A stretch of DNA of 64,000 bases, from the NCBI GenBank assembly GCA_022449765.1, contig JAKUPZ010000006.1:16897-80896 (forward strand), given 5' to 3'. The position numbers and the translations under genes are program-made. Below the pieces are notes generated by a model. It saw nothing but the letters and a program-made list of their open reading frames with translations. It did no database searches and had not been told where the DNA came from. Positions 1-64,000 of this stretch are shown here, piece by piece (the first letter of the stretch is position 1; every line of letters starts with the position of its first letter). The DNA comes from Dehalococcoidia bacterium (lineage in GTDB: Bacteria; Chloroflexota; Dehalococcoidia; Lucifugimonadales; Australimonadaceae).

Positions 1-242
1 CATTAGTGGGATTTTTCATGAGAAAAGCGGGGTTCCCTTTAATTACATTAATTATTGGGTTCGTGCTTGGCCATCTGGCCGAAGAGAAATTCACACAATC
101 CTTACAAATCTCTCAAGGCGACTACAGCATATTCTTCACAAGGCCAGTTTCTATAATTTTGCTTATAGCTATTGTTTCCATGCTTGGGTGGTCGCTCTAT
201 AGATCTGCCAACCCCGCGAGAGCTAACTCGGAGAGCAATTGA
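1..242 (+). CDS. tctA: TctA-family tripartite tricarboxylate transporter large permease, C-terminal end only (gene starts upstream of the window)
   Basis: The frame of ORF 6..242 is open to the window edge. The sequence ...IIGFVLGHLAEEKF..GDYSIFFTRPVSIILL... resembles the conserved TctA C-terminus. Confidence 0.7.
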   Translation, partial: LVGFFMRKAGFPLITLIIGFVLGHLAEEKFTQSLQISQGDYSIFFTRPVSIILLIAIVSMLGWSLYRSANPARANSESN

Positions 243-784
243 TGTCTAAGTACAAGCTTAACGGCATAAATCTATTAACCGAATTCTTTCTCATGGCAAT
301 AGCGCTAAGTATTGTACTAGGTGCTATAGCCTACGAAGGAAAGCAACAGCTAGTAGCTTGGGTGATTGGCTTCCCCACAATTGGGTTCCTCTTTATCTTG
401 ATAGTAGCTGAATTAGCACCTGGATTACTTAAGTTCACACGTGCATTTGGAGTTTCAGAAGATGATGCGCCCGAGCAGAATAACGCCGCCCAGATGGAAA
501 GCGGTACTTGGCGAAGAGTCGGCATCGTGTATGGCTGGCTTGTTGGCTATTTCATCAGCATTTTCCTACTGGGTTTTTACTTAGCCACGCCGATATTTCT
601 GATCGCTTTCTTAGCTATAGAATCAAAATTGAAACTATCTCGTGCATCCAGCGTAATGCTAGTTGCATTAATTCCATGTTTTATAGTATTCAGGCTAATT
701 CTTGACATCCCGCTTTGGCCAGGAATATTGCCAAAATTTATACCAGGTATTGTGGGCGGAGGATCTATTCCTCCTCTTACTTAG
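239..784 (+). CDS. small polytopic membrane protein, possibly a TctB-like transporter subunit
   Basis: Its start overlaps the tctA stop (TGATG). It has about 4 hydrophobic helices. I recognised no diagnostic motif. Confidence 0.4.
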   Translation: MMSKYKLNGINLLTEFFLMAIALSIVLGAIAYEGKQQLVAWVIGFPTIGFLFILIVAELAPGLLKFTRAFGVSEDDAPEQNNAAQMESGTWRRVGIVYGWLVGYFISIFLLGFYLATPIFLIAFLAIESKLKLSRASSVMLVALIPCFIVFRLILDIPLWPGILPKFIPGIVGGGSIPPLT

Positions 785-1337
785 CCATAGGTTTTATATA
801 ATCCTGAATCGCATCTGCTAATGGCATTACTTGGCTATGTAACACATTACGAATAATCCGTAATGCATATTCCTTAACTTCAAGGGGCTCATTTTCGCGA
901 TGTACCATAGTGCAGTCTTCAACTACTATGACTTTGTAGCGAAGTTGAAAGGCATCCGCAGAAGTCCAAAGCACCGTATTATCAGTCGAAGCTCCTGCAA
1001 TCAAAACCGTATCGCAATTCATTGTACGTAAAACATAGTCAAGATCATTGTAAGAAAACCCACTTAAGTATCTCTTGTAAACGATGGTGTCATTATCTAC
1101 GGGTTGAAGCTCAGGAATAACATCTACGGCATCAGTCTTTTCCTTCATTAAAACCTTATCCCAATCCCCAACATTATCGCTTTTCCGCCTCAGGGAATTA
1201 ACATGGATGACCGGCGCACCTGCTGCATGTGCCGCATCTTTTAATTCCTTAACTTTTGCTACCATTTCATAACCATAGCTTCCCGGTTCCCAACCGTAAC
1301 CTTTGGCCATATCTAAAATTATTACTGCCGTTTTCAT
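777..1337 (-). CDS. isochorismatase-family cysteine hydrolase
   Basis: 186 aa. The N-terminal AVIILDM motif and the ...VLIAGASTDNTVLWTSADA...VVVEDCT pattern are typical of isochorismatase-like hydrolases. Confidence 0.7.
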   Translation of the reverse strand: MKTAVIILDMAKGYGWEPGSYGYEMVAKVKELKDAAHAAGAPVIHVNSLRRKSDNVGDWDKVLMKEKTDAVDVIPELQPVDNDTIVYKRYLSGFSYNDLDYVLRTMNCDTVLIAGASTDNTVLWTSADAFQLRYKVIVVEDCTMVHRENEPLEVKEYALRIIRNVLHSQVMPLADAIQDYIKPMAK

Positions 1338-1341
1338 TATT

Positions 1342-2220
1342 TCACTCCCGAGTCAATTCTCGAAATTTCTCAATCATTTCAATATGCTGATCAACGTGTG
1401 TTAGCCCTGAGTGGAGAGAATTCGCTGCAATATGAGTCGCCCCCCATTCAGACCAGGTATTAAAATCAATCAACGCCTGATCAAAACCGTTCTGCAGTCG
1501 TATTCGCGCATCTATTCCAACATCTTCCGTTTTACGATTTGCGTCGAAAACATACTGCCTAAACTTATTCAAAATTTCTCTACCTTGGTCGTTAGGGGGG
1601 ACTTGAGGCATCCATCCATCACCTAATCGAGCAATTCTCTTAAGTACGGTGTCCGTCTTCCCTCCTCCAAACCATATTGGGATGGGTCGTTGCACGGGCA
1701 TAGGACGCAATCCGGCGTGGTCAATAGTGTGCCATTTGCCATGGAAATCAACTACTTCGTTTGTCCACAGCAATCGAAGTAGTTCAATTTGCTCCTCTGA
1801 TCGTTTTCCTCGATCTCTAAAGTTTTCACCAAGAGCTTCAAATTCAACTTCATTCCAGCCAACTCCAATTCCTAATCGGAGTCTGCCACCACTAAGTAAA
1901 TCCACCTGCGCAGCCTGCTTTGCCACGAGTGCAGTCTGACGTTGAGGCAAAATCAATATAGAGGTAGTTAATTCTATTTTTTCAGTTACGGCAGCCAAGT
2001 ATCCAAATGTAACAAGTGGTTCATGGAATGTATCTAAATGAGTGTAAGGTCCTGCCCAATCCAGTCGATTGGAAGTGTCAGCTCCTAAAACATGATCGTA
2101 ATAAACCAAATAATCGTAGCCCAAGCCCTCTGCCGCCTGGGCAAATGCTTTGACTGCTCCAGAATCGTCCCCTATTTCATTTTGTGGAAAAACAGCTCCA
2201 ATTCGCAAACCAGCCTCCAT
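1342..2220 (-). CDS. luciferase-like monooxygenase (LLM) class oxidoreductase, probably F420-dependent
   Basis: 292 aa. It shows LLM-family features (GYDYLVYYDHV, LILPQR, GRLRLGIGVGW, PIWFGG). Confidence 0.7.
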   Translation of the reverse strand: MEAGLRIGAVFPQNEIGDDSGAVKAFAQAAEGLGYDYLVYYDHVLGADTSNRLDWAGPYTHLDTFHEPLVTFGYLAAVTEKIELTTSILILPQRQTALVAKQAAQVDLLSGGRLRLGIGVGWNEVEFEALGENFRDRGKRSEEQIELLRLLWTNEVVDFHGKWHTIDHAGLRPMPVQRPIPIWFGGGKTDTVLKRIARLGDGWMPQVPPNDQGREILNKFRQYVFDANRKTEDVGIDARIRLQNGFDQALIDFNTWSEWGATHIAANSLHSGLTHVDQHIEMIEKFRELTRE

Positions 2221-2242
2221 AAAAAGGGGAATTATCAGTTGG

Positions 2243-2319
2243 TGGTACCCCCAGCGGGATTCGAACCCGCGATCTCCACCTTGAAAGGGTGGCGTCCTAG
2301 GCCGCTAGACTATGGGGGC
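2243..2319 (-). tRNA. tRNA-Glu (anticodon UUC)
   Basis: The reverse complement reads GCCCCCATAGTCTAGCGG...CCACCCTTTCAAGGTGG...GGTTCGAATCCCGCTGGGGGTACCA. It forms a cloverleaf with anticodon loop CU-UUC-AA and an encoded CCA. Confidence 0.9.
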
Positions 2320-2337
2320 GTGATTTTAATTTACTCC

Positions 2338-3372
2338 CTAAGGATATATTGCCAACTGCTCCAATCCCATGGTTTCAGGTAATCCAAACATTATATTCAT
2401 ATTTTGCACAGCCTGGCCGGCAGCTCCCTTGACGAGGTTATCAAGTACAGAAAACACTACCACCTTCCCTGTTCTTTTATCCACTGTAGGGTATATCAAG
2501 CAATCATTATTGCCCCAGGTCTGTTTTGTCTGCGGAGGAGCATCCATTATGTGTACGAAGTCATCAGCAGCATAATGGTCTCTGAAAATTTGTATAACCT
2601 CAGTGGAAGCCTGTTCCGGCGACAATTTCATTTTATCATTAAATGAGGCATATATAGTGTCATGTATACCTCTCGTCATAGGAATTAAATGTGGCTGGAA
2701 AATAGTTTTGGGCTCGAAATTGTCTTTCAATTTTCTGAGCTCTTGGTTTATTTCAGGTAAATGTCTATGACCGGCAATTGAGTAAGCCATCACATTTTCA
2801 TTAACTTCCGAAAAATGAGTAGACATGCTTAATCCGCGACCTGCCCCAGATACACCAGATTTACAATCTATAATTATCTGCTCTTCAATTAACCCAAGTG
2901 AAACTAAAGGCGCCAATCCAAGCAGAGCTGCCGTAGGGTAGCAACCTGGGTTTGCAATAACTTGTGAATCTTTAATCAACGTACGATTAAGCTCAGGGAG
3001 TCCGTAGACTGATGACTCAAGTAAATCAGGCGCAGGGTGCTTCACCCCGTACCATTCGAGGTATTCCAATGAGTCTTTTAGTCGAAAATCTGCAGAGATG
3101 TCAATTACTTTTACACCACCCCGAATATATGGAATACATGCCTCAGCAGACGCAACTTGCGGCAATGCTGAAAAGACTATATCTACACTTTGAGTAATTT
3201 CGGGCTCAATTGGCAAAATTGTACGTGCCAAATGAGGCAATGCTTTTGCAAGCTCCTCACCTGCCTGGCTACGACCTGTAATACTGACAATTTCTGCCTC
3301 AGGATGACGATACAAAATCCTGGCAAGCTCAATACCTGCATAGCCCGTAACATTTATAATCCCTATTTTCAT
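2338..3372 (-). CDS. argC: N-acetyl-gamma-glutamyl-phosphate reductase
   Basis: 344 aa. It has an N-terminal Rossmann motif (IGIINVTGYAGIEL) and the active-site motif NPGCYPTA. Confidence 0.9.
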   Translation of the reverse strand: MKIGIINVTGYAGIELARILYRHPEAEIVSITGRSQAGEELAKALPHLARTILPIEPEITQSVDIVFSALPQVASAEACIPYIRGGVKVIDISADFRLKDSLEYLEWYGVKHPAPDLLESSVYGLPELNRTLIKDSQVIANPGCYPTAALLGLAPLVSLGLIEEQIIIDCKSGVSGAGRGLSMSTHFSEVNENVMAYSIAGHRHLPEINQELRKLKDNFEPKTIFQPHLIPMTRGIHDTIYASFNDKMKLSPEQASTEVIQIFRDHYAADDFVHIMDAPPQTKQTWGNNDCLIYPTVDKRTGKVVVFSVLDNLVKGAAGQAVQNMNIMFGLPETMGLEQLAIYP

Positions 3373-3388
3373 AGCTCTCCAAACACCA

Positions 3389-4318
3389 TCAGATCAATTT
3401 CTGATGAAACGGATTTACGATATATTCTGATAATAATGCCATTTGATCATGGATCTCATCAAACCCACATGCAGGGTTAAATACAAATTTAGTAGCACCT
3501 GCTTCAATGTACTGCTTCAATCGATCCATAACCTGAGATGAAGTACCTAGTAAATTTAAATCCTCAAGAGGGACATCAGTCCTTCGTTTCAGTAAAAATT
3601 TTTCTTTAATTAAGTCAGGAACATGACCAGTTTTTGAAATATAACAACTGATTTGAAGGCCGAAATGATCTTGAGGAATTGTTCTTCCCGCTTCATTTGC
3701 GTACAAATTTATCTTCGAAACACCTACACGAAATTCGGCAGGTGTTAGCTGGGTAGGTAGCCAGCCATCACCCAATCTACCTGTTCTTCGCAAACCAGCC
3801 TCTGATCTGCTACCTATCCATATTGGAAGATTTTGCTGAAAAGGATGAATACCTATGGAAGCATTATCAAGTTTTAAAAACTCACTTTCGTAGGTAACAG
3901 TATCCTTCGCCCATAATTCTCTCATCACTTGAATTGCCTCGTCCAATCGGCGGCCGCGATCTTGCTTCCGTACACCCATTGCCTCATATTCTGCAAGCGC
4001 TTCTTGGCCTACTCCAACTCCGACAACCAGTCTTCCATTTGATAGATTATCTAAAGTTGCAAGTTCCCTAGCCATAGTAACTGGGCTTCTCACAGACATC
4101 AGTAATACGCCAGTTCCAAATTTCAGCTTATTAGTCCTACCGCTAATCATGGACATGCCAACAATAGGGTCGATTCTCAATGTAGGTCCGACTATTCTGT
4201 CTGAAAACCAGATGGAGTCCCACCCTTGAGCCTCGGCCTCATCGACGTAAGACAAAAAGGCATCCCTACCTTCTTTTGCGACGACCGAAACTCCTGACAA
4301 TCCAATTTTTATTGACAC
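3389..4318 (-). CDS. LLM class oxidoreductase (F420- or FMN-dependent)
   Basis: 309 aa with LLM motifs (WDSIWFSDR, GRLVVGVGVG, PIWIGS, LGDGW). It has a GTG start preceded by AAGAGG. Confidence 0.7.
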   Translation of the reverse strand: MSIKIGLSGVSVVAKEGRDAFLSYVDEAEAQGWDSIWFSDRIVGPTLRIDPIVGMSMISGRTNKLKFGTGVLLMSVRSPVTMARELATLDNLSNGRLVVGVGVGQEALAEYEAMGVRKQDRGRRLDEAIQVMRELWAKDTVTYESEFLKLDNASIGIHPFQQNLPIWIGSRSEAGLRRTGRLGDGWLPTQLTPAEFRVGVSKINLYANEAGRTIPQDHFGLQISCYISKTGHVPDLIKEKFLLKRRTDVPLEDLNLLGTSSQVMDRLKQYIEAGATKFVFNPACGFDEIHDQMALLSEYIVNPFHQKLI

Positions 4319-4667
4319 GACTACCTCTTAAGGCACCATATTATAGTAGAAAAATATGGGAGAAAACTAAGTGCCCCGGCCGTAGCCGAGGCACCCATCC
4401 TAATCCTTTTTGTCTAGCAATCTATCCAAAAAGGCGCACCCTGCTGCAACTCCCACTGGAACCCCCATCTGAGTTCCCTGGAAACATCGAGGGGCGACCG
4501 ATATCGACCAGTCGGTCCCTACAGATGAGCAGCGGGTGAAGCAGCAGTGCTAGGTAATGATGTTGACACTACTAGATCACCCCCTTTCTGCAGCCTATCG
4601 CTGCAGTTTTATCTTAGGCTTATCGGTAATCTCTGCCAAGTCTGGTTGCATGGCAATTTACGCATTT
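4319..4667 (-). promoter_or_regulatory. long structured leader or unassigned ncRNA region upstream of the LLM gene; the strand is uncertain
   Basis: This 349-nt gap holds at least five stable hairpins:
- GTGCC-CCGGCCGTAGCCGA-GGCAC at 4371..4394;
- CCTTTTTG...CAAAAAGG at 4404..4433;
- GGAAC...GTTCC at 4458..4477;
- GACCGA...TCGGTC at about 4496..4517;
- CTGCAG-CCTATCG-CTGCAG at 4588..4606.
The minus strand carries a sigma70-like TTGGCA-N17-TAAGAT (complement of 4611..4639). The 4371..4394 hairpin is followed on the minus strand by UUAGUUUUCU, just ahead of the SD of the LLM gene. Confidence 0.3.
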
Positions 4668-5189
4668 TTAGTACATTTTTGTAAGCCAATTGATTAAATG
4701 TGAGCGCGTAGCAGATATCCTGTGTAGTAGCATTCCTTTTTTAGGCCCACAACGTTTACAGTAAATTCGCGGTTTCACTATCAAGCGTATAAATCGCAAA
4801 TTGCAATTTGGACATTCCAATCCCTTATATATCTTTGTGCTATTTGAGAAATCAATGTTTGCAGGAAGAGAAGCTGACGTTGCCCGAGGCCTAGCTCCTA
4901 GATATCCAGCCCATTGCTTCCATTTTAGGCCGTGTGGGTTTTGGGAATTATTGCCTAATGCAATATGTGCAAGTTCGTGCCGCAAAGTTTCTTCTGCTTG
5001 CTCTAAGCTCAGCCAAGCAGAGAGTTTTATTTTTCTTTCATTCAAATATGCCTTGCCTAATACTCTTTTAAAGCGCGTTGACCATTCCACTACTGGCATC
5101 GGAAGTATCTGATACTCCATACATAGAGTTATCAAAAGTTCGTCTATTCGATTCTTGATGGCACTAGATGGGTAATCGATTTTACTCAT
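4668..5189 (-). CDS. SprT-like zinc metalloprotease domain protein with a C-terminal zinc ribbon
   Basis: It has an HELAH (HExxH) motif, the SprT-like pattern KAYLNERKIKLS, and CPNC...CKRC cysteine pairs. Confidence 0.65.
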   Translation of the reverse strand: MSKIDYPSSAIKNRIDELLITLCMEYQILPMPVVEWSTRFKRVLGKAYLNERKIKLSAWLSLEQAEETLRHELAHIALGNNSQNPHGLKWKQWAGYLGARPRATSASLPANIDFSNSTKIYKGLECPNCNLRFIRLIVKPRIYCKRCGPKKGMLLHRISATRSHLINWLTKMY

Positions 5190-5971
5190 AGGGGCTTGTA
5201 GTTCAATGTCTTTGTTACGGACCTCGTATCATTTTTCGTAATGAGTTTCTCTCTTGATGGGCATTGTCCATTAAGCGGGCAAATATAACATAGTGGCCGG
5301 AGTGCTTTGCATATTTCCCGTCCGTGCGAAATTAAAAAAACATGAAAATTGAGCACTCTGTCTGGCTTCACCCATTTTTCCAATAAATCATGAGCCTGAT
5401 CTGCGGTAACTTTTGGTCCAATTAGAGCCAGCCTTTTAGAAACTCTATATATATGTGTATCTACTGCCATTGCAGGCTGATTTAATGAAAACGATAAAAC
5501 GACACCTGCAGTTTTTGGACCTACGCCCGGAATTTCACGGAGCCATGACTTGGCCAAATCAAGGTTCCAGCTAGACAGAAATGCAATATCAAATCCACCT
5601 GTCCGCTGATAAATAGAATGTAGTGCTATTTGAATTCTAGGGGCTTTTTGTTGAGCTAGTCCCCCGCTTCTGATAACTGATACAAGCTGATCAGTTGGTG
5701 CATCAAGTACTTCCTGCCAAGAGTTATACTTATCTGCCAATGCTGTAAATGCTTTTTCTGCATTGATGTCAGATGTATGTTGCGACAGAATTGTCCAGAT
5801 CAGTTCTGAAGTAGGATCCATTCGCCTAGCTTTATCCGGAATACCATAATGACCTGCGAGTATGTCGTAGACTTCGTCAACTGAATAAGGTTTTATTCCA
5901 TTAACACTACGGGGCCGTAGTACTTTCCTACGCCTTGCGCTAGTTTTCGGATCACCCATCGGTATTCTCAA
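5186..5971 (-). CDS. endonuclease III-like HhH-GPD DNA glycosylase with a 4Fe-4S cluster loop
   Basis: It has the helix-hairpin-helix LREIPGVGPKTAGVVLSF and the C-terminal cluster loop CKALRPLCYICPLNGQC. The start may instead be the internal Met at 5959. Confidence 0.75.
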   Translation of the reverse strand: MRIPMGDPKTSARRRKVLRPRSVNGIKPYSVDEVYDILAGHYGIPDKARRMDPTSELIWTILSQHTSDINAEKAFTALADKYNSWQEVLDAPTDQLVSVIRSGGLAQQKAPRIQIALHSIYQRTGGFDIAFLSSWNLDLAKSWLREIPGVGPKTAGVVLSFSLNQPAMAVDTHIYRVSKRLALIGPKVTADQAHDLLEKWVKPDRVLNFHVFLISHGREICKALRPLCYICPLNGQCPSREKLITKNDTRSVTKTLNYKPL

Positions 5972-6575
5972 GATGTGAAATGTCTCTAAATGCCTCCAGT
6001 ACTATAGAGTCAGAAGAAATATTTAATATTGTCATTGATGCTAGGGGCGCCTTTAAATAATCTTGTTTGTGCTCAGAGTCAGGAAGTCCAAGAGCAATTG
6101 AAGCTGCGATTCTGATCGGTGAGTCATGGGTAGCAGCCAAAACAGTCTCGCCCTGATGAGACTGTTTTATCTTTCTAATAAATTTGTTCATTCGCAAACG
6201 TAAGTTGGCTAAATTTTCCCCGTTCTCAAATGTTACTGTCTCAGGAGCGTCTCGCCATTGCTCAAATAAACCAGGAGCTGCTTCTTTAACATCCGCAATA
6301 AACGCACCGGCAAAACGACCGTAATCTAAATCTTTTAGGAGGCTACTCTGGCGAACCCTTATTCCGAGTAATCCTGCTGTGTACCTTGCAGTCTGCCTAG
6401 CGCGTAGAGCAGGGCTCGCATAAACCTGCGTAATAGGTTCATTAACTAAACGTTGTGCAAGAGCGGAGGCTTGAATACAACCTATCCGGTCGAGACTTCC
6501 GCCACCTTGTACACGGCCTTCTGCATTCCATGCAGTTTGGCCATGCCGAACCAAGATTAATCTTACGTCTTTCAT
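5952..6575 (-). CDS. histidine phosphatase family protein (phosphoglycerate mutase-like)
   Basis: It has the LVRHGQTAWN catalytic RHG motif and a downstream H in ATHDSPIR. Confidence 0.75.
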   Translation of the reverse strand: MKDVRLILVRHGQTAWNAEGRVQGGGSLDRIGCIQASALAQRLVNEPITQVYASPALRARQTARYTAGLLGIRVRQSSLLKDLDYGRFAGAFIADVKEAAPGLFEQWRDAPETVTFENGENLANLRLRMNKFIRKIKQSHQGETVLAATHDSPIRIAASIALGLPDSEHKQDYLKAPLASMTILNISSDSIVLEAFRDISHLENTDG

Positions 6576-7228
6576 AAATATTCCCGTATATTCACACCGT
6601 AACGCGCTTCAAATTCTTTTTTCTTCTCGGAGAGGAATTGTTGGTATTCTGCAGATACTAAATCTGGAGTCGTCATGATCACAGCGTCTTCATTATTATC
6701 TGAATAGTACCTTCTACGCATCCCAGCTTCAAAAAATCCGTATTTTGCATACAAAGCTTTAGCGATTTCGTTTGACACTCGCGCTTCAAGCGTCACCACT
6801 TGAGACGAGCGTGCTGCACCAAGTTCTAGCGACCCGATAAGAAGTAACTCGCCAATACCTTGACCTCGATATTCTTCTCTAACAGCAACTGTAACAATGT
6901 GAGCCTCACCGCCCATATACCAAATACCAAGAAATCCAACGACTAATCTTTTTTTAACGGTGATTGGAGGGAGGTTCTTGCGAAAGAGCCGCCGCCAATC
7001 TTTACGCTGCCTCTGAACAGTAAGGTACTCACCATCACGGATGCAAACTATATACTCTGCTACCTTATTAACGATCTCTTTACGATAAGAAGTAGGAGGC
7101 CATAAAGTAGGGAAAGACACACGCTCGATACTTGAAACCTGATCAAGATCGTCTATTGACATCGGACGCAGTGAATAAGCAAACGACAATATATTTTTTT
7201 GATTTATTTTACCTGCCATACCTACCAC
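6572..7228 (-). CDS. rimI: GNAT acetyltransferase, ribosomal-protein-alanine N-acetyltransferase-like
   Basis: The N-terminus LRPMSIDDLDQVSSIERVSFPTLWP and the acetyl-CoA motif VREEYRGQGIGELLL are RimI-like. It carries an insertion relative to typical RimI proteins of about 150 aa. Confidence 0.6.
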   Translation of the reverse strand: MVGMAGKINQKNILSFAYSLRPMSIDDLDQVSSIERVSFPTLWPPTSYRKEIVNKVAEYIVCIRDGEYLTVQRQRKDWRRLFRKNLPPITVKKRLVVGFLGIWYMGGEAHIVTVAVREEYRGQGIGELLLIGSLELGAARSSQVVTLEARVSNEIAKALYAKYGFFEAGMRRRYYSDNNEDAVIMTTPDLVSAEYQQFLSEKKKEFEARYGVNIREYL

Positions 7229-7368
7229 AAAAATAAACTGAGTTGATGAGATTGTAAGGTAATACGTCTTTCTAGCAATTCCCTTTAGGGTGTATTTGCT
7301 CTATATTTATTCCATCAATCATTTCGACTCGAAGTCAACTGTGATGAAATTTCGAATGGGTATCATGG

Positions 7369-9165
7369 GTGCACATGAAGATCCTTTGGCGAATCACGAA
7401 GATCGCTGCCCTTGAACGTTCCCGCATGGCTGGAGCATGGGCCTCACTAATAGTTGCGACTATTCTATTTCTTTCCATACCTAGGCTCATAGGATTTTCA
7501 ATTGATTATGCAATTAGTGAAGGTGCTGACGAGCAACAAAGCACTCGTGTACTCGTGTACCTCGGCGCTATCGTTATTGGCGTAGTAGCGCTAAGAGGTA
7601 TCTTCAATTATGCAAATCTTTACCTCGCAGAATCAGTTTCTCAGCATGTTTCATACACAATACGAAACATGCTTTACGACAAGCTGCAACATCTGAGTTT
7701 TGCCTTCCACGATCGAGAGCACACTGGAAACTTAATGTCCAAATCGACTATTGATGTCGAAATGATGAGGATGTTTGTGAGTATGGGATTGGTACGATCA
7801 GGCCAAATCACCATGCTTGTTATTGGCTCTGCAGTAATGATGTTCTTAACAGATGTAGAATTGGCGTTAATTAGCCTTTCTTTTGTACCTGTGATTGCAG
7901 CCCGTGCAATATACGCTAGCACCCGAATGAGGAAGATGTGGTTACAAGCGCAAGTTGAGATGGGCAAACTCACTACCGTACTACAGGAGAATTTAGCCGG
8001 CCAAAGAGTTGTAAAAGCATTCGGTGCAGAGGAGCACGAAGAAAACAAATTTGACTATCAAAACGAAGCAGTTTACGAAACTACTTACATCGCTAGAAGA
8101 GCGCAGTCATCCAATAGCGCATTAATGCAAATTATCTTCTGGGCGTCCTCGGGTGTAATACTTTGGTTCGGCGGAAGGGCTGTGATAGATGAACGTATAA
8201 CCATAGGTGCGCTGGCAGAGTTCATTCTTTACACAAGCCTTTTAGTTCAACCAATGCGAATGGTAGGTTTCCTAGTCAACACATTCGCTAGAGCTGCATC
8301 TGCGGGTCAAAGACTTTTTGAAGTTCTAGATGCCCCTTCGCCGGTAAGAGAAAAAGACGATCCTCATACTTTAAGTAATGTTCATGGCTCAGTTTCATTC
8401 GATAATGTGACCTTTTCTTACGGCAATGCTGATGCAATTAAAAACGTCAGTCTCAATGTTTCACCAGGTCAAGTAATAGCTCTCATGGGTGCTCCAGGGT
8501 CAGGTAAAACTACGCTTATGAGCTTATTATCCAGATTCTATGATGTGAATGACGGTGCAATTTGCGTAGATGGAATCGACGTCAGGGAAATAAGCTTGTC
8601 TTCTTTACGTTCCAACATTGGGGTTGTGCAACAAGATGTATTTTTATTCAGTGCGACAGTAGCCGAAAATATTTCCTATGGCCATGAAAATGCAACAATG
8701 GATGAGATTATTCAGGCGGCAAAAACTGCCCAAATTCATGATGAAATCGTCGCCCTTCCAGATGGATACGAAACAGTTATTGGCGAAAGAGGAGTTTCCC
8801 TGTCTGGTGGTCAGCGGCAACGACTCTCAATCGCACGTACACTAGCAATAAATCCTGCAATCCTCATTCTTGATGATTCCACGTCAAGTGTAGATGCAGG
8901 GACTGAATCGCGGATTCAAAAAGCGTTATCAGAAGTCATCAAAGGAAGAACAACCTTCATTATCGCCCATCGTTTGTCATCAATTCAAAATGCCGAATTA
9001 GTAGTTGTAATGGAGGAAGGAAAGATTGCGGAAACGGGAACTCCAGACGAATTAATCGTGGCTGGAGGGTTATTCACAAAAGTTACTGAGCTTCAATATG
9101 CAACTAACTTGAATGGAATATCTACAACTCCTTCAAGCGTAGGCAGCAGGGGTACCTCCTCATGA
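7369..9165 (+). CDS. ABC exporter, fused permease and ATPase (type I exporter half-transporter)
   Basis: It has an N-terminal 6-TM domain, Walker A GAPGSGKTT, signature LSGGQRQR and Walker B ILILDD. Confidence 0.85.
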   Translation: MHMKILWRITKIAALERSRMAGAWASLIVATILFLSIPRLIGFSIDYAISEGADEQQSTRVLVYLGAIVIGVVALRGIFNYANLYLAESVSQHVSYTIRNMLYDKLQHLSFAFHDREHTGNLMSKSTIDVEMMRMFVSMGLVRSGQITMLVIGSAVMMFLTDVELALISLSFVPVIAARAIYASTRMRKMWLQAQVEMGKLTTVLQENLAGQRVVKAFGAEEHEENKFDYQNEAVYETTYIARRAQSSNSALMQIIFWASSGVILWFGGRAVIDERITIGALAEFILYTSLLVQPMRMVGFLVNTFARAASAGQRLFEVLDAPSPVREKDDPHTLSNVHGSVSFDNVTFSYGNADAIKNVSLNVSPGQVIALMGAPGSGKTTLMSLLSRFYDVNDGAICVDGIDVREISLSSLRSNIGVVQQDVFLFSATVAENISYGHENATMDEIIQAAKTAQIHDEIVALPDGYETVIGERGVSLSGGQRQRLSIARTLAINPAILILDDSTSSVDAGTESRIQKALSEVIKGRTTFIIAHRLSSIQNAELVVVMEEGKIAETGTPDELIVAGGLFTKVTELQYATNLNGISTTPSSVGSRGTSS

Positions 9166-11030
9166 TGATGAATACCGGTGGTGGTGGCAACTTCCTTATG
9201 CGTGCCCAAAAAGGTGATATTGACGACGAAGGCACGCGTCTATATGACCAACGAGTAGTCATACGATTGATTAAATACCTTGCTCCTTACAAATTGAGCG
9301 TTTTCATAAGTATGCTAGGAGTAATTGTTTACACACTTGCCACAATAGCTATACCCGCGATAGTTGCAATCGGAATCGACAGGTATGTTGAAACAAAGAA
9401 TGTTGATGGCCTCAATAATCTGATAATCATTTTCGGGTTTGTGCTAGTAATTCACTACATCTCAAACTATAGCCACCAAATCATCCTCGCGAAAATCAGC
9501 CAGCGTGTAATTTACGATCTAAGGACCGATTTATTTACGCACCTACAGCGACTACCTATGTCATTCCATAACAGAAACAAAGTAGGCTCTGTAATGTCTC
9601 GTGCACAGAATGATGTATATCAACTACAAGAATTTTTAGACATTATCGTATTAAGCATTGCAGATTTGCTTAGCCTTATAGGAATAATTGGATTCATGGT
9701 TGCAACCGACTGGAAATTATCCTTATGGTCGTTTGTTACGCTGCCAATTTTGATTTGGGTAATCTGGGTGTGGCAAAACCATGCAAGGCCTGCATTTTTA
9801 CGAGTCCGAATAGCAATTTCAAACGTCAATGCTTCCCTAGCCGAGAACCTTGACGGGGTTCGTGTGGTTCAAAGCATGAATAGGCAAATTAAGAATCTTG
9901 CAACCTTCAATGACGTTAATAGGTATCACTTAGATACTAATCTACGAGCACAAAGGCTTTCCTCTTCTTTAATGCCAGCCGTCGAAATGTTCATGTCATT
10001 TGGCCTGGCAGCTACCATTATTGTTGGAGGGAGACTAGTTCTCGCAGGATCTTTAGGTGCAGGACAACTAATCCAATTCACCTTATACATCCAACGATTT
10101 TTCGACCCTATCCGCAGCCTCACACAGCAATTTACACAACTACAAAGAGCAATGGCTTCTGGGTCTCGTATTTTTGATCTACTAGATGTCGAACCGGAAC
10201 TAAAGGATATTGAAGGCGCAAAGCCAATGCCTAAGATAAAAGGGGCTATTACCTATAGAAACACTTCATTTGCATATGAAGAAGACAAGCCGGTTCTACA
10301 CAACATTAATTTAGAAATTAACCCGGGCGAAACAGTTGCTCTTGTCGGTCGCACAGGAGCAGGCAAAACAACAATGGCCGCTTTAATATCAAGGTTCTAT
10401 GACGTCACGGCAGGTTCCATTGAGATAGATAACGTTGATATCCGCTCAGTGACACGGAACTCACTCGCCAAGCAAATGGGTATCGTCCTTCAGGAACCGT
10501 TCCAATTTTCAGGGACAATTTTAGAAAACATTCGCTACAACCACCCTGAAGCATCTGATGAAACGGTAGTTAACGCTGCTAAAGCCGTAGGAATTCATCA
10601 TCACATAGCAAGTTTGCCCCAAGGTTATGATTCAATGATGGAAGAAAGAGGCGGGAATATGAGCTTAGGACAACGTCAGCTCATCAGCTTTGCAAGGGCA
10701 TTAGTCGCAGATCCTCAAATAATAATACTGGATGAAGCTACAGCAAGCGTAGACACCCAAACAGAGCAACTCATTCAAACTGCAATGAAAACACTACTTA
10801 GCGGCCGAACCGCAGTGGTTATTGCACACCGGCTATCCACAATTAGGAATGCTGACCAAATAGTAGTAATGGATAAAGGGGAAATAGTCGAATTAGGGAA
10901 TCATGACAGCCTAATTGAATTAAATGGTCTGTATGCACAGCAGCATGAATTGCATGCGAGGATTAGTGCAAAAGGTATTCGCAGAGAAGATGCCCCCGCA
11001 AATGAATTTGATGAATCCTTAGATAACTAA
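9162..11030 (+). CDS. ABC exporter, fused permease and ATPase (partner half-transporter)
   Basis: It overlaps the upstream gene by ATGA. It has Walker A GRTGAGKTT, a degenerate signature MSLGQRQL and Walker B IIILDE. This fits a heterodimeric exporter pair. Confidence 0.85.
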   Translation: MMMNTGGGGNFLMRAQKGDIDDEGTRLYDQRVVIRLIKYLAPYKLSVFISMLGVIVYTLATIAIPAIVAIGIDRYVETKNVDGLNNLIIIFGFVLVIHYISNYSHQIILAKISQRVIYDLRTDLFTHLQRLPMSFHNRNKVGSVMSRAQNDVYQLQEFLDIIVLSIADLLSLIGIIGFMVATDWKLSLWSFVTLPILIWVIWVWQNHARPAFLRVRIAISNVNASLAENLDGVRVVQSMNRQIKNLATFNDVNRYHLDTNLRAQRLSSSLMPAVEMFMSFGLAATIIVGGRLVLAGSLGAGQLIQFTLYIQRFFDPIRSLTQQFTQLQRAMASGSRIFDLLDVEPELKDIEGAKPMPKIKGAITYRNTSFAYEEDKPVLHNINLEINPGETVALVGRTGAGKTTMAALISRFYDVTAGSIEIDNVDIRSVTRNSLAKQMGIVLQEPFQFSGTILENIRYNHPEASDETVVNAAKAVGIHHHIASLPQGYDSMMEERGGNMSLGQRQLISFARALVADPQIIILDEATASVDTQTEQLIQTAMKTLLSGRTAVVIAHRLSTIRNADQIVVMDKGEIVELGNHDSLIELNGLYAQQHELHARISAKGIRREDAPANEFDESLDN

Positions 11031-12382
11031 TTATTACCTAATTCGGGTGGGCATAGCTGTGCACCCAAAGTCTCCTCAATCCATTTGCTAACCCGCAGTA
11101 ATTTTGATTCATCAAACGGAGCACAAGATAATTGCGCTCCTACTGGCAAACCTTCACCTGACAAACCTATCGGTACAGAAATACTAGGGAATCCTGTAAA
11201 GCTCCATAGGCTTTGGAATCTTGTGTCTCCGGTCTGGGTTCTATCTTTTGGTGGCGGGGCAGAAACAGAAGGCATCAAAAGCGCATCAACATTTTTCACG
11301 GCTGAGGCGGCAAGTCTTTGCACTTTTATTCGATATTCAGAGGCTTCTACGTACTCCATTGCCGTGTGTGAAAATCCGTTCTCCAAATAGACACTAATTT
11401 TAGGACCGTAGAGGTTCTGATTCTCGATGTATAAAGGCTGATGCCATAGGGCCATTTCGGATTCTTGCATTAGGCGATGTGCTGCATATGCCCTTGGATA
11501 ATCAATACCTAAGTCTACTTCCTCTATTATTGCGCCAGCTTTCGCATCCTTTTGGGCGGTTTGTTCAATCGATACCCGGGTACCTGAGTCTGCCTCCTCA
11601 AAAAACCATCCTCTTAACAATCCGATTGTTGGAGAGCGAGGTACATCGATGATAGATTTCAAATAATTGTCCACAGGCATTTTCTGGGAGTAAGGATCAT
11701 GAGGATCAAAACCCGCAAATACATTCAGTAGAAGAGCCATATCATCTACAGTGCGGGCTAAAAACCCCACGTGGTCAAATGAGGTGGCCATTGGAATTAC
11801 ACCTAAGCGAGATATGCGTCCAAATGTTGGTTTAAACCCAACAATGCCGTTATATGCTGCTGGCCTCAACACTGAGCCTACTGTTTGGGTACCAAATGCC
11901 CATGGCACCATGCGTGCAGCTACGGCAACACCCGAGCCAGTGCTTGAGCCTCCAGGAGTATGCTCCATATTCCAAGGATTAAACGAGGGTGCGGGGTCAC
12001 CATCAGCAAATTCAGTAGTGTGCGTTTTTCCCAGAAGAATCGCCCCCGCTTCTTGCGCAATCTTTATGCAAGAAGCATCTTCTCCTGGAATACGATCAGC
12101 AAATATGCGTGAACCAGCTGCAGTCTTGATTCCGGCAGTATCAAATATGTCTTTTGCACCATAAGGCACACCCTCAAGAGCTCCTCTGCCTGAGGCTTTT
12201 TTATCAGACTTCGAGGCTAATGATAAAGACTCTTCAAATAGTAACGTTGCCCAAGCTTGAAAAGATGGTTCTGTCTTCTCTATACGCCGATGAATAGACT
12301 GCATAAGCTCTACAGCGGAAAGTCGCCGGGAGGCTATCTCTTCTACAGCCTCAGTTAAACTCAGTTCGTATGGCTCTGGCAT
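11027..12382 (-). CDS. amidase-signature family amidase (GatA-like fold)
   Basis: 451 aa with the amidase signature region GGSSTGSGVAVAA and KD...TAAGS. Confidence 0.8.
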   Translation of the reverse strand: MPEPYELSLTEAVEEIASRRLSAVELMQSIHRRIEKTEPSFQAWATLLFEESLSLASKSDKKASGRGALEGVPYGAKDIFDTAGIKTAAGSRIFADRIPGEDASCIKIAQEAGAILLGKTHTTEFADGDPAPSFNPWNMEHTPGGSSTGSGVAVAARMVPWAFGTQTVGSVLRPAAYNGIVGFKPTFGRISRLGVIPMATSFDHVGFLARTVDDMALLLNVFAGFDPHDPYSQKMPVDNYLKSIIDVPRSPTIGLLRGWFFEEADSGTRVSIEQTAQKDAKAGAIIEEVDLGIDYPRAYAAHRLMQESEMALWHQPLYIENQNLYGPKISVYLENGFSHTAMEYVEASEYRIKVQRLAASAVKNVDALLMPSVSAPPPKDRTQTGDTRFQSLWSFTGFPSISVPIGLSGEGLPVGAQLSCAPFDESKLLRVSKWIEETLGAQLCPPELGNN

Positions 12383-12385
12383 TAC

Positions 12386-12520
12386 TTAACGAGCGCGCTT
12401 AGTAAATCCAAATCGTATACGTTTGCCATTCCGAGTTTCGTCCTGCTTATTCATACGTTCAACAAACTGCTCGGTTGTTTCTACCGGTTTCTGCTTTTTT
12501 TCTTTTTTAATACGTGGCAA
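12386..12520 (-). CDS. possible 44-aa highly basic small protein (TTG start), not in the ORF track
   Basis: The minus-strand translation is MPRIKKEKKQKPVETTEQFVERMNKQDETRNGKRIRFGFTKRAR. AAAGG lies 7 nt upstream of the TTG. Its TAA stop lies 3 nt before the amidase ATG. Confidence 0.3.
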   Translation of the reverse strand: MPRIKKEKKQKPVETTEQFVERMNKQDETRNGKRIRFGFTKRAR

Positions 12521-12573
12521 AGTTCTGACCTTTTATTTGATTAAGTGATTATACCAGCTAACTAGGAATTTAA

Positions 12574-13194
12574 TTATATCGGAAAATGGCCAACTTCATT
12601 CCAATTGATCATGACATTACCTGTGCGTCTACAGCTTAAGCGTGTGATACTACCAGAGCCCAATCCTGTCAAAGACCAATACGCTTGGTCATTTAACCCT
12701 AATAACTTCACAACTAACGCTCGTAAAGCAGCCCCATGGCCAACAATTAATACATCGTCCTTAGCATGGTTTAATTGCAAGAAATCAGCAAACTTGGATA
12801 AACGATTCAGCAGATCCCGATATGACTCTCCTTTTGGAGGTGCGTAGTCAAGGTTCCGTTGGTCTTGATGTAGCCTTAATCCTTGGTCACTTGAAGACAT
12901 TTCCTCCCAAGTCATACCCTCAAAATCACCGAATGATACTTCCCGCAACATGGGGTCAATGCGTACTTCGGGTGGATTTGTCTTGCTGCCTGCGATTATT
13001 ATTTCTGCTGTTTCGGTAGCACGAACCAAATCACTAGAATAAATAAAATCGAAATGAACTAACGCAAGTCTTTTTGCAGTGAATTGCAATGCGTTACGAC
13101 CGGGCTCGTGAAGAGGAATATCAGTGTGCCCTTGCACACGACGCTCTGCATTCCATTTCGTTTCTCCATGCCTAACAAAATACCACTCAGCCAT
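12574..13194 (-). CDS. histidine phosphatase family protein (second paralogue)
   Basis: It has the VRHGETKWN RHG motif and a downstream VGHGAALR. Confidence 0.75.
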   Translation of the reverse strand: MAEWYFVRHGETKWNAERRVQGHTDIPLHEPGRNALQFTAKRLALVHFDFIYSSDLVRATETAEIIIAGSKTNPPEVRIDPMLREVSFGDFEGMTWEEMSSSDQGLRLHQDQRNLDYAPPKGESYRDLLNRLSKFADFLQLNHAKDDVLIVGHGAALRALVVKLLGLNDQAYWSLTGLGSGSITRLSCRRTGNVMINWNEVGHFPI

Positions 13195-13196
13195 AA

Positions 13197-14189
13197 TTAC
13201 TTTGCTAAAGTCCTAGGAGTAGGTTCACTGTTATCAATTATGGCATTGCTACCGTCCCACCACGAAGTGAGGTTATCTAATTCATCAATTTCACTAGTAG
13301 ATAATTTCCAATCGAGTGCTCGCAAGTTTTTTTCAACATGCTCTGGCTGATCAAATCCAGTTAGTGTAACTGCGACTTCATGGTGTGAAATAACCCATGC
13401 AAGTGCCAATTCATACAGTGAATGCCCTCTCTGATGAGCGAATTCTTCTAATACTGGAACCAATCGATCAACTCTCTCGGATCGCATTCTAGTCACTATA
13501 CCTGTAGGGACTTTGGCTGCTCGACTGCCGACTGGGTATGGCTTTCCAGGTTCATATATACCAGTGAGCCATCCCCCTCCTAGAGGGAAATACGCCAACA
13601 ATGACTTCCCATGTTCTCTGCAAAAAGGTATCAATTCTAATTCCGGGTGACGATGGAGCAAACTGTAGTGATTTTGACTTGATTCAAACTCTGGCAATTT
13701 ATTTTGCCTCGAAAATTGAAGCTCTTCAAGCCATCTCCAAGAATATGTATTGCAGTTACCTAGGTATCGAACTTTACCTTCCTCAACCAATTCATTTAAG
13801 GGCCCAAGAAGTTCGTCATGTGGGACATCTGGTGTGGAAAAGTGGACCTGAAATAGATCAAGGTAATCCGTTCTAAGCTTTGTAAGTGCCTCTTCGCAAC
13901 GGTCATAGATCCTTTGGCGTGGTGACTTGCCTTCGAGGTTATTCAAATTGAATTTCGAAGAGAGGATAATGTTCTTCCTGAATCCTTGAACTGCTTTCCC
14001 CAAGAATATTTCGCTCTGCCCTTGGCCGTATACGTCAGATGTGTCAAAAAAATTAATACCCATTTCATACGCTTTTTCAATAACCTGCGCAGATTGAACT
14101 TGATCTAGCAATGGGGGACCAAACGGGTAACCTCCAGTGCCAATAACTGAAGCCTTTAAATCAGTTTGGCCGATTTTTCTATATTCCAT
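13197..14189 (-). CDS. aldo/keto reductase
   Basis: The AKR pattern is MEYRKIGQTDLKASVIGTG...FFDTSDVYGQGQSE...LDLFQVH. I prefer the Met at 14189, which lies 1 nt after the upstream stop, over the track start at 14225. Confidence 0.8.
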   Translation of the reverse strand: MEYRKIGQTDLKASVIGTGGYPFGPPLLDQVQSAQVIEKAYEMGINFFDTSDVYGQGQSEIFLGKAVQGFRKNIILSSKFNLNNLEGKSPRQRIYDRCEEALTKLRTDYLDLFQVHFSTPDVPHDELLGPLNELVEEGKVRYLGNCNTYSWRWLEELQFSRQNKLPEFESSQNHYSLLHRHPELELIPFCREHGKSLLAYFPLGGGWLTGIYEPGKPYPVGSRAAKVPTGIVTRMRSERVDRLVPVLEEFAHQRGHSLYELALAWVISHHEVAVTLTGFDQPEHVEKNLRALDWKLSTSEIDELDNLTSWWDGSNAIIDNSEPTPRTLAK

Positions 14190-14190
14190 A

Positions 14191-15684
14191 TTAATCCAAC
14201 CTTTGAGTAGATCCTGGAAAAACAAGAGACTTGATTACAACTGGAACTGCACCAGAAGATTGTATAAGTTCACCAATGTCAATGTAATCAAATTCTCTCA
14301 GTTCAAGCCCGTCTATTGAAATAACCGGGTTTGGAAATTGGACTTCTTCAACCAGATGCAGACCTAGTAGTCCGCCAATGTCCCCATCACTTATTAAAAC
14401 AATAGGGTTGCCGTTACTGACTACTTCTTGCATCCCATTCACTACTCCTCGAGTGAAGTCATTCAACCTTGCGAATGTAGCAGAGCCTTTCCAAGCAAAG
14501 CTTATTGCGATTGGAGTGCTTGAGCTAAGCAAATCCAAACGAGCAAGTGCGACTTTGGTCAATTCAGAAATCGAATTGCGATCGATCTCTTCATCAGCTT
14601 GCAATCCATAATCCGGCGTCATAACAGGAACATTCCTTATGGGCACTGCATCAAGTGGAGAGATCAATATTGTGCTACCGCTAACTTGAACTGTGTACTG
14701 CGACGCGCCCACTACAGTAGCTCTAATCCCCGCATTGGGAACCATAATCATCGCCCCAAGTTCCGCTATCTCTTTGCGAACTGCAGACGCTATCAATGAA
14801 CCCAAATCTCCAAAATTAGATGTCTCTCTCCCATAGATGAATTCAGATACACCTCCAGAAAAAATTACTGTGTCAATTTTTCCTTCAAACGTTAACTCTG
14901 GTAGACGTAATAATTTTTTCGTTTCTTCAGAAACACCTCTCAGCGAAATTACTTCCCTCAAGCGATCCATCATTTTTGCAACAATTATCTCTCGCTGTTC
15001 TAATGAAATCGCTGTGCCAATTGCAATTTCAACACCGGCTTCTTTTGCAAAAAATTTGCCGGCCTCTTCAATTCGTGTGATAGAACCATCCTCATCAAAA
15101 GCTAGGATGCGTGCACCAACATCTATTGCTGTAACTTCTAATGCCTTTCCGTTTCGGCAAATAGTGATTTTGCTAGTCCCTCCACCAATATCTATGTTCA
15201 TAACTACGCCAGATGTTTTCTCAGACTCCTCCACTGCACCAGAGCCATGTGCAGCCATAGTTGCTTCCAGTCCGTCTCCCGCGCTGACTGCCACAAATTT
15301 CCCTGCTTCTTCAGCAAAAATTTCTGCAATTGAACGTGCATTATGTCGCTGGACTGCAACTCCAGTCAGAATTAATGCCCCAGTATCAATCTGGTCTCGC
15401 TTCAAATTGGCAAGGACATATTGCGAATTAATAAATTCTCCTAAGGCATGCGCGTCGATAGTCGTGCCGTCTTCGGTATATGGAGTAAGTAATATTTCTG
15501 ACTCTCGTAAAATCGTACGCTTTACAATCACGTACCTAGTATTTCTTCTTTCTAGTTCAAGTTCAGAAAAAACCAAATGTGAAGTAGAAGAGCCAATATC
15601 AACTCCTACGCTAATAAGGTGGAGTTCTTCTTCACCAATAAATGAACGTTCGGTTCCCGTAAACCCTCCAAGTGGCTGGGTCAT
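14191..15684 (-). CDS. EutA-like ASKHA-fold ATPase (ethanolamine ammonia-lyase reactivase family)
   Basis: 497 aa. It is collinear with EutA: ISVGVDIGSSTSHLVFS, ILTGVAV..NAR, NIDIGGGTSK, FSGGVSE, ATVVGASQYTVQVSGSTI and a C-terminal VPVVIKSLVFP. Confidence 0.7.
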   Translation of the reverse strand: MTQPLGGFTGTERSFIGEEELHLISVGVDIGSSTSHLVFSELELERRNTRYVIVKRTILRESEILLTPYTEDGTTIDAHALGEFINSQYVLANLKRDQIDTGALILTGVAVQRHNARSIAEIFAEEAGKFVAVSAGDGLEATMAAHGSGAVEESEKTSGVVMNIDIGGGTSKITICRNGKALEVTAIDVGARILAFDEDGSITRIEEAGKFFAKEAGVEIAIGTAISLEQREIIVAKMMDRLREVISLRGVSEETKKLLRLPELTFEGKIDTVIFSGGVSEFIYGRETSNFGDLGSLIASAVRKEIAELGAMIMVPNAGIRATVVGASQYTVQVSGSTILISPLDAVPIRNVPVMTPDYGLQADEEIDRNSISELTKVALARLDLLSSSTPIAISFAWKGSATFARLNDFTRGVVNGMQEVVSNGNPIVLISDGDIGGLLGLHLVEEVQFPNPVISIDGLELREFDYIDIGELIQSSGAVPVVIKSLVFPGSTQRLD

Positions 15685-15831
15685 ATTCCTCCAAAATAAT
15701 ATCTTGCTTATTTGCTTCTAAATCTTACGCTATCTGGTGAGAAATGATGATACATAAGGTTGACAGTGAGCCTACTGCTAAATATTGTTCATAGAATAAT
15801 AAAGTCCCGATTAACAGGAGGCTCAATAGTT

Positions 15832-17049
15832 ATGCGACTTATCACTCCATTTCTGGTGCTAGCCGCAACCATGCTGGTACTGGTTGGATGCGGTGGAGAC
15901 GATCCAACGCCCACTCCAGCACCTGCTAAAGCTGCACCCGCTGCAGCAGTGGCCACACCTACACCCGCCCCTGCACCAACACCTACACCTCGAGGAGTGG
16001 TACGTAAGCCTGCTGCTACACCCACACCTACGAAAGCCTTTGATGCGGAGGCACATTTCAAAGGACAGCGTGTGGTGATTAACGTAGGGTTCTCGCCTGG
16101 TGGAGGATATGACACCTTCGCCCGCCTAATGGGTAGATATTTACCAAAGCACTTACCTGGAAACCCTTCATTTGTGGTCCGGAATATACCGGGAGCAGGA
16201 GGGGAAAGAATATTTCGTGAGACACTTGCGGATTCAGCCCCTGACGGATTTGCCGTTGGTGTTGCACATCCAAGATTTTTCAAACGAGAATTAGTTGGAA
16301 CTGACGTACCCAACTTAGATATCAATACTGTGAAAATCCTTGGAACAGCGTCAGCAGTATCGGTAGTTAACGCAATGTACGCCTTTAAAGATTACGCCCA
16401 AAGCTGGGAAGACGTATTAGCAAAAGGATCTCCTGCTAAGGTTGGAGCTACTGCCCCTGGAGATACTGGTGGAGTGGGAGCATCTTTCGTTGAGTTAGTC
16501 GGAGGTCCCATCAAAAACGTATATGGGTACGGCGGGACATCTGAAATAGCCGCAGCCTTTGACCGCAGGGAAATCGACCTATCATCTAGAGGGGACCCTG
16601 ACACAGCTAAAAGCTTATTCCCCCGATGGGTTGAAGAAAAGAAAATTGTTCCAGTATTCCGATGGGGAACAGAGCCTGAAAACGACGCAGAATTCACGAA
16701 TTATGTCCAAAACGAACTTGGTGCTAGTATTCCACCTCATTTATTTGACGTGATTGAACTCTCTGATGCACAAAAGGCCTTGTTCAACGTAACAGAAACA
16801 ATAAATGACAAGATGAACAGGCTATTTATAATGCATCCTGATACTCCAGAGGATCTGTATAGGATCTGGGTTGATGCATTCAAAGCTACAGCTGCAGACC
16901 CAGAGTTTTTAGCAGCTGCCAAACTGCTGGGTAGAGAAGTAGGGTATGCGGGACCAGACGAGATGAAAACGATACTTGCTCAAGGTACCGAAGCGCTTAA
17001 AGACCCTGTACTACGTGAAGGATTTATTTCCCTTGCGGGAGTGAAATAA
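15832..17049 (+). CDS. TctC/Bug-like periplasmic solute-binding lipoprotein with a long Pro/Ala/Thr linker
   Basis: AGGAGG lies 10 nt upstream of the ATG at 15832. It has the lipobox LVLVGCGG and a PTPAP-rich linker. The Bug/TctC motif is GFSPGGGYDTFARL...VRNIPGAGG. Confidence 0.65.
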   Translation: MRLITPFLVLAATMLVLVGCGGDDPTPTPAPAKAAPAAAVATPTPAPAPTPTPRGVVRKPAATPTPTKAFDAEAHFKGQRVVINVGFSPGGGYDTFARLMGRYLPKHLPGNPSFVVRNIPGAGGERIFRETLADSAPDGFAVGVAHPRFFKRELVGTDVPNLDINTVKILGTASAVSVVNAMYAFKDYAQSWEDVLAKGSPAKVGATAPGDTGGVGASFVELVGGPIKNVYGYGGTSEIAAAFDRREIDLSSRGDPDTAKSLFPRWVEEKKIVPVFRWGTEPENDAEFTNYVQNELGASIPPHLFDVIELSDAQKALFNVTETINDKMNRLFIMHPDTPEDLYRIWVDAFKATAADPEFLAAAKLLGREVGYAGPDEMKTILAQGTEALKDPVLREGFISLAGVK

Positions 17050-17058
17050 GACAAACAA

Positions 17059-17096
17059 GAAGGGCTCCTCAAAATGAGGAGCCCTTCTGTTATTTA
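17059..17096. terminator. rho-independent terminator between convergent genes
   Basis: The hairpin GAAGGGCTCCTC-AAAAT-GAGGAGCCCTTC is followed by TGTTATTT. Confidence 0.7.
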
Positions 17097-17110
17097 TACA
17101 ACCACTTAAG

Positions 17111-17551
17111 TTAATTCAAAGTAGCCTGCACACTTAATTCTACGTTTCCTTTTAGAGCGCCCGATATCGGGCAGCCATCTTTTGCCGCTTCTGCAGCTGC
17201 TTCAAAACCAGCTTGATCAAGACCAGGTACAGTCCCAATCACTTTTAGATCACTACAGCAAACTTTCCATCCACCTTCAATTTGCTCAAATGTAACCGTG
17301 GCATCAACCTCGAGCTTGGAAGGTGGTGTACCCGCCCTCCCTAAGCCGGCAGAAAGCGCCATTGAAAAGCAGCTTGCATGAGCAGCTGCAACAAGCTCTT
17401 CAGGGCTTGTGCTGCCACCAGGCTCTTCAGTCCTTGCTTTCCAAGACACTGAAAGTTGGTCAAATGCACCTGAAGTAGATGCAGTCACCACTCCTTTTCC
17501 TGATAATAAATCTCCATCCCAAACTGCATGCGCAGAACGTGTTGCTGCCAT
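17111..17551 (-). CDS. osmC: OsmC-family peroxiredoxin
   Basis: It is collinear with OsmC: AHAVWDGDLLSGKG...NPEELVAAAHASCFSMALS...KDGCPIS. Confidence 0.85.
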   Translation of the reverse strand: MAATRSAHAVWDGDLLSGKGVVTASTSGAFDQLSVSWKARTEEPGGSTSPEELVAAAHASCFSMALSAGLGRAGTPPSKLEVDATVTFEQIEGGWKVCCSDLKVIGTVPGLDQAGFEAAAEAAKDGCPISGALKGNVELSVQATLN

Positions 17552-17630
17552 ATTCCCTCCAAAAAATTAATATTCAACTGACCTGTAGAAGTATCATTTG
17601 CAATACACCAAAAGGTCAAACGCTGGTAGT

Positions 17631-18170
17631 TTACTGGTTCTTTTGCAAAAGGTGTGAGTATTCCTTGAATAGCTTCTCAACTTTTGGTGAAATAACAATT
17701 TGGCAATAAGGTTGAGAAAAATTCATTTGGAAATACTGTTGATGGTAATCCTCAGCAGGGAAAAATTTGTTTAGCGGAGCCACATCAGTAACTATTGGTG
17801 CTGGCCACCATTTTTCATCTGTTACCCGTTTAATAGCGTCTAGTGCCAACTGCTTCTGCGATTCAGTCTCGTAAAAAACTGCCGATCTATACTGAGTACC
17901 AACATCTGCACCTTGCCGATTCAATGTAGTTGGGTCATGAAATGCAAAAAAAAGATCAATCACAGTTTGATCTGAAATCAAACTGTCCTCATAAGTAATC
18001 TGTATTGCTTCAGCGTGGCCAGTGTTGCCAGTACAAACCATTTGATAAGTGGGTTGATCTACATCTCCACCGCAGTAGCCCGACACTACTTGTTCAACCC
18101 CATTGAGTCGCTCGTAAACAGCCTCCAAGCACCAAAAACATCCACCTGCTAAAGTAATTTTTGACTTCAT
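17631..18170 (-). CDS. msrA: peptide-methionine (S)-S-oxide reductase
   Basis: It has the GGCFWC catalytic motif, GYCGG, and HDPTTLNRQG.D.G.QYRS. Confidence 0.9.
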   Translation of the reverse strand: MKSKITLAGGCFWCLEAVYERLNGVEQVVSGYCGGDVDQPTYQMVCTGNTGHAEAIQITYEDSLISDQTVIDLFFAFHDPTTLNRQGADVGTQYRSAVFYETESQKQLALDAIKRVTDEKWWPAPIVTDVAPLNKFFPAEDYHQQYFQMNFSQPYCQIVISPKVEKLFKEYSHLLQKNQ

Positions 18171-18185
18171 GATTCCTTTTATCCC

Positions 18186-19880
18186 CTACACAAAAGCAAG
18201 AGCCTTACTCCTCGCCACGCGGCCAGGAAGAGCACCTGTATGTATCCCATTCTTCAATAGAATTTCCCCATTCACAATTGTAAATAAAACTCCTATCGCT
18301 TCTTGCTTTAATCTGGTCAATCCACCAGGTAAGTCATCCACTTCCTCAGGTTCCAAAGCACCCACTGTATCAGGGTCAAAAATAACTATGTCTGCATTAA
18401 ATCCTGGGCGTATCAGGCCTCGATCATACAATCCATATATAGAGGCCTGCATAAACGTTAGCTTTCTTACAGCTTCCTCTAATGAAAGGGCTTTTTCTTC
18501 ACGAACCCATCTACCAAGGACCATTGTGCTGTACCCATAACCTGCCTCAAAAACTACATGCGCTCCAGCGTCAGATAAGCCTATCAAGGTATAAGGACTG
18601 GATATCAACGCAGCCATAACTCCACCGTCAGCTCCCTGCTGTGAATTTTGCAGCCCTGTCCCCAGTTCTTCATCTACCATCAATTCTAAGAAGGCATCTA
18701 ATACCTCTTTCCCTTGGGATTGAGCCATTTCAGCAATGCTCATACCTTGGAAATGACGATTGGCCTCTTTCAATGTTCTGGTAATTAAAATACGATCCCA
18801 TTTAATTGGTAATGCGCCGATCGGCAAATCATCGCCATCAACTGCTTCTTTCTTCAAAGCATCTCTTAGATCCATATCATTAAAAGCAGCTATTTTCTCC
18901 TGTACTGTACCAAGCATTATTGGTCGCCACGTTGGGAGTCGGTCAAAAATTTGCGCATTTCGCATTGTGAAACGCTGTGCTGAAGGGCGGGGATTCACAA
19001 CCGGGTATACTTGGTACCCTTCGCTTATCCGCTTCTCCACTAGATCAAGATGCATTTTCCATCTATCGGGTTCGTTTGAATTATGAACGATTTGATTGTA
19101 TACAACCGGTCTATGTGAAACTTCACCAAGCCTTGTCGCAAACCCATCTCTAATTTCTAATGGGTACGCAGCCCCGCATTGGATGACTCCTGCCCCAACA
19201 TCTTTGAGCGCAGTTGCAAGCTCATATAACTCTTCTACGGGAGGTACAATTCCAGGAATAGGTCGGCCCAATAAATCCATATGCCCACGATTGCGATTAA
19301 ATGAGATCCCTAAAGCTCCAGCCTGAATAGACTCTCTGAGTAAATCTTTCATTTGCGATAATTCAGCTTCAGTAGCTATCTCACGTTCATAAGCATCTTC
19401 ACCCATAACCCAGCGTCTTATAGCTGAGTGACCAACAAGTGAACCCGCATTAATACCAAGATTTTGATCAATAAAATCTAAATACTCACCAAAGGAAGTC
19501 CATTCCCAAGGTATTCCTTCTTTTAAGCTTTCCATCGGAATAGCCTCAACTCTCGAAAGCATCATAGCGAGGTCTTCGCGATCTTCAGGCTTAGTAGGTG
19601 CCAGAGTTAGCGAACAATTGCCAAAAATTACGGTTGTAACACCGTGTTGTGGAGAAAAAGTACATAACGGATCCCAAGTAACCTGAGCATCAAAGTGACA
19701 ATGGTTATCAATGAAACCAGGTGCTACGACTAAGCCAGAAGCATCAATTACTTGGCGAGCAGATGTCCCAAGGTGGCCTATGTCAGTTATTCGTCCTTCT
19801 ACAATGCCAACATCCGCAATAAATGAAGGCATCCCTGAACCATCAGCAATCCGACCATTTTTTATCAGTAAATCGTACAT
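18186..19880 (-). CDS. D-aminoacylase-like amidohydrolase (N-acyl-D-amino-acid deacylase family)
   Basis: 564 aa. The N-terminus YDLLIKNGRIADGSG...VAPGFIDNHCHFD is the metal-binding HxH motif of this family. Confidence 0.7.
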   Translation of the reverse strand: MYDLLIKNGRIADGSGMPSFIADVGIVEGRITDIGHLGTSARQVIDASGLVVAPGFIDNHCHFDAQVTWDPLCTFSPQHGVTTVIFGNCSLTLAPTKPEDREDLAMMLSRVEAIPMESLKEGIPWEWTSFGEYLDFIDQNLGINAGSLVGHSAIRRWVMGEDAYEREIATEAELSQMKDLLRESIQAGALGISFNRNRGHMDLLGRPIPGIVPPVEELYELATALKDVGAGVIQCGAAYPLEIRDGFATRLGEVSHRPVVYNQIVHNSNEPDRWKMHLDLVEKRISEGYQVYPVVNPRPSAQRFTMRNAQIFDRLPTWRPIMLGTVQEKIAAFNDMDLRDALKKEAVDGDDLPIGALPIKWDRILITRTLKEANRHFQGMSIAEMAQSQGKEVLDAFLELMVDEELGTGLQNSQQGADGGVMAALISSPYTLIGLSDAGAHVVFEAGYGYSTMVLGRWVREEKALSLEEAVRKLTFMQASIYGLYDRGLIRPGFNADIVIFDPDTVGALEPEEVDDLPGGLTRLKQEAIGVLFTIVNGEILLKNGIHTGALPGRVARSKALAFV

Positions 19881-19971
19881 ATTCCCTCCTGTAAGTACGT
19901 TTCACCAACTATCCCAATCAGGCTCAAAGACTACTCCGAGTGGCGAGTTCCAGCAATACAAATAGAGAATG

Positions 19972-20766
19972 CTAATCCCAGCGAGTTTTGGGGCGGGTTT
20001 CCAAAACCCCGTCCACATACATGTCTACTTTACCTTGAGGGAAACAAATGCAATTTTGAATCGCAGAGACTTCCGGGATCGGATTGTTATAAACCCAAGC
20101 TATATCCTCAATGGATTCTTCTTCGTTCTTAAAGTCATAGTATTGCGCCTCACCTTTGTAAGGTGAAGGAATTTTTCGAGAATTTTGCGCAAGGTATGAA
20201 GTTATCACGTCGGATAATGGAATATAAAAACGCCTTGGGAGACCCGTCTCTACGAGCAAAATTGGACTAGTAGTTTTAGCTACGAGCAGTGAATTTATAT
20301 AGATTTCAATTAGGCGATTACTACGAAGACAATCGACCCTTGTGTAAGGATCTTTGACACCGAAAAACACCTGCTCATTTTCCTCAAACCAAGCATCCAC
20401 TTTGCTCCAATAGAATGCAACATACCCGCGAATATCAAGGCAGTCTTCAAGCGGTTCCGAATAGCACCACACCGCGTCTTCACTGAATGAATCCCCAACT
20501 CTGATGCTCCAATACTGAGCATCCCCTTTGATTGGTCAATGCGTTGAGCGAATTGAGGTCTCCAAAAGTTCCATCCGGACATCACTAAAAGGGAAATAAT
20601 AAACAGGCTGATGGTTTGTCTCATGCATTATGAGAACCCTGCTACTACTTGCAATTGTTTCTCCCGCAAACTCCACTCGGATTTTCTTAGAAGTGGGCTC
20701 CATAAATGCCAAGTGCTCATTTATCCCTTGAGCGTTTGCACTTAATGCCCTGAAAGCTTGTGTCAT
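19972..20766 (-). CDS. tandem DUF427 protein with one in-frame UGA at 20536..20538 (candidate selenocysteine codon; alternatively a pseudogene or sequencing error)
   Basis: - ORFs 20536..20766 and 19972..20472 share one frame.
- The 21 intervening codons read PIKGDAQYWSIRVGDSFSEDA.
- The joined 264-aa protein has two DUF427 repeats.
- The UGA occupies the Cys position of the H-C-P-x-K-G-x-A-x-Y-W motif.
- GGGAGG lies 5 nt upstream of the ATG at 20766. Confidence 0.6.
20503..20523 (-). other. SECIS-like stem-loop 12 nt downstream of the in-frame UGA
   Basis: The mRNA reads UGA-CCAAUCAAAGGG-GAUGCUC-AGUAUUG-GAGCAUC. This gives a perfect 7-bp stem and a 7-nt loop with G at its second position. 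Confidence 0.4.
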
Positions 20767-20854
20767 GCTGACCTCCCGAAGCTAAAGAATACTGAAAAAC
20801 ATGCAGGAAACCTGCAGTCACGATATATTATCGCTATAACCCGAGGTAAAGCGA

Positions 20855-21586
20855 ATGATAGAACTAGAAACTGGGGCTTGGGCTGCCCTGGCGCTTGGAT
20901 TTTTATTGGGCCTAAAGCATGCTACTGACGCGGATCATGTAGTAGCTATTTCTGTGATCGCAAAAGAAGAGGCCAGCGCATGGAAGGGAATTTGGGTAGG
21001 GTTATCGTGGAGCCTAGGCCACACAACTCCTCTTTTTGTTTTAGGAATCATTATCCTTTTATTAAAAGAGGCAGTTTTAACGCATTACGTTAATTTCGCA
21101 CCAACTCTAGAGCTTTTTGTAGGCTTCATGTTGCTTTTCCTAGGGTTCCAAGTGTTCTATAACCTCCAAAGAGGGACCCTTCACCTACACCAACATGAGC
21201 ATGACGGACAATCCCACTTACATGTTCACGCGACCCATGCTACTGAAATCGAACCGATAAAAATCTCTACCCATAATTTTTGGAGTATGAGCAAGCCTTC
21301 CTTTCGAACGAAATCGTACGTTATTGGGGTAATCCATGGACTTGCGGGTAGTGCGGCAGTAATGCTTGTACTTCTTCCTCAAATAGAGTCTATTTGGGTT
21401 GGAGTTGGTTATTTAGTGATGTTTGGAGTAGGAACATGCATATCAATGTGTGCAATAACAATAGCGCTTAGTGTTCCTTTTGCGCTCACTGCCAACGCAA
21501 AAAATTTCAATACTTACATTGCGTTCATAGCGGGGCTAGCCAGCACAGCGTTCGGCTGCGTAATAATTTATGGATATTTCTCTTAG
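20855..21586 (+). CDS. NiCoT-like nickel/cobalt transporter family membrane protein with a His-rich loop
   Basis: It has the signature GLKHATDADHVVAI (HX4DH) in TM1, a LGHTTPL motif, and a central loop LHLHQHEHDGQSHLHVHATHATE. It has about 6 TM segments. Confidence 0.55.
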   Translation: MIELETGAWAALALGFLLGLKHATDADHVVAISVIAKEEASAWKGIWVGLSWSLGHTTPLFVLGIIILLLKEAVLTHYVNFAPTLELFVGFMLLFLGFQVFYNLQRGTLHLHQHEHDGQSHLHVHATHATEIEPIKISTHNFWSMSKPSFRTKSYVIGVIHGLAGSAAVMLVLLPQIESIWVGVGYLVMFGVGTCISMCAITIALSVPFALTANAKNFNTYIAFIAGLASTAFGCVIIYGYFS

Positions 21587-21617
21587 CAAATTCTTATTCT
21601 GATTCTTGAGTAAGGAT

Positions 21618-22946
21618 TTACTTGGCATGAATGTCATTCTTCAATGGCGGGGTCAGAAGCGAAAATTGCCCAGGCGTATCGATAACTTTTTCAGCTTCAA
21701 CAAACTCTTCTAAAATTTCACCCTCACCAGACAATGTTGCTTCCACTGTGTTATTTACAACAATATTGGTAAATGGTCCTCGCGGAATACCTTCATAACC
21801 TGGATAATCAAAGCTTTCACATGGAGCAATAATTATTTCGTTTTGAGAAGCATCTCGATACGTATTCATCGGATCTTCCCCTTCTTGAACTAATCGCATT
21901 TGCTCTTCGAGAAGCCTGCGATACATTATGACTCCAATATCTCCAACGCCTAACCTTTCGGTAGTTCGATCAGTAATGCTTCCTTGGATAATCCAAGCAA
22001 CTTGATCCTGACCAATTACATAGTCACGTCGAATTTTTCCTAATTCGTCAAAGGGCTCAAATTTTTCATGTGGGATATAGTCGGTTGATTCCTCACCCGA
22101 ACGTAACGCGCGCCACTCAAGCATGAAATGTAGTGTATGGGTATCATCCACCGGTACTCTGCATTGCAAATCTTGTCCGATTCTCAAAATATTAGGGAAA
22201 AATATAGGATGACCCATTTTCCAATGGTCGCTTTCCTCAGTCTCGTCTCCAACTAGTCGTCGCTTTATAATCCCATAATCTGTAACTTCAAACCCAATTT
22301 TTTTATGATCTGCTCCTCTACCGCCAATTTGCCTGTTCCAGCTATCGCGCTGCTCTATCGGCATTAATTTATTCATTTGCCAGCCACCCCAATAACGATG
22401 AAGCCATTGAAAGTGAAGAGGGTCCATTGAATTTTCCATACACTGTAACCAATTACAGGGAAGTTCAACTGACCAAGTTGTGCGAACACCAGGCCAAACC
22501 AACATATCGTAATTGGGCAAAAGGGGAGCAGGCGTAGGCCCTAAGTAAAGCCAAATAACCCCAGCTATTTCCTGAGCTTTATAGGCCTTAATTCTCACTT
22601 TTTCTTTGAATTTTGAACCTTCAGGTTCTGAAGGTTGATCAACGCACTGACCATTCTCATCGAAAATCCACCCATGATAGGCACATCGGATACCGTTTTC
22701 TTCAGGAACCCCATATGCCAGACTTGCTTTTCGATGGGCACATGACGGTTCGATTACACCTACTACTCCCTTTGTAGTTCGGAATAAAACTAGATCCTCG
22801 CCTAATAATCTAATTTCTTTAGTAGGATTGTCCAAATCCAATTCTGCACTAGCAGCTATTGGGTGCCAGTATCGACGCATAAGCTCACCCATAGGAGTAC
22901 CTGGTCCTACCTGCGTTAGACGGTCATTCTGCTCTTGGGTAAGCAT
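21618..22946 (-). CDS. Rieske 2Fe-2S oxygenase, alpha-subunit type (paralogue 1)
   Basis: It has the Rieske motif CAHRKASL...CAYHGW and the N-terminus RLTQVGPGTPMGELMRRYWHP shared with the other paralogues. A C-terminal catalytic domain carries H-rich mononuclear-iron motifs (DPLHFQWLH). Confidence 0.8.
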   Translation of the reverse strand: MLTQEQNDRLTQVGPGTPMGELMRRYWHPIAASAELDLDNPTKEIRLLGEDLVLFRTTKGVVGVIEPSCAHRKASLAYGVPEENGIRCAYHGWIFDENGQCVDQPSEPEGSKFKEKVRIKAYKAQEIAGVIWLYLGPTPAPLLPNYDMLVWPGVRTTWSVELPCNWLQCMENSMDPLHFQWLHRYWGGWQMNKLMPIEQRDSWNRQIGGRGADHKKIGFEVTDYGIIKRRLVGDETEESDHWKMGHPIFFPNILRIGQDLQCRVPVDDTHTLHFMLEWRALRSGEESTDYIPHEKFEPFDELGKIRRDYVIGQDQVAWIIQGSITDRTTERLGVGDIGVIMYRRLLEEQMRLVQEGEDPMNTYRDASQNEIIIAPCESFDYPGYEGIPRGPFTNIVVNNTVEATLSGEGEILEEFVEAEKVIDTPGQFSLLTPPLKNDIHAK

Positions 22947-23095
22947 TTTCCCTCCAGTGAAAATTCAGATTTTCTATTAGAAATATTAACTATTTTAAGA
23001 AGAGATGGAAATCCCTAAAACAATATAGTTCATATGTGGTATTTTATCCGAAATAAGCTTTGCTTGCGTCTCGCTAGTTAAAGGAAGGCACGTAA

Positions 23096-24442
23096 ATGTT
23101 GAGGCAATCTGATAATGAATTATTGACACGAGTAGGGCCAGGTACTCCCATGGGGGAACTCATGCGAAGATATTGGATTCCTGGCATCTTGTCATTTGAA
23201 GTAGTTGCTGATGGTAAGCCCCATCGTACTAGGCTACTGGGCGAAGACCTCTTGGTAATGCGTTTTAGTTCAGGGCAAACAGCAGCTATGGTCCCTTCGT
23301 GCCCTCACCGAGGAGCATCTTTATTTTTTGGTAGAAATGAACAAGAAGGCATTAGGTGTGTTTACCACGGTTGGAAGTTTGATGAAGAAGGGCATTGCAT
23401 AGACATGCCGTCAGAACCACCTGAATCGAATTTCAAGAGCAAGGTAAGTATCAAAACATATGCGACTAGGGAAAGGAACGGGGTTATCTGGGTATACATG
23501 GGCCCTAAACAAGACACCCCACCAGATTTACCGGAGCTCCAGTGGAACTTGGTGCCTGAAGCACATTGCTATCTCACAAAGCGAGTAGCTCAAAATAATT
23601 ATATGCAGGCAATGGAAGGCGAAATTGATTCCTCGCATTCAGGGTTTTTACATTCAAGATTCGTCGATCCTTTTTCCGGGACGGAGCGTACCGGTGGTAC
23701 TTATCAACAAGGTCTAGTTTACAAAATGAATGACCGACATCCACGCTTCCAAGTACTAGATACTGATTATGGAGTGTTAATTGGTGCACAACGTAACGCT
23801 GAAAAAGACTCTTACTACTGGCGTATCACACAATTCTTATATCCATTCCACACTATTATCCCTCCTTATGGCGATAACCCTGCGTTCAGTGGGCATGCAT
23901 GGATCCCAATGGATGACGAGCATACGATTGCACTTTGCTTTACTTATCATCCAACTGAAGAATTAAGCCCCACTATGATAAGAGGCCTGCAGAACGGGCC
24001 AAGGGAAGGTCAAGAAGGATTACATCCTACGGTACATGCATTTCTTCCACCTTCTAGCAAGCCTGAGGCGAATTGGTGGCCGAAGCATCATATCGACAAC
24101 GATTTCAATATTGACTGGGATATACAAAAGGAAATTCAATATACGGGACTTCCAGGCACCTGGGTACAGGATTCAGGTATGCAAGAAACCATGGGGACTA
24201 TAGTCAATCGCGGAAATGAGCATCTTGGCATCAGTGATAGTGCCATTATCAGAACTCGAAAGGCACTCATACGCGCAGCAAAGCTACTGAATGAGCACGG
24301 AATAGAACCCATCTCTGTACAGAATCCAACTGGGTACAATGTGCGCTCAGCTGCAGTCGTTCTAGCCCGAAGCGAAAACTGGGTTGAGGGATCAGAATAT
24401 TTTAGGCATGCTTCTAGTAGCGTGAATTACTCAGCGGTGTAG
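23096..24442 (+). CDS. Rieske 2Fe-2S oxygenase, alpha-subunit type (paralogue 2, phthalate-family-like)
   Basis: It has CPHRGASL...CVYHGW and an N-terminal LTRVGPGTPMGELMRRYW. The motif EGEIDSSHSGFLH is a candidate iron ligand region. Confidence 0.8.
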   Translation: MLRQSDNELLTRVGPGTPMGELMRRYWIPGILSFEVVADGKPHRTRLLGEDLLVMRFSSGQTAAMVPSCPHRGASLFFGRNEQEGIRCVYHGWKFDEEGHCIDMPSEPPESNFKSKVSIKTYATRERNGVIWVYMGPKQDTPPDLPELQWNLVPEAHCYLTKRVAQNNYMQAMEGEIDSSHSGFLHSRFVDPFSGTERTGGTYQQGLVYKMNDRHPRFQVLDTDYGVLIGAQRNAEKDSYYWRITQFLYPFHTIIPPYGDNPAFSGHAWIPMDDEHTIALCFTYHPTEELSPTMIRGLQNGPREGQEGLHPTVHAFLPPSSKPEANWWPKHHIDNDFNIDWDIQKEIQYTGLPGTWVQDSGMQETMGTIVNRGNEHLGISDSAIIRTRKALIRAAKLLNEHGIEPISVQNPTGYNVRSAAVVLARSENWVEGSEYFRHASSSVNYSAV

Positions 24443-25678
24443 CTAACTGTCAAAATCTAGAGTAGGAACCTGGTGATTAAGCATAACTTCTTTTCTTGAC
24501 CCCGCAGACTCAATCATTGCAAGGCACACTTCCATTGTAGCTTTTGCCCATCGACCATCATGTATCACTTTCTTCTTGGAAAAAATTGCGTGGTAAAGCT
24601 CTTCAATAACCGCGCCTCTTCCTTGTAACCCTACCCAAGGTTCTGGGCTAACTAACTGAAATCCATCATCCGAATAAACACCTACGCCATCAGGTAGCAT
24701 ACGAAGATCACCATTATTACAAGTGACAATGAAAGAACCCAATTCTCCTTGCAATAGAGATCCAGATGTTTGGGGTTTAGCAGAGCTGAAAACAGAGTTA
24801 ATCCCACCAAATCCTGTATCTACGCGCATCGCCACTTCGCCTTCAGCATCGACTGCGGAGGATAGAATTCGCTTAGTAGAACCGTATTGGGTAGATTTTT
24901 TGGGGCCTTGATTGTTGGATAATTCAGACGATTCAAAATGATCATAGCCACTATAGGTTAGTGTTGCCGATACCCCGTTATGAAACTCCAAAAAGGCATT
25001 ACAACTTCCTTCTGTATGTCGAAGTGGATCCAAGTCATACATTGATGCTTTCACACTTCGTGCCAATCCTCCCGCTATGAAACGAATAGCATCCACTTGA
25101 TGAGGTATCTGGTTGTACATGATGCCTCCACCAAGCTTACTGACAAGTTCCTCGGGTCTTCGCGGGCGGTACAGAAAATCGGTATATGCGGTAGCACTCA
25201 TAAATGCGAGTTCCCCAAATTCTTTCTCAACAACAAGCTTTCTCATTTTTTGTACTACTGGATTGAAGCTCGCGGTATGACCCACAATTAAATGAACTCC
25301 CAAGCGTTCCGAAGCGGCTATCATGGCATCACAGTCGTCCATCGAAAGTGCCATCGGTTTTTCTACAATTGCATGTTTTCCGGCTTCGGCAGCCATTAAA
25401 AAATGCTCGACATGTAGCGCATGTGGCGTTGCAATATAAACTGCATCGACCGAATTACTGCTGCATAAATCTGCTGCATTTTTGTAGGCTTCACCCCCGA
25501 ATTCAGATTTGAATTTTTCCAAATGCTGAGGGTATAAATCAGCAGCAGCAGTGACTTGGACATTAGGGTGCTGAGCCAAGGCTGTTAACATCCCCGATCC
25601 CGCGCGTCCTAACCCAATAACACCAATGCGTAACTCTTGCCTTTTCATTTCACTTTTTGTCCATCTATTCTTAATCAA
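24443..25678 (-). CDS. Gfo/Idh/MocA family oxidoreductase
   Basis: It has the N-terminal Rossmann motif IGVIGLGRAGSG and the EKPMA motif typical of the family. Confidence 0.8.
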   Translation of the reverse strand: MIKNRWTKSEMKRQELRIGVIGLGRAGSGMLTALAQHPNVQVTAAADLYPQHLEKFKSEFGGEAYKNAADLCSSNSVDAVYIATPHALHVEHFLMAAEAGKHAIVEKPMALSMDDCDAMIAASERLGVHLIVGHTASFNPVVQKMRKLVVEKEFGELAFMSATAYTDFLYRPRRPEELVSKLGGGIMYNQIPHQVDAIRFIAGGLARSVKASMYDLDPLRHTEGSCNAFLEFHNGVSATLTYSGYDHFESSELSNNQGPKKSTQYGSTKRILSSAVDAEGEVAMRVDTGFGGINSVFSSAKPQTSGSLLQGELGSFIVTCNNGDLRMLPDGVGVYSDDGFQLVSPEPWVGLQGRGAVIEELYHAIFSKKKVIHDGRWAKATMEVCLAMIESAGSRKEVMLNHQVPTLDFDS

Positions 25679-25706
25679 GACTCTTATTTTTAGTGGGGAG
25701 AAGAAT

Positions 25707-25780
25707 TGGCTGCCCCGTTAGGATTCGAACCTAAGTCAACAGATTCAAAGTCTGCTGTGCTACCACTGCACCACGGGGCA
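25707..25780 (-). tRNA. tRNA-Gln (anticodon UUG)
   Basis: The reverse complement reads TGCCCCGTGGTGCAGTGGTAGCACAGCAGACTTTGAATCTGTTGACTTAGGTTCGAATCCTAACGGGGCAGCCA. The anticodon loop is CU-UUG-AA and the CCA is encoded. Confidence 0.9.
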
Positions 25781-25828
25781 AAGTCAAAAGCACATTCTAC
25801 TCTTAATTAAGCCATGGCGTCATCACCC

Positions 25829-26161
25829 TTAATCAATTGAAATAGTCGGCGAAAATGAAGTTTTAATCCAAATTGAATTCTGGATATTTGCCACTAGTGG
25901 GCCATTTTCCTCAGATTTTGCAAATGCAGTTGCTAATTCGGGATCTTTTCGGAATTCTGCCCATTTTGATAGGCGTTCATTATCATCTTCCCATTCAAGG
26001 ATGTAATGAAGCTTCGTGTTGTCTCCGATTCCTTCAGTCCAGTAGCCCAATGGTCGAAACCCGTACTTCAAAAACATTTGATGCGTTGTGTCTTCAAACC
26101 GTTTCGCAAGAGCACGCAGTTTTCCAGGCATTGCAGTGTATGTACGCATTTCATAAATCAT
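25829..26161 (-). CDS. NIPSNAP family protein
   Basis: 110 aa. The pattern MIYEMRTYT..PGK......F......F.KYG..P.GYW is characteristic of NIPSNAP domains. Confidence 0.7.
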   Translation of the reverse strand: MIYEMRTYTAMPGKLRALAKRFEDTTHQMFLKYGFRPLGYWTEGIGDNTKLHYILEWEDDNERLSKWAEFRKDPELATAFAKSEENGPLVANIQNSIWIKTSFSPTISID

Positions 26162-26182
26162 TATTTATTTCCACTTCTCACT

Positions 26183-27217
26183 TTAATTTTCCCACATGCT
26201 CGGCTGCGTTATGTTGAATTTTGAGGGCAAACTCATACCCAAATGTTCATATGCAGCACGTGTAAGCGTTCTCCCTCTCGGTGTCCTATTCAAAAAACCT
26301 AATTGAATTAAATAAGGTTCATAGACGTCCATGAGAGTATCCGATTCTTCACCAGTAGATGCCGCCAAAGTATCGATGCCTACAGGGCCTCCGTCATATT
26401 TTTCAGCAATAGTGGTTAAAAGCCGGTGATCAATTTCATCTAACCCCAGATGGTCCACTTCAAGCAGTCCCAAGGCTTGCGATGACACTTCTTGTGTGGC
26501 ACGTCCATCAGCTCTAACTTGAGCAAAATCTCTTACCCTTCGAAGTAGCCTGTTTGCTACTCGCGGGGTTCCTCGTGATCTACGAGCTATCTCAGTGATT
26601 CCACCTTGATCAATCTCTAAAGTCATAATGCCGGCTGATCTTCTAACTATAGATTCCATAGCCGATTGATCATAATAATCCAATCTATATACTGTACCGA
26701 ATCGGTCCCTTAGCGGGGCACTAAGCATTGAATACCTTGTGGTCGCACCGATCAAGGTAAATGGCTCTACTTTCAGGTTTATGCTTTGTGCCTGAAGACC
26801 TTTACCCATAACCCAAGACAAAGAAAAGTCCTCCATTGCAGGATATAAAATTTCCTCAACAACTTTTCCTAATCTGTGGATTTCATCAATAAACAGTACA
26901 TCTCCGGCCTTTACCTGAGTAAGTAACGAGGCCATATCTCCTGGTCTTTCAACAGCAGGGCCTGCGGTGATACGAATATTAGATTGCATTTCAGCCGCAA
27001 TAATACTGGCTAAAGTTGTTTTACCTAACCCTGGAGGGCCATAAAGTAATACGTGGTCAAGAGGTTCACCGCGCTGCTTAGCTGCGTCCATCCCAATAAC
27101 TAAGTTATCCTTAACTTTGTCTTGGCCAACATAGTCCGATAGTTTCCGCGGGCGCAAGCCTCCCTCAGAATAAGAATCCTCATCATTTATGTTTCCTGAA
27201 ACTATCCGATCAGTCAT
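26183..27217 (-). CDS. ruvB: Holliday junction branch migration ATPase RuvB
   Basis: It has [16 protein letters not shown], Walker [10 protein letters not shown], Walker B LFIDEIH and the TTR sensor. I prefer the Met at 27217 over the track start at 27286. Confidence 0.9.
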
Positions 27218-27355
27218 AGCAATTCCTGTATTCAGCAGAATGATTGTATATACGGCTTTAAGCAATGGGCAATGACATATTTCCATGAATTAGCTTAAGC
27301 TGCCAATTTGCTATTATTGAAGATACATTGCGGCTGACGAAAATGAGAGGTCTTT

Positions 27356-29002
27356 ATGAGCGATCAGGAACTCAATCGATGGAAACAAAACACCTATGAC
27401 CCTGCCAAGGCTAAATTTCCTGAGAGAAAGTCAAGTTTTCTATCAGAGTCTGAAATTCCAATTGAGCCGCTTTACTACGGAGAAAGTCCCGACGAAAAAA
27501 TAGGGTTCCCAGGCGAATACCCTTATACCCGGGGGGTTCAGCCGTCTATGTACCGAGGTAGGTTCTGGACAATGCGTCAATACGCCGGGTTCTCGACGCC
27601 AGAAGACTCCAATTCAAGATATAGGCATCTACTGTCCCAAGGTCAAACTGGCCTTTCTGTGGCGTTTGACCTACCTACCCAGACGGGATACGACGCAGAT
27701 CATAATATGGCTTATGGAGAAATCGGGAAGGTTGGAGTTCCCGTTTCTACTCTTGCTGATATGGAAATATTGTTTGATGAGATACCTCTCAGTGACGTGA
27801 CCACATCCATGACGATTAACGCCACCGCACCAATGCTCTTAGCTCTCTACCTTGCAGTAGCACATAAGCAAGGGGTTCCTCATGAAAAAGTGGGAGGCAC
27901 TACGCAAAATGATATTTTGAAAGAGTATATCGCTAGAGGCACTTACATTTTTCCTCCAAAGCAATCAATGCGCTTAATTACCGATATGTTTTCATACTGC
28001 GCTAAAGAAGTTCCTCTTTGGAATACTATAAGTATCAGTGGCTATCATATGCGAGAGGCTGGGGCAACAGCACCTCAAGAGTTAGCTTTCACACTCTCCA
28101 ATGGAATGGCTTATGTACAAAGCGCGATTGATGCGGGGCTAAATGTTGACGAATTCGCGGATCGGCTTTCTTTCTTTTTCGTCGCGCACAATAATATTTT
28201 CGAGGAAGCTGCAAAATTTAGAGCCGCTCGAAGAATGTGGGCCGATATAATGAAAAATCATTTCAAAGCAAAAAATCCAAGATCATGGGTATTAAGATTT
28301 CATACTCAAACTGCGGGGGTTACTCTTCAAGCCCAACAACCTGAAGTCAATGTTATTCGAACCACGCTTCAGGCCTTAGCTGCCGTACTTGGTGGGACCC
28401 AATCACTGCACGTTAATTCAAAAGATGAAGCTCTTGGACTACCTACAGAAGAGTCAGCCACGCTTGCGCTTCGAACACAACAAGTGTTAGCCAATGAGTC
28501 CGGCGTAGCTGATACGATTGACCCTCTGGGGGGGTCCTATTTCGTAGAAAATCTCACCAATACTATCGAGCAACAATCGCGAGAATACATGGAAATAATT
28601 AATAAATTGGGCGGAGCAGTTGCAGCAATTGAAAAAGGATTTCAAAAAAAAGCAATCGAAGATTCTGCATACAAGCATCTAAAATTAGTAGAGAGTGGTG
28701 AAAGGGTAATTGTTGGAGTTAATGCCTTCACCAATGACTTCGATGAGCAGGTTAAACTACAAGTAATACCTAAAGATGCTGCGGAGCGACAGATAAAGCG
28801 TCTGAAACAAGTACGTGAAGAACGCGATAATTCAGCCTGTGAAGCAGCATTGAAGCGATTACAAGATTCTGCACGAAGCACAACAAACGTCATGCCTGCA
28901 ATACTTGAGTGTGTTCAGGCTTACACCTCTCTTGGTGAAATTTGTGACACGCTAAGGAACGAATTTGGAACATACCGCTCGGAAGCTGCTAATTTGCTTT
29001 AG
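27356..29002 (+). CDS. methylmalonyl-CoA mutase family, large (substrate-binding TIM-barrel) subunit without a B12-binding domain
   Basis: 548 aa. The motifs are [42 protein letters not shown] and RFHTQTAG. The protein ends before any DxHxxG B12-binding module. Confidence 0.8.
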
Positions 29003-29093
29003 CCTCTGTTGACTATCAAGGTTAAGGTTTTCCGGGGATTGTTGTGCCATTTTACAGTGCTACAATGCGGTTAATAATTCCTGGGAGGAAATT

Positions 29094-30395
29094 ATGCTTT
29101 CTGCATTAGATAATGAACGACTCACGCAAGTGGGGCCTGGCACTCCAATGGGTGAATTAATGCGCCGTTACTGGCATCCCTTCGCAGCTGCTACAGAATT
29201 AGACGGAAAACCGACTAAGTCCGTGCGTCTTTTGGGTGAAGACCTAGTCGTTTATAAAGATAAATCTGGAACTCTTGGGCTTATTGAGCGATTTTGTCCT
29301 CATCGAAGAGTCGATCTTTCGTATGGAATCCCCGAAGAAAATGGACTTAGATGCATGTATCACGGGTGGATGATGGACGAAACCGGGCAGTGCATTGAAC
29401 AGCCCTTTGAAGAAACAGTAAGGCCTGACGGCAGATTTAAAGAAAAAGTTAAAGTTGCTGGATATCCAGTTCAGGAAATGGGAGGTCTCCTATGGGCATA
29501 CATGGGTCCGACCCCTGCGCCCTTAATTCCAATGTGGGAACCGTTCACCTACGAAAACGGTTTTTCTGACATAGGGATAGCTGAGCTTCCATGCAATTGG
29601 CTGCAATGCCAAGAAAACTCGCATGACCCAGTTCATCTTGAATGGTTACACGGATATTGGGGGGTCCAACAGCAACGTGAAAAGGCCGTAGCCCTAGGTG
29701 CAGAGGAAGATTTAAGCCCGATACTGCCACGTAACCACAAAAAAATAGGGTTTACTGAATTTGAACATGGAATAATTAAACGTCGTGTAGTAGAAGGTAC
29801 AACCGAAGATGATCATGACTGGAAGGTAGGACATCCCGCATTATTCCCAAACATTCTGTTTGTGGGTGACGGGGTTAAATGCAACTTCCAATTCAGAACC
29901 CCCGTAGATGACGAAACTACTCTGCACATCACCTGGTTCTTCTACAAGGCAGCTCCAGGTACTACTCTACCTAAGCAGGAAAAAGTTCCGCATTTTATTG
30001 TTCCCATATATGACAATGCGGGGAATTTAATCCCGGATTTAGTCAATCATCAAGATTTCGTGGCATGGATAACCCAAGGTTCTAATGCAGATCGAGTGGG
30101 TGAAAAACTAGGGGAATCCGATAGAGGGATAATCCTGCTTCGCAAGCAACTCAGCGACCAAATGCAAATTGTCGAAGACGGCGGAGATCCGATGAATGTC
30201 ATTCGCGATCCCAGTAAAAATAAATGCATTGAATTGCCCTTAGAAAGATGGCCTTCACTCCAAGAAGTGAGCAGGATATCCAAATATTTCACAGCGCAAG
30301 CGGGTGAAAGTGATCAACTAAAAGAAGATATCCAGTCAGTTCTCTCAAGCTGGGATCAACATGCCGAAGAAATTATTGCGAGCAATCGCGGATAA
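29094..30395 (+). CDS. Rieske 2Fe-2S oxygenase, alpha-subunit type (paralogue 3)
   Basis: It has CPHRRVDL...CMYHGW. The N-terminus RLTQVGPGTPMGELMRRYWHP is nearly identical to paralogue 1. It also has DPVHLEWLH. Confidence 0.8.
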   Translation: MLSALDNERLTQVGPGTPMGELMRRYWHPFAAATELDGKPTKSVRLLGEDLVVYKDKSGTLGLIERFCPHRRVDLSYGIPEENGLRCMYHGWMMDETGQCIEQPFEETVRPDGRFKEKVKVAGYPVQEMGGLLWAYMGPTPAPLIPMWEPFTYENGFSDIGIAELPCNWLQCQENSHDPVHLEWLHGYWGVQQQREKAVALGAEEDLSPILPRNHKKIGFTEFEHGIIKRRVVEGTTEDDHDWKVGHPALFPNILFVGDGVKCNFQFRTPVDDETTLHITWFFYKAAPGTTLPKQEKVPHFIVPIYDNAGNLIPDLVNHQDFVAWITQGSNADRVGEKLGESDRGIILLRKQLSDQMQIVEDGGDPMNVIRDPSKNKCIELPLERWPSLQEVSRISKYFTAQAGESDQLKEDIQSVLSSWDQHAEEIIASNRG

Positions 30396-30415
30396 GGTTT
30401 TCAGAGGAGAAAAAG

Positions 30416-31555
30416 ATGTCTAAAAATGGATTTTTGGTTTTCGACAGTGATATGCACATCATGGAGCCACCAGACCTTTGGCAAAAGTACATTGATGAAA
30501 AATACAAAGTGCATGCCCCTATAGGCCTAACATCTGAAAACGTAAGAGACCTAAGGGTTACTTGGCCTGAGGACGGCGATAAAGCCACGCCTGGTGGTAT
30601 TAATAGATTGGGGCACAATTACGAACGTAATCAAAAACTCTATAAAACTGACTCTGAACGTGGATGGGTTTCCCAAGTACAACTTGAAGCAATGGACACT
30701 GAGGGCATTGATGTAGCAGTAATGTTTCCAAGCAGAGGATTAAGTGTGCTTACTCGCCCTAACATGGACACTGAGTTCGCTGCGGCTATAGCAAGGGCAT
30801 ATAACGACTGGATGTACGATTTTTGCTCGCTAGATCCTAACCGTATGTATGGGGCAGGAATGATTTCGGTTTATGACATCGATGACGCCGTCAAAGAAAC
30901 CAGGCGGGCTGTAAATGAATTGGGCTTTAAAGCAGTTTTTGTTCGATCAAATGTTGTGATCGGAAAGCCATGGCATGATCCGTATTTCGAGCCCTTGTGG
31001 AATGTCCTTGAAGAGCTAGATATACCCATCGGGTTTCATGAAGCTACTGGGTCGATGTCTAAACAAGCAGGAGAGCATTTTGACAATTTCATGCTCAGGC
31101 GTATCTACTCCCAGCCCTTCGAGCAAATGATGGGTATGGGTAGTTTCATAGGCGGGGGAATATTGGAAAAACATCCTGAACTTAGAGTAGCGTTCTTGGA
31201 AGCCAATTGTGCTTGGCTACCATGGCTACTTTGGCGCGTAGAAGAGGCACATGAAAGAGAATTAGATGCTTACATGCCAGAGCTGACAATATCTCCAACT
31301 GAGCTGTTTAAAAGGCAATGCTGGGTATCTGTAGAACCTGATGAAGAACCGGCAAAATATGCCATCGACTACGTTGGGAGTGACCAACTTGTATTTTCTA
31401 CTGATTATCCACATGGTGATTCCCGATACCCAGAGGCAGTTGATGCGTTCATGGAACTCGGGATTTCAGATGAGGACAAGCGAAAAATTTTATGGGACAA
31501 CTGCGCAAGGTTTTACAAAGTTGAAGCGCCTATGCTTGCTGCACCCAAAGCCTAA
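30416..31555 (+). CDS. amidohydrolase-2 family protein (ACMSD-like metal-dependent hydrolase or decarboxylase)
   Basis: It has FDSDMHIMEPPDLW at the N-terminus, an internal HEATG, and a C-terminal FSTDYPHGD. Confidence 0.75.
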   Translation: MSKNGFLVFDSDMHIMEPPDLWQKYIDEKYKVHAPIGLTSENVRDLRVTWPEDGDKATPGGINRLGHNYERNQKLYKTDSERGWVSQVQLEAMDTEGIDVAVMFPSRGLSVLTRPNMDTEFAAAIARAYNDWMYDFCSLDPNRMYGAGMISVYDIDDAVKETRRAVNELGFKAVFVRSNVVIGKPWHDPYFEPLWNVLEELDIPIGFHEATGSMSKQAGEHFDNFMLRRIYSQPFEQMMGMGSFIGGGILEKHPELRVAFLEANCAWLPWLLWRVEEAHERELDAYMPELTISPTELFKRQCWVSVEPDEEPAKYAIDYVGSDQLVFSTDYPHGDSRYPEAVDAFMELGISDEDKRKILWDNCARFYKVEAPMLAAPKA

Positions 31556-31578
31556 TCAATATTTTTTAGATACTAAAA

Positions 31579-31614
31579 TAAAAGAAGGCAGCGTTGCTGC
31601 CTTCTTTTTGTTTT
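31579..31614. terminator. bidirectional rho-independent terminator
   Basis: AAAAGAAGGCAGC-GTT-GCTGCCTTCTTTT is followed by TGTTTT. It lies between the amidohydrolase gene (+) and the tRNA pair (-). Confidence 0.7.
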
Positions 31615-31616
31615 CC

Positions 31617-31691
31617 TGGAGGGGAAGACGGGATTTGAACCCGCGACCTTCTCCTTGGCAAGGAGACGCTCTACCCCTGAGCCACTTCCCC
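31617..31691 (-). tRNA. tRNA-Gly (anticodon GCC)
   Basis: The reverse complement reads GGGGAAGTGGCTCAGGGGTAGAGCGTCTCCTTGCCAAGGAGAAGGTCGCGGGTTCAAATCCCGTCTTCCCCTCCA. The anticodon loop is UU-GCC-AA. Confidence 0.9.
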
Positions 31692-31705
31692 AAATACTAA
31701 AAACG

Positions 31706-31781
<76 letters not shown>

Positions 31782-31848
31782 CTGAGGGATTAATGCTACG
31801 AAGCAGTTTGTGTACTGTCAAGAAAATAGCAGTCAAACAAAATATGTA

Positions 31849-32295
31849 TTAATTTGGCAAACCTGGTCCAGCTGTTCGCTTTCGGGTCTCCAAGCTAACA
31901 AAGGTTTCCGTTTGCCTCACTCCTTCAACAGTACCAACTTTATGATGCAAGAATGAAGCAAGGGCCTCAGAGCTAGCCAGATTTACCCAAATGAAAATGT
32001 CATAGCTGCCAGTTGTAATAGCTACATGCTCCGTTTCAGGCAAGTTAACCAACTCATTTGCAACGCCTTCTACACGTGAGGGGTCTACTTGAAGGCCTAT
32101 AAAGGCGGATGTGTGAAAACCCAATTGCTCAGGTTCAGCCATAGCTAGCACTCTGATAATTCTATCCTCAAGAAGCTTCGAAAGCCTGCGCCTTACAGTC
32201 CCTTCGCTGACTTCTAGCTGGCGTGCCATTTCAGCATGTGTCGCCCTACCATCAATTTGCAGGATTTCTATTATCTTTCTATCTAACTCGTCCAG
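31849..32295 (-). CDS. Lrp/AsnC family transcriptional regulator, with a probable non-canonical (CTG or ATC) start
   Basis: The track ORF starts at the ATG at 32229, inside the HTH. The open frame upstream reads ILDELDRKIIEILQIDGRATHAE-MARQLEVSEGTVRRRL, which is the canonical Lrp N-terminus. No ATG, GTG or TTG lies between the TAG at 32305..32307 and 32229. AGAGG sits 6 nt upstream of the CTG at 32293..32295. Confidence 0.65.
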   Translation of the reverse strand: MDELDRKIIEILQIDGRATHAEMARQLEVSEGTVRRRLSKLLEDRIIRVLAMAEPEQLGFHTSAFIGLQVDPSRVEGVANELVNLPETEHVAITTGSYDIFIWVNLASSEALASFLHHKVGTVEGVRQTETFVSLETRKRTAGPGLPN

Positions 32296-32372
32296 GATGC
32301 ACCTCTAGGTACGATGAGTTGAACCAAAGCAACCCTATACTGGGCAGGCTTTAAGGTCAAACCATATAAAAG

Positions 32373-33188
32373 TCACTGTGCCGTGATAGTTTGCCCGCCA
32401 TCAACTACTAACGCATGCCCCGTTACGTAAGAAGACTCATTCGAAGCCAGAAAAAGTACGCAATATGCAACTTCTTCCGAGAGTCCCAAGCGGTGTAAAC
32501 CAGCGACGCGCTTTTCACTGGCGATTTTCTGCTCTTCCGTCACTTGACGAGCTCTTGGGGGATATTCTCGAACGCGATTGGTTTCTATTGGCCCAGGGCA
32601 AACGCAATTGACTCTGATCTCTGGCCCATAATCAATAGCTAATTGGCGAGTAAGGTTAATTATTCCTGCCTTAGTAGCGCTATATGCAGGATAGTTAGGA
32701 CTAGCCAAAATACCTAGACTGGATGCGGTACAAACAATATTGCCATGACCCTGTCTCATAAAAATTGGTAGTGCAGCGCGGACTCCATGAAAAATCCCAT
32801 AAAGATTTAATTGAACAACGTGATCCCATGCTTCCTCAGACATTTCGTGTATTTTCTGCCGGACTCCTGTACCTGCATTTAAAAACAAAATATCAAGTCC
32901 ACCAAATTGTTCGCTAGCCGTTTTCACCATTGCTAAACAGCCAGATTCTTGGCTAACGTCCTCGCATACAAAGACTGCTTCACCGCCATCGTTGCTTATC
33001 AATTGATCGATTCTTGGGTTTCCTCGCTCCGCAATATCAACACAGACAACTTTTGCCCCTTCAAGTGCAAAAAGCCTGGCAGTGGCTCGCCCTATACCAC
33101 TATCTGCACCCGTAACAATCGCGACTTTACCATGAAGTCGGCCAAGGCCTGCCATCATGCGCGGGTGCTCATCAGCTAAATCGGCCAT
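32373..33188 (-). CDS. SDR family oxidoreductase (classical short-chain dehydrogenase)
   Basis: It has the cofactor motif TGADSGIG, NAG, and a catalytic S...YSATK. Confidence 0.85.
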   Translation of the reverse strand: MADLADEHPRMMAGLGRLHGKVAIVTGADSGIGRATARLFALEGAKVVCVDIAERGNPRIDQLISNDGGEAVFVCEDVSQESGCLAMVKTASEQFGGLDILFLNAGTGVRQKIHEMSEEAWDHVVQLNLYGIFHGVRAALPIFMRQGHGNIVCTASSLGILASPNYPAYSATKAGIINLTRQLAIDYGPEIRVNCVCPGPIETNRVREYPPRARQVTEEQKIASEKRVAGLHRLGLSEEVAYCVLFLASNESSYVTGHALVVDGGQTITAQ

Positions 33189-33242
33189 ATCCCCTCCTCA
33201 TTGGTGTTCAAGTGCCAATTATCACGCCATAAGCATCAACAC

Positions 33243-33458
33243 TTACTTTTGCGTTCTCCCGTCACCACGTGGCTGAAATATTGAACCTGCTCCTGGCAAA
33301 TTTGCAGGAGTTGACTTTTTCCCTCGCCCTACTCCTAATACTTGCCCTTTGGACAAAAGCCCTAAAGAGGATACTGCCGCACCCAAAAGAGCGACTTTCT
33401 TTAAAAAGCCCCTACGCGATACATTGCCTTGGGGCGAAGAAACTGTTTGGTCTGACAT
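33243..33458 (-). CDS. 71-aa protein consisting essentially of a twin-arginine (Tat) signal peptide plus a short tail
   Basis: The sequence is MSDQTVSSPQGNVSRRGFLKKVALLGAAVSSLGLL, followed by a Gly/Lys/Pro-rich 36-aa tail. It lies 54 nt upstream of the SDR on the same strand. Confidence 0.5.
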   Translation of the reverse strand: MSDQTVSSPQGNVSRRGFLKKVALLGAAVSSLGLLSKGQVLGVGRGKKSTPANLPGAGSIFQPRGDGRTQK

Positions 33459-33738
33459 AGTGTCTCCTTGATACAGACTATTGTAGATTTATCAGAATCA
33501 TTTTCAAGGCCAAAAAGTGATTGTTTAAAAGATTTCCTTAAGCAAGTTTACCTGATTTCCATCAGTATTTACGGATACAAGACTCACTTTAAATTCCATA
33601 TGCGAAATTCGTCACAAATAGGTGTTGACACCCCCACTACGCTGGTTTAACGTGAGCGTGTGGTTGATGTAATGTCAACTATACCCCGCCAGTAAGTAAT
33701 GATCGCAGGGATCTATAATTCAGATGTCGCGAGATTAG

Positions 33739-34047
33739 GTGTCAATGACTGGTCCAGATCCGAATTACATATCTCTAGAAAATTGGGATGCTTTAAGCAA
33801 GCTACTTGCATCACTATGGCTGATTCTTGGAGCAGCTCTTGGATTTGCAGCTTCTATGCTTTTAGCTCATGGAATGATTCCATCGTTAGCTGCATCCAGA
33901 GATATTCCCCAAGCCATTGCAAAAAAGATGCGTGCGCCACTTTACGCTGCCGCGCTTTTCTTTGCAGGTATGGCCGCTTATGCCATCTATCTATTTATAG
34001 ACAGGCTTTTTGTAATTCCTGATATTTTCAATCGAGGTGGTCAGTAG
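33739..34047 (+). CDS. small two-helix membrane protein immediately upstream of the ACIII genes
   Basis: It has two hydrophobic helices (LLASLWLILGAALGFAASMLLA and LYAAALFFAGMAAYAIYLFI). The ATG at 33745 is an alternative start. It matches no family I recognise. Confidence 0.45.
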   Translation: MSMTGPDPNYISLENWDALSKLLASLWLILGAALGFAASMLLAHGMIPSLAASRDIPQAIAKKMRAPLYAAALFFAGMAAYAIYLFIDRLFVIPDIFNRGGQ

Positions 34048-34068
34048 CCACTTAGGCCATTTTCTTTA

Positions 34069-34641
34069 ATGAATACACTTACCAAAATAGTGATCCCAGC
34101 AATTGGACTAGCCGTAGCCCTGCTGCTTGCGTTTGTAGCATATTTTGTTCTGCAATCCTGGTGGAGTCAGCCGCCTGCGGTCTTAGGATTTGGCGACGGG
34201 CCAGAACAACCCATTGCCTTTCCTCACCAAGTGCATATCAATGTTGCAGGACTGGACTGTCAGTTTTGCCATAGGACAGTCTCTGCCGAAGAGACTGCTG
34301 GTATTCCTGCGGTCAATCAATGCCGTTTCTGCCATGATTTTGATCGGATAACTGGTGCAAAATCAGAATCGTCTTCTGCAGAAACTGAGATCAAAAAACT
34401 AATTGGTACTTTGGGCGAAACGCCGGATCCTGTAAATTGGGTTCGGGTTCACCGTCTGCCAGATCATGTGCAATTTCTCCATGCTCCACATATCCAACAA
34501 GGATTTTCCTGCTCCACATGCCATGGTGATATTGCAAGTATGAAAGTTGTAGAACAAGTTAGAAATCTAAAAATGAGGGATTGTGTCGACTGTCATCGCG
34601 AAAATAGCGCGCCTACAGACTGCACAACCTGTCATTATTAG
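34069..34641 (+). CDS. actA: Alternative Complex III pentahaem cytochrome c subunit ActA
   Basis: It has an N-terminal TM anchor and five CxxCH motifs (CQFCH, CRFCH, CSTCH, CVDCH, CTTCH). It is the first gene of an act-type cluster. Confidence 0.8.
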   Translation: MNTLTKIVIPAIGLAVALLLAFVAYFVLQSWWSQPPAVLGFGDGPEQPIAFPHQVHINVAGLDCQFCHRTVSAEETAGIPAVNQCRFCHDFDRITGAKSESSSAETEIKKLIGTLGETPDPVNWVRVHRLPDHVQFLHAPHIQQGFSCSTCHGDIASMKVVEQVRNLKMRDCVDCHRENSAPTDCTTCHY

Positions 34642-34649
34642 GAAGGTAA

Positions 34650-36896
34650 ATGGCACTTTCGCGTAGACAATTCTTAAAATGGGCAGGAGCTACAAGCCTA
34701 GGAGCAGTTATATTCAATGGCTGTCGTGTTCCTGATCATGAAATTCAAGTGCAAAGCCCAGTGGAATTGCCTGAGGATCTTGTTACTGGAAGAGATAATT
34801 ATTACGCAACGACTGTAAAACTTGGAGCTGCAAGCGAAGGGCTTCTAGTTAGGGTTATGGAGGGTCGCGCTAAGAAAATAGAAGGCAATCCTGATTACCC
34901 CATGAATACTGGTAAGCATGGGATTCGCTCGGAATCTCTGCTTCAGGCTTTATACCACCCAGACCGCATAAAACACCCAATGGTGCGGATCGCAAAAGGC
35001 GGTCCATTCCGTAAAATTGAATGGCCAGAGGCTATTGAACGCCTCTCTACTATCTTAAAAGAGGCTGCTCCTGAATCAGTTATCCTTGCAACCCCTCCAT
35101 TGAGAGGTCAGCTTGCTGATGTTGTTGCGACTTTTTCAGATTCATATGGATCAGAGCATGTTGCATTCGACACGTTAGGAGATTCAGTCTTAAGGCGAGC
35201 TTTCTCCGATCTGTTTGGCACAGATACTATTCCAGACTTCGATATTGCAAATGCAGGTTTAATTCTTAGTGTTGGTGCAGACTTTTTAGGAACGTGGGGT
35301 GACACAACACACTTCATGCGTGGGTACGGAGAATTTCGCCAGGGGAAGGAAAGATCCCGAGGCAAGCTAATTCATATTGACGCTCGTTATTCTGCAACTG
35401 CAGCAGTCGCCGACAAATGGATATATGCGAACCCAGGAACCGAAGGATTACTTGCAATGGCTATGATCTACACGATCATTAGTGAAGGGCTTGGAGATTC
35501 CGTAGTTGCAAAGCAACTGACCGGCGGGGAATCAATTGAAAAAGCTTACAACGACTTCCAACCTTCAGCAGTGGCCTCTCAGATAGGCGTGTCTGCTGAA
35601 AATATTATGGCCCTTGCGCGTGAATTTGCTGACCCCAAAAATGGCCCTGCGTTGGCAATTGGTGGCGGCCTTGCCGGTGCACAGGCAAATGGCCTATTTA
35701 ATTTACATGCAATCTATGCATTGAACGCTCTAGTGGGTTCTGTGAATCACAAAGGGGGATTAATTTTCAACCCCAACCCTCATTCGCGCAATATTCCAGG
35801 GGCCACCTTGAATAAATGGAAACATATTCTGTCAGATATGCGGAGTGGGAAAACAAAAGTACTTCTTGTTAGAGACGCTAACCCTGCATACGGTCTTCCT
35901 CGCTCAATCAATCCACGAGAGGCATTGTCCAATTTAGAGACGATCGTCAGTTTCAGCAGCTTCCTAGATGAAACAACTGAAATGGCCGATTTAATACTGC
36001 CCGGAAGTTCGCCCCTCGAAGAATGGGGTTCTGACGAACCAAACCCAGGCCCAGGATACACGACTATTGCCTTCCAGCAGCCCGTGGTAAACAGGTTTCA
36101 TAACACGATCAGTTTTGGGGACGCTTTGCTACAAACTTCCAAGTCTTTAGAGCTCGGACTTCCATGGGTAGATATGCGCGATGCCCTGCGGAGCTCTGCC
36201 AAAAAATTGCACGAATTGAATGCAGGATCAGTTAAGCAGCCAACTTTTGAGGAATTTTGGAAACGCTCCCTCGAGCGAGGTGGATGGTGGAATATGGACT
36301 CTACCTACAAAGCTTCTGCCCAGTTACCTCCGCTTGCAAAAAAGGCTCCAAAAGTTAATTCTGTTGACTCAGACAAGTATCCTTTCTACTTAGTCCCTTT
36401 TGAAGGCGTAGGAATAGGGGCTGGCGAGTATTCTCATCTGCCCTGGGCCCAATCGGCTCCTGACCCATTGACCAGCGCTGCGTGGACTACATGGGTTGAA
36501 CTAAATCCCATTACTGCAAAGGAGCTTGATGTCAAAGATCATGACATCGTACTGGTCGAATCTAATACAACTAATGCGATTCGAGGACTTGTATATATAA
36601 ACCCAGCAACACCTCCGCAGGTAGTTGCTATTCCAATGGGCCAAGGCCATAGAGCCTTCACAAGCTACGCGGCAAAACGTGGAGCTAATGTTCTCGACAT
36701 AATTGAGCCCACTGAAGAAGTTATTACTGGATCATTTGCATGGGGTGGTACCCGAGTAAATGTATCAAGGACAAACCGCAAAGGTGATCTTCCAAAACTT
36801 GAGGGAATTGAACCTGCGCGTCAACTGCCACATGAGGAATTGATACTTGTTCATCGAGACCATCATGCAGGCAGTAATGGTCACAAACATCATTAA
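34650..36896 (+). CDS. actB1: ACIII molybdopterin-oxidoreductase-like subunit ActB1 with a Tat signal
   Basis: It has the Tat motif SRRQFLKWAG and a 748-aa complex iron-sulfur molybdoenzyme-like domain. It sits between actA and a 4Fe-4S protein. Confidence 0.75.
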   Translation: MALSRRQFLKWAGATSLGAVIFNGCRVPDHEIQVQSPVELPEDLVTGRDNYYATTVKLGAASEGLLVRVMEGRAKKIEGNPDYPMNTGKHGIRSESLLQALYHPDRIKHPMVRIAKGGPFRKIEWPEAIERLSTILKEAAPESVILATPPLRGQLADVVATFSDSYGSEHVAFDTLGDSVLRRAFSDLFGTDTIPDFDIANAGLILSVGADFLGTWGDTTHFMRGYGEFRQGKERSRGKLIHIDARYSATAAVADKWIYANPGTEGLLAMAMIYTIISEGLGDSVVAKQLTGGESIEKAYNDFQPSAVASQIGVSAENIMALAREFADPKNGPALAIGGGLAGAQANGLFNLHAIYALNALVGSVNHKGGLIFNPNPHSRNIPGATLNKWKHILSDMRSGKTKVLLVRDANPAYGLPRSINPREALSNLETIVSFSSFLDETTEMADLILPGSSPLEEWGSDEPNPGPGYTTIAFQQPVVNRFHNTISFGDALLQTSKSLELGLPWVDMRDALRSSAKKLHELNAGSVKQPTFEEFWKRSLERGGWWNMDSTYKASAQLPPLAKKAPKVNSVDSDKYPFYLVPFEGVGIGAGEYSHLPWAQSAPDPLTSAAWTTWVELNPITAKELDVKDHDIVLVESNTTNAIRGLVYINPATPPQVVAIPMGQGHRAFTSYAAKRGANVLDIIEPTEEVITGSFAWGGTRVNVSRTNRKGDLPKLEGIEPARQLPHEELILVHRDHHAGSNGHKHH

Positions 36897-36908
36897 GAAT
36901 AGGATTAG

Positions 36909-37622
36909 TTGATGGTATCGACAAAAACAAAAAAGAGGCCGGATCACAAATGGGGTATGGTAATCGATCTTGATCGCTGTACAGCATGCCAAGCATGCGT
37001 GATTGCGTGTCAATCCGAAAATAATATACCTATCAATCAGGAGTCCACTTTCCTTGAAGGCCGGGCTATCGAATGGATCCGAATTGAACGCTATTGGGAG
37101 GGAACATATCCCAATGTAAAGGCTAGGTTCCTTCCTATGCTCTGCCAACACTGTGACAATGCCCCATGTGAATCTGTTTGTCCTGTATATGCGACTTATC
37201 ACAACAATGAAGGATTGAATGTTCAGGTATACAACAGGTGCGTGGGTACGAGATTCTGTGGGAATAACTGCCCTTATCACGCCCGATTATTTAATTACTG
37301 GGAACCAGTATGGCCCGAAGAATTAAAAAACCAATTAAACCCTGATGTTACTGTCCGCAGCAGAGGAATTATGGAGAAATGCACAATGTGCATTCAACGT
37401 ATTCGACGGGCAACTCGAGGCGGGAAAGAAGTAGCTGATCAATCTTTCAATCCTGCATGTGTTCAAGCCTGTCCTACCGACGCTATGGTTTTTGGAGACT
37501 TAAACAATTCTCAAACTCAAGTATCAAAAAAATGGGAAGATGAAAGAGGGTATCGTGTTCTTGAAGTGCTTGGTACCAATCCAAGCGTGAAATATCTTAA
37601 GCAGGTTGAAGTAGATGCATAA
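36909..37622 (+). CDS. actB2: ACIII 4Fe-4S ferredoxin-type subunit ActB2
   Basis: Its cysteine clusters are CTACQACVIAC, CQHCDNAPCESVCP, CVGTRFCGNNCPY and CTMC...CVQACP. Confidence 0.8.
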   Translation: MMVSTKTKKRPDHKWGMVIDLDRCTACQACVIACQSENNIPINQESTFLEGRAIEWIRIERYWEGTYPNVKARFLPMLCQHCDNAPCESVCPVYATYHNNEGLNVQVYNRCVGTRFCGNNCPYHARLFNYWEPVWPEELKNQLNPDVTVRSRGIMEKCTMCIQRIRRATRGGKEVADQSFNPACVQACPTDAMVFGDLNNSQTQVSKKWEDERGYRVLEVLGTNPSVKYLKQVEVDA

Positions 37623-38988
37623 TGAGGTTCCAGAAATAGGCCCTTATCCTACGCATCGCGAAGTTGCGCAGGATGTCCTAGGGAAATTCCAAGTCATTAG
37701 CTCACGTTATTGGATCACAATGGCTGTACTGGGCTTCCTTGTCTTGCTCGGGATCGTTGGCTTTGTTATTAGACTGAATGACGGATTTGACAATGCCAGT
37801 AGGGCAAACTGGGGATATTTGGTTGCGACATTAGCCTTTATTGTAACTACGTTTACTGCAATGCCCGTCATTTCCGCAGGTCTACGGCTTACCAAAGCCA
37901 ATTGGAGACGTTCGTTTACACGAATGAACGAGAACATGGCACTCACAGGAATTGTGGTGATGGCACTATTAATCCCTGCAATCATCGCATTGCCTCCACT
38001 TGAAGGTAGGATGAGCATCTGGTTCGAATGGCCTCAGGGTGCTCCTATGCTATGGGACATTATGGGCTACGGAACATTGGTATTGATTGGATTAGTCATG
38101 CTGTGGACATGTGCCGTACCAGATCTTGCTGCTGCGAGTGAATACCTGCCTGCCTCGCCTCGTCAAAGGTTCATTAAATGGCTTTCATTAGGTTGGATAG
38201 GCGGGACGAGACAATGGAAAATCATGTATCAAGCTACTCTCCTTATGGGAGTAATGTACTTACTTACATACCCACTAGTCCAAACTCTTATGATCTCTGA
38301 TTTTAATCACGGGCTCTTACCTGGTTATAAAGATGCGATCATACCAGCGACTGTAGTTGTGAACGGGCTCCAAGGTGCTGTCGCGATGACATTAGTAGTT
38401 ATGTACTGCATGCGCCGATTTGCAGGCTACGAAAGATATTTCGGGATAGATCAATTTTGGGCTCTTTCAAAACCTCTTTTAGCCTTTTCATTGTTATGGT
38501 TTTACTTCTTTTGGGCTAGCTTCATTACCTTTTGGTATGGAAGGCAGCCCGGTGAGAGTGAAATTTTGCGATTCCTCGTGCTTGAGGAATACCGTGTTCA
38601 TTTCCTCATCTCGTTATTCCTAAATTTCATTGCTCCTTTGATTGCGCTGGTCTGGAGCCCGGTACGTAAGAGTATTTGGGGGCCAACCATCGTCAGTGTT
38701 GGAATTTTAATTGGAGCCTTCGTAAATCAGGTAAGGCTTTTTGTATCTGCGTTCTCAGTTGTCGATCCAGGGCAGCATGTGCTAGACCCTAGACCTGCAA
38801 CACAGTGGCCTGCAGCACCTGACGTAATGATTATTGCGGGCTCACTTGCTGCCTGCATAATGGTATTTATGGCTATAAGTAAAATTATTCCGGTTGTTTC
38901 AATCTGGGAAGTTGCTGAAGGTTTAAGATTAGTGAAAGTTAGACGGTACTTAAACCGCCACGTAAGAGTAATATCAAAGTCGCATTAG
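37615..38988 (+). CDS. actC: ACIII NrfD/PsrC-like polytopic membrane subunit ActC
   Basis: 457 aa with about 10 TM helices. It overlaps actB2 by 8 nt and has NrfD-like topology. Confidence 0.7.
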   Translation: MHNEVPEIGPYPTHREVAQDVLGKFQVISSRYWITMAVLGFLVLLGIVGFVIRLNDGFDNASRANWGYLVATLAFIVTTFTAMPVISAGLRLTKANWRRSFTRMNENMALTGIVVMALLIPAIIALPPLEGRMSIWFEWPQGAPMLWDIMGYGTLVLIGLVMLWTCAVPDLAAASEYLPASPRQRFIKWLSLGWIGGTRQWKIMYQATLLMGVMYLLTYPLVQTLMISDFNHGLLPGYKDAIIPATVVVNGLQGAVAMTLVVMYCMRRFAGYERYFGIDQFWALSKPLLAFSLLWFYFFWASFITFWYGRQPGESEILRFLVLEEYRVHFLISLFLNFIAPLIALVWSPVRKSIWGPTIVSVGILIGAFVNQVRLFVSAFSVVDPGQHVLDPRPATQWPAAPDVMIIAGSLAACIMVFMAISKIIPVVSIWEVAEGLRLVKVRRYLNRHVRVISKSH

Positions 38989-39002
38989 TACGGATTAAAT
39001 GA

Positions 39003-40376
39003 ATGTATTACCGCAGAACATTAACTGACGCTCAAATAAATAAAGAACTTCTAGACGTTGTGTTCCGTACGCCTACCTGGTGGGTGATACTTGTATCAGC
39101 GCTAGGGCTTATGGTTGCCATAGGTGCTGGCGCATTTGGCTTCATGATGAATAAAGGTCTAGGCGTAACTGGCTTACACCAACCAGTATTCTGGGGATTT
39201 TTCATTACTAACTTCATCTTCTGGGTAGGTATTAGTCATGCTGGAGTAATGATTTCAGCGATACTTCGCCTAAGCCAAGCTGAATGGCGAAGGCCTATGG
39301 TTCGCGCAGCTGAAACGATGACTGTCTTTGCTTTAATGACCTCATTGCTGCAGCCCCTAATACATGCTGGTAGGCCTTGGAGAATTTTTTATTGGGTCTT
39401 CCCTTACGACTGGGCACGTGGTATTTGGCCCGACGTTCGATCCCCATTGGTCTGGGATCCGACCGCAATTATCACTTACCTAACTTCTAGCATACTGTTC
39501 GTTTACACAGCTCTTATTCCTGATTTAGCCATTATCAGGGACAGAAGTACAGGTTGGAAGAGAACTGTCTACGGAATCCTTGCGCTTGGTTGGCATGGGA
39601 ATCCTCGACAATGGAAGCTCCAGGGAATAGCAGGGATCTTGCTATCAGCGCTAATTCTTCCTGTATTCGTTTCAGTACACAGTATTGTTTCTTGGGATTT
39701 TGGTGTCAGCTTAGTGCCATCTTGGCACGTCACTGTTTTTGCACCTTACTTCGTTATCGGAGCAGTTCATTCCGGAGTTTCAGCTGTCGTCACACTGATG
39801 ATAGTTATGAGAAAACTTTACAAATTAGAAAATTACATTTGGGAAGAACATATAGATGCCGTGGCTCGATTGCTTATTGTTGTTGCCACAGCATGGCTGT
39901 TTTTCTTCTGGCTTGATATTGTGTTCGCTTTCTGGCTTAAAGAAGAGCAGGAACTTACGGTATGGAATCTGAGGCTATTTGAAGCTCCATGGAGCTGGTT
40001 CTTCCTCGTGTTTATTACAGCTTCCTATATTATTCCTGTCCCACTATGGCTGTTTAGAAGAGTACGTCGGAGTTTCACCTGGATGCTTTGGACAAGCCTT
40101 CTCGTTAACGTAGGTATGTTCCTTGAAAGGCTAATCATTATAGTACCGGCTTTGATGAGGAAAGGTCCTTGGACCTTCAATTACGATACTTATGCACCAA
40201 GCATTGTTGAAATAACACTGGTTGTCGCATCTATTGCACTTGTGTGCTTCTTATTGCTCGTGTTTAGCAAATTCTTCCCTCTGATACCTATCTGGGAAAT
40301 AAAAGAGGGACAAAGACTTATTGAAGAAGTAAAAGTCGGTAACCGAGTAGTACCTGCTTTGGTTAAAGAGGATTAG
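39003..40376 (+). CDS. actF: second NrfD-like polytopic membrane subunit (ActF-like)
   Basis: 457 aa, polytopic and a paralogue of the preceding gene. The two share features such as W..RR..R..E and a C-terminal IPIWE/VSIWE motif. Confidence 0.65.
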   Translation: MYYRRTLTDAQINKELLDVVFRTPTWWVILVSALGLMVAIGAGAFGFMMNKGLGVTGLHQPVFWGFFITNFIFWVGISHAGVMISAILRLSQAEWRRPMVRAAETMTVFALMTSLLQPLIHAGRPWRIFYWVFPYDWARGIWPDVRSPLVWDPTAIITYLTSSILFVYTALIPDLAIIRDRSTGWKRTVYGILALGWHGNPRQWKLQGIAGILLSALILPVFVSVHSIVSWDFGVSLVPSWHVTVFAPYFVIGAVHSGVSAVVTLMIVMRKLYKLENYIWEEHIDAVARLLIVVATAWLFFFWLDIVFAFWLKEEQELTVWNLRLFEAPWSWFFLVFITASYIIPVPLWLFRRVRRSFTWMLWTSLLVNVGMFLERLIIIVPALMRKGPWTFNYDTYAPSIVEITLVVASIALVCFLLLVFSKFFPLIPIWEIKEGQRLIEEVKVGNRVVPALVKED

Positions 40377-40385
40377 GAGAGAGGT

Positions 40386-40898
40386 ATGGCAAATAAAAAA
40401 TTACTGGGACTTTTCCAAGATCCCGAACAGGTAGCAGGCGCTATGACCCAGCTGCATGATAAAGGATTTCCTCCGGAAGACATCGATATCTATTCAGGCA
40501 GCCCTTATCCTGAAGGCTCTTTTAGTGAGCATGAACCTGAAACGAGGCTATACATGTTCCCGCTTATTGGAGCGCTCGTAGGTTTCGCCTTGGGCCTATT
40601 ATGGACGGCTGGAACTCAAATTTCTTACCCTCTTGTTACAGGAGGAAAGCCTCTTTTGAGCATCCCTCCTATGACTATTATCATGTACGAAAACACCATG
40701 TTAGGAGCCATAATATTTACGGTACTTGGTGTACTTTTTGAATCACGGCTCCCACGAAAGAATATGGGACTTTACGACACTAGAATCACCGAGGGCTATA
40801 TTGGCATCATTGTGGATTGCCCGATTGAGCAGGCAGCAGAAGCCGAGTCCTTACTTAAAAAGGCTGGGGCTGAAGAAATAAAGAAGGAAGAGGAATAA
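40386..40898 (+). CDS. actD: ACIII subunit ActD (DUF3341-like)
   Basis: 170 aa. It has an N-terminal soluble segment, two TM helices, and the size and position expected of ActD. Confidence 0.6.
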   Translation: MANKKLLGLFQDPEQVAGAMTQLHDKGFPPEDIDIYSGSPYPEGSFSEHEPETRLYMFPLIGALVGFALGLLWTAGTQISYPLVTGGKPLLSIPPMTIIMYENTMLGAIIFTVLGVLFESRLPRKNMGLYDTRITEGYIGIIVDCPIEQAAEAESLLKKAGAEEIKKEEE

Positions 40899-40901
40899 TA
40901 A

Positions 40902-41555
40902 GTGCTGAAAACACTTGGTAACCGCAATCTCTTTCAATTATCCGCTATTGTACTCATTTCAGTATTGATAGCGGGATGTACCCCTGGAGACCCGTTTAGA
41001 TCTACAGGAACGTACCCGATTGATATATTCCAAGAGATGCACTACAACCAAACCTATAAAGCTCAAGAGCCTCCACGGCTCCTACCTCCTTCAGAGTCAT
41101 ACCCAGTTACCGGCGGTTATATCCGTATAGCCGACCTTCAGGATATAGAAACTAAAGCTAACCCATTATCTGACGCTACGCGTAGAGGAGCACTGGTATA
41201 TAGGCAAAACTGCTCTACTTGCCATGGTCTCACGGGCAATGGTGATGGTCCTACTGGAGAAATTCTTGCCGCCTATAATGTGACTCAACCTCCCGCGTTC
41301 GGAGATGGCGACGGTGTAGTCGTAATCAGAAAAAGTGGTACCAATGTACTCAGTGCGGGGAAAGCTTATCAGTCAATAGCAGCTGGGTATGGGTATATGC
41401 CTGCGTTTGAAGGCTTACTATCCCCTGACGATATTTGGGCAGTCATAGCACTTATTGATGCATCTGTATCAGAGCGCGAGAAAACCCTAGAAGTGGTTAA
41501 TGGTACACCCGAAATCGAGCGCTCATTGGAGCTGCTTAATTTCCGTCAGAACTAG
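40902..41555 (+). CDS. actE: ACIII monohaem cytochrome c lipoprotein ActE
   Basis: It has the lipobox LIAGC, a single CSTCHG haem motif and a downstream M ligand region (GYMPAF). Confidence 0.7.
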   Translation: MLKTLGNRNLFQLSAIVLISVLIAGCTPGDPFRSTGTYPIDIFQEMHYNQTYKAQEPPRLLPPSESYPVTGGYIRIADLQDIETKANPLSDATRRGALVYRQNCSTCHGLTGNGDGPTGEILAAYNVTQPPAFGDGDGVVVIRKSGTNVLSAGKAYQSIAAGYGYMPAFEGLLSPDDIWAVIALIDASVSEREKTLEVVNGTPEIERSLELLNFRQN

Positions 41556-41595
41556 CGGTTAAGTATAATTACTGCTAGGTGATACAAATATCTTT

Positions 41596-42108
41596 ATGAG
41601 TAAAAAGCTAATTGCACTAAGCATAGTATTAATGCTTGCTCTGCCAGTTGCTACCACTGCCTATGCGATAGCTGAAACTGAGCTTCCAAGCGATCTCAAA
41701 TTAAGGTCAGTAGAGCTGCATAAGAACATAATGTGCCCCAAATGTTCAGGACAAACCCTGCATCAATCTAACTCTCCTATAGCATCTTCCATGAGAGAAG
41801 TGATTAGAGAGGAGCTATTGAAGGGGAAGTCCAACGATCAGATAATTAATTTAATGGTTAATGCATATGGTAAAGAAGTCTTAGCCTCTCCTCCGATGAA
41901 GGGATTTTTCGCATTAATATGGATATTACCTCCTATAGCCCTGATTCTAGGCCTTGGAGCAATAACCTTTGTAGTAAGGAGGCTTCGCCACTCCAGACCG
42001 GAAGCCGAACTTGAAAGGCTCGTCCAGCCTCAAAAAATGAAACTAAAAATACGTAAATCCTTAAGTATGATTGATCAAGAGCTTGGCGAAAATTTCGATA
42101 TTAAATAA
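41596..42108 (+). CDS. ccmH: cytochrome c maturation protein CcmH (system I thiol-redox component)
   Basis: It has a signal peptide, the MCPKCSGQTLHQS (CxxC) motif and a C-terminal TM helix. Confidence 0.75.
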   Translation: MSKKLIALSIVLMLALPVATTAYAIAETELPSDLKLRSVELHKNIMCPKCSGQTLHQSNSPIASSMREVIREELLKGKSNDQIINLMVNAYGKEVLASPPMKGFFALIWILPPIALILGLGAITFVVRRLRHSRPEAELERLVQPQKMKLKIRKSLSMIDQELGENFDIK

Positions 42109-42117
42109 ATGGATTAA

Positions 42118-44070
42118 ATGGCAAATTTAGGCACTTCAACTTTATTAATCGCACTCCTTCTGAATGTTTATTGCATTTCTATGGCATTCTTTGGAGCTAA
42201 AAAAGACCTGCGAAGCGCAGTCCTCAGTGCACGGAATGCTAATTATCTAGTTACTTTTTCGTTGCTTATTGCGGTTTGTGTGTTAGTAGCAGCATTTTTA
42301 CAGCATGATTTTTCAATTATCTATGTTGCAGAGCATAGCAACCTCGCTATGCCACGTATTTATACATGGGTGGCTTTCTACGCAGGCAACGAAGGTTCAT
42401 TACTCTTTGTAGCGTTTGCATTAAGCCTTATGTCCTCAATTTCATTGAGCATGATTCCTCGTAGAGTTGGTGTACTCAGCCCTTATACTAACGGTGTCAT
42501 TTCCGTAATCATTCTTTTCTTTATAGTCGTTCTAATTTCACTTGCTAATCCATTTAGCGCACAAGACTTAATCCCTGTCGACGGAAAAGGAATTAATCCC
42601 CTACTAACCCACCCTGGGATGTTCATTCACCCTCCAATGATCATGACAGGATTAATTTCTATTTCGGTGCCTTTTTCCTTAGCAATGGCCGGCCTTATTT
42701 CCGGTCAAATTAATGACGACTGGGTAGACATAGGTAGAGTATGGGGTTTGGTGGCATGGGTGTTACTTGCTATCGGATTATTACTTGGTTCATGGTGGGC
42801 ATACACCATCCTAGGGTGGGGAGGGTATTGGGCATGGGATCCAGTTGAAAACGCCGCTTTCATGCCCTGGCTTGGACTTACAGCTTTTATACATTCAATA
42901 ATGGTACAAAAACGCCGTGGGATGTTTCGAATGTGGAATATTGCGTTGATCAATATTAGTTTTGCGCTTGGGGCATTTGGAATATTCATTAATAGAGGAG
43001 GACCAGTTCCGTCAGTTCATTCCTTTGGTGCCTCAACACTTGGCTGGGTATTCTTATTGTTCCTAGCAGTCTCAACGATCATTTCGTTTGGGCTTTTCTT
43101 TTACCGAATGTCCTTATTGAAGGGCAGTACGTCCTTAGAGTCTGCGCTTTCGCGTGAAACTGCGTTCCTTGTCAACAATTTATTTTTACTAGCAATCGCA
43201 TTTTTTACTCTATGGGGGGTTGTCTTTCCAATCATTTCTGAAATCACTACAGGTGAAACCATCACCGTTGGTGAACCGTATTACAATCAAGTCAATGGTC
43301 CCTTGATGCTAGGGCTTATATGCTTAATGGGAATAGGCCCTCTTCTCCCGTGGAGAAAATCAAACCTATCTCAAGTTAATCGCATTCTTATAGTTCCGTT
43401 AGTCAGCACAACCATTGTAGTTATCGCAATATCGCTGCTTTTCCAAATAACCAAACCTATTGTTATCATTGGAATTGCAGTATCCACCCTTGCCGCAATT
43501 TCGGTCTTCCAGGAATGGATACGTGGGACAAAAGCAAGGCAATCATCGACTGGTCGAAATTATCTACTTGCCTTTTGTGATCTAATTCTCGCCAACCGAC
43601 CAAGATATGGCGGGTACATCGTACACATAGCCATAATAATGCTCGCATTCGGAATTTTAGGTTCATCCTTTTACAATTCTGAAAAAGATGTTTTCTTAGC
43701 AATCGGAGAATCTACCGAAATTGAAGATTATTCGATTGAATTTACAGGAATCCGAACAGAAATATTTCCTGATAGAACGGAAAGAATAGCAGATCTTAAA
43801 ATTACTAAAGGTGACAATGAATTAGGCTCAATTGGAGCGTGGCAGGGAATATATCCTTCATTCTCGATGCTTTCTACTCGAGCGGCTATTAGATCGACTC
43901 CAATTGAAGATTTATATGTGATTTTTAGTGAAACACAGCCTGACGGTAAAACCGCAGCATTTAGAATACTGGTAAACCCTCTAGTTTGGTGGATGTGGTT
44001 ATCAGGACCTTTTGTAATATTAGGTACAATCGTTGCACTATGGCCTGCTCGCAAACGAACAATCATCTAG
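42118..44070 (+). CDS. ccmF: cytochrome c haem lyase subunit CcmF
   Basis: 650 aa and polytopic, with the WWD motif WGGYWAWDPVEN and conserved His residues. Confidence 0.9.
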   Translation: MANLGTSTLLIALLLNVYCISMAFFGAKKDLRSAVLSARNANYLVTFSLLIAVCVLVAAFLQHDFSIIYVAEHSNLAMPRIYTWVAFYAGNEGSLLFVAFALSLMSSISLSMIPRRVGVLSPYTNGVISVIILFFIVVLISLANPFSAQDLIPVDGKGINPLLTHPGMFIHPPMIMTGLISISVPFSLAMAGLISGQINDDWVDIGRVWGLVAWVLLAIGLLLGSWWAYTILGWGGYWAWDPVENAAFMPWLGLTAFIHSIMVQKRRGMFRMWNIALINISFALGAFGIFINRGGPVPSVHSFGASTLGWVFLLFLAVSTIISFGLFFYRMSLLKGSTSLESALSRETAFLVNNLFLLAIAFFTLWGVVFPIISEITTGETITVGEPYYNQVNGPLMLGLICLMGIGPLLPWRKSNLSQVNRILIVPLVSTTIVVIAISLLFQITKPIVIIGIAVSTLAAISVFQEWIRGTKARQSSTGRNYLLAFCDLILANRPRYGGYIVHIAIIMLAFGILGSSFYNSEKDVFLAIGESTEIEDYSIEFTGIRTEIFPDRTERIADLKITKGDNELGSIGAWQGIYPSFSMLSTRAAIRSTPIEDLYVIFSETQPDGKTAAFRILVNPLVWWMWLSGPFVILGTIVALWPARKRTII

Positions 44071-44094
44071 TCATCAAATGAGTACTTAGCAATT

Positions 44095-44424
44095 ATGACA
44101 TTTGCAATAACAACGTTACTTATTCTAATTTCAATTACCATTGTGGGTTATCCAATATGGGCAAACAGGAATCAGTCACAAAAAATTGTTGACCCTATAG
44201 AAGAGATTGAGGAAATATCCCGTCGTTCTCGCGAACGTGTCTATGAAGAAATTAGAATCCTCCAGCAAGAGTATTTCCTCAAGAATATAACTCCTGAAGA
44301 ATACTCCACACAGCTTAATGTAGCTCGTGAAAAAGCCGCCGCATTACTGGTCAATCAGCAAGAGGCCACGCAAATATTGGATTCTATCTATTCTGAAGTA
44401 AGTCAAAAATTCGCAAATGAATAG
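44095..44424 (+). CDS. single-pass membrane protein resembling the N-terminal module of CcmI
   Basis: It has an N-terminal TM helix followed by a helical segment (ERVYEEIRILQQEYFLKNITPEEYSTQLNVAREKAAALL). That segment resembles the CcmI pattern of leucine-rich helices plus G-x-I/L-x-x-E-E-Y. Confidence 0.4.
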   Translation: MTFAITTLLILISITIVGYPIWANRNQSQKIVDPIEEIEEISRRSRERVYEEIRILQQEYFLKNITPEEYSTQLNVAREKAAALLVNQQEATQILDSIYSEVSQKFANE

Positions 44425-44436
44425 GTCAAACACAAT

Positions 44437-45630
44437 TTGATGCTCAAAATTTTATCCTTGCTTTTTATACTTTTTCTGATAGCTCCAACTATTCCAGCCA
44501 TTTATGCAGCAGACAGTGCTACAAAAATTACTGGAACAATCTTACCTAGTAACCCGGACACCTCTGGACCAAAAGATATTTTGGTAACCTTAAACGTTCT
44601 TGAAGGAGTAAGTTCTGTTCGAGAGACATCAGTAAATACGAATGCTCAAGGTGCTTTTGAGTTCGAAATTAATCCAATCCCTAACAGAATTTATTTTATT
44701 AGTACCCAATATAAGGGAGCGACTTACTCATCTAGACGTAACTATAACGATTTTCAAAAGCCTATAGAAATTACTGTTTTTGATTCCACAAAAGACATAT
44801 CAGTTCTTGAAGTTCAAAATCACTCAATTATTGTAACCGGAGCGGTGCCTGAGGAAGGATTTATAGAAATTCTGGAACGAGTGAGTATTGTTAATTCCAG
44901 TAATCAGACATTTATAGCTGACCAAGCAGACGGTACTCCCAGCATGCCCAATTTCTTGCGCTTTGCTCTCCCAAAAGGTGCCTACAATTTAGACGTTCGT
45001 TCTAATTTAATAGGAGGCCAAGTCCTGGAAGTCGATCGTGGGTTTGCCTTAACAACTCCAATCACTCCAACCGTTGAATCGCCACACCAGATTGAATTTG
45101 TTTACAGAGTGAATTACTCCGAACAAAATATCTCCCTGTCTAGAATTCTACGTTTTGGTGCTAAATCCTTTCGCCTAGTTGTTCCTACTAATGTTGGAAC
45201 TCCACGCGCTTCACAGCTAAAAGATCTTGGTGCTACAGAATTAAATGGGAAATTACTTCGATTACTAGAGGCTACAGACATCGAGCCTGCAACTGAGTTG
45301 GAAATTAATTTGTCCGATCTAAAACTACCGTCATTGATCACCAAAATCAGTAACTCTTTAAACAGCTGGTACACACTGCTTATTGTTCCTGTAATTCTCG
45401 CTCTTTGTCTCATTTACTTGCTTGTTTATCTTATTTCTCGAAATAGAAAACCCTATAGCATTGAGTCCGACATTTCGATAGACAAGCAGTTAAGCGATTT
45501 GAGCCACGCATTTGAGGCGGGCATCATTAGCAAGGGTAAATATCAAGCCAGAAGAAAACGAATACAAACGCAATACACTCTGAAAAAAATCCAAGAGCAG
45601 ATGGATCGCCTGCAAGACAACGCACCTTAA
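44437..45630 (+). CDS. secreted beta-rich protein with a C-terminal TM anchor and cytoplasmic helical tail; function unknown
   Basis: It has a signal peptide (LFLIAPTIPAIYA), a beta-rich ectodomain of about 290 aa and a TM helix (WYTLLIVPVILALCLIYLLVYLI). The tail is LSDLSHAFEAGIISKGKYQARRKRI. Confidence 0.4.
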   Translation: MMLKILSLLFILFLIAPTIPAIYAADSATKITGTILPSNPDTSGPKDILVTLNVLEGVSSVRETSVNTNAQGAFEFEINPIPNRIYFISTQYKGATYSSRRNYNDFQKPIEITVFDSTKDISVLEVQNHSIIVTGAVPEEGFIEILERVSIVNSSNQTFIADQADGTPSMPNFLRFALPKGAYNLDVRSNLIGGQVLEVDRGFALTTPITPTVESPHQIEFVYRVNYSEQNISLSRILRFGAKSFRLVVPTNVGTPRASQLKDLGATELNGKLLRLLEATDIEPATELEINLSDLKLPSLITKISNSLNSWYTLLIVPVILALCLIYLLVYLISRNRKPYSIESDISIDKQLSDLSHAFEAGIISKGKYQARRKRIQTQYTLKKIQEQMDRLQDNAP

Positions 45631-45654
45631 CTTTAGGTATCCATTGCATTTTAC

Positions 45655-46755
45655 TTGGTTCGCCCTTATCTTTATTGTATGTTCGGCAAGACTAATACAA
45701 CTACGGGCTCATCAAAATCTAATAGCCCATCAACACTGACAATCGAGAATCTATGTAAATCGTTTGATGGAACAAACGTGGTTAACAACGTCAGTTTTGA
45801 AATTCCTGATGGGCATATATTCACCCTATTAGGTCCAAGCGGAGGTGGGAAAACGACTACTCTTCGGATGATTGCAGGTTTTGAGAAACCTGACTCCGGA
45901 ACCATTTCAATCGGAGGTAAAATTGCCTCAAATGAATCTATTTTCCTGTCACCTGAAAATCGTAAAGTAGGTATGGTTTTCCAAGATTACGCGCTCTTCC
46001 CTCATTTGAATGTGTATAAAAATGTATCCTTCGGAGTGCAATCAAATACTCAAAATTTTTCTGGCATTGACTCCATATTAGAAACAATTGGGATCGCGAG
46101 TCTTAAACATCGTATGCCTCATCAATTATCGGGAGGACAACAGCAACGTGTGGCCCTCGCACGCGCGCTTGCCCCTAACCCAAGTATCATTGCTCTAGAT
46201 GAACCTTTTTCAAATCTAGATACTGAGCTTAGGCAACACGTACGTAATGAAATTCGACAAATCCTCAAAAACGCAAACGTTACTACAATTTTTGTCACCC
46301 ATGATCAGGATGAGGCTTTCGCGATGTCAGATACTGTGGGAATAATGCTAGAGAACAACTTAGTTCAAACTGGTACTCCACATGAAATATATACCGCACC
46401 TGAATCTATCGAAGTAGCAAGGTTCCTAGGAGACATTAATGTCCTTGAAGGCACTGCAAATAGTTCAATTGGGGAGTGCGAATTGGGGAAAGTATTGCTA
46501 TCTGAAACTTTTGGCGACCATCAGAAAGTAAACATTGTCATAAGGCCAGAATCAATCCGACTCAACAATGACTCCAATGAATCAGTTATGGCAAGGATTA
46601 TTTCTGTTGAATTTAGAGGCACTTATAAAACAGTCGAGCTTGCTCTGCCTTCGGGGCAACTTCTTACTTCCATAATGGGTATTCATATCGATGCTACAGT
46701 TGGCGCTGAAGTACCAGTTAGCGTTAATAGTACGGTTTCAGCCTTTCCTATCTAG
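45655..46755 (+). CDS. ABC importer-type ATPase (PotA/FbpC/CysA-like) with a C-terminal regulatory domain
   Basis: It has Walker A GPSGGGKTT, signature LSGGQQQR, Walker B IIALDEP and an additional C-terminal domain of about 120 aa. The likely start is the ATG at 45679. Confidence 0.8.
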   Translation: MVRPYLYCMFGKTNTTTGSSKSNSPSTLTIENLCKSFDGTNVVNNVSFEIPDGHIFTLLGPSGGGKTTTLRMIAGFEKPDSGTISIGGKIASNESIFLSPENRKVGMVFQDYALFPHLNVYKNVSFGVQSNTQNFSGIDSILETIGIASLKHRMPHQLSGGQQQRVALARALAPNPSIIALDEPFSNLDTELRQHVRNEIRQILKNANVTTIFVTHDQDEAFAMSDTVGIMLENNLVQTGTPHEIYTAPESIEVARFLGDINVLEGTANSSIGECELGKVLLSETFGDHQKVNIVIRPESIRLNNDSNESVMARIISVEFRGTYKTVELALPSGQLLTSIMGIHIDATVGAEVPVSVNSTVSAFPI

Positions 46756-47370
46756 CTAAGATGAAGGACCAGCACCTTCTAGTATAGGCAAAACTTCAGA
46801 TAGTTCCCTAATAGTAAAATTACCTGTTATCCCAAACCCTGCAAATAAGCATCCTGCAGCCATAGCTGCATCACGATCCTTGGATGAATCTCCAACAAAT
46901 AAAACTTCCCAGGGAGGCACATTTAATAATTCGCAAGCTCTGAATATCATATCGGGGGCAGGTTTTGCACGGTATTCATCACCGGCTCCAACAAGAATGT
47001 TGGGGAGTAAGTTTTTTGTTTCTAAAATATCACGTGCAACTGCGGAATTTGCATTAGTAATTACCGCAGAGTGAATTCCCCGCATTTCCAAATTATCTAA
47101 CAGTTCTTTCGCCCCTTTATTTTCTTGAAGGTTTTCAAAATAAACATTTGGGTTTGATTGCATGTATTTTCCGAAATGGTAATTCTTAATCTCTGGATAG
47201 TGCTCCTTTATTGCTTCTTCAATTGAAGTAGAAAAAAGCTCTTTAGCAACCTTGCTGTCAATATTTGGATAGCCAAAATTTCGGGCAACGCCATTAAGTA
47301 ATGCCAAGTTAGCTTCAAAACTGTCGACCAGAACCCCATCTAGGTCAAAAAAAACTGCACTTAATTCCAT
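46756..47370 (-). CDS. HAD-superfamily hydrolase (phosphatase-like)
   Basis: It has motif I FFDLDGVLVDS and motif IV VGDSSKDRDAA. Confidence 0.75.
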   Translation of the reverse strand: MELSAVFFDLDGVLVDSFEANLALLNGVARNFGYPNIDSKVAKELFSTSIEEAIKEHYPEIKNYHFGKYMQSNPNVYFENLQENKGAKELLDNLEMRGIHSAVITNANSAVARDILETKNLLPNILVGAGDEYRAKPAPDMIFRACELLNVPPWEVLFVGDSSKDRDAAMAAGCLFAGFGITGNFTIRELSEVLPILEGAGPSS

Positions 47371-47619
47371 TCTATAATCATACTAGGAATATCCTGCATA
47401 CGTACTTTGATTAAATTTTGAATGAACGCATCAATAGTATTAGCTGCAACATACTTCGATAATTAACTTATACATAACCAGTGAAATCAAGTATATGAGC
47501 TTTAGTGGGACAAGCCTAACAGTTCGAATGTCCTTGTCTGCTTTACCCGAAGCATATAACCTCCGGCTATCGAAATTTATAAGTAGTTACGTCCACACAT
47601 AAAGAAACGGGAGATCACC

Positions 47620-47742
47620 ATGGTAAACAAGTCTGACTTAACTTCATTACAAGTTGAGATTAAACAGCTCCGAATGGAGATTGAATCTTTAAAATCTATT
47701 GTCAAAACATTACAAGAATCAAAAGGCTCTGACAAAAAATAA
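47620..47742 (+). CDS. possible 40-aa coiled-coil small protein (not in the ORF track)
   Basis: The ATG is preceded by GGGAG at -9. The translation MVNKSDLTSLQVEIKQLRMEIESLKSIVKTLQESKGSDKK is heptad-like. Confidence 0.3.
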   Translation: MVNKSDLTSLQVEIKQLRMEIESLKSIVKTLQESKGSDKK

Positions 47743-47777
47743 TTGCAATACAGAGCAATACGCATGGGATTTAACAA

Positions 47778-48998
47778 ATGAGCGGAATTACAAAAGCAAG
47801 GATGGCCGAATCCGGATTATATGCGCATACAACTGCATACAGTCTAGTATTAGGTGCCATTATTGTTCTTGTCCCACTCTACATTCTCTCACTAGGCTAC
47901 AGCCCTGCTGGCTTGGGACTGATAATTGCAGGTCAAGGAGTATTTCAAGTAGGGCTACGTCTCTTTGGGGGAATACTTTCTGATAGGTTAGGCGAACGAT
48001 GGGTCATGCAATGCGCTCTGGCTGCAATGGCATGTGGCTCATTTGCATTGGCTTTCTCAGAGTCCGTTTTCTGGATGATCATCGCGCAAGCATTATTTGG
48101 AGGTTCACGATCAATCTATTGGGTGGCGGCGCAATCCTATGGCACCCGTATTGATGAAGACAGGCCAGCAGCAATCATGGGCCGCTTCTTTGGTTTCGGA
48201 TCAGCTGGCTCGATAATTGGAAATGGGGGAGCTGCAGTAGTAGCCGCTACTTTTGGTTTTGAGACAGGGTTCATACTAGTGGCAATTATCTCTATTGCAT
48301 CTATGATCGTGGTTGCTATTACGCCTAAAATTCCTAATCCATCCCAACGGACTTTAAAGGAAATCCTATCGCCAGTACCAAAAGTGTTCCTGAAAAAAGC
48401 AATTGTACTGCCAGCCATACTGGCTTTTGGCACGTCACTTCAGATGGGCGTAATGGGCTCTATAGGAGCTGCCCTTTTCGAAGAATTTGGTTTCCTTGAT
48501 AAGGACGCAGCTATAACTTTTGGAATGATTGCGATGGACAAATATGGTTTCTTAATGTCTACACATGCAATTGGATCTGTAATTGCAGGCTTTACGTTCG
48601 CTAAATTCATTACAAAAGCTGGCCAGCAAATTACCTATGCACTGACAATGGGAGGGAATGGTGTATTGTTGCTTTCCATTGTTTTCATAGGAGATATATT
48701 TCTAATTGCAACATTAATGATGTTCACTCTGGGATTGGCATTTAATTCAGGCCGCGTATTCAACTCAAGCCTTACTGCAATGGCAAGTTTGCCAGAACAA
48801 AGAGGGGTATTCATGGCAGTTGTTGGAATATATTGGGCATTAGGTGTATTTATTGGACCATTCGTATTTGGACCACTTGCAGAATTAACCAGCCTTTCTA
48901 TTTCCATCTCAGTTGTTGGGATACTCATGTTAATTGCGGCCGTTATGACCCCTGTTTTGTTTCGAATAACAATTCCAACTAAGAATTCAGTTGACTAG
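47778..48998 (+). CDS. MFS transporter
   Basis: 406 aa with 12 predicted TM helices and an MFS loop motif GILSDRLGERW between TM2 and TM3. Confidence 0.8.
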   Translation: MSGITKARMAESGLYAHTTAYSLVLGAIIVLVPLYILSLGYSPAGLGLIIAGQGVFQVGLRLFGGILSDRLGERWVMQCALAAMACGSFALAFSESVFWMIIAQALFGGSRSIYWVAAQSYGTRIDEDRPAAIMGRFFGFGSAGSIIGNGGAAVVAATFGFETGFILVAIISIASMIVVAITPKIPNPSQRTLKEILSPVPKVFLKKAIVLPAILAFGTSLQMGVMGSIGAALFEEFGFLDKDAAITFGMIAMDKYGFLMSTHAIGSVIAGFTFAKFITKAGQQITYALTMGGNGVLLLSIVFIGDIFLIATLMMFTLGLAFNSGRVFNSSLTAMASLPEQRGVFMAVVGIYWALGVFIGPFVFGPLAELTSLSISISVVGILMLIAAVMTPVLFRITIPTKNSVD

Positions 48999-49176
48999 AG
49001 GGCTCAAGAATTTCCCGTGCGTTTCGGCTTAATCTTTGACGCGTCGTCACTATATAGTGGCCACAATTAAGGCAGCGCATTCCTATATCTACCCCTAATC
49101 TCTCTACTCGCCACTCATAACTACCACATGGATGAGGCTTTCTAAGTATTACACGCGAGCCAAACTGGAAATTCAT
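48979..49176 (-). CDS. DUF951 family small zinc-ribbon-like protein
   Basis: The pattern is RKPHPCGSYEWRVERLGVDIGMRCLNCGH. The ATG at 49176 forms an ATGA overlap with the pyrF stop. Confidence 0.6.
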   Translation of the reverse strand: MNFQFGSRVILRKPHPCGSYEWRVERLGVDIGMRCLNCGHYIVTTRQRLSRNAREILEPSSQLNS

Positions 49177-50003
49177 TCCCATTTATGGCCCATTTCTAGT
49201 AATTCATAGTTGATAGCATTTCTCAAAGATAAAGCTTCGTTCCTAGCTGCATTGGCAAAATCTATTTCGTTTGAAGCAAAAATTATACTTCTTGAGGCAT
49301 TAATTATGGCTCTTCTGCCGTTGGAATCTACACCATAATTAACAGAGCTCTTCAAATCACCACCCTGAGCGCCGATCCCCGGAATCAATATAGGTAAAGT
49401 GTCGCATATCCCGCGAATTTCTTTTAGCTCTGCTGGGTTAGTCGCTCCGACAACTAACCCCAAATTATCTGATGTATTCCAACTGTTAGCTTTATGCGCA
49501 ATATGCTCATAAAGAGGGCGAGTGGTTAAGTCGGCATCAGTTACGGATAATTCTTGGAAATCTGCTCCACCAGGGTTTGATGTTCTAATCAAAATGAAAA
49601 TCCCTTTATCCGAATAATCAATAAACGGTTGAATCGAATCTAATCCCATATAAGGGCTGACAGTAACTGCATCAGCGCCCCATACTTCAAACGCTGCTTT
49701 TGCGTAAGCAACTGATGTATTGCCAAGATCTCCTCTTTTAACGTCAAGAATGACCGGTATACCGCTAGGAATAGCATTTAACGTTTTCTCTAACGCCCTA
49801 AGACCCTGAAGGCCTTCAGCTTCAAAAAATGCAAATTGTGGCTTATACGCACAAACTAAGTCGGAAGTTGCCTGAATAATTTCTTTGTTAAATTCTGCGA
49901 TATCCTTGATAGGCATTGAAGGTAGCCACGGATCAAGACCTACGCATAGTAAACTTTTATTCAGGCGTGATATTCCTTCAAGCCGATTGATAAACTTATC
50001 CAT
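49173..50003 (-). CDS. pyrF: orotidine 5'-phosphate decarboxylase (long, type 2)
   Basis: It has LCVGLDP, ILDVKRGDLGNT and PGIGAQGG motifs. Confidence 0.85.
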   Translation of the reverse strand: MDKFINRLEGISRLNKSLLCVGLDPWLPSMPIKDIAEFNKEIIQATSDLVCAYKPQFAFFEAEGLQGLRALEKTLNAIPSGIPVILDVKRGDLGNTSVAYAKAAFEVWGADAVTVSPYMGLDSIQPFIDYSDKGIFILIRTSNPGGADFQELSVTDADLTTRPLYEHIAHKANSWNTSDNLGLVVGATNPAELKEIRGICDTLPILIPGIGAQGGDLKSSVNYGVDSNGRRAIINASRSIIFASNEIDFANAARNEALSLRNAINYELLEMGHKWE

Positions 50004-50060
50004 ATATTGAGTCTATCAGCATAGACAATGTGAGTGTCTAGGTAAGGGATTACTAAATTA

Positions 50061-50756
50061 ATGAGCAATTTAATCGATTTCCCCAAAAAGCTTATGCTGA
50101 TTTTCGAATTATTACATGAGTACTATGGTGATCAGGATTGGTGGCCAAGTGAAAGTCAGTTTGAAACTATAGTTGGTGCTATTTTGACGCAAAACACTGC
50201 ATGGAAAAATGCGGAATATGCGATCCTGAATTTAAAGGAAGCTAATTTAATGGCTCCAAGTGCGATCCGTTCTGTTGATATTTCAGTCTTAGCGGAAACC
50301 ATCCGACCGAGCGGGTATTTCAATTCGAAAGCAATAAAGCTAAAAGCTATATGTGCTTTCTTAGAATTTTATAACGATGACCCTTCACAATGGGAATCCA
50401 TGAATCTTAGGGAACTTAGAAGCCAATTGCTTGGTGTATATGGAATTGGTCCTGAGACAGCAGATGACATTGTTCTCTATGTAGCAAATATGCCATCATT
50501 TGTAATCGATTCCTACACACAAAGGATCATTAGTAGAGTAATACCAAATCTTGAGGTGAGTAAGTATGACGAATTCAAAGCTCTCTTTGAGAATCATCTA
50601 CCGCGCGATGCTAAATTATTCAATGAGTACCATGCTTTATTAGATACACATGCAAAAGAACTTTGCCATAAGAAAATTCCTTCTTGCAATAAATGTCCTC
50701 TAATGAAACATTGCGGAAGTTTTCTAAACCATTCCACAGGAAAGTTTGATGCATAA
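50061..50756 (+). CDS. endonuclease III-related HhH-GPD protein with a 4Fe-4S loop (second paralogue)
   Basis: It has LLGVYGIGPETADDIVLY, and its C-terminus is CHKKIPSCNKCPLMKHC. Confidence 0.7.
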   Translation: MSNLIDFPKKLMLIFELLHEYYGDQDWWPSESQFETIVGAILTQNTAWKNAEYAILNLKEANLMAPSAIRSVDISVLAETIRPSGYFNSKAIKLKAICAFLEFYNDDPSQWESMNLRELRSQLLGVYGIGPETADDIVLYVANMPSFVIDSYTQRIISRVIPNLEVSKYDEFKALFENHLPRDAKLFNEYHALLDTHAKELCHKKIPSCNKCPLMKHCGSFLNHSTGKFDA

Positions 50757-51606
50757 TCTGGTTGAATCCTACACAAGTGCTGATACTCCTTTAGTTATTT
50801 GTGACTACTCGCCTCCGAGATCCCCTCGTCAGCTAAATGTCGAATCTATTGAAAAGCTCCCTATTGATTATTTCTCTGTTGCCTATAACCCAGGAAGATC
50901 GCCAAGGGTTGATTCGATAACAGTGGCACGTTCATTACAGGAAAAAACAGGGAAGCCTGCTATTTTCACAATTGCCACGCGCGATATGAACAAAATTGCT
51001 ATACAGTCTCAGCTTTTAGGTGCATACATGGCAGGGTTAAGTCATGTGTTATTACTTGGTGGAGACTCTCTTTCTCAGGAAGAGTTAGCATTAGGTGCAA
51101 CTGAAGTAAGGAACTATAAACCAACTGAACTGATCGCAAGCACAGCCGAATTGTCTGCAGGTTGGGATTATCGAGGAAAACCGATTCAGCCTCCTCCTAC
51201 TTTTTGTATTGGTGCAGCTCTTGATACCACAAGGGATCTGACTAAAGAAGTCCTCCTTGCTGAGAAAAAAATAGAAGCTGGAGCAAATTTCTTTATTTCC
51301 CAGCCTATTTATGAAATCACCGAGTATCAAAATTTTTTGACAGCCTATAGAAAAATCACCGGTAAAGAACTAAGTGTTCCAGTTTTTTGGGGGCTACAAA
51401 TGCTAACTTCGGATGGTCCAATTTTTGGCAACCCTCCAAAAGCATTTCTTCGCGATTTAGAGGAAGGAATATCCTCAGAAGTGATCGCTAAAAAACAGTT
51501 CGCCGAAATGAAAACTGCTGGCATAAAAGGGGTTTATCTAATTCCCCCTATTTCAGCAAATGGGAGACGATCCTACAGTTCCATTACCCTGTTATTAGAT
51601 AATTAA
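50746..51606 (+). CDS. methylenetetrahydrofolate reductase family protein
   Basis: 286 aa. Its MTHFR-like TIM-barrel pattern includes FSVAYNPGRSP, ATRDMNK, LLLGGD and FISQPIY. Confidence 0.6.
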   Translation: MMHNLVESYTSADTPLVICDYSPPRSPRQLNVESIEKLPIDYFSVAYNPGRSPRVDSITVARSLQEKTGKPAIFTIATRDMNKIAIQSQLLGAYMAGLSHVLLLGGDSLSQEELALGATEVRNYKPTELIASTAELSAGWDYRGKPIQPPPTFCIGAALDTTRDLTKEVLLAEKKIEAGANFFISQPIYEITEYQNFLTAYRKITGKELSVPVFWGLQMLTSDGPIFGNPPKAFLRDLEEGISSEVIAKKQFAEMKTAGIKGVYLIPPISANGRRSYSSITLLLDN

Positions 51607-51612
51607 GCGATC

Positions 51613-51648
51613 AAAAAGGGGCAGACAAAAATGTCTGCCCCTTTTTTT
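51613..51648. terminator. bidirectional rho-independent terminator
   Basis: AAAAAGGGGCAGAC-AAAAAT-GTCTGCCCCTTTTTTT lies between convergent genes. Confidence 0.75.
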
Positions 51649-51664
51649 GATCCATATACGTACT

Positions 51665-52825
51665 CTATGTGGCTCTAGCGTCAGTTACACCTTCCACCCC
51701 AGTACAATAAGGGATGAAAGCTTTCATGTTGCATTGTGCCCCGCTCTTAGCAAGCTCTGCTTCGAAGATTTCATGAATCTCACGATCTTCATCTTCGTAT
51801 TCAACCTGAATTCCCCCCTCCTTTAAGCTAACATCTGCTGTTGCTTTTTGGTTAGGAGCTAAGAAACCTCCATTCCCTCCTCTAAGGGCCATGTAACGTG
51901 CTCTCGTAGTTCCAGAGTTAAAGTGCTGGTGATATGTTCCGTCTCCGGGAATAATTACAACAGTACCTACCTGCCAATCGCATTTAATCATGTCCGACCT
52001 GTCAGGCTTAGTCCACAACAATGAAAACCCAGAATCCCCACTAAGCAAAAACAAATGTGCACCAGGTCCGTGTCGGTGTGCCTTTTTATAAGTACCAATC
52101 GGGAATTCAGATATGTGATTGCCCATATCGTTCTTACCCATTTCTAACATGGCGTTAATTCCACCTGCGCCTCGGTCCTTCCAGCCATATAAGGCCATAT
52201 CAGGGGCGTTAGGAACGAAGTTGGTTTCCCATATTCGCTTGTTATACAAAGTTCCACTACCTGAGAAAAATGATTCATCATTGGAATAACGAGAATGAAA
52301 CATGAAGTCATTTTCAAAAATAAATGAATCATCCCTAAAGAAACGCATCATGTGAGGAGCATTGGTAGTCGCCATATAGCGAACTTTTTCATCACCAGAG
52401 CCGTTGAAATGCTGATACCAAGCATTTAATGGGATTGTAAACAACGAGCCTGTTTTCCATTCAAAAGTTTGCTTATTGTCGTTATCAAGCCAAACAGTTG
52501 TGGCTCCTCTACCGGAAACGATATAAAAATTTATCTCGTACATGTGATGTTCTGGCTCTGATTTTCCACCAGGCCTAATATCAACTACATGTAAGTCGTT
52601 GGGGAGATGGACATTGTCAATATGAACAACTGCGCCTTCGCCTCCTTTTCGTTCCCATGGGCCTACCTCAACTTCATGCCAATTGGGGATATAGAAGCTC
52701 TTGTGGACCATCACTTTTTCGCGTTCCAACCAGTCTTCGTACGCATCAGGTTTACGAAAATCCGTCAACCCATCCGTTGGGGTTTCGGCGATTTTCATAT
52801 CAGTGCCTTGCATGACCATAGTCAA
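51665..52825 (-). CDS. bicupin protein (gentisate-dioxygenase-like fold)
   Basis: It has two cupin motifs: EHHMYEINFYIVSGRG and HRHGPGAHLFLLSGDSG...HQHFN. Confidence 0.55.
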   Translation of the reverse strand: MTMVMQGTDMKIAETPTDGLTDFRKPDAYEDWLEREKVMVHKSFYIPNWHEVEVGPWERKGGEGAVVHIDNVHLPNDLHVVDIRPGGKSEPEHHMYEINFYIVSGRGATTVWLDNDNKQTFEWKTGSLFTIPLNAWYQHFNGSGDEKVRYMATTNAPHMMRFFRDDSFIFENDFMFHSRYSNDESFFSGSGTLYNKRIWETNFVPNAPDMALYGWKDRGAGGINAMLEMGKNDMGNHISEFPIGTYKKAHRHGPGAHLFLLSGDSGFSLLWTKPDRSDMIKCDWQVGTVVIIPGDGTYHQHFNSGTTRARYMALRGGNGGFLAPNQKATADVSLKEGGIQVEYEDEDREIHEIFEAELAKSGAQCNMKAFIPYCTGVEGVTDARAT

Positions 52826-52917
52826 ATTCCTCCGCTGCGCCTGTAAATTTCATCCAACTAATGTCAGATAGCGTGAGGGTATCTCAAGTAAGCAAAAGGT
52901 TCAAATGTAAATGTAAA

Positions 52918-54111
52918 TTATCTTTGAGGAACTGCCTTCGGTTCTGTACGATTCAAGATGGCTAGGTGGGGTAAATTCCTGAATTTACCCATGTAATCTA
53001 AGCCGTATCCGACTAAAAATTCATCAGGGATTTCAAAACCCACGTATCCGATTGGAATCCCTGCCATTCTGCGAACAGGCTTATCAAGAAGCGTACAAAT
53101 CTTAATACTTGCAGGCTCTTTAGCCTGCAAATGCTCTACCAAATATCGAAGTGTTAAACCTGTATCAACTATGTCTTCTACAATAATCACGTGCTTGCCC
53201 TTAAGCTCAGTCAATGAGTCCCTCAGCACTTCTATGCCACCGTCTGTTTCTTCGCCATAGTGAGTTATTTCCATAAATTCAATTTGCAAATCCAAATCAA
53301 TAGACCGCATGAGATCAGCCATGAAAACTACAACGCCTCGCAATACTCCTATGAGAACAGGCTCCTCACCTTCATAATCCTTAGTGATTTCTTTAGCTAA
53401 TTCCTCAACTCTAGTTTGAACAACTTCTTCACTGAACAGGATTTTTCCTGTCCCCTCAATCGGAGCATCTGCAAGGGGGCCAAATCCATATTTACCCATC
53501 AGCCTCATAAGATCCCTGCGGTAGAGCAATTGCACGTTCACTTCAGGATATAGCTCACGCACAGTTCGTAATTTTCGATTCTTAAGGGTAACTAAATTTT
53601 GCTTCATCGTAGTGAGTTCAAAATACTGATCATATTCAGGCAAATAGAAATCAGGTGTGAACATTTGAACTACTCGATTGCCGTCCCATTTCAATGGAAA
53701 GGATCTTGGTTCATATAAATAATTAATTTTGTAATAATCGAGTAAATCGGCAAACTCTTGCTCACTTGGATGCATAAAGGCTTTGGCTTTACCCTCAGGA
53801 GCAGATGGTTGGCTAGCATTCAATGGGGGAGTTGAAACATATTCTTGATTAGTATCCAGAGGACTTACTTCTTGCTCAGGGTCGCTTTTTTCACTTGTAC
53901 TTCTGCGTATTGGCTTGCGTCGGTACGTTCTCTTAGGTCGTGGAGCAACTGCCTGTTCAAGGGGTTCAGGGTTAGAAGATTCTGTCAAACTCCCTGCCTT
54001 GCTATCAGTTTTTGGCGAGCGCCTAGAAACAACGCCTCTTCGGTTAGGTTGGGGAGTATCTTCTAAAGGTTCAGGCCCGGATTTTTCAATCATATTATGT
54101 GATAACTGCAC
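52918..54111 (-). CDS. hpt: hypoxanthine phosphoribosyltransferase fused to an N-terminal extension of about 215 aa (disordered region plus a PD-(D/E)xK-like domain)
   Basis: The C-terminal 180 aa are a canonical HPRT (VLIGVLRGVVVFMADL, PRPP motif VIIVEDIVDTGLT, DEFLVGYGLDY). The N-terminus is Pro/Ser/Glu/Arg-rich, followed by SEQEFADLLD...YEPRSFPL...FTPDFYLPEYDQYFELTTMK. Confidence 0.7.
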   Translation of the reverse strand: MQLSHNMIEKSGPEPLEDTPQPNRRGVVSRRSPKTDSKAGSLTESSNPEPLEQAVAPRPKRTYRRKPIRRSTSEKSDPEQEVSPLDTNQEYVSTPPLNASQPSAPEGKAKAFMHPSEQEFADLLDYYKINYLYEPRSFPLKWDGNRVVQMFTPDFYLPEYDQYFELTTMKQNLVTLKNRKLRTVRELYPEVNVQLLYRRDLMRLMGKYGFGPLADAPIEGTGKILFSEEVVQTRVEELAKEITKDYEGEEPVLIGVLRGVVVFMADLMRSIDLDLQIEFMEITHYGEETDGGIEVLRDSLTELKGKHVIIVEDIVDTGLTLRYLVEHLQAKEPASIKICTLLDKPVRRMAGIPIGYVGFEIPDEFLVGYGLDYMGKFRNLPHLAILNRTEPKAVPQR

Positions 54112-54142
54112 TGCTAATTAACGCGGGCATTGTACAAATAAA

Positions 54143-57100
54143 TCATTCAGCAATGTTTATTTTACCTTGCACATATTCAACAATTGACGCTACGTTGTAA
54201 TCATTACCCCTATCTACTAAAGCTTCTATTGCAGCTCGAGCAGTATCCATAGATGTATAACAAGGAATTCTTCTTTCTGTTGCAGATCGTCTTATTTCAA
54301 ATCCATCTTTCAATGACTGTGCTACTTGTTCAACGGTGTTAATAACAGCGTTCACAGTACCATCTGCAACCACTGAATATGCATTGGGATACGGCTCGCC
54401 AACTTTGTTGACTTCTATGGCATCTATACCAATAGTTCGCATTAATGACGCAGTCCCTTTAGTTGCATAAAGCTGGTAATCTAAAGAAGCGATTGATTTA
54501 AGCCAAGGCACTGCTTCTGCTTTGTCTTTATCGGCAATAGTAACCAATAAGGACCCAGATGTTGGAAGCATTAATCCTGAAGCTACAAGAGCTTTAGCGA
54601 TTGCAAATCTAGGCTCTATGTCTACACCCATTACCTCTCCAGTTGATTTCATTTCTGGACCTAAATAGGTATCTACTCCTGTTAATTTTGACATCGAAAA
54701 TACTGGAGCTTTTACACTGGACAAAGGAGGGATAGGGTACAACCCTCCCTCATATCCTTGCTGCCGTAATGTCTGCCCAATCATTACATTAGTCGCTATT
54801 TGAACCATTGGGATATCAGTGACTTTAGAAATGAAAGGTATTGTTCTGCTAGAACGTGGATTTACTTCGATAACATACACTGAGGAAAGACCAGAATCAG
54901 CTGAAAGAGTAATGCCGTAAGGTCGACTTTCATTCATTATTACGTACTGGATATTCATCAGCCCTTTGACTCCTAGGGCCAAGCCTATCCGTGTACTGTA
55001 ATCGACAATAATGTCCTTCTCGTACTCAGATAAATTATTAGAAGGGAAAAGGGCCATTGAATCACCCGAATGAACACCAGCCCGTTCAATATGCTCCATT
55101 ATGCCAGGGATAAGAACCTTCTCACCGTCTACTACAGCATCAATTTCAACTTCCCTTCCCTGGAAATATTTGTCTATCAGAATTGGTCTGTTCGGCGCAG
55201 CTTCAAAAGCCTTAGCTAAGTACCTTTTAAATTCCACTTCATTATCAACAATTTCCATTGCGCGACCCCCAAGTACATAACTAGGGCGCACTACCAGAGG
55301 GAAATCTATTTCTTGGGCAATTTTTAGACCTTCATCCAGTGATAAAGCAGTAGCTCCTGGAGGTTGGGGAATACCCAAATTTTTCATAAGTTCCCCAAAT
55401 CTCTCCCTATCAGAGGCAATATCTATAGCATCGGCAGATGAACCCAGAATAGGCAAGCCAGCCTCTCCCAACGCCTGACTTAGATTAATTGCAGTTTGTC
55501 CTCCAAATTGCACAACCGAGGGAGGATATTTAGATCCTATACGCTCATTGTCTACAATATCGCGAACGCTTTCTTCATCTAAAGGCTCAAAATAAAGTCG
55601 ATCACTAGTATCAAAGTCAGTTGAAACTGTCTCAGGGTTTGAATTGACCAAAATAGAACTCACACCAGAGGAACCCAAAGCCCATGCTGCGTGCACTGAA
55701 CAATAATCGAATTCGATTCCTTGTCCAATACGAATAGGACCACTTCCAATTACCAGCGCTTTTTCACCTTCCAAAGGAGTAGCTTCGTTTTCCTGTTCGT
55801 AAGTACTATAAAAATAAGTAGTCACTGCTTCAAATTCAGCAGCGCAGGTATCAACCATTTTGTAGACCGGTTTAATATTTTCCTTTATCCGTAACTGTCG
55901 AATTTCTTCAGTTGATAGACCTACTAGAGCGGCTATGGTTTCATCCGGAACTCCGATTGATTTAGCCTCTTGAAGAAGACTATGATCCAATTTTTCCTCA
56001 GTCAGTCTCCGGTACATATGCGCTATGCGTTGCATCCCATGTAGAAACCATGGATCAATATGTGTGATCTTTGCCAGCTCGCTGACATCTGCCTCTTTGC
56101 GAAGAGCGGCAAATACAGCCCAAAGCCGAAGATCAGTCGGGTCAAGAGGGAGGTTTTCAACTTTTGCGTTCTGCCAAGCAGGATCTTCCCAGAGTAAGGA
56201 TTGGCCACCAAGTTCCAATGATCGAACAGCCTTGTGCAGTGCGGCCTCAAAGCTTCGGTCAATTGCCATCACTTCACCAGTGGCCTTCATTTGAGTGCTT
56301 ATTGCTCGATCACCCGTAGCAAATTTGTCAAATGGCCAACGAGGAATCTTAATAACGCAGTAGTCCAAAGCTGGTTCAAAAGCCGCTGCAGTACGTTGCG
56401 TGACTGCATTCGGTATGTCCATAAGCCTTAATCCAACTGCAATTTTTGCGGCAACTCGTGCAATTGGATAGCCTGTTGCCTTAGATGCTAATGCTGATGA
56501 TCTACTGACCCGAGGGTTAACTTCTATTACAAAATATTCTAGAGGGTTTGGATTATCACCTGGCAAAGAATCGCCAATAATCGGATTGGGTGCTAGCCCA
56601 AATTGAATATTACAGCCGCCTTCAATACCTAGCGCCCTAATAATTCTAATGCTCGCGGAACGAAGCATTTGATACTCAATGTCTGAAAGAGTCTGGCTTG
56701 GTGCAATAACTATGCTATCCCCAGTATGGACACCCATCGCATCAAAATTTTCCATATTGCATATGGTTATGCATGTATCGGAAGAATCTCGCATAACTTC
56801 ATATTCAACCTCACGCCATCCTCTCATCGATCTTTCTACTAAGATCTGATTAATCGGACTAGCAGCTAGCCCACTTTCAACAACAGTACGTAGTTCTTCA
56901 AACGTTGTAGCAAAGCCTCCGCCAGTACCGCCTAGCGTGTAAGCAGGGCGCACGACTAGTGGTAGACCCAAGTCATAACCGACCTGCATAGCCTCTTCAA
57001 TAGAGTTAGCAATTTCGCTTGGGGCAATAGGTTCTCCAAGATCATTTAATAAATTTCTAAATAGCTCTCTATCTTCGGCCGTTTTAATGGTATTAATCGA

Positions 57101-57460
57101 CGTTCCTAATAATCTGACTCCATACTGATCAAGAATGCCTGCTTCATCAAGCGAGACTGCAAGATTAAGTCCAGTTTGTCCTCCAAGAGTCGGCAGAAGA
57201 CCATCAGGCTTCTCTCTTTGAATTACCCTCTCTATTACCTCTACTGTTAGAGGTTCAATGTATACAGCATCTGCAATCTCTTTATCCGTCATAATAGTGG
57301 CCGGATTAGAATTAACTAAGACGACAGAAATTCCTTCTTCTCTAAGTGCCTTGCATGCCTGTGTACCTGCGTAGTCGAATTCAGCAGCTTGGCCAATTAC
57401 TATCGGACCGCTTCCGATAACAAGCACTTTTCTTATATCTCTATTTGCCGTTTGCGTCAT
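54143..57460 (-). CDS. carB: carbamoyl-phosphate synthase large subunit
   Basis: 1105 aa with duplicated ATP-grasp halves. The N-terminus is [25 protein letters not shown] and the repeat is [20 protein letters not shown]. Confidence 0.95.
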   Translation of the reverse strand: [1105 protein letters not shown]

Positions 57461-58527
57461 TTCTGCACCAACTCAATGAACTGATCAAATATATATGCGT
57501 TATCCAACGGACCCGGTGCAGCTTCTGAGTGGTACTGGATCGAAACGATTGGCAGCTCTTCGTGCCTTATACCTTCAATGGTTCCATCATTTAGATTTTT
57601 ATGCGTAACAATTAGACCTGCAGGCAAATCAGTTTCATCAACTGCATACCCATGATTTTGTGCAGTTATATAAACTTTGCCCGAATTAAGATCTTGGACG
57701 GGATGGTTACCACCTCTATGTCCAAATTTCAATTTATAGGTGCTTGCACCAAGAGCGCGTGCAATTATTTGATGACCTAGGCATATCCCGAGGGTTGGAA
57801 TTTTTCGGACTATAGAACTAGCGGTTGCAACTGTTCCCTGGTTATGCACAGGGTCACCTGGTCCTGGCGAAAAAACCACGCCATCTGGATTAATATTGAG
57901 AATTTCATCAGAAGAAACATTTGAGGGGAATACGTGAATTTTGCAGTTACGTATAGCCAGGTTCCTTAGTATGTTGTACTTCACGCCGCAATCGACTAAT
58001 GCAATTTTTAAGGCACCTTCATTGTTCCAGATATATTCGTTTGCCGTAGTAACTCTTTCAACAAAATTAACAGTATCGTAAGCGGGGCTGTTGGATAATT
58101 CTTCAAAAGCTTCTTGAGGGTTACCGGTAGTAACCATTCCCATCATTACGCCTTCCGAACGAATGCGTCGAGTAATAGCCCTCGTATCAACACCGGAAAG
58201 ACCAGGAATACCGCGTTCTTTCAAATAGTCGGATAGCGTATTTTGTACATCAAAATGACTTGGTGTGGGTGAATGGCTTCTAATTACAAAAGATGCTACT
58301 TGAATTTTGGATGATTCCTCGTAACTCTGGTTCACTCCGTAATTCCCCTGCATTGGGTAAGTAGGAATAACAATCTGCCCAGCGTATGAAGGATCAGTCA
58401 GAATTTCTTGATACCCGGACATACTAGTATTAAATACTACTTCACCGTAAGCATTACCTTCTGATCCATATGAAATCCCTTGATATATCGACCCATCGCT
58501 TAAAACTAAGTAACCCTTTTTAGTCAT
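57457..58527 (-). CDS. carA: carbamoyl-phosphate synthase small (glutaminase) subunit
   Basis: The N-terminus is GYLVLSDGSIYQG and the class-I amidotransferase motif is GICLGHQ. I prefer the ATG at 58527, which overlaps the pyrC stop by 8 nt. Confidence 0.9.
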   Translation of the reverse strand: MTKKGYLVLSDGSIYQGISYGSEGNAYGEVVFNTSMSGYQEILTDPSYAGQIVIPTYPMQGNYGVNQSYEESSKIQVASFVIRSHSPTPSHFDVQNTLSDYLKERGIPGLSGVDTRAITRRIRSEGVMMGMVTTGNPQEAFEELSNSPAYDTVNFVERVTTANEYIWNNEGALKIALVDCGVKYNILRNLAIRNCKIHVFPSNVSSDEILNINPDGVVFSPGPGDPVHNQGTVATASSIVRKIPTLGICLGHQIIARALGASTYKLKFGHRGGNHPVQDLNSGKVYITAQNHGYAVDETDLPAGLIVTHKNLNDGTIEGIRHEELPIVSIQYHSEAAPGPLDNAYIFDQFIELVQK

Positions 58528-59866
58528 TAGGCATATCTTCGTAAGCAATTTGGCCATTAGCTATTGTTAATTTCACTTTACCTCTTAATTCTGAAGACTC
58601 TAAAGGCGTATTTTTACCCTTAGAGTTAAATTTATTTGTATTAACAGTCCATTTTTCCTCAGTATCAATCAACACGATATCCGCAAAACTACCTGTCCCG
58701 AGATGTGATAGTCCGTTATATTTCGCGCCTAATACAGACGCAGGACCAACAGTAAGGCGATGAACCAAATCCGGTAGTTTAATGATATTCGCGTGAACAA
58801 GAGTCATTAATGAACCAAATGCTGTTTCTAAAACTGAAATCCCCACCGAAGCCTGATCAAAAGGAACTGCTTTGTCCCCAAAAGTATGAGGGGCATGATC
58901 AGTCGCAATCGCATCAATAGTCCCATCCTTCAATCCCTCTATGAGCTTCTCTCTGTCATGATGGGTGCGTAATGGAGGGCTGACTTTTGCTCTTGTGTCA
59001 TATGCATTTGCAGTAATAATCTCAAGATTAGAATAGTCATCTTTCTCACCTAGGATCCAATCCTCAGTCATTGTCAAATGATGAGGAGTAACTTCAGCAG
59101 TTACATGTACGCCTCGAGACTTGGCGCTCCTGACTAGATCGACTCCACCAGAGGTACTAATGTGCGCAATATGAAGGTGTGAACCTGTATGTTCAGCAAT
59201 TGCTATATCACGAGCTATGATCGATTCTTCTGCCGCAGACGGATAACCCTGTAATCCCAGTCGGTAAGAAACTTTGCCTTCGTGTATACCCAGCCCTTTA
59301 GTCATTGAATAGTCTTCACAATGATCCATGACCGGAAGTTTTAAATCGCTCGCATAACGTAAAGCCATTTCCATTAAATGCCCAGATTGAACAGGGCTTC
59401 CATCATCAGTGAAACCTACTACGCCTGCACTAGCTAGTTCTTCCATATCAGTTAACTCCACCCCGTTTCGGCCTTTAGAAACTGCTCCGAAACAAAACAC
59501 TCGGATCGGACCAGCTTTACTTGCCTGCAGTGTGATGTAGTCAACTACATGCGCAGAATCTATTGCGGGGTTCGTGTTAGGCATTGCGCAAATTGTGGTA
59601 AATCCCCCAGCTGCAGCAGCTGATGTACCACTAGATATAGATTCCTTATCTTCAAAACCGGGCTCTCGAAGGTGAGTATGAATGTCTATAAACCCTGGGG
59701 TGACCACTAGACCCGAAGCGTCAATTACTTTCGCAAGCGTGGCATCAAACTCTTCCCCTGAGACAATTTTATCGCCATGGATAAAAATATCTCTTATTGA
59801 ATCTTCTTCATTTAAAGGGTCGATAATACGACCGCCTTTAATCACCAATCGATCCGGTGTCTTCAT
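58520..59866 (-). CDS. pyrC: dihydroorotase
   Basis: It has PGFIDIHTHLREPG, ATDHAPH, and the amidohydrolase fold. Confidence 0.9.
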   Translation of the reverse strand: MKTPDRLVIKGGRIIDPLNEEDSIRDIFIHGDKIVSGEEFDATLAKVIDASGLVVTPGFIDIHTHLREPGFEDKESISSGTSAAAAGGFTTICAMPNTNPAIDSAHVVDYITLQASKAGPIRVFCFGAVSKGRNGVELTDMEELASAGVVGFTDDGSPVQSGHLMEMALRYASDLKLPVMDHCEDYSMTKGLGIHEGKVSYRLGLQGYPSAAEESIIARDIAIAEHTGSHLHIAHISTSGGVDLVRSAKSRGVHVTAEVTPHHLTMTEDWILGEKDDYSNLEIITANAYDTRAKVSPPLRTHHDREKLIEGLKDGTIDAIATDHAPHTFGDKAVPFDQASVGISVLETAFGSLMTLVHANIIKLPDLVHRLTVGPASVLGAKYNGLSHLGTGSFADIVLIDTEEKWTVNTNKFNSKGKNTPLESSELRGKVKLTIANGQIAYEDMPND

Positions 59867-60864
59867 TCCTGTAAATCTCCCATATTTCCCATTAAAAGTC
59901 CGTTTAAGAGTGCCATTCGAATGGCCACTCCATTGGTTACCTGCTCCTCTATTTGTGCTTTATCACTGTGTGCGAGTGAGGACGCGATCTCAATTCCTTC
60001 GTTGAGAGGGCCAGGGTGCATTAATAATGCGCCAGGATTAGCCCTTTGGTATCTCTCATCCGTGATCATCCATCTACGCGTATATTCACGCATACTTGGT
60101 AAAACTCCTGACTGCTGCCTTTCCTTCTGAATTCGGAGAGCCACAATCACATCCGCAGACTCTATAGCAACATCTAAATTAGGTTCTAACCTAACTTGGG
60201 ACAGTGCTTTTCCAGACTGCGCAAGTACTTTATTAAATGGGGTCATTGTCGGAGGGCCAGAAAGTACTATTGAAGCGCCTAAAGCTCTCAGTCCTAGAAT
60301 GTCAGATCTGACAACTCTGCTATAGAGAGAATCTCCTACAAAAACTACTTTCTTACCTTCCATATCACCTAAATGCATTCTCATTGTCATGAGATCTAGA
60401 AGTGCTTGGGTAGGATGAGCATGAGCACCATCTCCTGCATTTATAACCTTAATATGCTGGAGGTTACGGGCAAGAAAATACGGAGTTCCTGCTTCTGGGC
60501 TACGTATGACCATTAAATCTGCTCGCATTGACTGCAAAGTCTTCGCAGTGTTGAGTAATGATTCACCTTTCTCAACACTACTGCCCGAACCAGAAATGTT
60601 GATTACGTCGGCGCTGAGCATTTTGCCTGCTTGCTCAAACGAAACCCTAGTACGCGTGCTTGGCTCTAGGAATACCGTCAACACAACCTTTCCCCTCAAT
60701 GCGGGAACTTTTTTAATATCACGATGCAGTATTTCACGCATGGATTGAGCCGAGTCAAGGATTTCTATAATTTCTTCCTTCGAGAAATCATCAAGATCCA
60801 AAACATGTCTCCGAGATTGAAGTGGGCGTACGCTCCGACTGTTAGATAAATCTCGTGAACTCAT
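59863..60864 (-). CDS. pyrB: aspartate carbamoyltransferase catalytic subunit
   Basis: It has STRTR, HPTQ and HPGP motifs, and overlaps both pyrR and pyrC by 4 nt. Confidence 0.9.
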   Translation of the reverse strand: MSSRDLSNSRSVRPLQSRRHVLDLDDFSKEEIIEILDSAQSMREILHRDIKKVPALRGKVVLTVFLEPSTRTRVSFEQAGKMLSADVINISGSGSSVEKGESLLNTAKTLQSMRADLMVIRSPEAGTPYFLARNLQHIKVINAGDGAHAHPTQALLDLMTMRMHLGDMEGKKVVFVGDSLYSRVVRSDILGLRALGASIVLSGPPTMTPFNKVLAQSGKALSQVRLEPNLDVAIESADVIVALRIQKERQQSGVLPSMREYTRRWMITDERYQRANPGALLMHPGPLNEGIEIASSLAHSDKAQIEEQVTNGVAIRMALLNGLLMGNMGDLQE

Positions 60865-61418
60865 AATAGAGCAAGCTCCGGTTGGTTATCTTCAATCAAG
60901 ACAACTTCTTCAGTACCATCATATTCATCGACCCTGACCTGGATTGTTTGGTTCTGAGTAGTAGGAATATTTTTCCCTACGTAATCAGCTCGAATTGGTA
61001 ACTCTCGATGTCCTCTGTCTACCATGACTGCAAGCTGAATCAAGCTTGGCCGGCCTAAATCAATCAGAGCATTCAATGCTGCTCGAGATGTTCTGCCTGT
61101 GTAAAAAACGTCGTCGACTAAAATTGCTATCTTGTCGTCAATCTTTACTGGTAGTTTAGTTGGATGTATAAGCGGGAGGGGGCGTTGTGATAAATCATCT
61201 CTATAAAAATTGATGTCCAGGGATCCGACGGGAACTTTAAATCCTTCGAAGGACTCAATTGCTTGAGACAACCTGTTTGCAAGTGGTACACCGCGACGCT
61301 GTAAGCCAACGAGCAGAATATCTGAAGAGTTTTGATTTCGTTCAACGATCTCATGTGCAATACGCATGAGAGTTCTACTCATGTCGTAACTCGACATTAT
61401 TTGAGTTTCGTTGCTCAA
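60861..61418 (-). CDS. pyrR: bifunctional pyr operon attenuation regulator and uracil phosphoribosyltransferase PyrR
   Basis: It has RIAHEIVERN and the PRPP motif ILVDDVFYTGRT. The TTG start at 61418 is preceded by AAGAGG. The ATG at 61397 is an alternative. Confidence 0.85.
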   Translation of the reverse strand: MSNETQIMSSYDMSRTLMRIAHEIVERNQNSSDILLVGLQRRGVPLANRLSQAIESFEGFKVPVGSLDINFYRDDLSQRPLPLIHPTKLPVKIDDKIAILVDDVFYTGRTSRAALNALIDLGRPSLIQLAVMVDRGHRELPIRADYVGKNIPTTQNQTIQVRVDEYDGTEEVVLIEDNQPELALL

Positions 61419-61515
61419 AAAAAACCTCTTACCCGAACGGCAAGAGGTGACATATAAAAAAGACTATTTTTCAAAATCTCACCTTGCCAGCCTCACAGGA
61501 CTGATTTAAAGGTAT
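61417..61515 (-). promoter_or_regulatory. PyrR-binding attenuator (binding loop, antiterminator, terminator) in the pyr operon leader
   Basis: - The minus-strand RNA reads CCUUUAAAUCAGUCCUGUGAGGCUGGCAAGG, which matches the PyrR box UCC-GAGAGGCU-GCAAGG.
- A terminator follows: CCUCUUGCC-GUUC-GGGUAAGAGG plus U8.
- GGCAAGGUGA can alternatively pair with UCACCUCUUGCC to form the antiterminator. Confidence 0.7.
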
Positions 61516-61555
61516 GTCAATTATGCAACTTACTACCGGATACTGCAAGTAGTAT

Positions 61556-61972
61556 TTACGAAAAAATTCTCCGAGCTACAGTACTAGTTGCAATCGATGC
61601 AACTAATGTTGCGGTGATCCAGGTAACAGCAGCAGGAGCGTTGGTAGTCAAACTTGCAAACATCCCAATCACCCCAGTACTCCCTACTGCTAATTCAAAA
61701 GGAGCATCTAGAATCCAATGCCCAATTAAATTTTTTCTCGGGTCTACTCGATCATAATGACCAAAATATCGTCCGTGATATTCACGAATGTGTAGACCTT
61801 CTGGGCCACGCCATTGCCTAGAAGCACCAAACGCCCAACCAATTTTAGTACGCTCACAATCTATAGGAATTTCGGATAGCTCAAAGTCAACACCAAATGG
61901 GTAAGGTGGAAGAAGATCAGAACGATCGTAATTCAAGTCGCCGTAATATTCCGAAACATCAGACTGGGTCAT
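61556..61972 (-). CDS. hypothetical protein with a C-terminal hydrophobic segment
   Basis: 138-aa ORF. The C-terminus GSTGVIGMFASLTTNAPAAVTWITATLVASIATS is hydrophobic. I recognised no family. Confidence 0.4.
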   Translation of the reverse strand: MTQSDVSEYYGDLNYDRSDLLPPYPFGVDFELSEIPIDCERTKIGWAFGASRQWRGPEGLHIREYHGRYFGHYDRVDPRKNLIGHWILDAPFELAVGSTGVIGMFASLTTNAPAAVTWITATLVASIATSTVARRIFS

Positions 61973-62207
61973 GGTTCCTTTTCTTCAATCGGTGCTACCC
62001 GTACATCGCATCGTCCGTACGAATCATACAATGCTAGATAAGAGTCTTCTGGTTAATTTAGTTAACGTACTAGTACGTATGTTAACTTCTCTTATAGTCT
62101 AACCAAATTCCCTCAGTATTTGAACTGTTTCTGCCACATTTTTATGACTCATTGCTAAAATGGTCATATCCAAAGGTAGTTATAGGGTTAAGAGGTGATA
62201 CGTATCC

Positions 62208-63125
62208 ATGATTAATTCAAAAATAGGAATCGCTGCTCCTCATATATTCCCGGAGGGAAAAGTAGATACCTCTTTCATAAATCGTTATGTAGAAATGGTA
62301 GAAAGTCTCGGTTACCAAAGCCTGTGGACTCAAGAGCGGATTATTGGAAAGCCTAACGCAATTCACCCTACAAGCTTTCTAGCGTATTTAGCAGGAAAAA
62401 CCTCTACCGTAAAACTGGGTGTTTCCGTCCTAGTGTTACCACGGCATAATGCTGTACACCTTGCGAAGCTAATGGCAGATATAGATTGCCTTAGCGGAGG
62501 CAGATTAATTTTGGGCGTAGGCCTAGGGAATAGTGCAGATGAGCTACCCATATACGGGGTCAATTCAGAAAAAAGGCTCAGTCGGTTCATAGAACAAGTG
62601 AATGTGATTAAATCCTTGTGGACTGAAAGTGAAGTTAATTTTAAAGGCCAATTCCATGATCTCAGTGGGGTAATGGTCAACCCAAAGCCGCTACAGGAAC
62701 CTCACCCACCCATATGGTTTGGAGCAAATGCAGACCCAGCAATCAGAAGGTCAGTTAGGATGGCGGATGGTTGGATGGGTGCAGGAAGTTCCTCTCTAGA
62801 AGATTTCCCGCGAAAGCTCAAATTGGTAAAAGATTACATGGAGGAAGAAAAAAGAGATCCTTCTACATTTCCTATCTCCAAAAGGCTTTACTTAGCAATT
62901 GATGAAAATGAATCTCGTGCCCAATCCCGGCTAAGAGAATGGTTCGGATATTATTATGGCAGGCCTGACAACGCAGACCATGCAGCTATATGGGGAAGCG
63001 AAGCAAAAATCAAAGAATTACTACATCAATGGTCAGAATTAGGTACAGATGAGTTCCTACTCAATCCAGTTTTTGACCTTGAAAAACACGCTGAGCAATT
63101 AGCAAGAATAACGGGTTTAATTTAG
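62208..63125 (+). CDS. LLM class F420-dependent oxidoreductase
   Basis: It has LLM motifs (YQSLWTQER, VLPRHN, GRLILGVGLG, PIWFGA, MADGW). An F420:NADPH reductase gene follows 7 nt downstream. Confidence 0.75.
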   Translation: MINSKIGIAAPHIFPEGKVDTSFINRYVEMVESLGYQSLWTQERIIGKPNAIHPTSFLAYLAGKTSTVKLGVSVLVLPRHNAVHLAKLMADIDCLSGGRLILGVGLGNSADELPIYGVNSEKRLSRFIEQVNVIKSLWTESEVNFKGQFHDLSGVMVNPKPLQEPHPPIWFGANADPAIRRSVRMADGWMGAGSSSLEDFPRKLKLVKDYMEEEKRDPSTFPISKRLYLAIDENESRAQSRLREWFGYYYGRPDNADHAAIWGSEAKIKELLHQWSELGTDEFLLNPVFDLEKHAEQLARITGLI

Positions 63126-63132
63126 GAGACTC

Positions 63133-63783
63133 ATGAAACAAATAGCAATCATTGGAGGGACAGGCCCCGAGGGCAAAGGATTAGCTCTTCGATTTGGAAT
63201 AGCTGGGCACCAAGTAATTTTAGGTTCAAGAAATCAATCTCGTGCTGAAGAAGCGGCGGCAGAAATCACCAGCTTAGCATCAGGTATTTTAGTGACTGGA
63301 GCCAGTAATGAGGAGGCTGTTTCAAAAAGTGAAATAGTAATCCTTTCAGTCCCTTTTGAAGGATTAAAGCCCGTATCTACAACATTAGAGCCTTTAACTA
63401 GAGGCAAATTAATCATTAGCATCATTGCTCCATTAGAATTTTCTGCTGGCCAAATGCACGCAGTTAATGTAGAGGAAGGGTCCGCAGGCGAGTTAACAAG
63501 CATCCTTTTTCCTGAATCTCCCATTGCGGCCGCTTTCCAAAATTTGAGTGCCCGGGACCTACTCAATCCTGCACTTGAATTACATGGAGACGTAGCTATC
63601 TGCAGTAGCTCTGAAGCAGTGATGAGCCAAGTTTCTAGCTTAGTATCTGATATTCCTAAGTTAAGGCCTGTAAATGCAGGTCCTTTATCGAACTCACGTT
63701 ACATTGAAGAGCTAACTGCATTGTTAATCAACTTGAACAAATTGCATAAAACACATAGCACTATTCAATTCTTGGGTATTTAG
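63133..63783 (+). CDS. npdG: NADPH-dependent F420 reductase (NpdG/Fno family)
   Basis: The N-terminus is IAIIGGTGPEGKGLALRFGIAGHQVILGSR. The size (216 aa) and overall pattern match F420:NADP+ oxidoreductases. Confidence 0.7.
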   Translation: MKQIAIIGGTGPEGKGLALRFGIAGHQVILGSRNQSRAEEAAAEITSLASGILVTGASNEEAVSKSEIVILSVPFEGLKPVSTTLEPLTRGKLIISIIAPLEFSAGQMHAVNVEEGSAGELTSILFPESPIAAAFQNLSARDLLNPALELHGDVAICSSSEAVMSQVSSLVSDIPKLRPVNAGPLSNSRYIEELTALLINLNKLHKTHSTIQFLGI

Positions 63784-63785
63784 TT

Positions 63786-64000
63786 TTAATTATTAGGGAA
63801 TTGAGTACCTGCGACTACATAACCAACAGCCGCAAGCTGTAGTTTGATGGCTTCTGGTGTAATTGAGGATTCATCATAGCTGACTGAAAGCGTAAGCGAC
63901 TCAAGGTCGCCAGCAACTAAAGAAATACCTGGGAAATTTTCTAAAACGCTTTTGAGTGAATCTATGCAGCCATCACAATGAAGGGCTGGTATGTCAAAAA
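63786..64000 (-). CDS. heavy-metal-associated (HMA) domain protein, C-terminal part (5' end outside the window)
   Basis: The minus-strand translation is ...FDIPALHCDGCIDSLKSVLENFPGISLVAGDLESLTLSVSYDESSITPEAIKLQLAAVGYVVAGTQFPNN*, with a CxxC metal-binding motif. It is not in the ORF track because it has no start within the window. Confidence 0.6.
   Translation of the reverse strand, partial: FDIPALHCDGCIDSLKSVLENFPGISLVAGDLESLTLSVSYDESSITPEAIKLQLAAVGYVVAGTQFPNN

Follow-up and report, generated by a model that had tools for sequence, protein, structure and literature searches.

The locus examined here raises the question of whether a single in-frame TGA ends a protein or encodes an amino acid within it. 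On the minus strand of the 64-kb window, by which we mean the whole stretch of DNA analysed, two open reading frames share one frame, at 20536..20766 (76 aa) and 19972..20472 (166 aa). The offset between their starts is 294 nt, made up of 76 codons, the TGA and a bridge of 21 codons, PIKGDAQYWSIRVGDSFSEDA, which runs from the TGA to the GTG at 20472 chosen by ORF finders. The sole break in the joined frame is the TGA at the complement of 20536-20538. Read through, the gene (19972..20766, minus strand) comprises 264 codons, with an ATG at 20766, the UGA as codon 77 in the motif T-H-U-P-I-K-G-D-A-Q-Y-W and a TAG stop at 19972-19974; a Shine-Dalgarno sequence, GGGAGG (20772..20777, minus strand), lies 5 nt 5' of the ATG. 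The initial annotation had proposed this UGA as the selenocysteine (Sec) codon of a tandem DUF427 protein, and the elements of the locus that it described, namely the common frame with its 294-nt offset and lone TGA, the 21-codon bridge, the 264-aa joined product and the strong Shine-Dalgarno sequence, were all recovered from the sequence, as was the Ser that takes the position equivalent to UGA77 in the second domain (IPSPYKGEAQYY).

It had also been claimed that TGA serves as a normal stop elsewhere in the window, and this holds: 12 of the 56 long ORFs end in TGA, and the ORF that closes at 9163-9165 does so at an ordinary stop within an ATGA overlap. TGA being an ordinary stop across the window, the genetic code is standard and no reassignment has to be invoked. 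Two scans of the window for further Sec candidates yielded none that was convincing.

The description as a tandem DUF427 protein is borne out by Pfam, in which the joined product matches PF04248 over two domains (E 1.5e-59; 198 bits against a cut-off of 22.1). Among 5.8 billion protein clusters, the search found relatives of two kinds, full-length proteins of 250-290 aa with at most 52% identity to the joined product, and C-terminal pieces; the closest relatives are found among pieces of 153-177 aa that span only the C-terminal 58-66% of the query. The column of the UGA, which had been taken for a conserved Cys of the family, is indeed Cys in every aligned full-length protein, within the motif H-C-P-x-K-G-D-A-x-Y-W, and the same Cys is present in PDB 3DJM, the sole solved DUF427 structure (PF04248 match E 1.3e-13). 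At the DNA level, around 60 homologous loci have TGC or TGT at this codon. PxKGDAxYW, which in the window gene is encoded within the 21-codon bridge, is the most conserved motif of the family.

The TGA itself is conserved. At least 17 species-level genomes have it at this codon; they are distributed over a main Dehalococcoidia/SAR202 clade and at least two other lineages (loci L001-L016, L022, L040 and L082). Counted by locus, 16 besides that of the window, from other genomes and assemblies, share it. In a survey of 80 loci, with one genome per GTDB species, the TGA forms are those of ten Dehalococcoidia MAGs, mostly complete chromosomes (L007-L016), one further Dehalococcoidia MAG (L022) and two unclassified bacteria (L040 and L082), and the TGC or TGT forms are the approximately 60 loci mentioned above, from Actinomycetota, Alphaproteobacteria and other Dehalococcoidia; the residue is lost in a few loci. 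Additionally, the DNA 5' of three truncated relatives (73%, 55% and 50% identity) encodes an in-frame DUF427 fragment of 76-77 aa that ends in TGA at the same codon. Protein identity among the TGA-form genomes is 50-75%, and none of the TGA forms contains a second stop or a frameshift, so that the comparison of orthologues suggested in the initial annotation finds both codon states without signs of decay. Within the window's own species, 11 independent assemblies that differ by 1-10 nt across the gene, including Tara Oceans assemblies, the NCBI MAG GCA_025944025.1 and a 251-kb contig, carry the TGA and an identical hairpin in 11 out of 11 cases, and the exact N-terminal fragment of the gene is indexed in 127 blocks of an assembly collection. 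A pattern of this kind is far beyond chance coincidence.

The coding sequence is under purifying selection on both sides of UGA77. When the window gene is compared with eight orthologues, pS reaches 0.7-1.0 (saturated), as against a pN of only 0.08-0.31 for the N-terminal and C-terminal parts and the 21-codon bridge alike; the bridge alone, with pN 0.08-0.26 and pS 0.7-1.0, is as constrained as the rest of the gene. The conserved TGA together with constraint in all three segments indicates that the ribosome reads through the UGA.

A hairpin downstream of the UGA had been anticipated, and there is one. The SECIS-like upper stem-loop (GAUGCUC / AGUAUUG / GAGCAUC; 20503..20523, minus strand) has 7 bp and a centroid energy of -10.3 kcal/mol, starts 12 nt past the UGA and carries GU in its apical loop. 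In MFE structures it is enclosed by a possible lower stem that pairs CCAAU (20531-20535) with GUUGG (20495-20499; 20495..20535 in all, minus strand); the pairing is conserved across lineages only in part, and this lower stem is proposed tentatively. A hairpin is located at +13 to +33 after the UGA in 17 of 17 distinct TGA forms. Since it overlaps the conserved KGDAxYWS motif, we chose a recoding test, in which synonymous codons are resampled with each genome's own usage. All 17 TGA forms turned out to be more stable than their synonymous recodings (z -2.0 to -3.4, p 0.002-0.044; window hairpin z -3.1, p 0.006), as compared with 54 Cys forms of mean z -0.5, 13% of which pass the test (TGA versus Cys forms, Mann-Whitney p ~1e-8). 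Whole-region MFE offered no information on Sec versus Cys forms, given the high GC content of the Cys-form genomes.

Lineages differ in the codons from which the stem is made (Ser AGC, Ser UCU or Thr ACG). The main clade has the stem GAY-GCY...AGC-RUC, in which a U-A to C-G exchange separates the window and L001 from the other members; the stem of L022 is GCC-AGG...UGG-UCU, and that of L040 and L082 is GCG-UCC...GGA-CGC. In the Cys form L020, where the peptide KGDAQYWSI is likewise encoded but its Ser codon is UCG, no hairpin forms. Against the Sec reading, a peptide of the A-S-Y-W-T type can by itself yield part of the hairpin, and 13% of Cys forms likewise pass the recoding test. The hairpin shows no significant column-wise covariation, since variation is almost absent from the main clade and the registers of L022, L040 and L082 are shifted; Rfam searches, by gathering threshold and by E-value, matched no SECIS family.

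The initial annotation had pointed to the Sec-incorporation genes as a further line of inquiry, and one TGA-type orthologue was found to share its chromosome with selA. On OZ241740.1 (2.38 Mb), the chromosome that carries L007, SelA is encoded 8 kb downstream of the DUF427 gene (TIGR00474, 518.6 bits against a cut-off of 267.9; 50% identity to E. coli SelA). Approximately 2 kb past this selA, a TGA in the context Y-U-T-L-C (UxxC) connects two DUF3179 ORFs that are adjacent and in frame, and DUF3179 with UxxC is a listed selenoprotein family (PMC13188914); a stem-loop comparable to that of the DUF427 genes lies ~15 nt past the UGA of this DUF3179 gene. With the L007 SelA as query, a second SelA was found on a contig of 3,162,299 bp, the same size as OZ251500.1, the chromosome of L013.

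As regards the window's own lineage, selA contigs that resemble it show a conserved selA-MFS_3 synteny, 41-43% GC and a tetranucleotide correlation with the window of 0.89-0.96, matching that of known same-lineage contigs. In GenBank, accessions of SelA and of DUF427 fragments lie 77 apart (MBL75645 and MBL75722), 128 apart (MQF86614 and MQF86486, 'SAR202 cluster bacterium') and 803 apart (MBI68117 and MBI67314, in the window's own 90%-identity cluster). As accessions are sequential within one WGS submission, such pairs would place SelA and DUF427 in the same MAG, and their proximity thus suggests the presence of SelA in three low-GC SAR202/Chloroflexi MAGs, one of them from the window's cluster. 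Accession proximity and base composition together point to SelA in the window's own lineage. ARAGORN detected no tRNA-Sec in the window or the locus flanks (up to 20 kb each, ~1.5 Mb in total), and a tblastn search with the E. coli proteins recovered neither SelB nor SelD from the TGA-type loci, within the window and flanks of up to 20 kb. A GTPase match in L010 was rejected as SelB, being BipA-like, and the one SelB match overall is in a Cys-type actinobacterial locus, L053. According to BSepDB, two Dehalococcoidia MAGs, with 49 and 46 selenoprotein genes, are among the ten richest bacteria (PMC13326102).

Taken together, the Cys column, the conserved TGA, the hairpin and selA support the reading of this marine SAR202/Dehalococcoidia gene as a candidate selenoprotein in which UGA77 encodes Sec, to which we assign a probability of roughly 0.88. 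Considered from a single window, the TGA might also have arisen by nonsense mutation as a gene decays into a pseudogene, or reflect an error of sequencing or assembly. Against this stand its recurrence in 11 same-species assemblies and in at least 17 species-level genomes whose proteins are 50-75% identical, and a frame free of any other stop or frameshift and under strong purifying selection throughout, by which this explanation is effectively refuted. Two separate genes, a 76-aa protein that stops at the UGA and a 166-aa protein initiated at the GTG of 20472, is what all public gene calls propose with their two ORFs. Such a division is, however, very hard to reconcile with a 21-codon bridge that is constrained and encodes PxKGDAxYW, with a TGA that falls on the Cys column, with starts of the C-terminal fragment that differ among gene callers (products of 142-177 aa), and with the structural model, in which the break would fall in the middle of a hairpin of the first beta-sandwich domain. 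The pseudogene, sequencing-error and two-gene readings are thus effectively excluded.

Readthrough without Sec is a subtler matter, given that the observed constraint establishes translation through the UGA and leaves the inserted amino acid unspecified. Under this explanation the codon would be decoded by a near-cognate tRNA as Trp, Cys or Arg, or as Cys via the Sec machinery when selenium is scarce, and selenium is indeed scarce in the surface ocean; the lack of selB, selD and tRNA-Sec hits in the window and its flanks of up to 20 kb also counts in its favour. We nonetheless consider it improbable: the UGA sits exactly on the Cys column, the classic signature of Sec, a SECIS-like hairpin is kept at the canonical distance, SelA and a UxxC DUF3179 selenoprotein gene are present in the same genome (OZ241740.1), and TGA is otherwise an ordinary stop in a group of documented heavy Sec users.

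According to the preferred reading, that UGA77 encodes Sec, the hairpin whose stem begins 12 nt past the UGA would recruit SelB-GTP-Sec-tRNA(Sec) during translation, and UGA77 would then be read as selenocysteine instead of as a stop. The Sec residue would be located at the tip of a beta-hairpin of the N-terminal domain, formed by a strand, the U-P-x-K-G turn and a second strand. By analogy with other Sec/Cys pairs, Sec77 would most likely be the redox-active or nucleophilic catalytic centre, and in the main Sec clade, where the Cys of domain 2 is now Ser, the reactive chalcogen would be left in domain 1 only.

This placement draws on a structure model of the closest Cys homologue, P0003 (mean pLDDT 91.6), in which Cys 78 ends a strand (69-78) and the C-P-x-K-G turn leads into the next one (82-91), and thus predicts an exposed position for the conserved Cys at the tip of a beta-hairpin. 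The model superimposes on 3DJM with an rmsd of 1.5 A (fold search E ~5e-10). The fold search is otherwise weak, with matches to Mis18/Yippee proteins at E 0.1-0.4 (probability 0.9-1.0, target-normalised TM 0.6-0.7), and MsrB structures are not among the 50 best matches listed. DUF427 has been placed in the beta-tent fold together with MsrB and without the zinc site of the latter (PMC4287342), and the weak Mis18/Yippee matches are compatible with this placement. Membership of the MsrB/SelR family was considered and rejected, as Pfam finds PF04248 only and the protein has neither CxxC pairs nor a zinc site (PMC4287342).

Neighbour joining groups the window with L001, L005-L016 and L022 in a Sec clade and nests L040 and L082 separately among Cys forms of alphaproteobacterial type. 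By this tree, at least three independent switches from Cys to Sec would have taken place, each at the domain 1 site. The Cys of domain 2 is near-invariant in the Cys forms and is kept in L022, L040 and L082; all members of the main Sec clade have Ser instead. Loss of the domain 2 Cys in the main Sec clade only, together with a Sec that is always in domain 1, suggests that the domain 1 residue is the primary reactive centre. The domain 2 Cys may have an auxiliary or resolving role and become dispensable with Sec in place; in this regard, Sec-containing Msr enzymes can do without a resolving Cys. The combination of at least three switches with the loss of the domain 2 Cys in the oldest Sec clade offers a natural experiment on how an active site changes after Sec has been gained.

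Regarding the gene neighbourhood, the next gene downstream encodes an Amidohydro_3 amidohydrolase (18186..19880, minus strand), separated by a 91-nt gap and a probable operon partner, whose product is 73-85% identical in distant TGA-type genomes. It is followed on the same strand by genes for MsrA (PF01625; 17631..18170) and for an OsmC-like protein (PF02566; 17111..17551), both assigned by Pfam family, and a bidirectional terminator-like hairpin of 14 bp (17058..17088) closes this four-gene unit. The DUF427 gene probably heads an operon with the amidohydrolase, MsrA and OsmC in the window's species. A NicO-family metal transporter gene (20855..21586, plus strand) is divergent from it; the two genes are neighbours in L001 as in the window's species, and 2.6 kb apart in L007. 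The Amidohydro_3-MsrA(-OsmC) arrangement lies within ~6 kb of the DUF427 gene in 6 of 14 other main-clade genomes; among Cys-type or other loci the figure is 1 of 67. Five sponge-type genomes have a gene for a Zn-dependent alcohol dehydrogenase directly upstream, and L005 has katG directly downstream. A universal operon partner was sought and rejected, as neighbours vary by lineage.

These contexts hint at redox or oxidative-stress chemistry, and a role of DUF427 in the repair of oxidative damage or in detoxification is a matter of speculation; literature mentions of DUF427 or PF04248 give no function, the fold points to no particular enzymatic reaction, and to our knowledge no sulfoxide reductase activity has been ascribed to the domain. 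A bolder proposal, which we regard as rather unlikely, is that DUF427 constitutes an unrecognised class of thiol/selenol enzymes, with a beta-tent fold and a Cys or Sec nucleophile at the tip of a hairpin, that would act in oxidative repair or detoxification alongside MsrA, OsmC or KatG. If this were true, DUF427 could, without being homologous to either, be the functional counterpart of MsrB or of a peroxidase, and one would expect many Sec-form enzymes of this class in ocean SAR202 and in Dehalococcoidia associated with sponges.

Neither the table of 119 families and subfamilies in a 2026 review (PMC13188914) nor the GOS selenoproteome paper nor the text and supplements of deep-Sep includes DUF427 or PF04248. 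The domain is likewise not mentioned in the main text of BSepDB (PMC13326102), a source in which it may be listed elsewhere as an unvalidated candidate. No NCBIfam model matches the DUF427 product, no full-length Sec-annotated DUF427 protein appears among the protein-cluster matches, and our literature search found no relevant work joining DUF427 or PF04248 with selenoproteins. Most likely, then, the candidate represents a new selenoprotein family within the known class of bacterial Sec/Cys-pair proteins, to which DUF3179 (PF11376, UxxC/T), Sec-MsrA and the OsmC-like and AhpD-like families belong (PMC13188914). Public records name the pieces 'hypothetical protein' (76-88 aa) and 'DUF427 domain-containing protein' (142-177 aa), and our findings expose a systematic annotation error by which the gene is split in hundreds of database entries.

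The prokaryotic selenoproteome would gain a family in SAR202/Dehalococcoidia, which are among the most abundant deep-ocean and sponge-associated bacteria and already among the richest users of Sec. The DUF427 domain is widespread in bacteria and fungi and has a crystal structure but no assigned function. As few features predict catalytic redox Cys residues as well as a Sec/Cys pair does, the Sec reading, if true, would provide the first residue-level functional clue for the domain, and the conserved Cys/Sec residue is probably its active site.

The candidate may finally be set against systems already known. The Cys-type tandem DUF427 proteins of Actinomycetota, Alphaproteobacteria and other Dehalococcoidia have the same architecture of two PF04248 domains, with 40-52% identity over at least 90% of the length, and the same H-C-P-x-K-G-D-A-x-Y-W motif, but TGC or TGT where the window gene has TGA; they are without the selected hairpin, and nearly all of them retain the domain 2 Cys, whereas the main Sec clade has Ser. 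With respect to the recoding signal, the SECIS of E. coli fdhF is a stem-loop inside the ORF, located ~11-12 nt past the UGA and with G/U in its apical loop, and the DUF427 hairpin resembles it in position within the ORF, in spacing and in the apical-loop G/U. It differs from that element in that its sequence is unrelated and shows no evident bulged U, in that loop and register vary among lineages, and in having no match to the Rfam SECIS family.

In terms of chemistry, a comparison may be made with MsrB1/selenoprotein R, the animal methionine-R-sulfoxide reductase. The loss of the resolving Cys in Sec-containing Msr enzymes recalls the Cys-to-Ser replacement in domain 2 of DUF427, and the window gene shares its unit with MsrA. 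MsrB1 also has a beta-tent fold, the one to which DUF427 has been assigned (PMC4287342), and by analogy both proteins would carry a catalytic Sec or Cys; DUF427, however, has no detectable sequence similarity to it and no zinc site. The eukaryotic MsrB1 gene, moreover, has its SECIS in the 3'-UTR, in contrast to the in-ORF hairpin of DUF427. From the established bacterial Sec/Cys families, which comparative genomics brought to light, DUF427 differs in fold and family and in the lack of a UxxC or CxxU pair, its Sec standing alone in H-U-P-x-K-G. The decoding logic is shared with these families: the UGA replaces a conserved Cys and is followed just downstream by a stem-loop within the coding sequence, Sec forms are scattered among Cys forms through several independent switches, and the genes are routinely mis-annotated as two ORFs.

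Across the whole main Sec clade (window 19972-20766, minus strand, and the TGA-type loci L005-L016), the second-domain equivalent of the Sec site in the candidate DUF427 selenoprotein, residue 201 of the window protein, is Ser. The same position is Cys in the Cys forms, which carry TGC or TGT at the UGA codon, as well as in L022, L040 and L082, which represent separate Sec lineages.

Downstream in the same unit (17631-19880, with MsrA included), the Amidohydro_3 protein retains 73-85% identity between the window, with a GC content of 43%, and genomes of 60-66% GC (L001, L007, L008, L011, L015 and L016), a conservation that exceeds that of DUF427. As MsrA accompanies Amidohydro_3 almost always, the two genes look like a tightly conserved module. 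In addition, a hairpin at 17058-17088, formed by a perfect 14-bp GC-rich palindrome with T-runs on both strands, is terminator-like and would act as a bidirectional terminator between OsmC and a convergent 429-aa ORF (15760-17049), for which no Pfam match was found.

Elsewhere in the window, a PyrR-binding RNA element (61415-61516, minus strand; Rfam RF00515, 63.7 bits) precedes a series of ORFs on the minus strand (54143-61418), one of them of 1105 aa. The series is probably a pyrimidine biosynthesis operon. Some 900 bp at 33150-34060 are devoid of a long ORF, with only several short ORFs and TGA codons between them. Among the relatives, MBO39545.1 carries the database label 'Rhodospirillaceae bacterium' although it belongs to the cluster of SAR202-type DUF427 fragments; probably the MAG contig that it comes from was mis-binned or mis-classified.

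With regard to the Sec machinery, the Cys-type locus L053, from an Actinomycetota MAG, encodes a true SelB (3833-5647; TIGR00475, 308 bits) less than 1 kb from the DUF427 gene. Therefore, Sec use is also found in some organisms with the Cys form of DUF427.

In the selA loci L089, L091, L093, L094 and L095, the gene after selA encodes an MFS_3/MFS_1 transporter and is convergent with it, an order common to high-GC (sponge-type) and low-GC (pelagic) Dehalococcoidia, and neither selB, selD nor tRNA-Sec adjoins selA in any of the five. Close to the low-GC selA of L093, the stretch 10134-11378 contains a gene for a 165-aa Thioredoxin_2 protein and a short glutaredoxin-like ORF (75 aa), families in which Sec forms are frequent.

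About 2 kb past selA in L089, on chromosome OZ241740.1 (ctg12652_31x_c), a DUF3179 gene (13308-14564) is annotated as two ORFs of 175 and 235 aa. Both ORFs belong to a single frame, joined by a TGA (13833-13835) whose surroundings read FALAY-U-TLC, and DUF3179 is an already known UxxC selenoprotein family.
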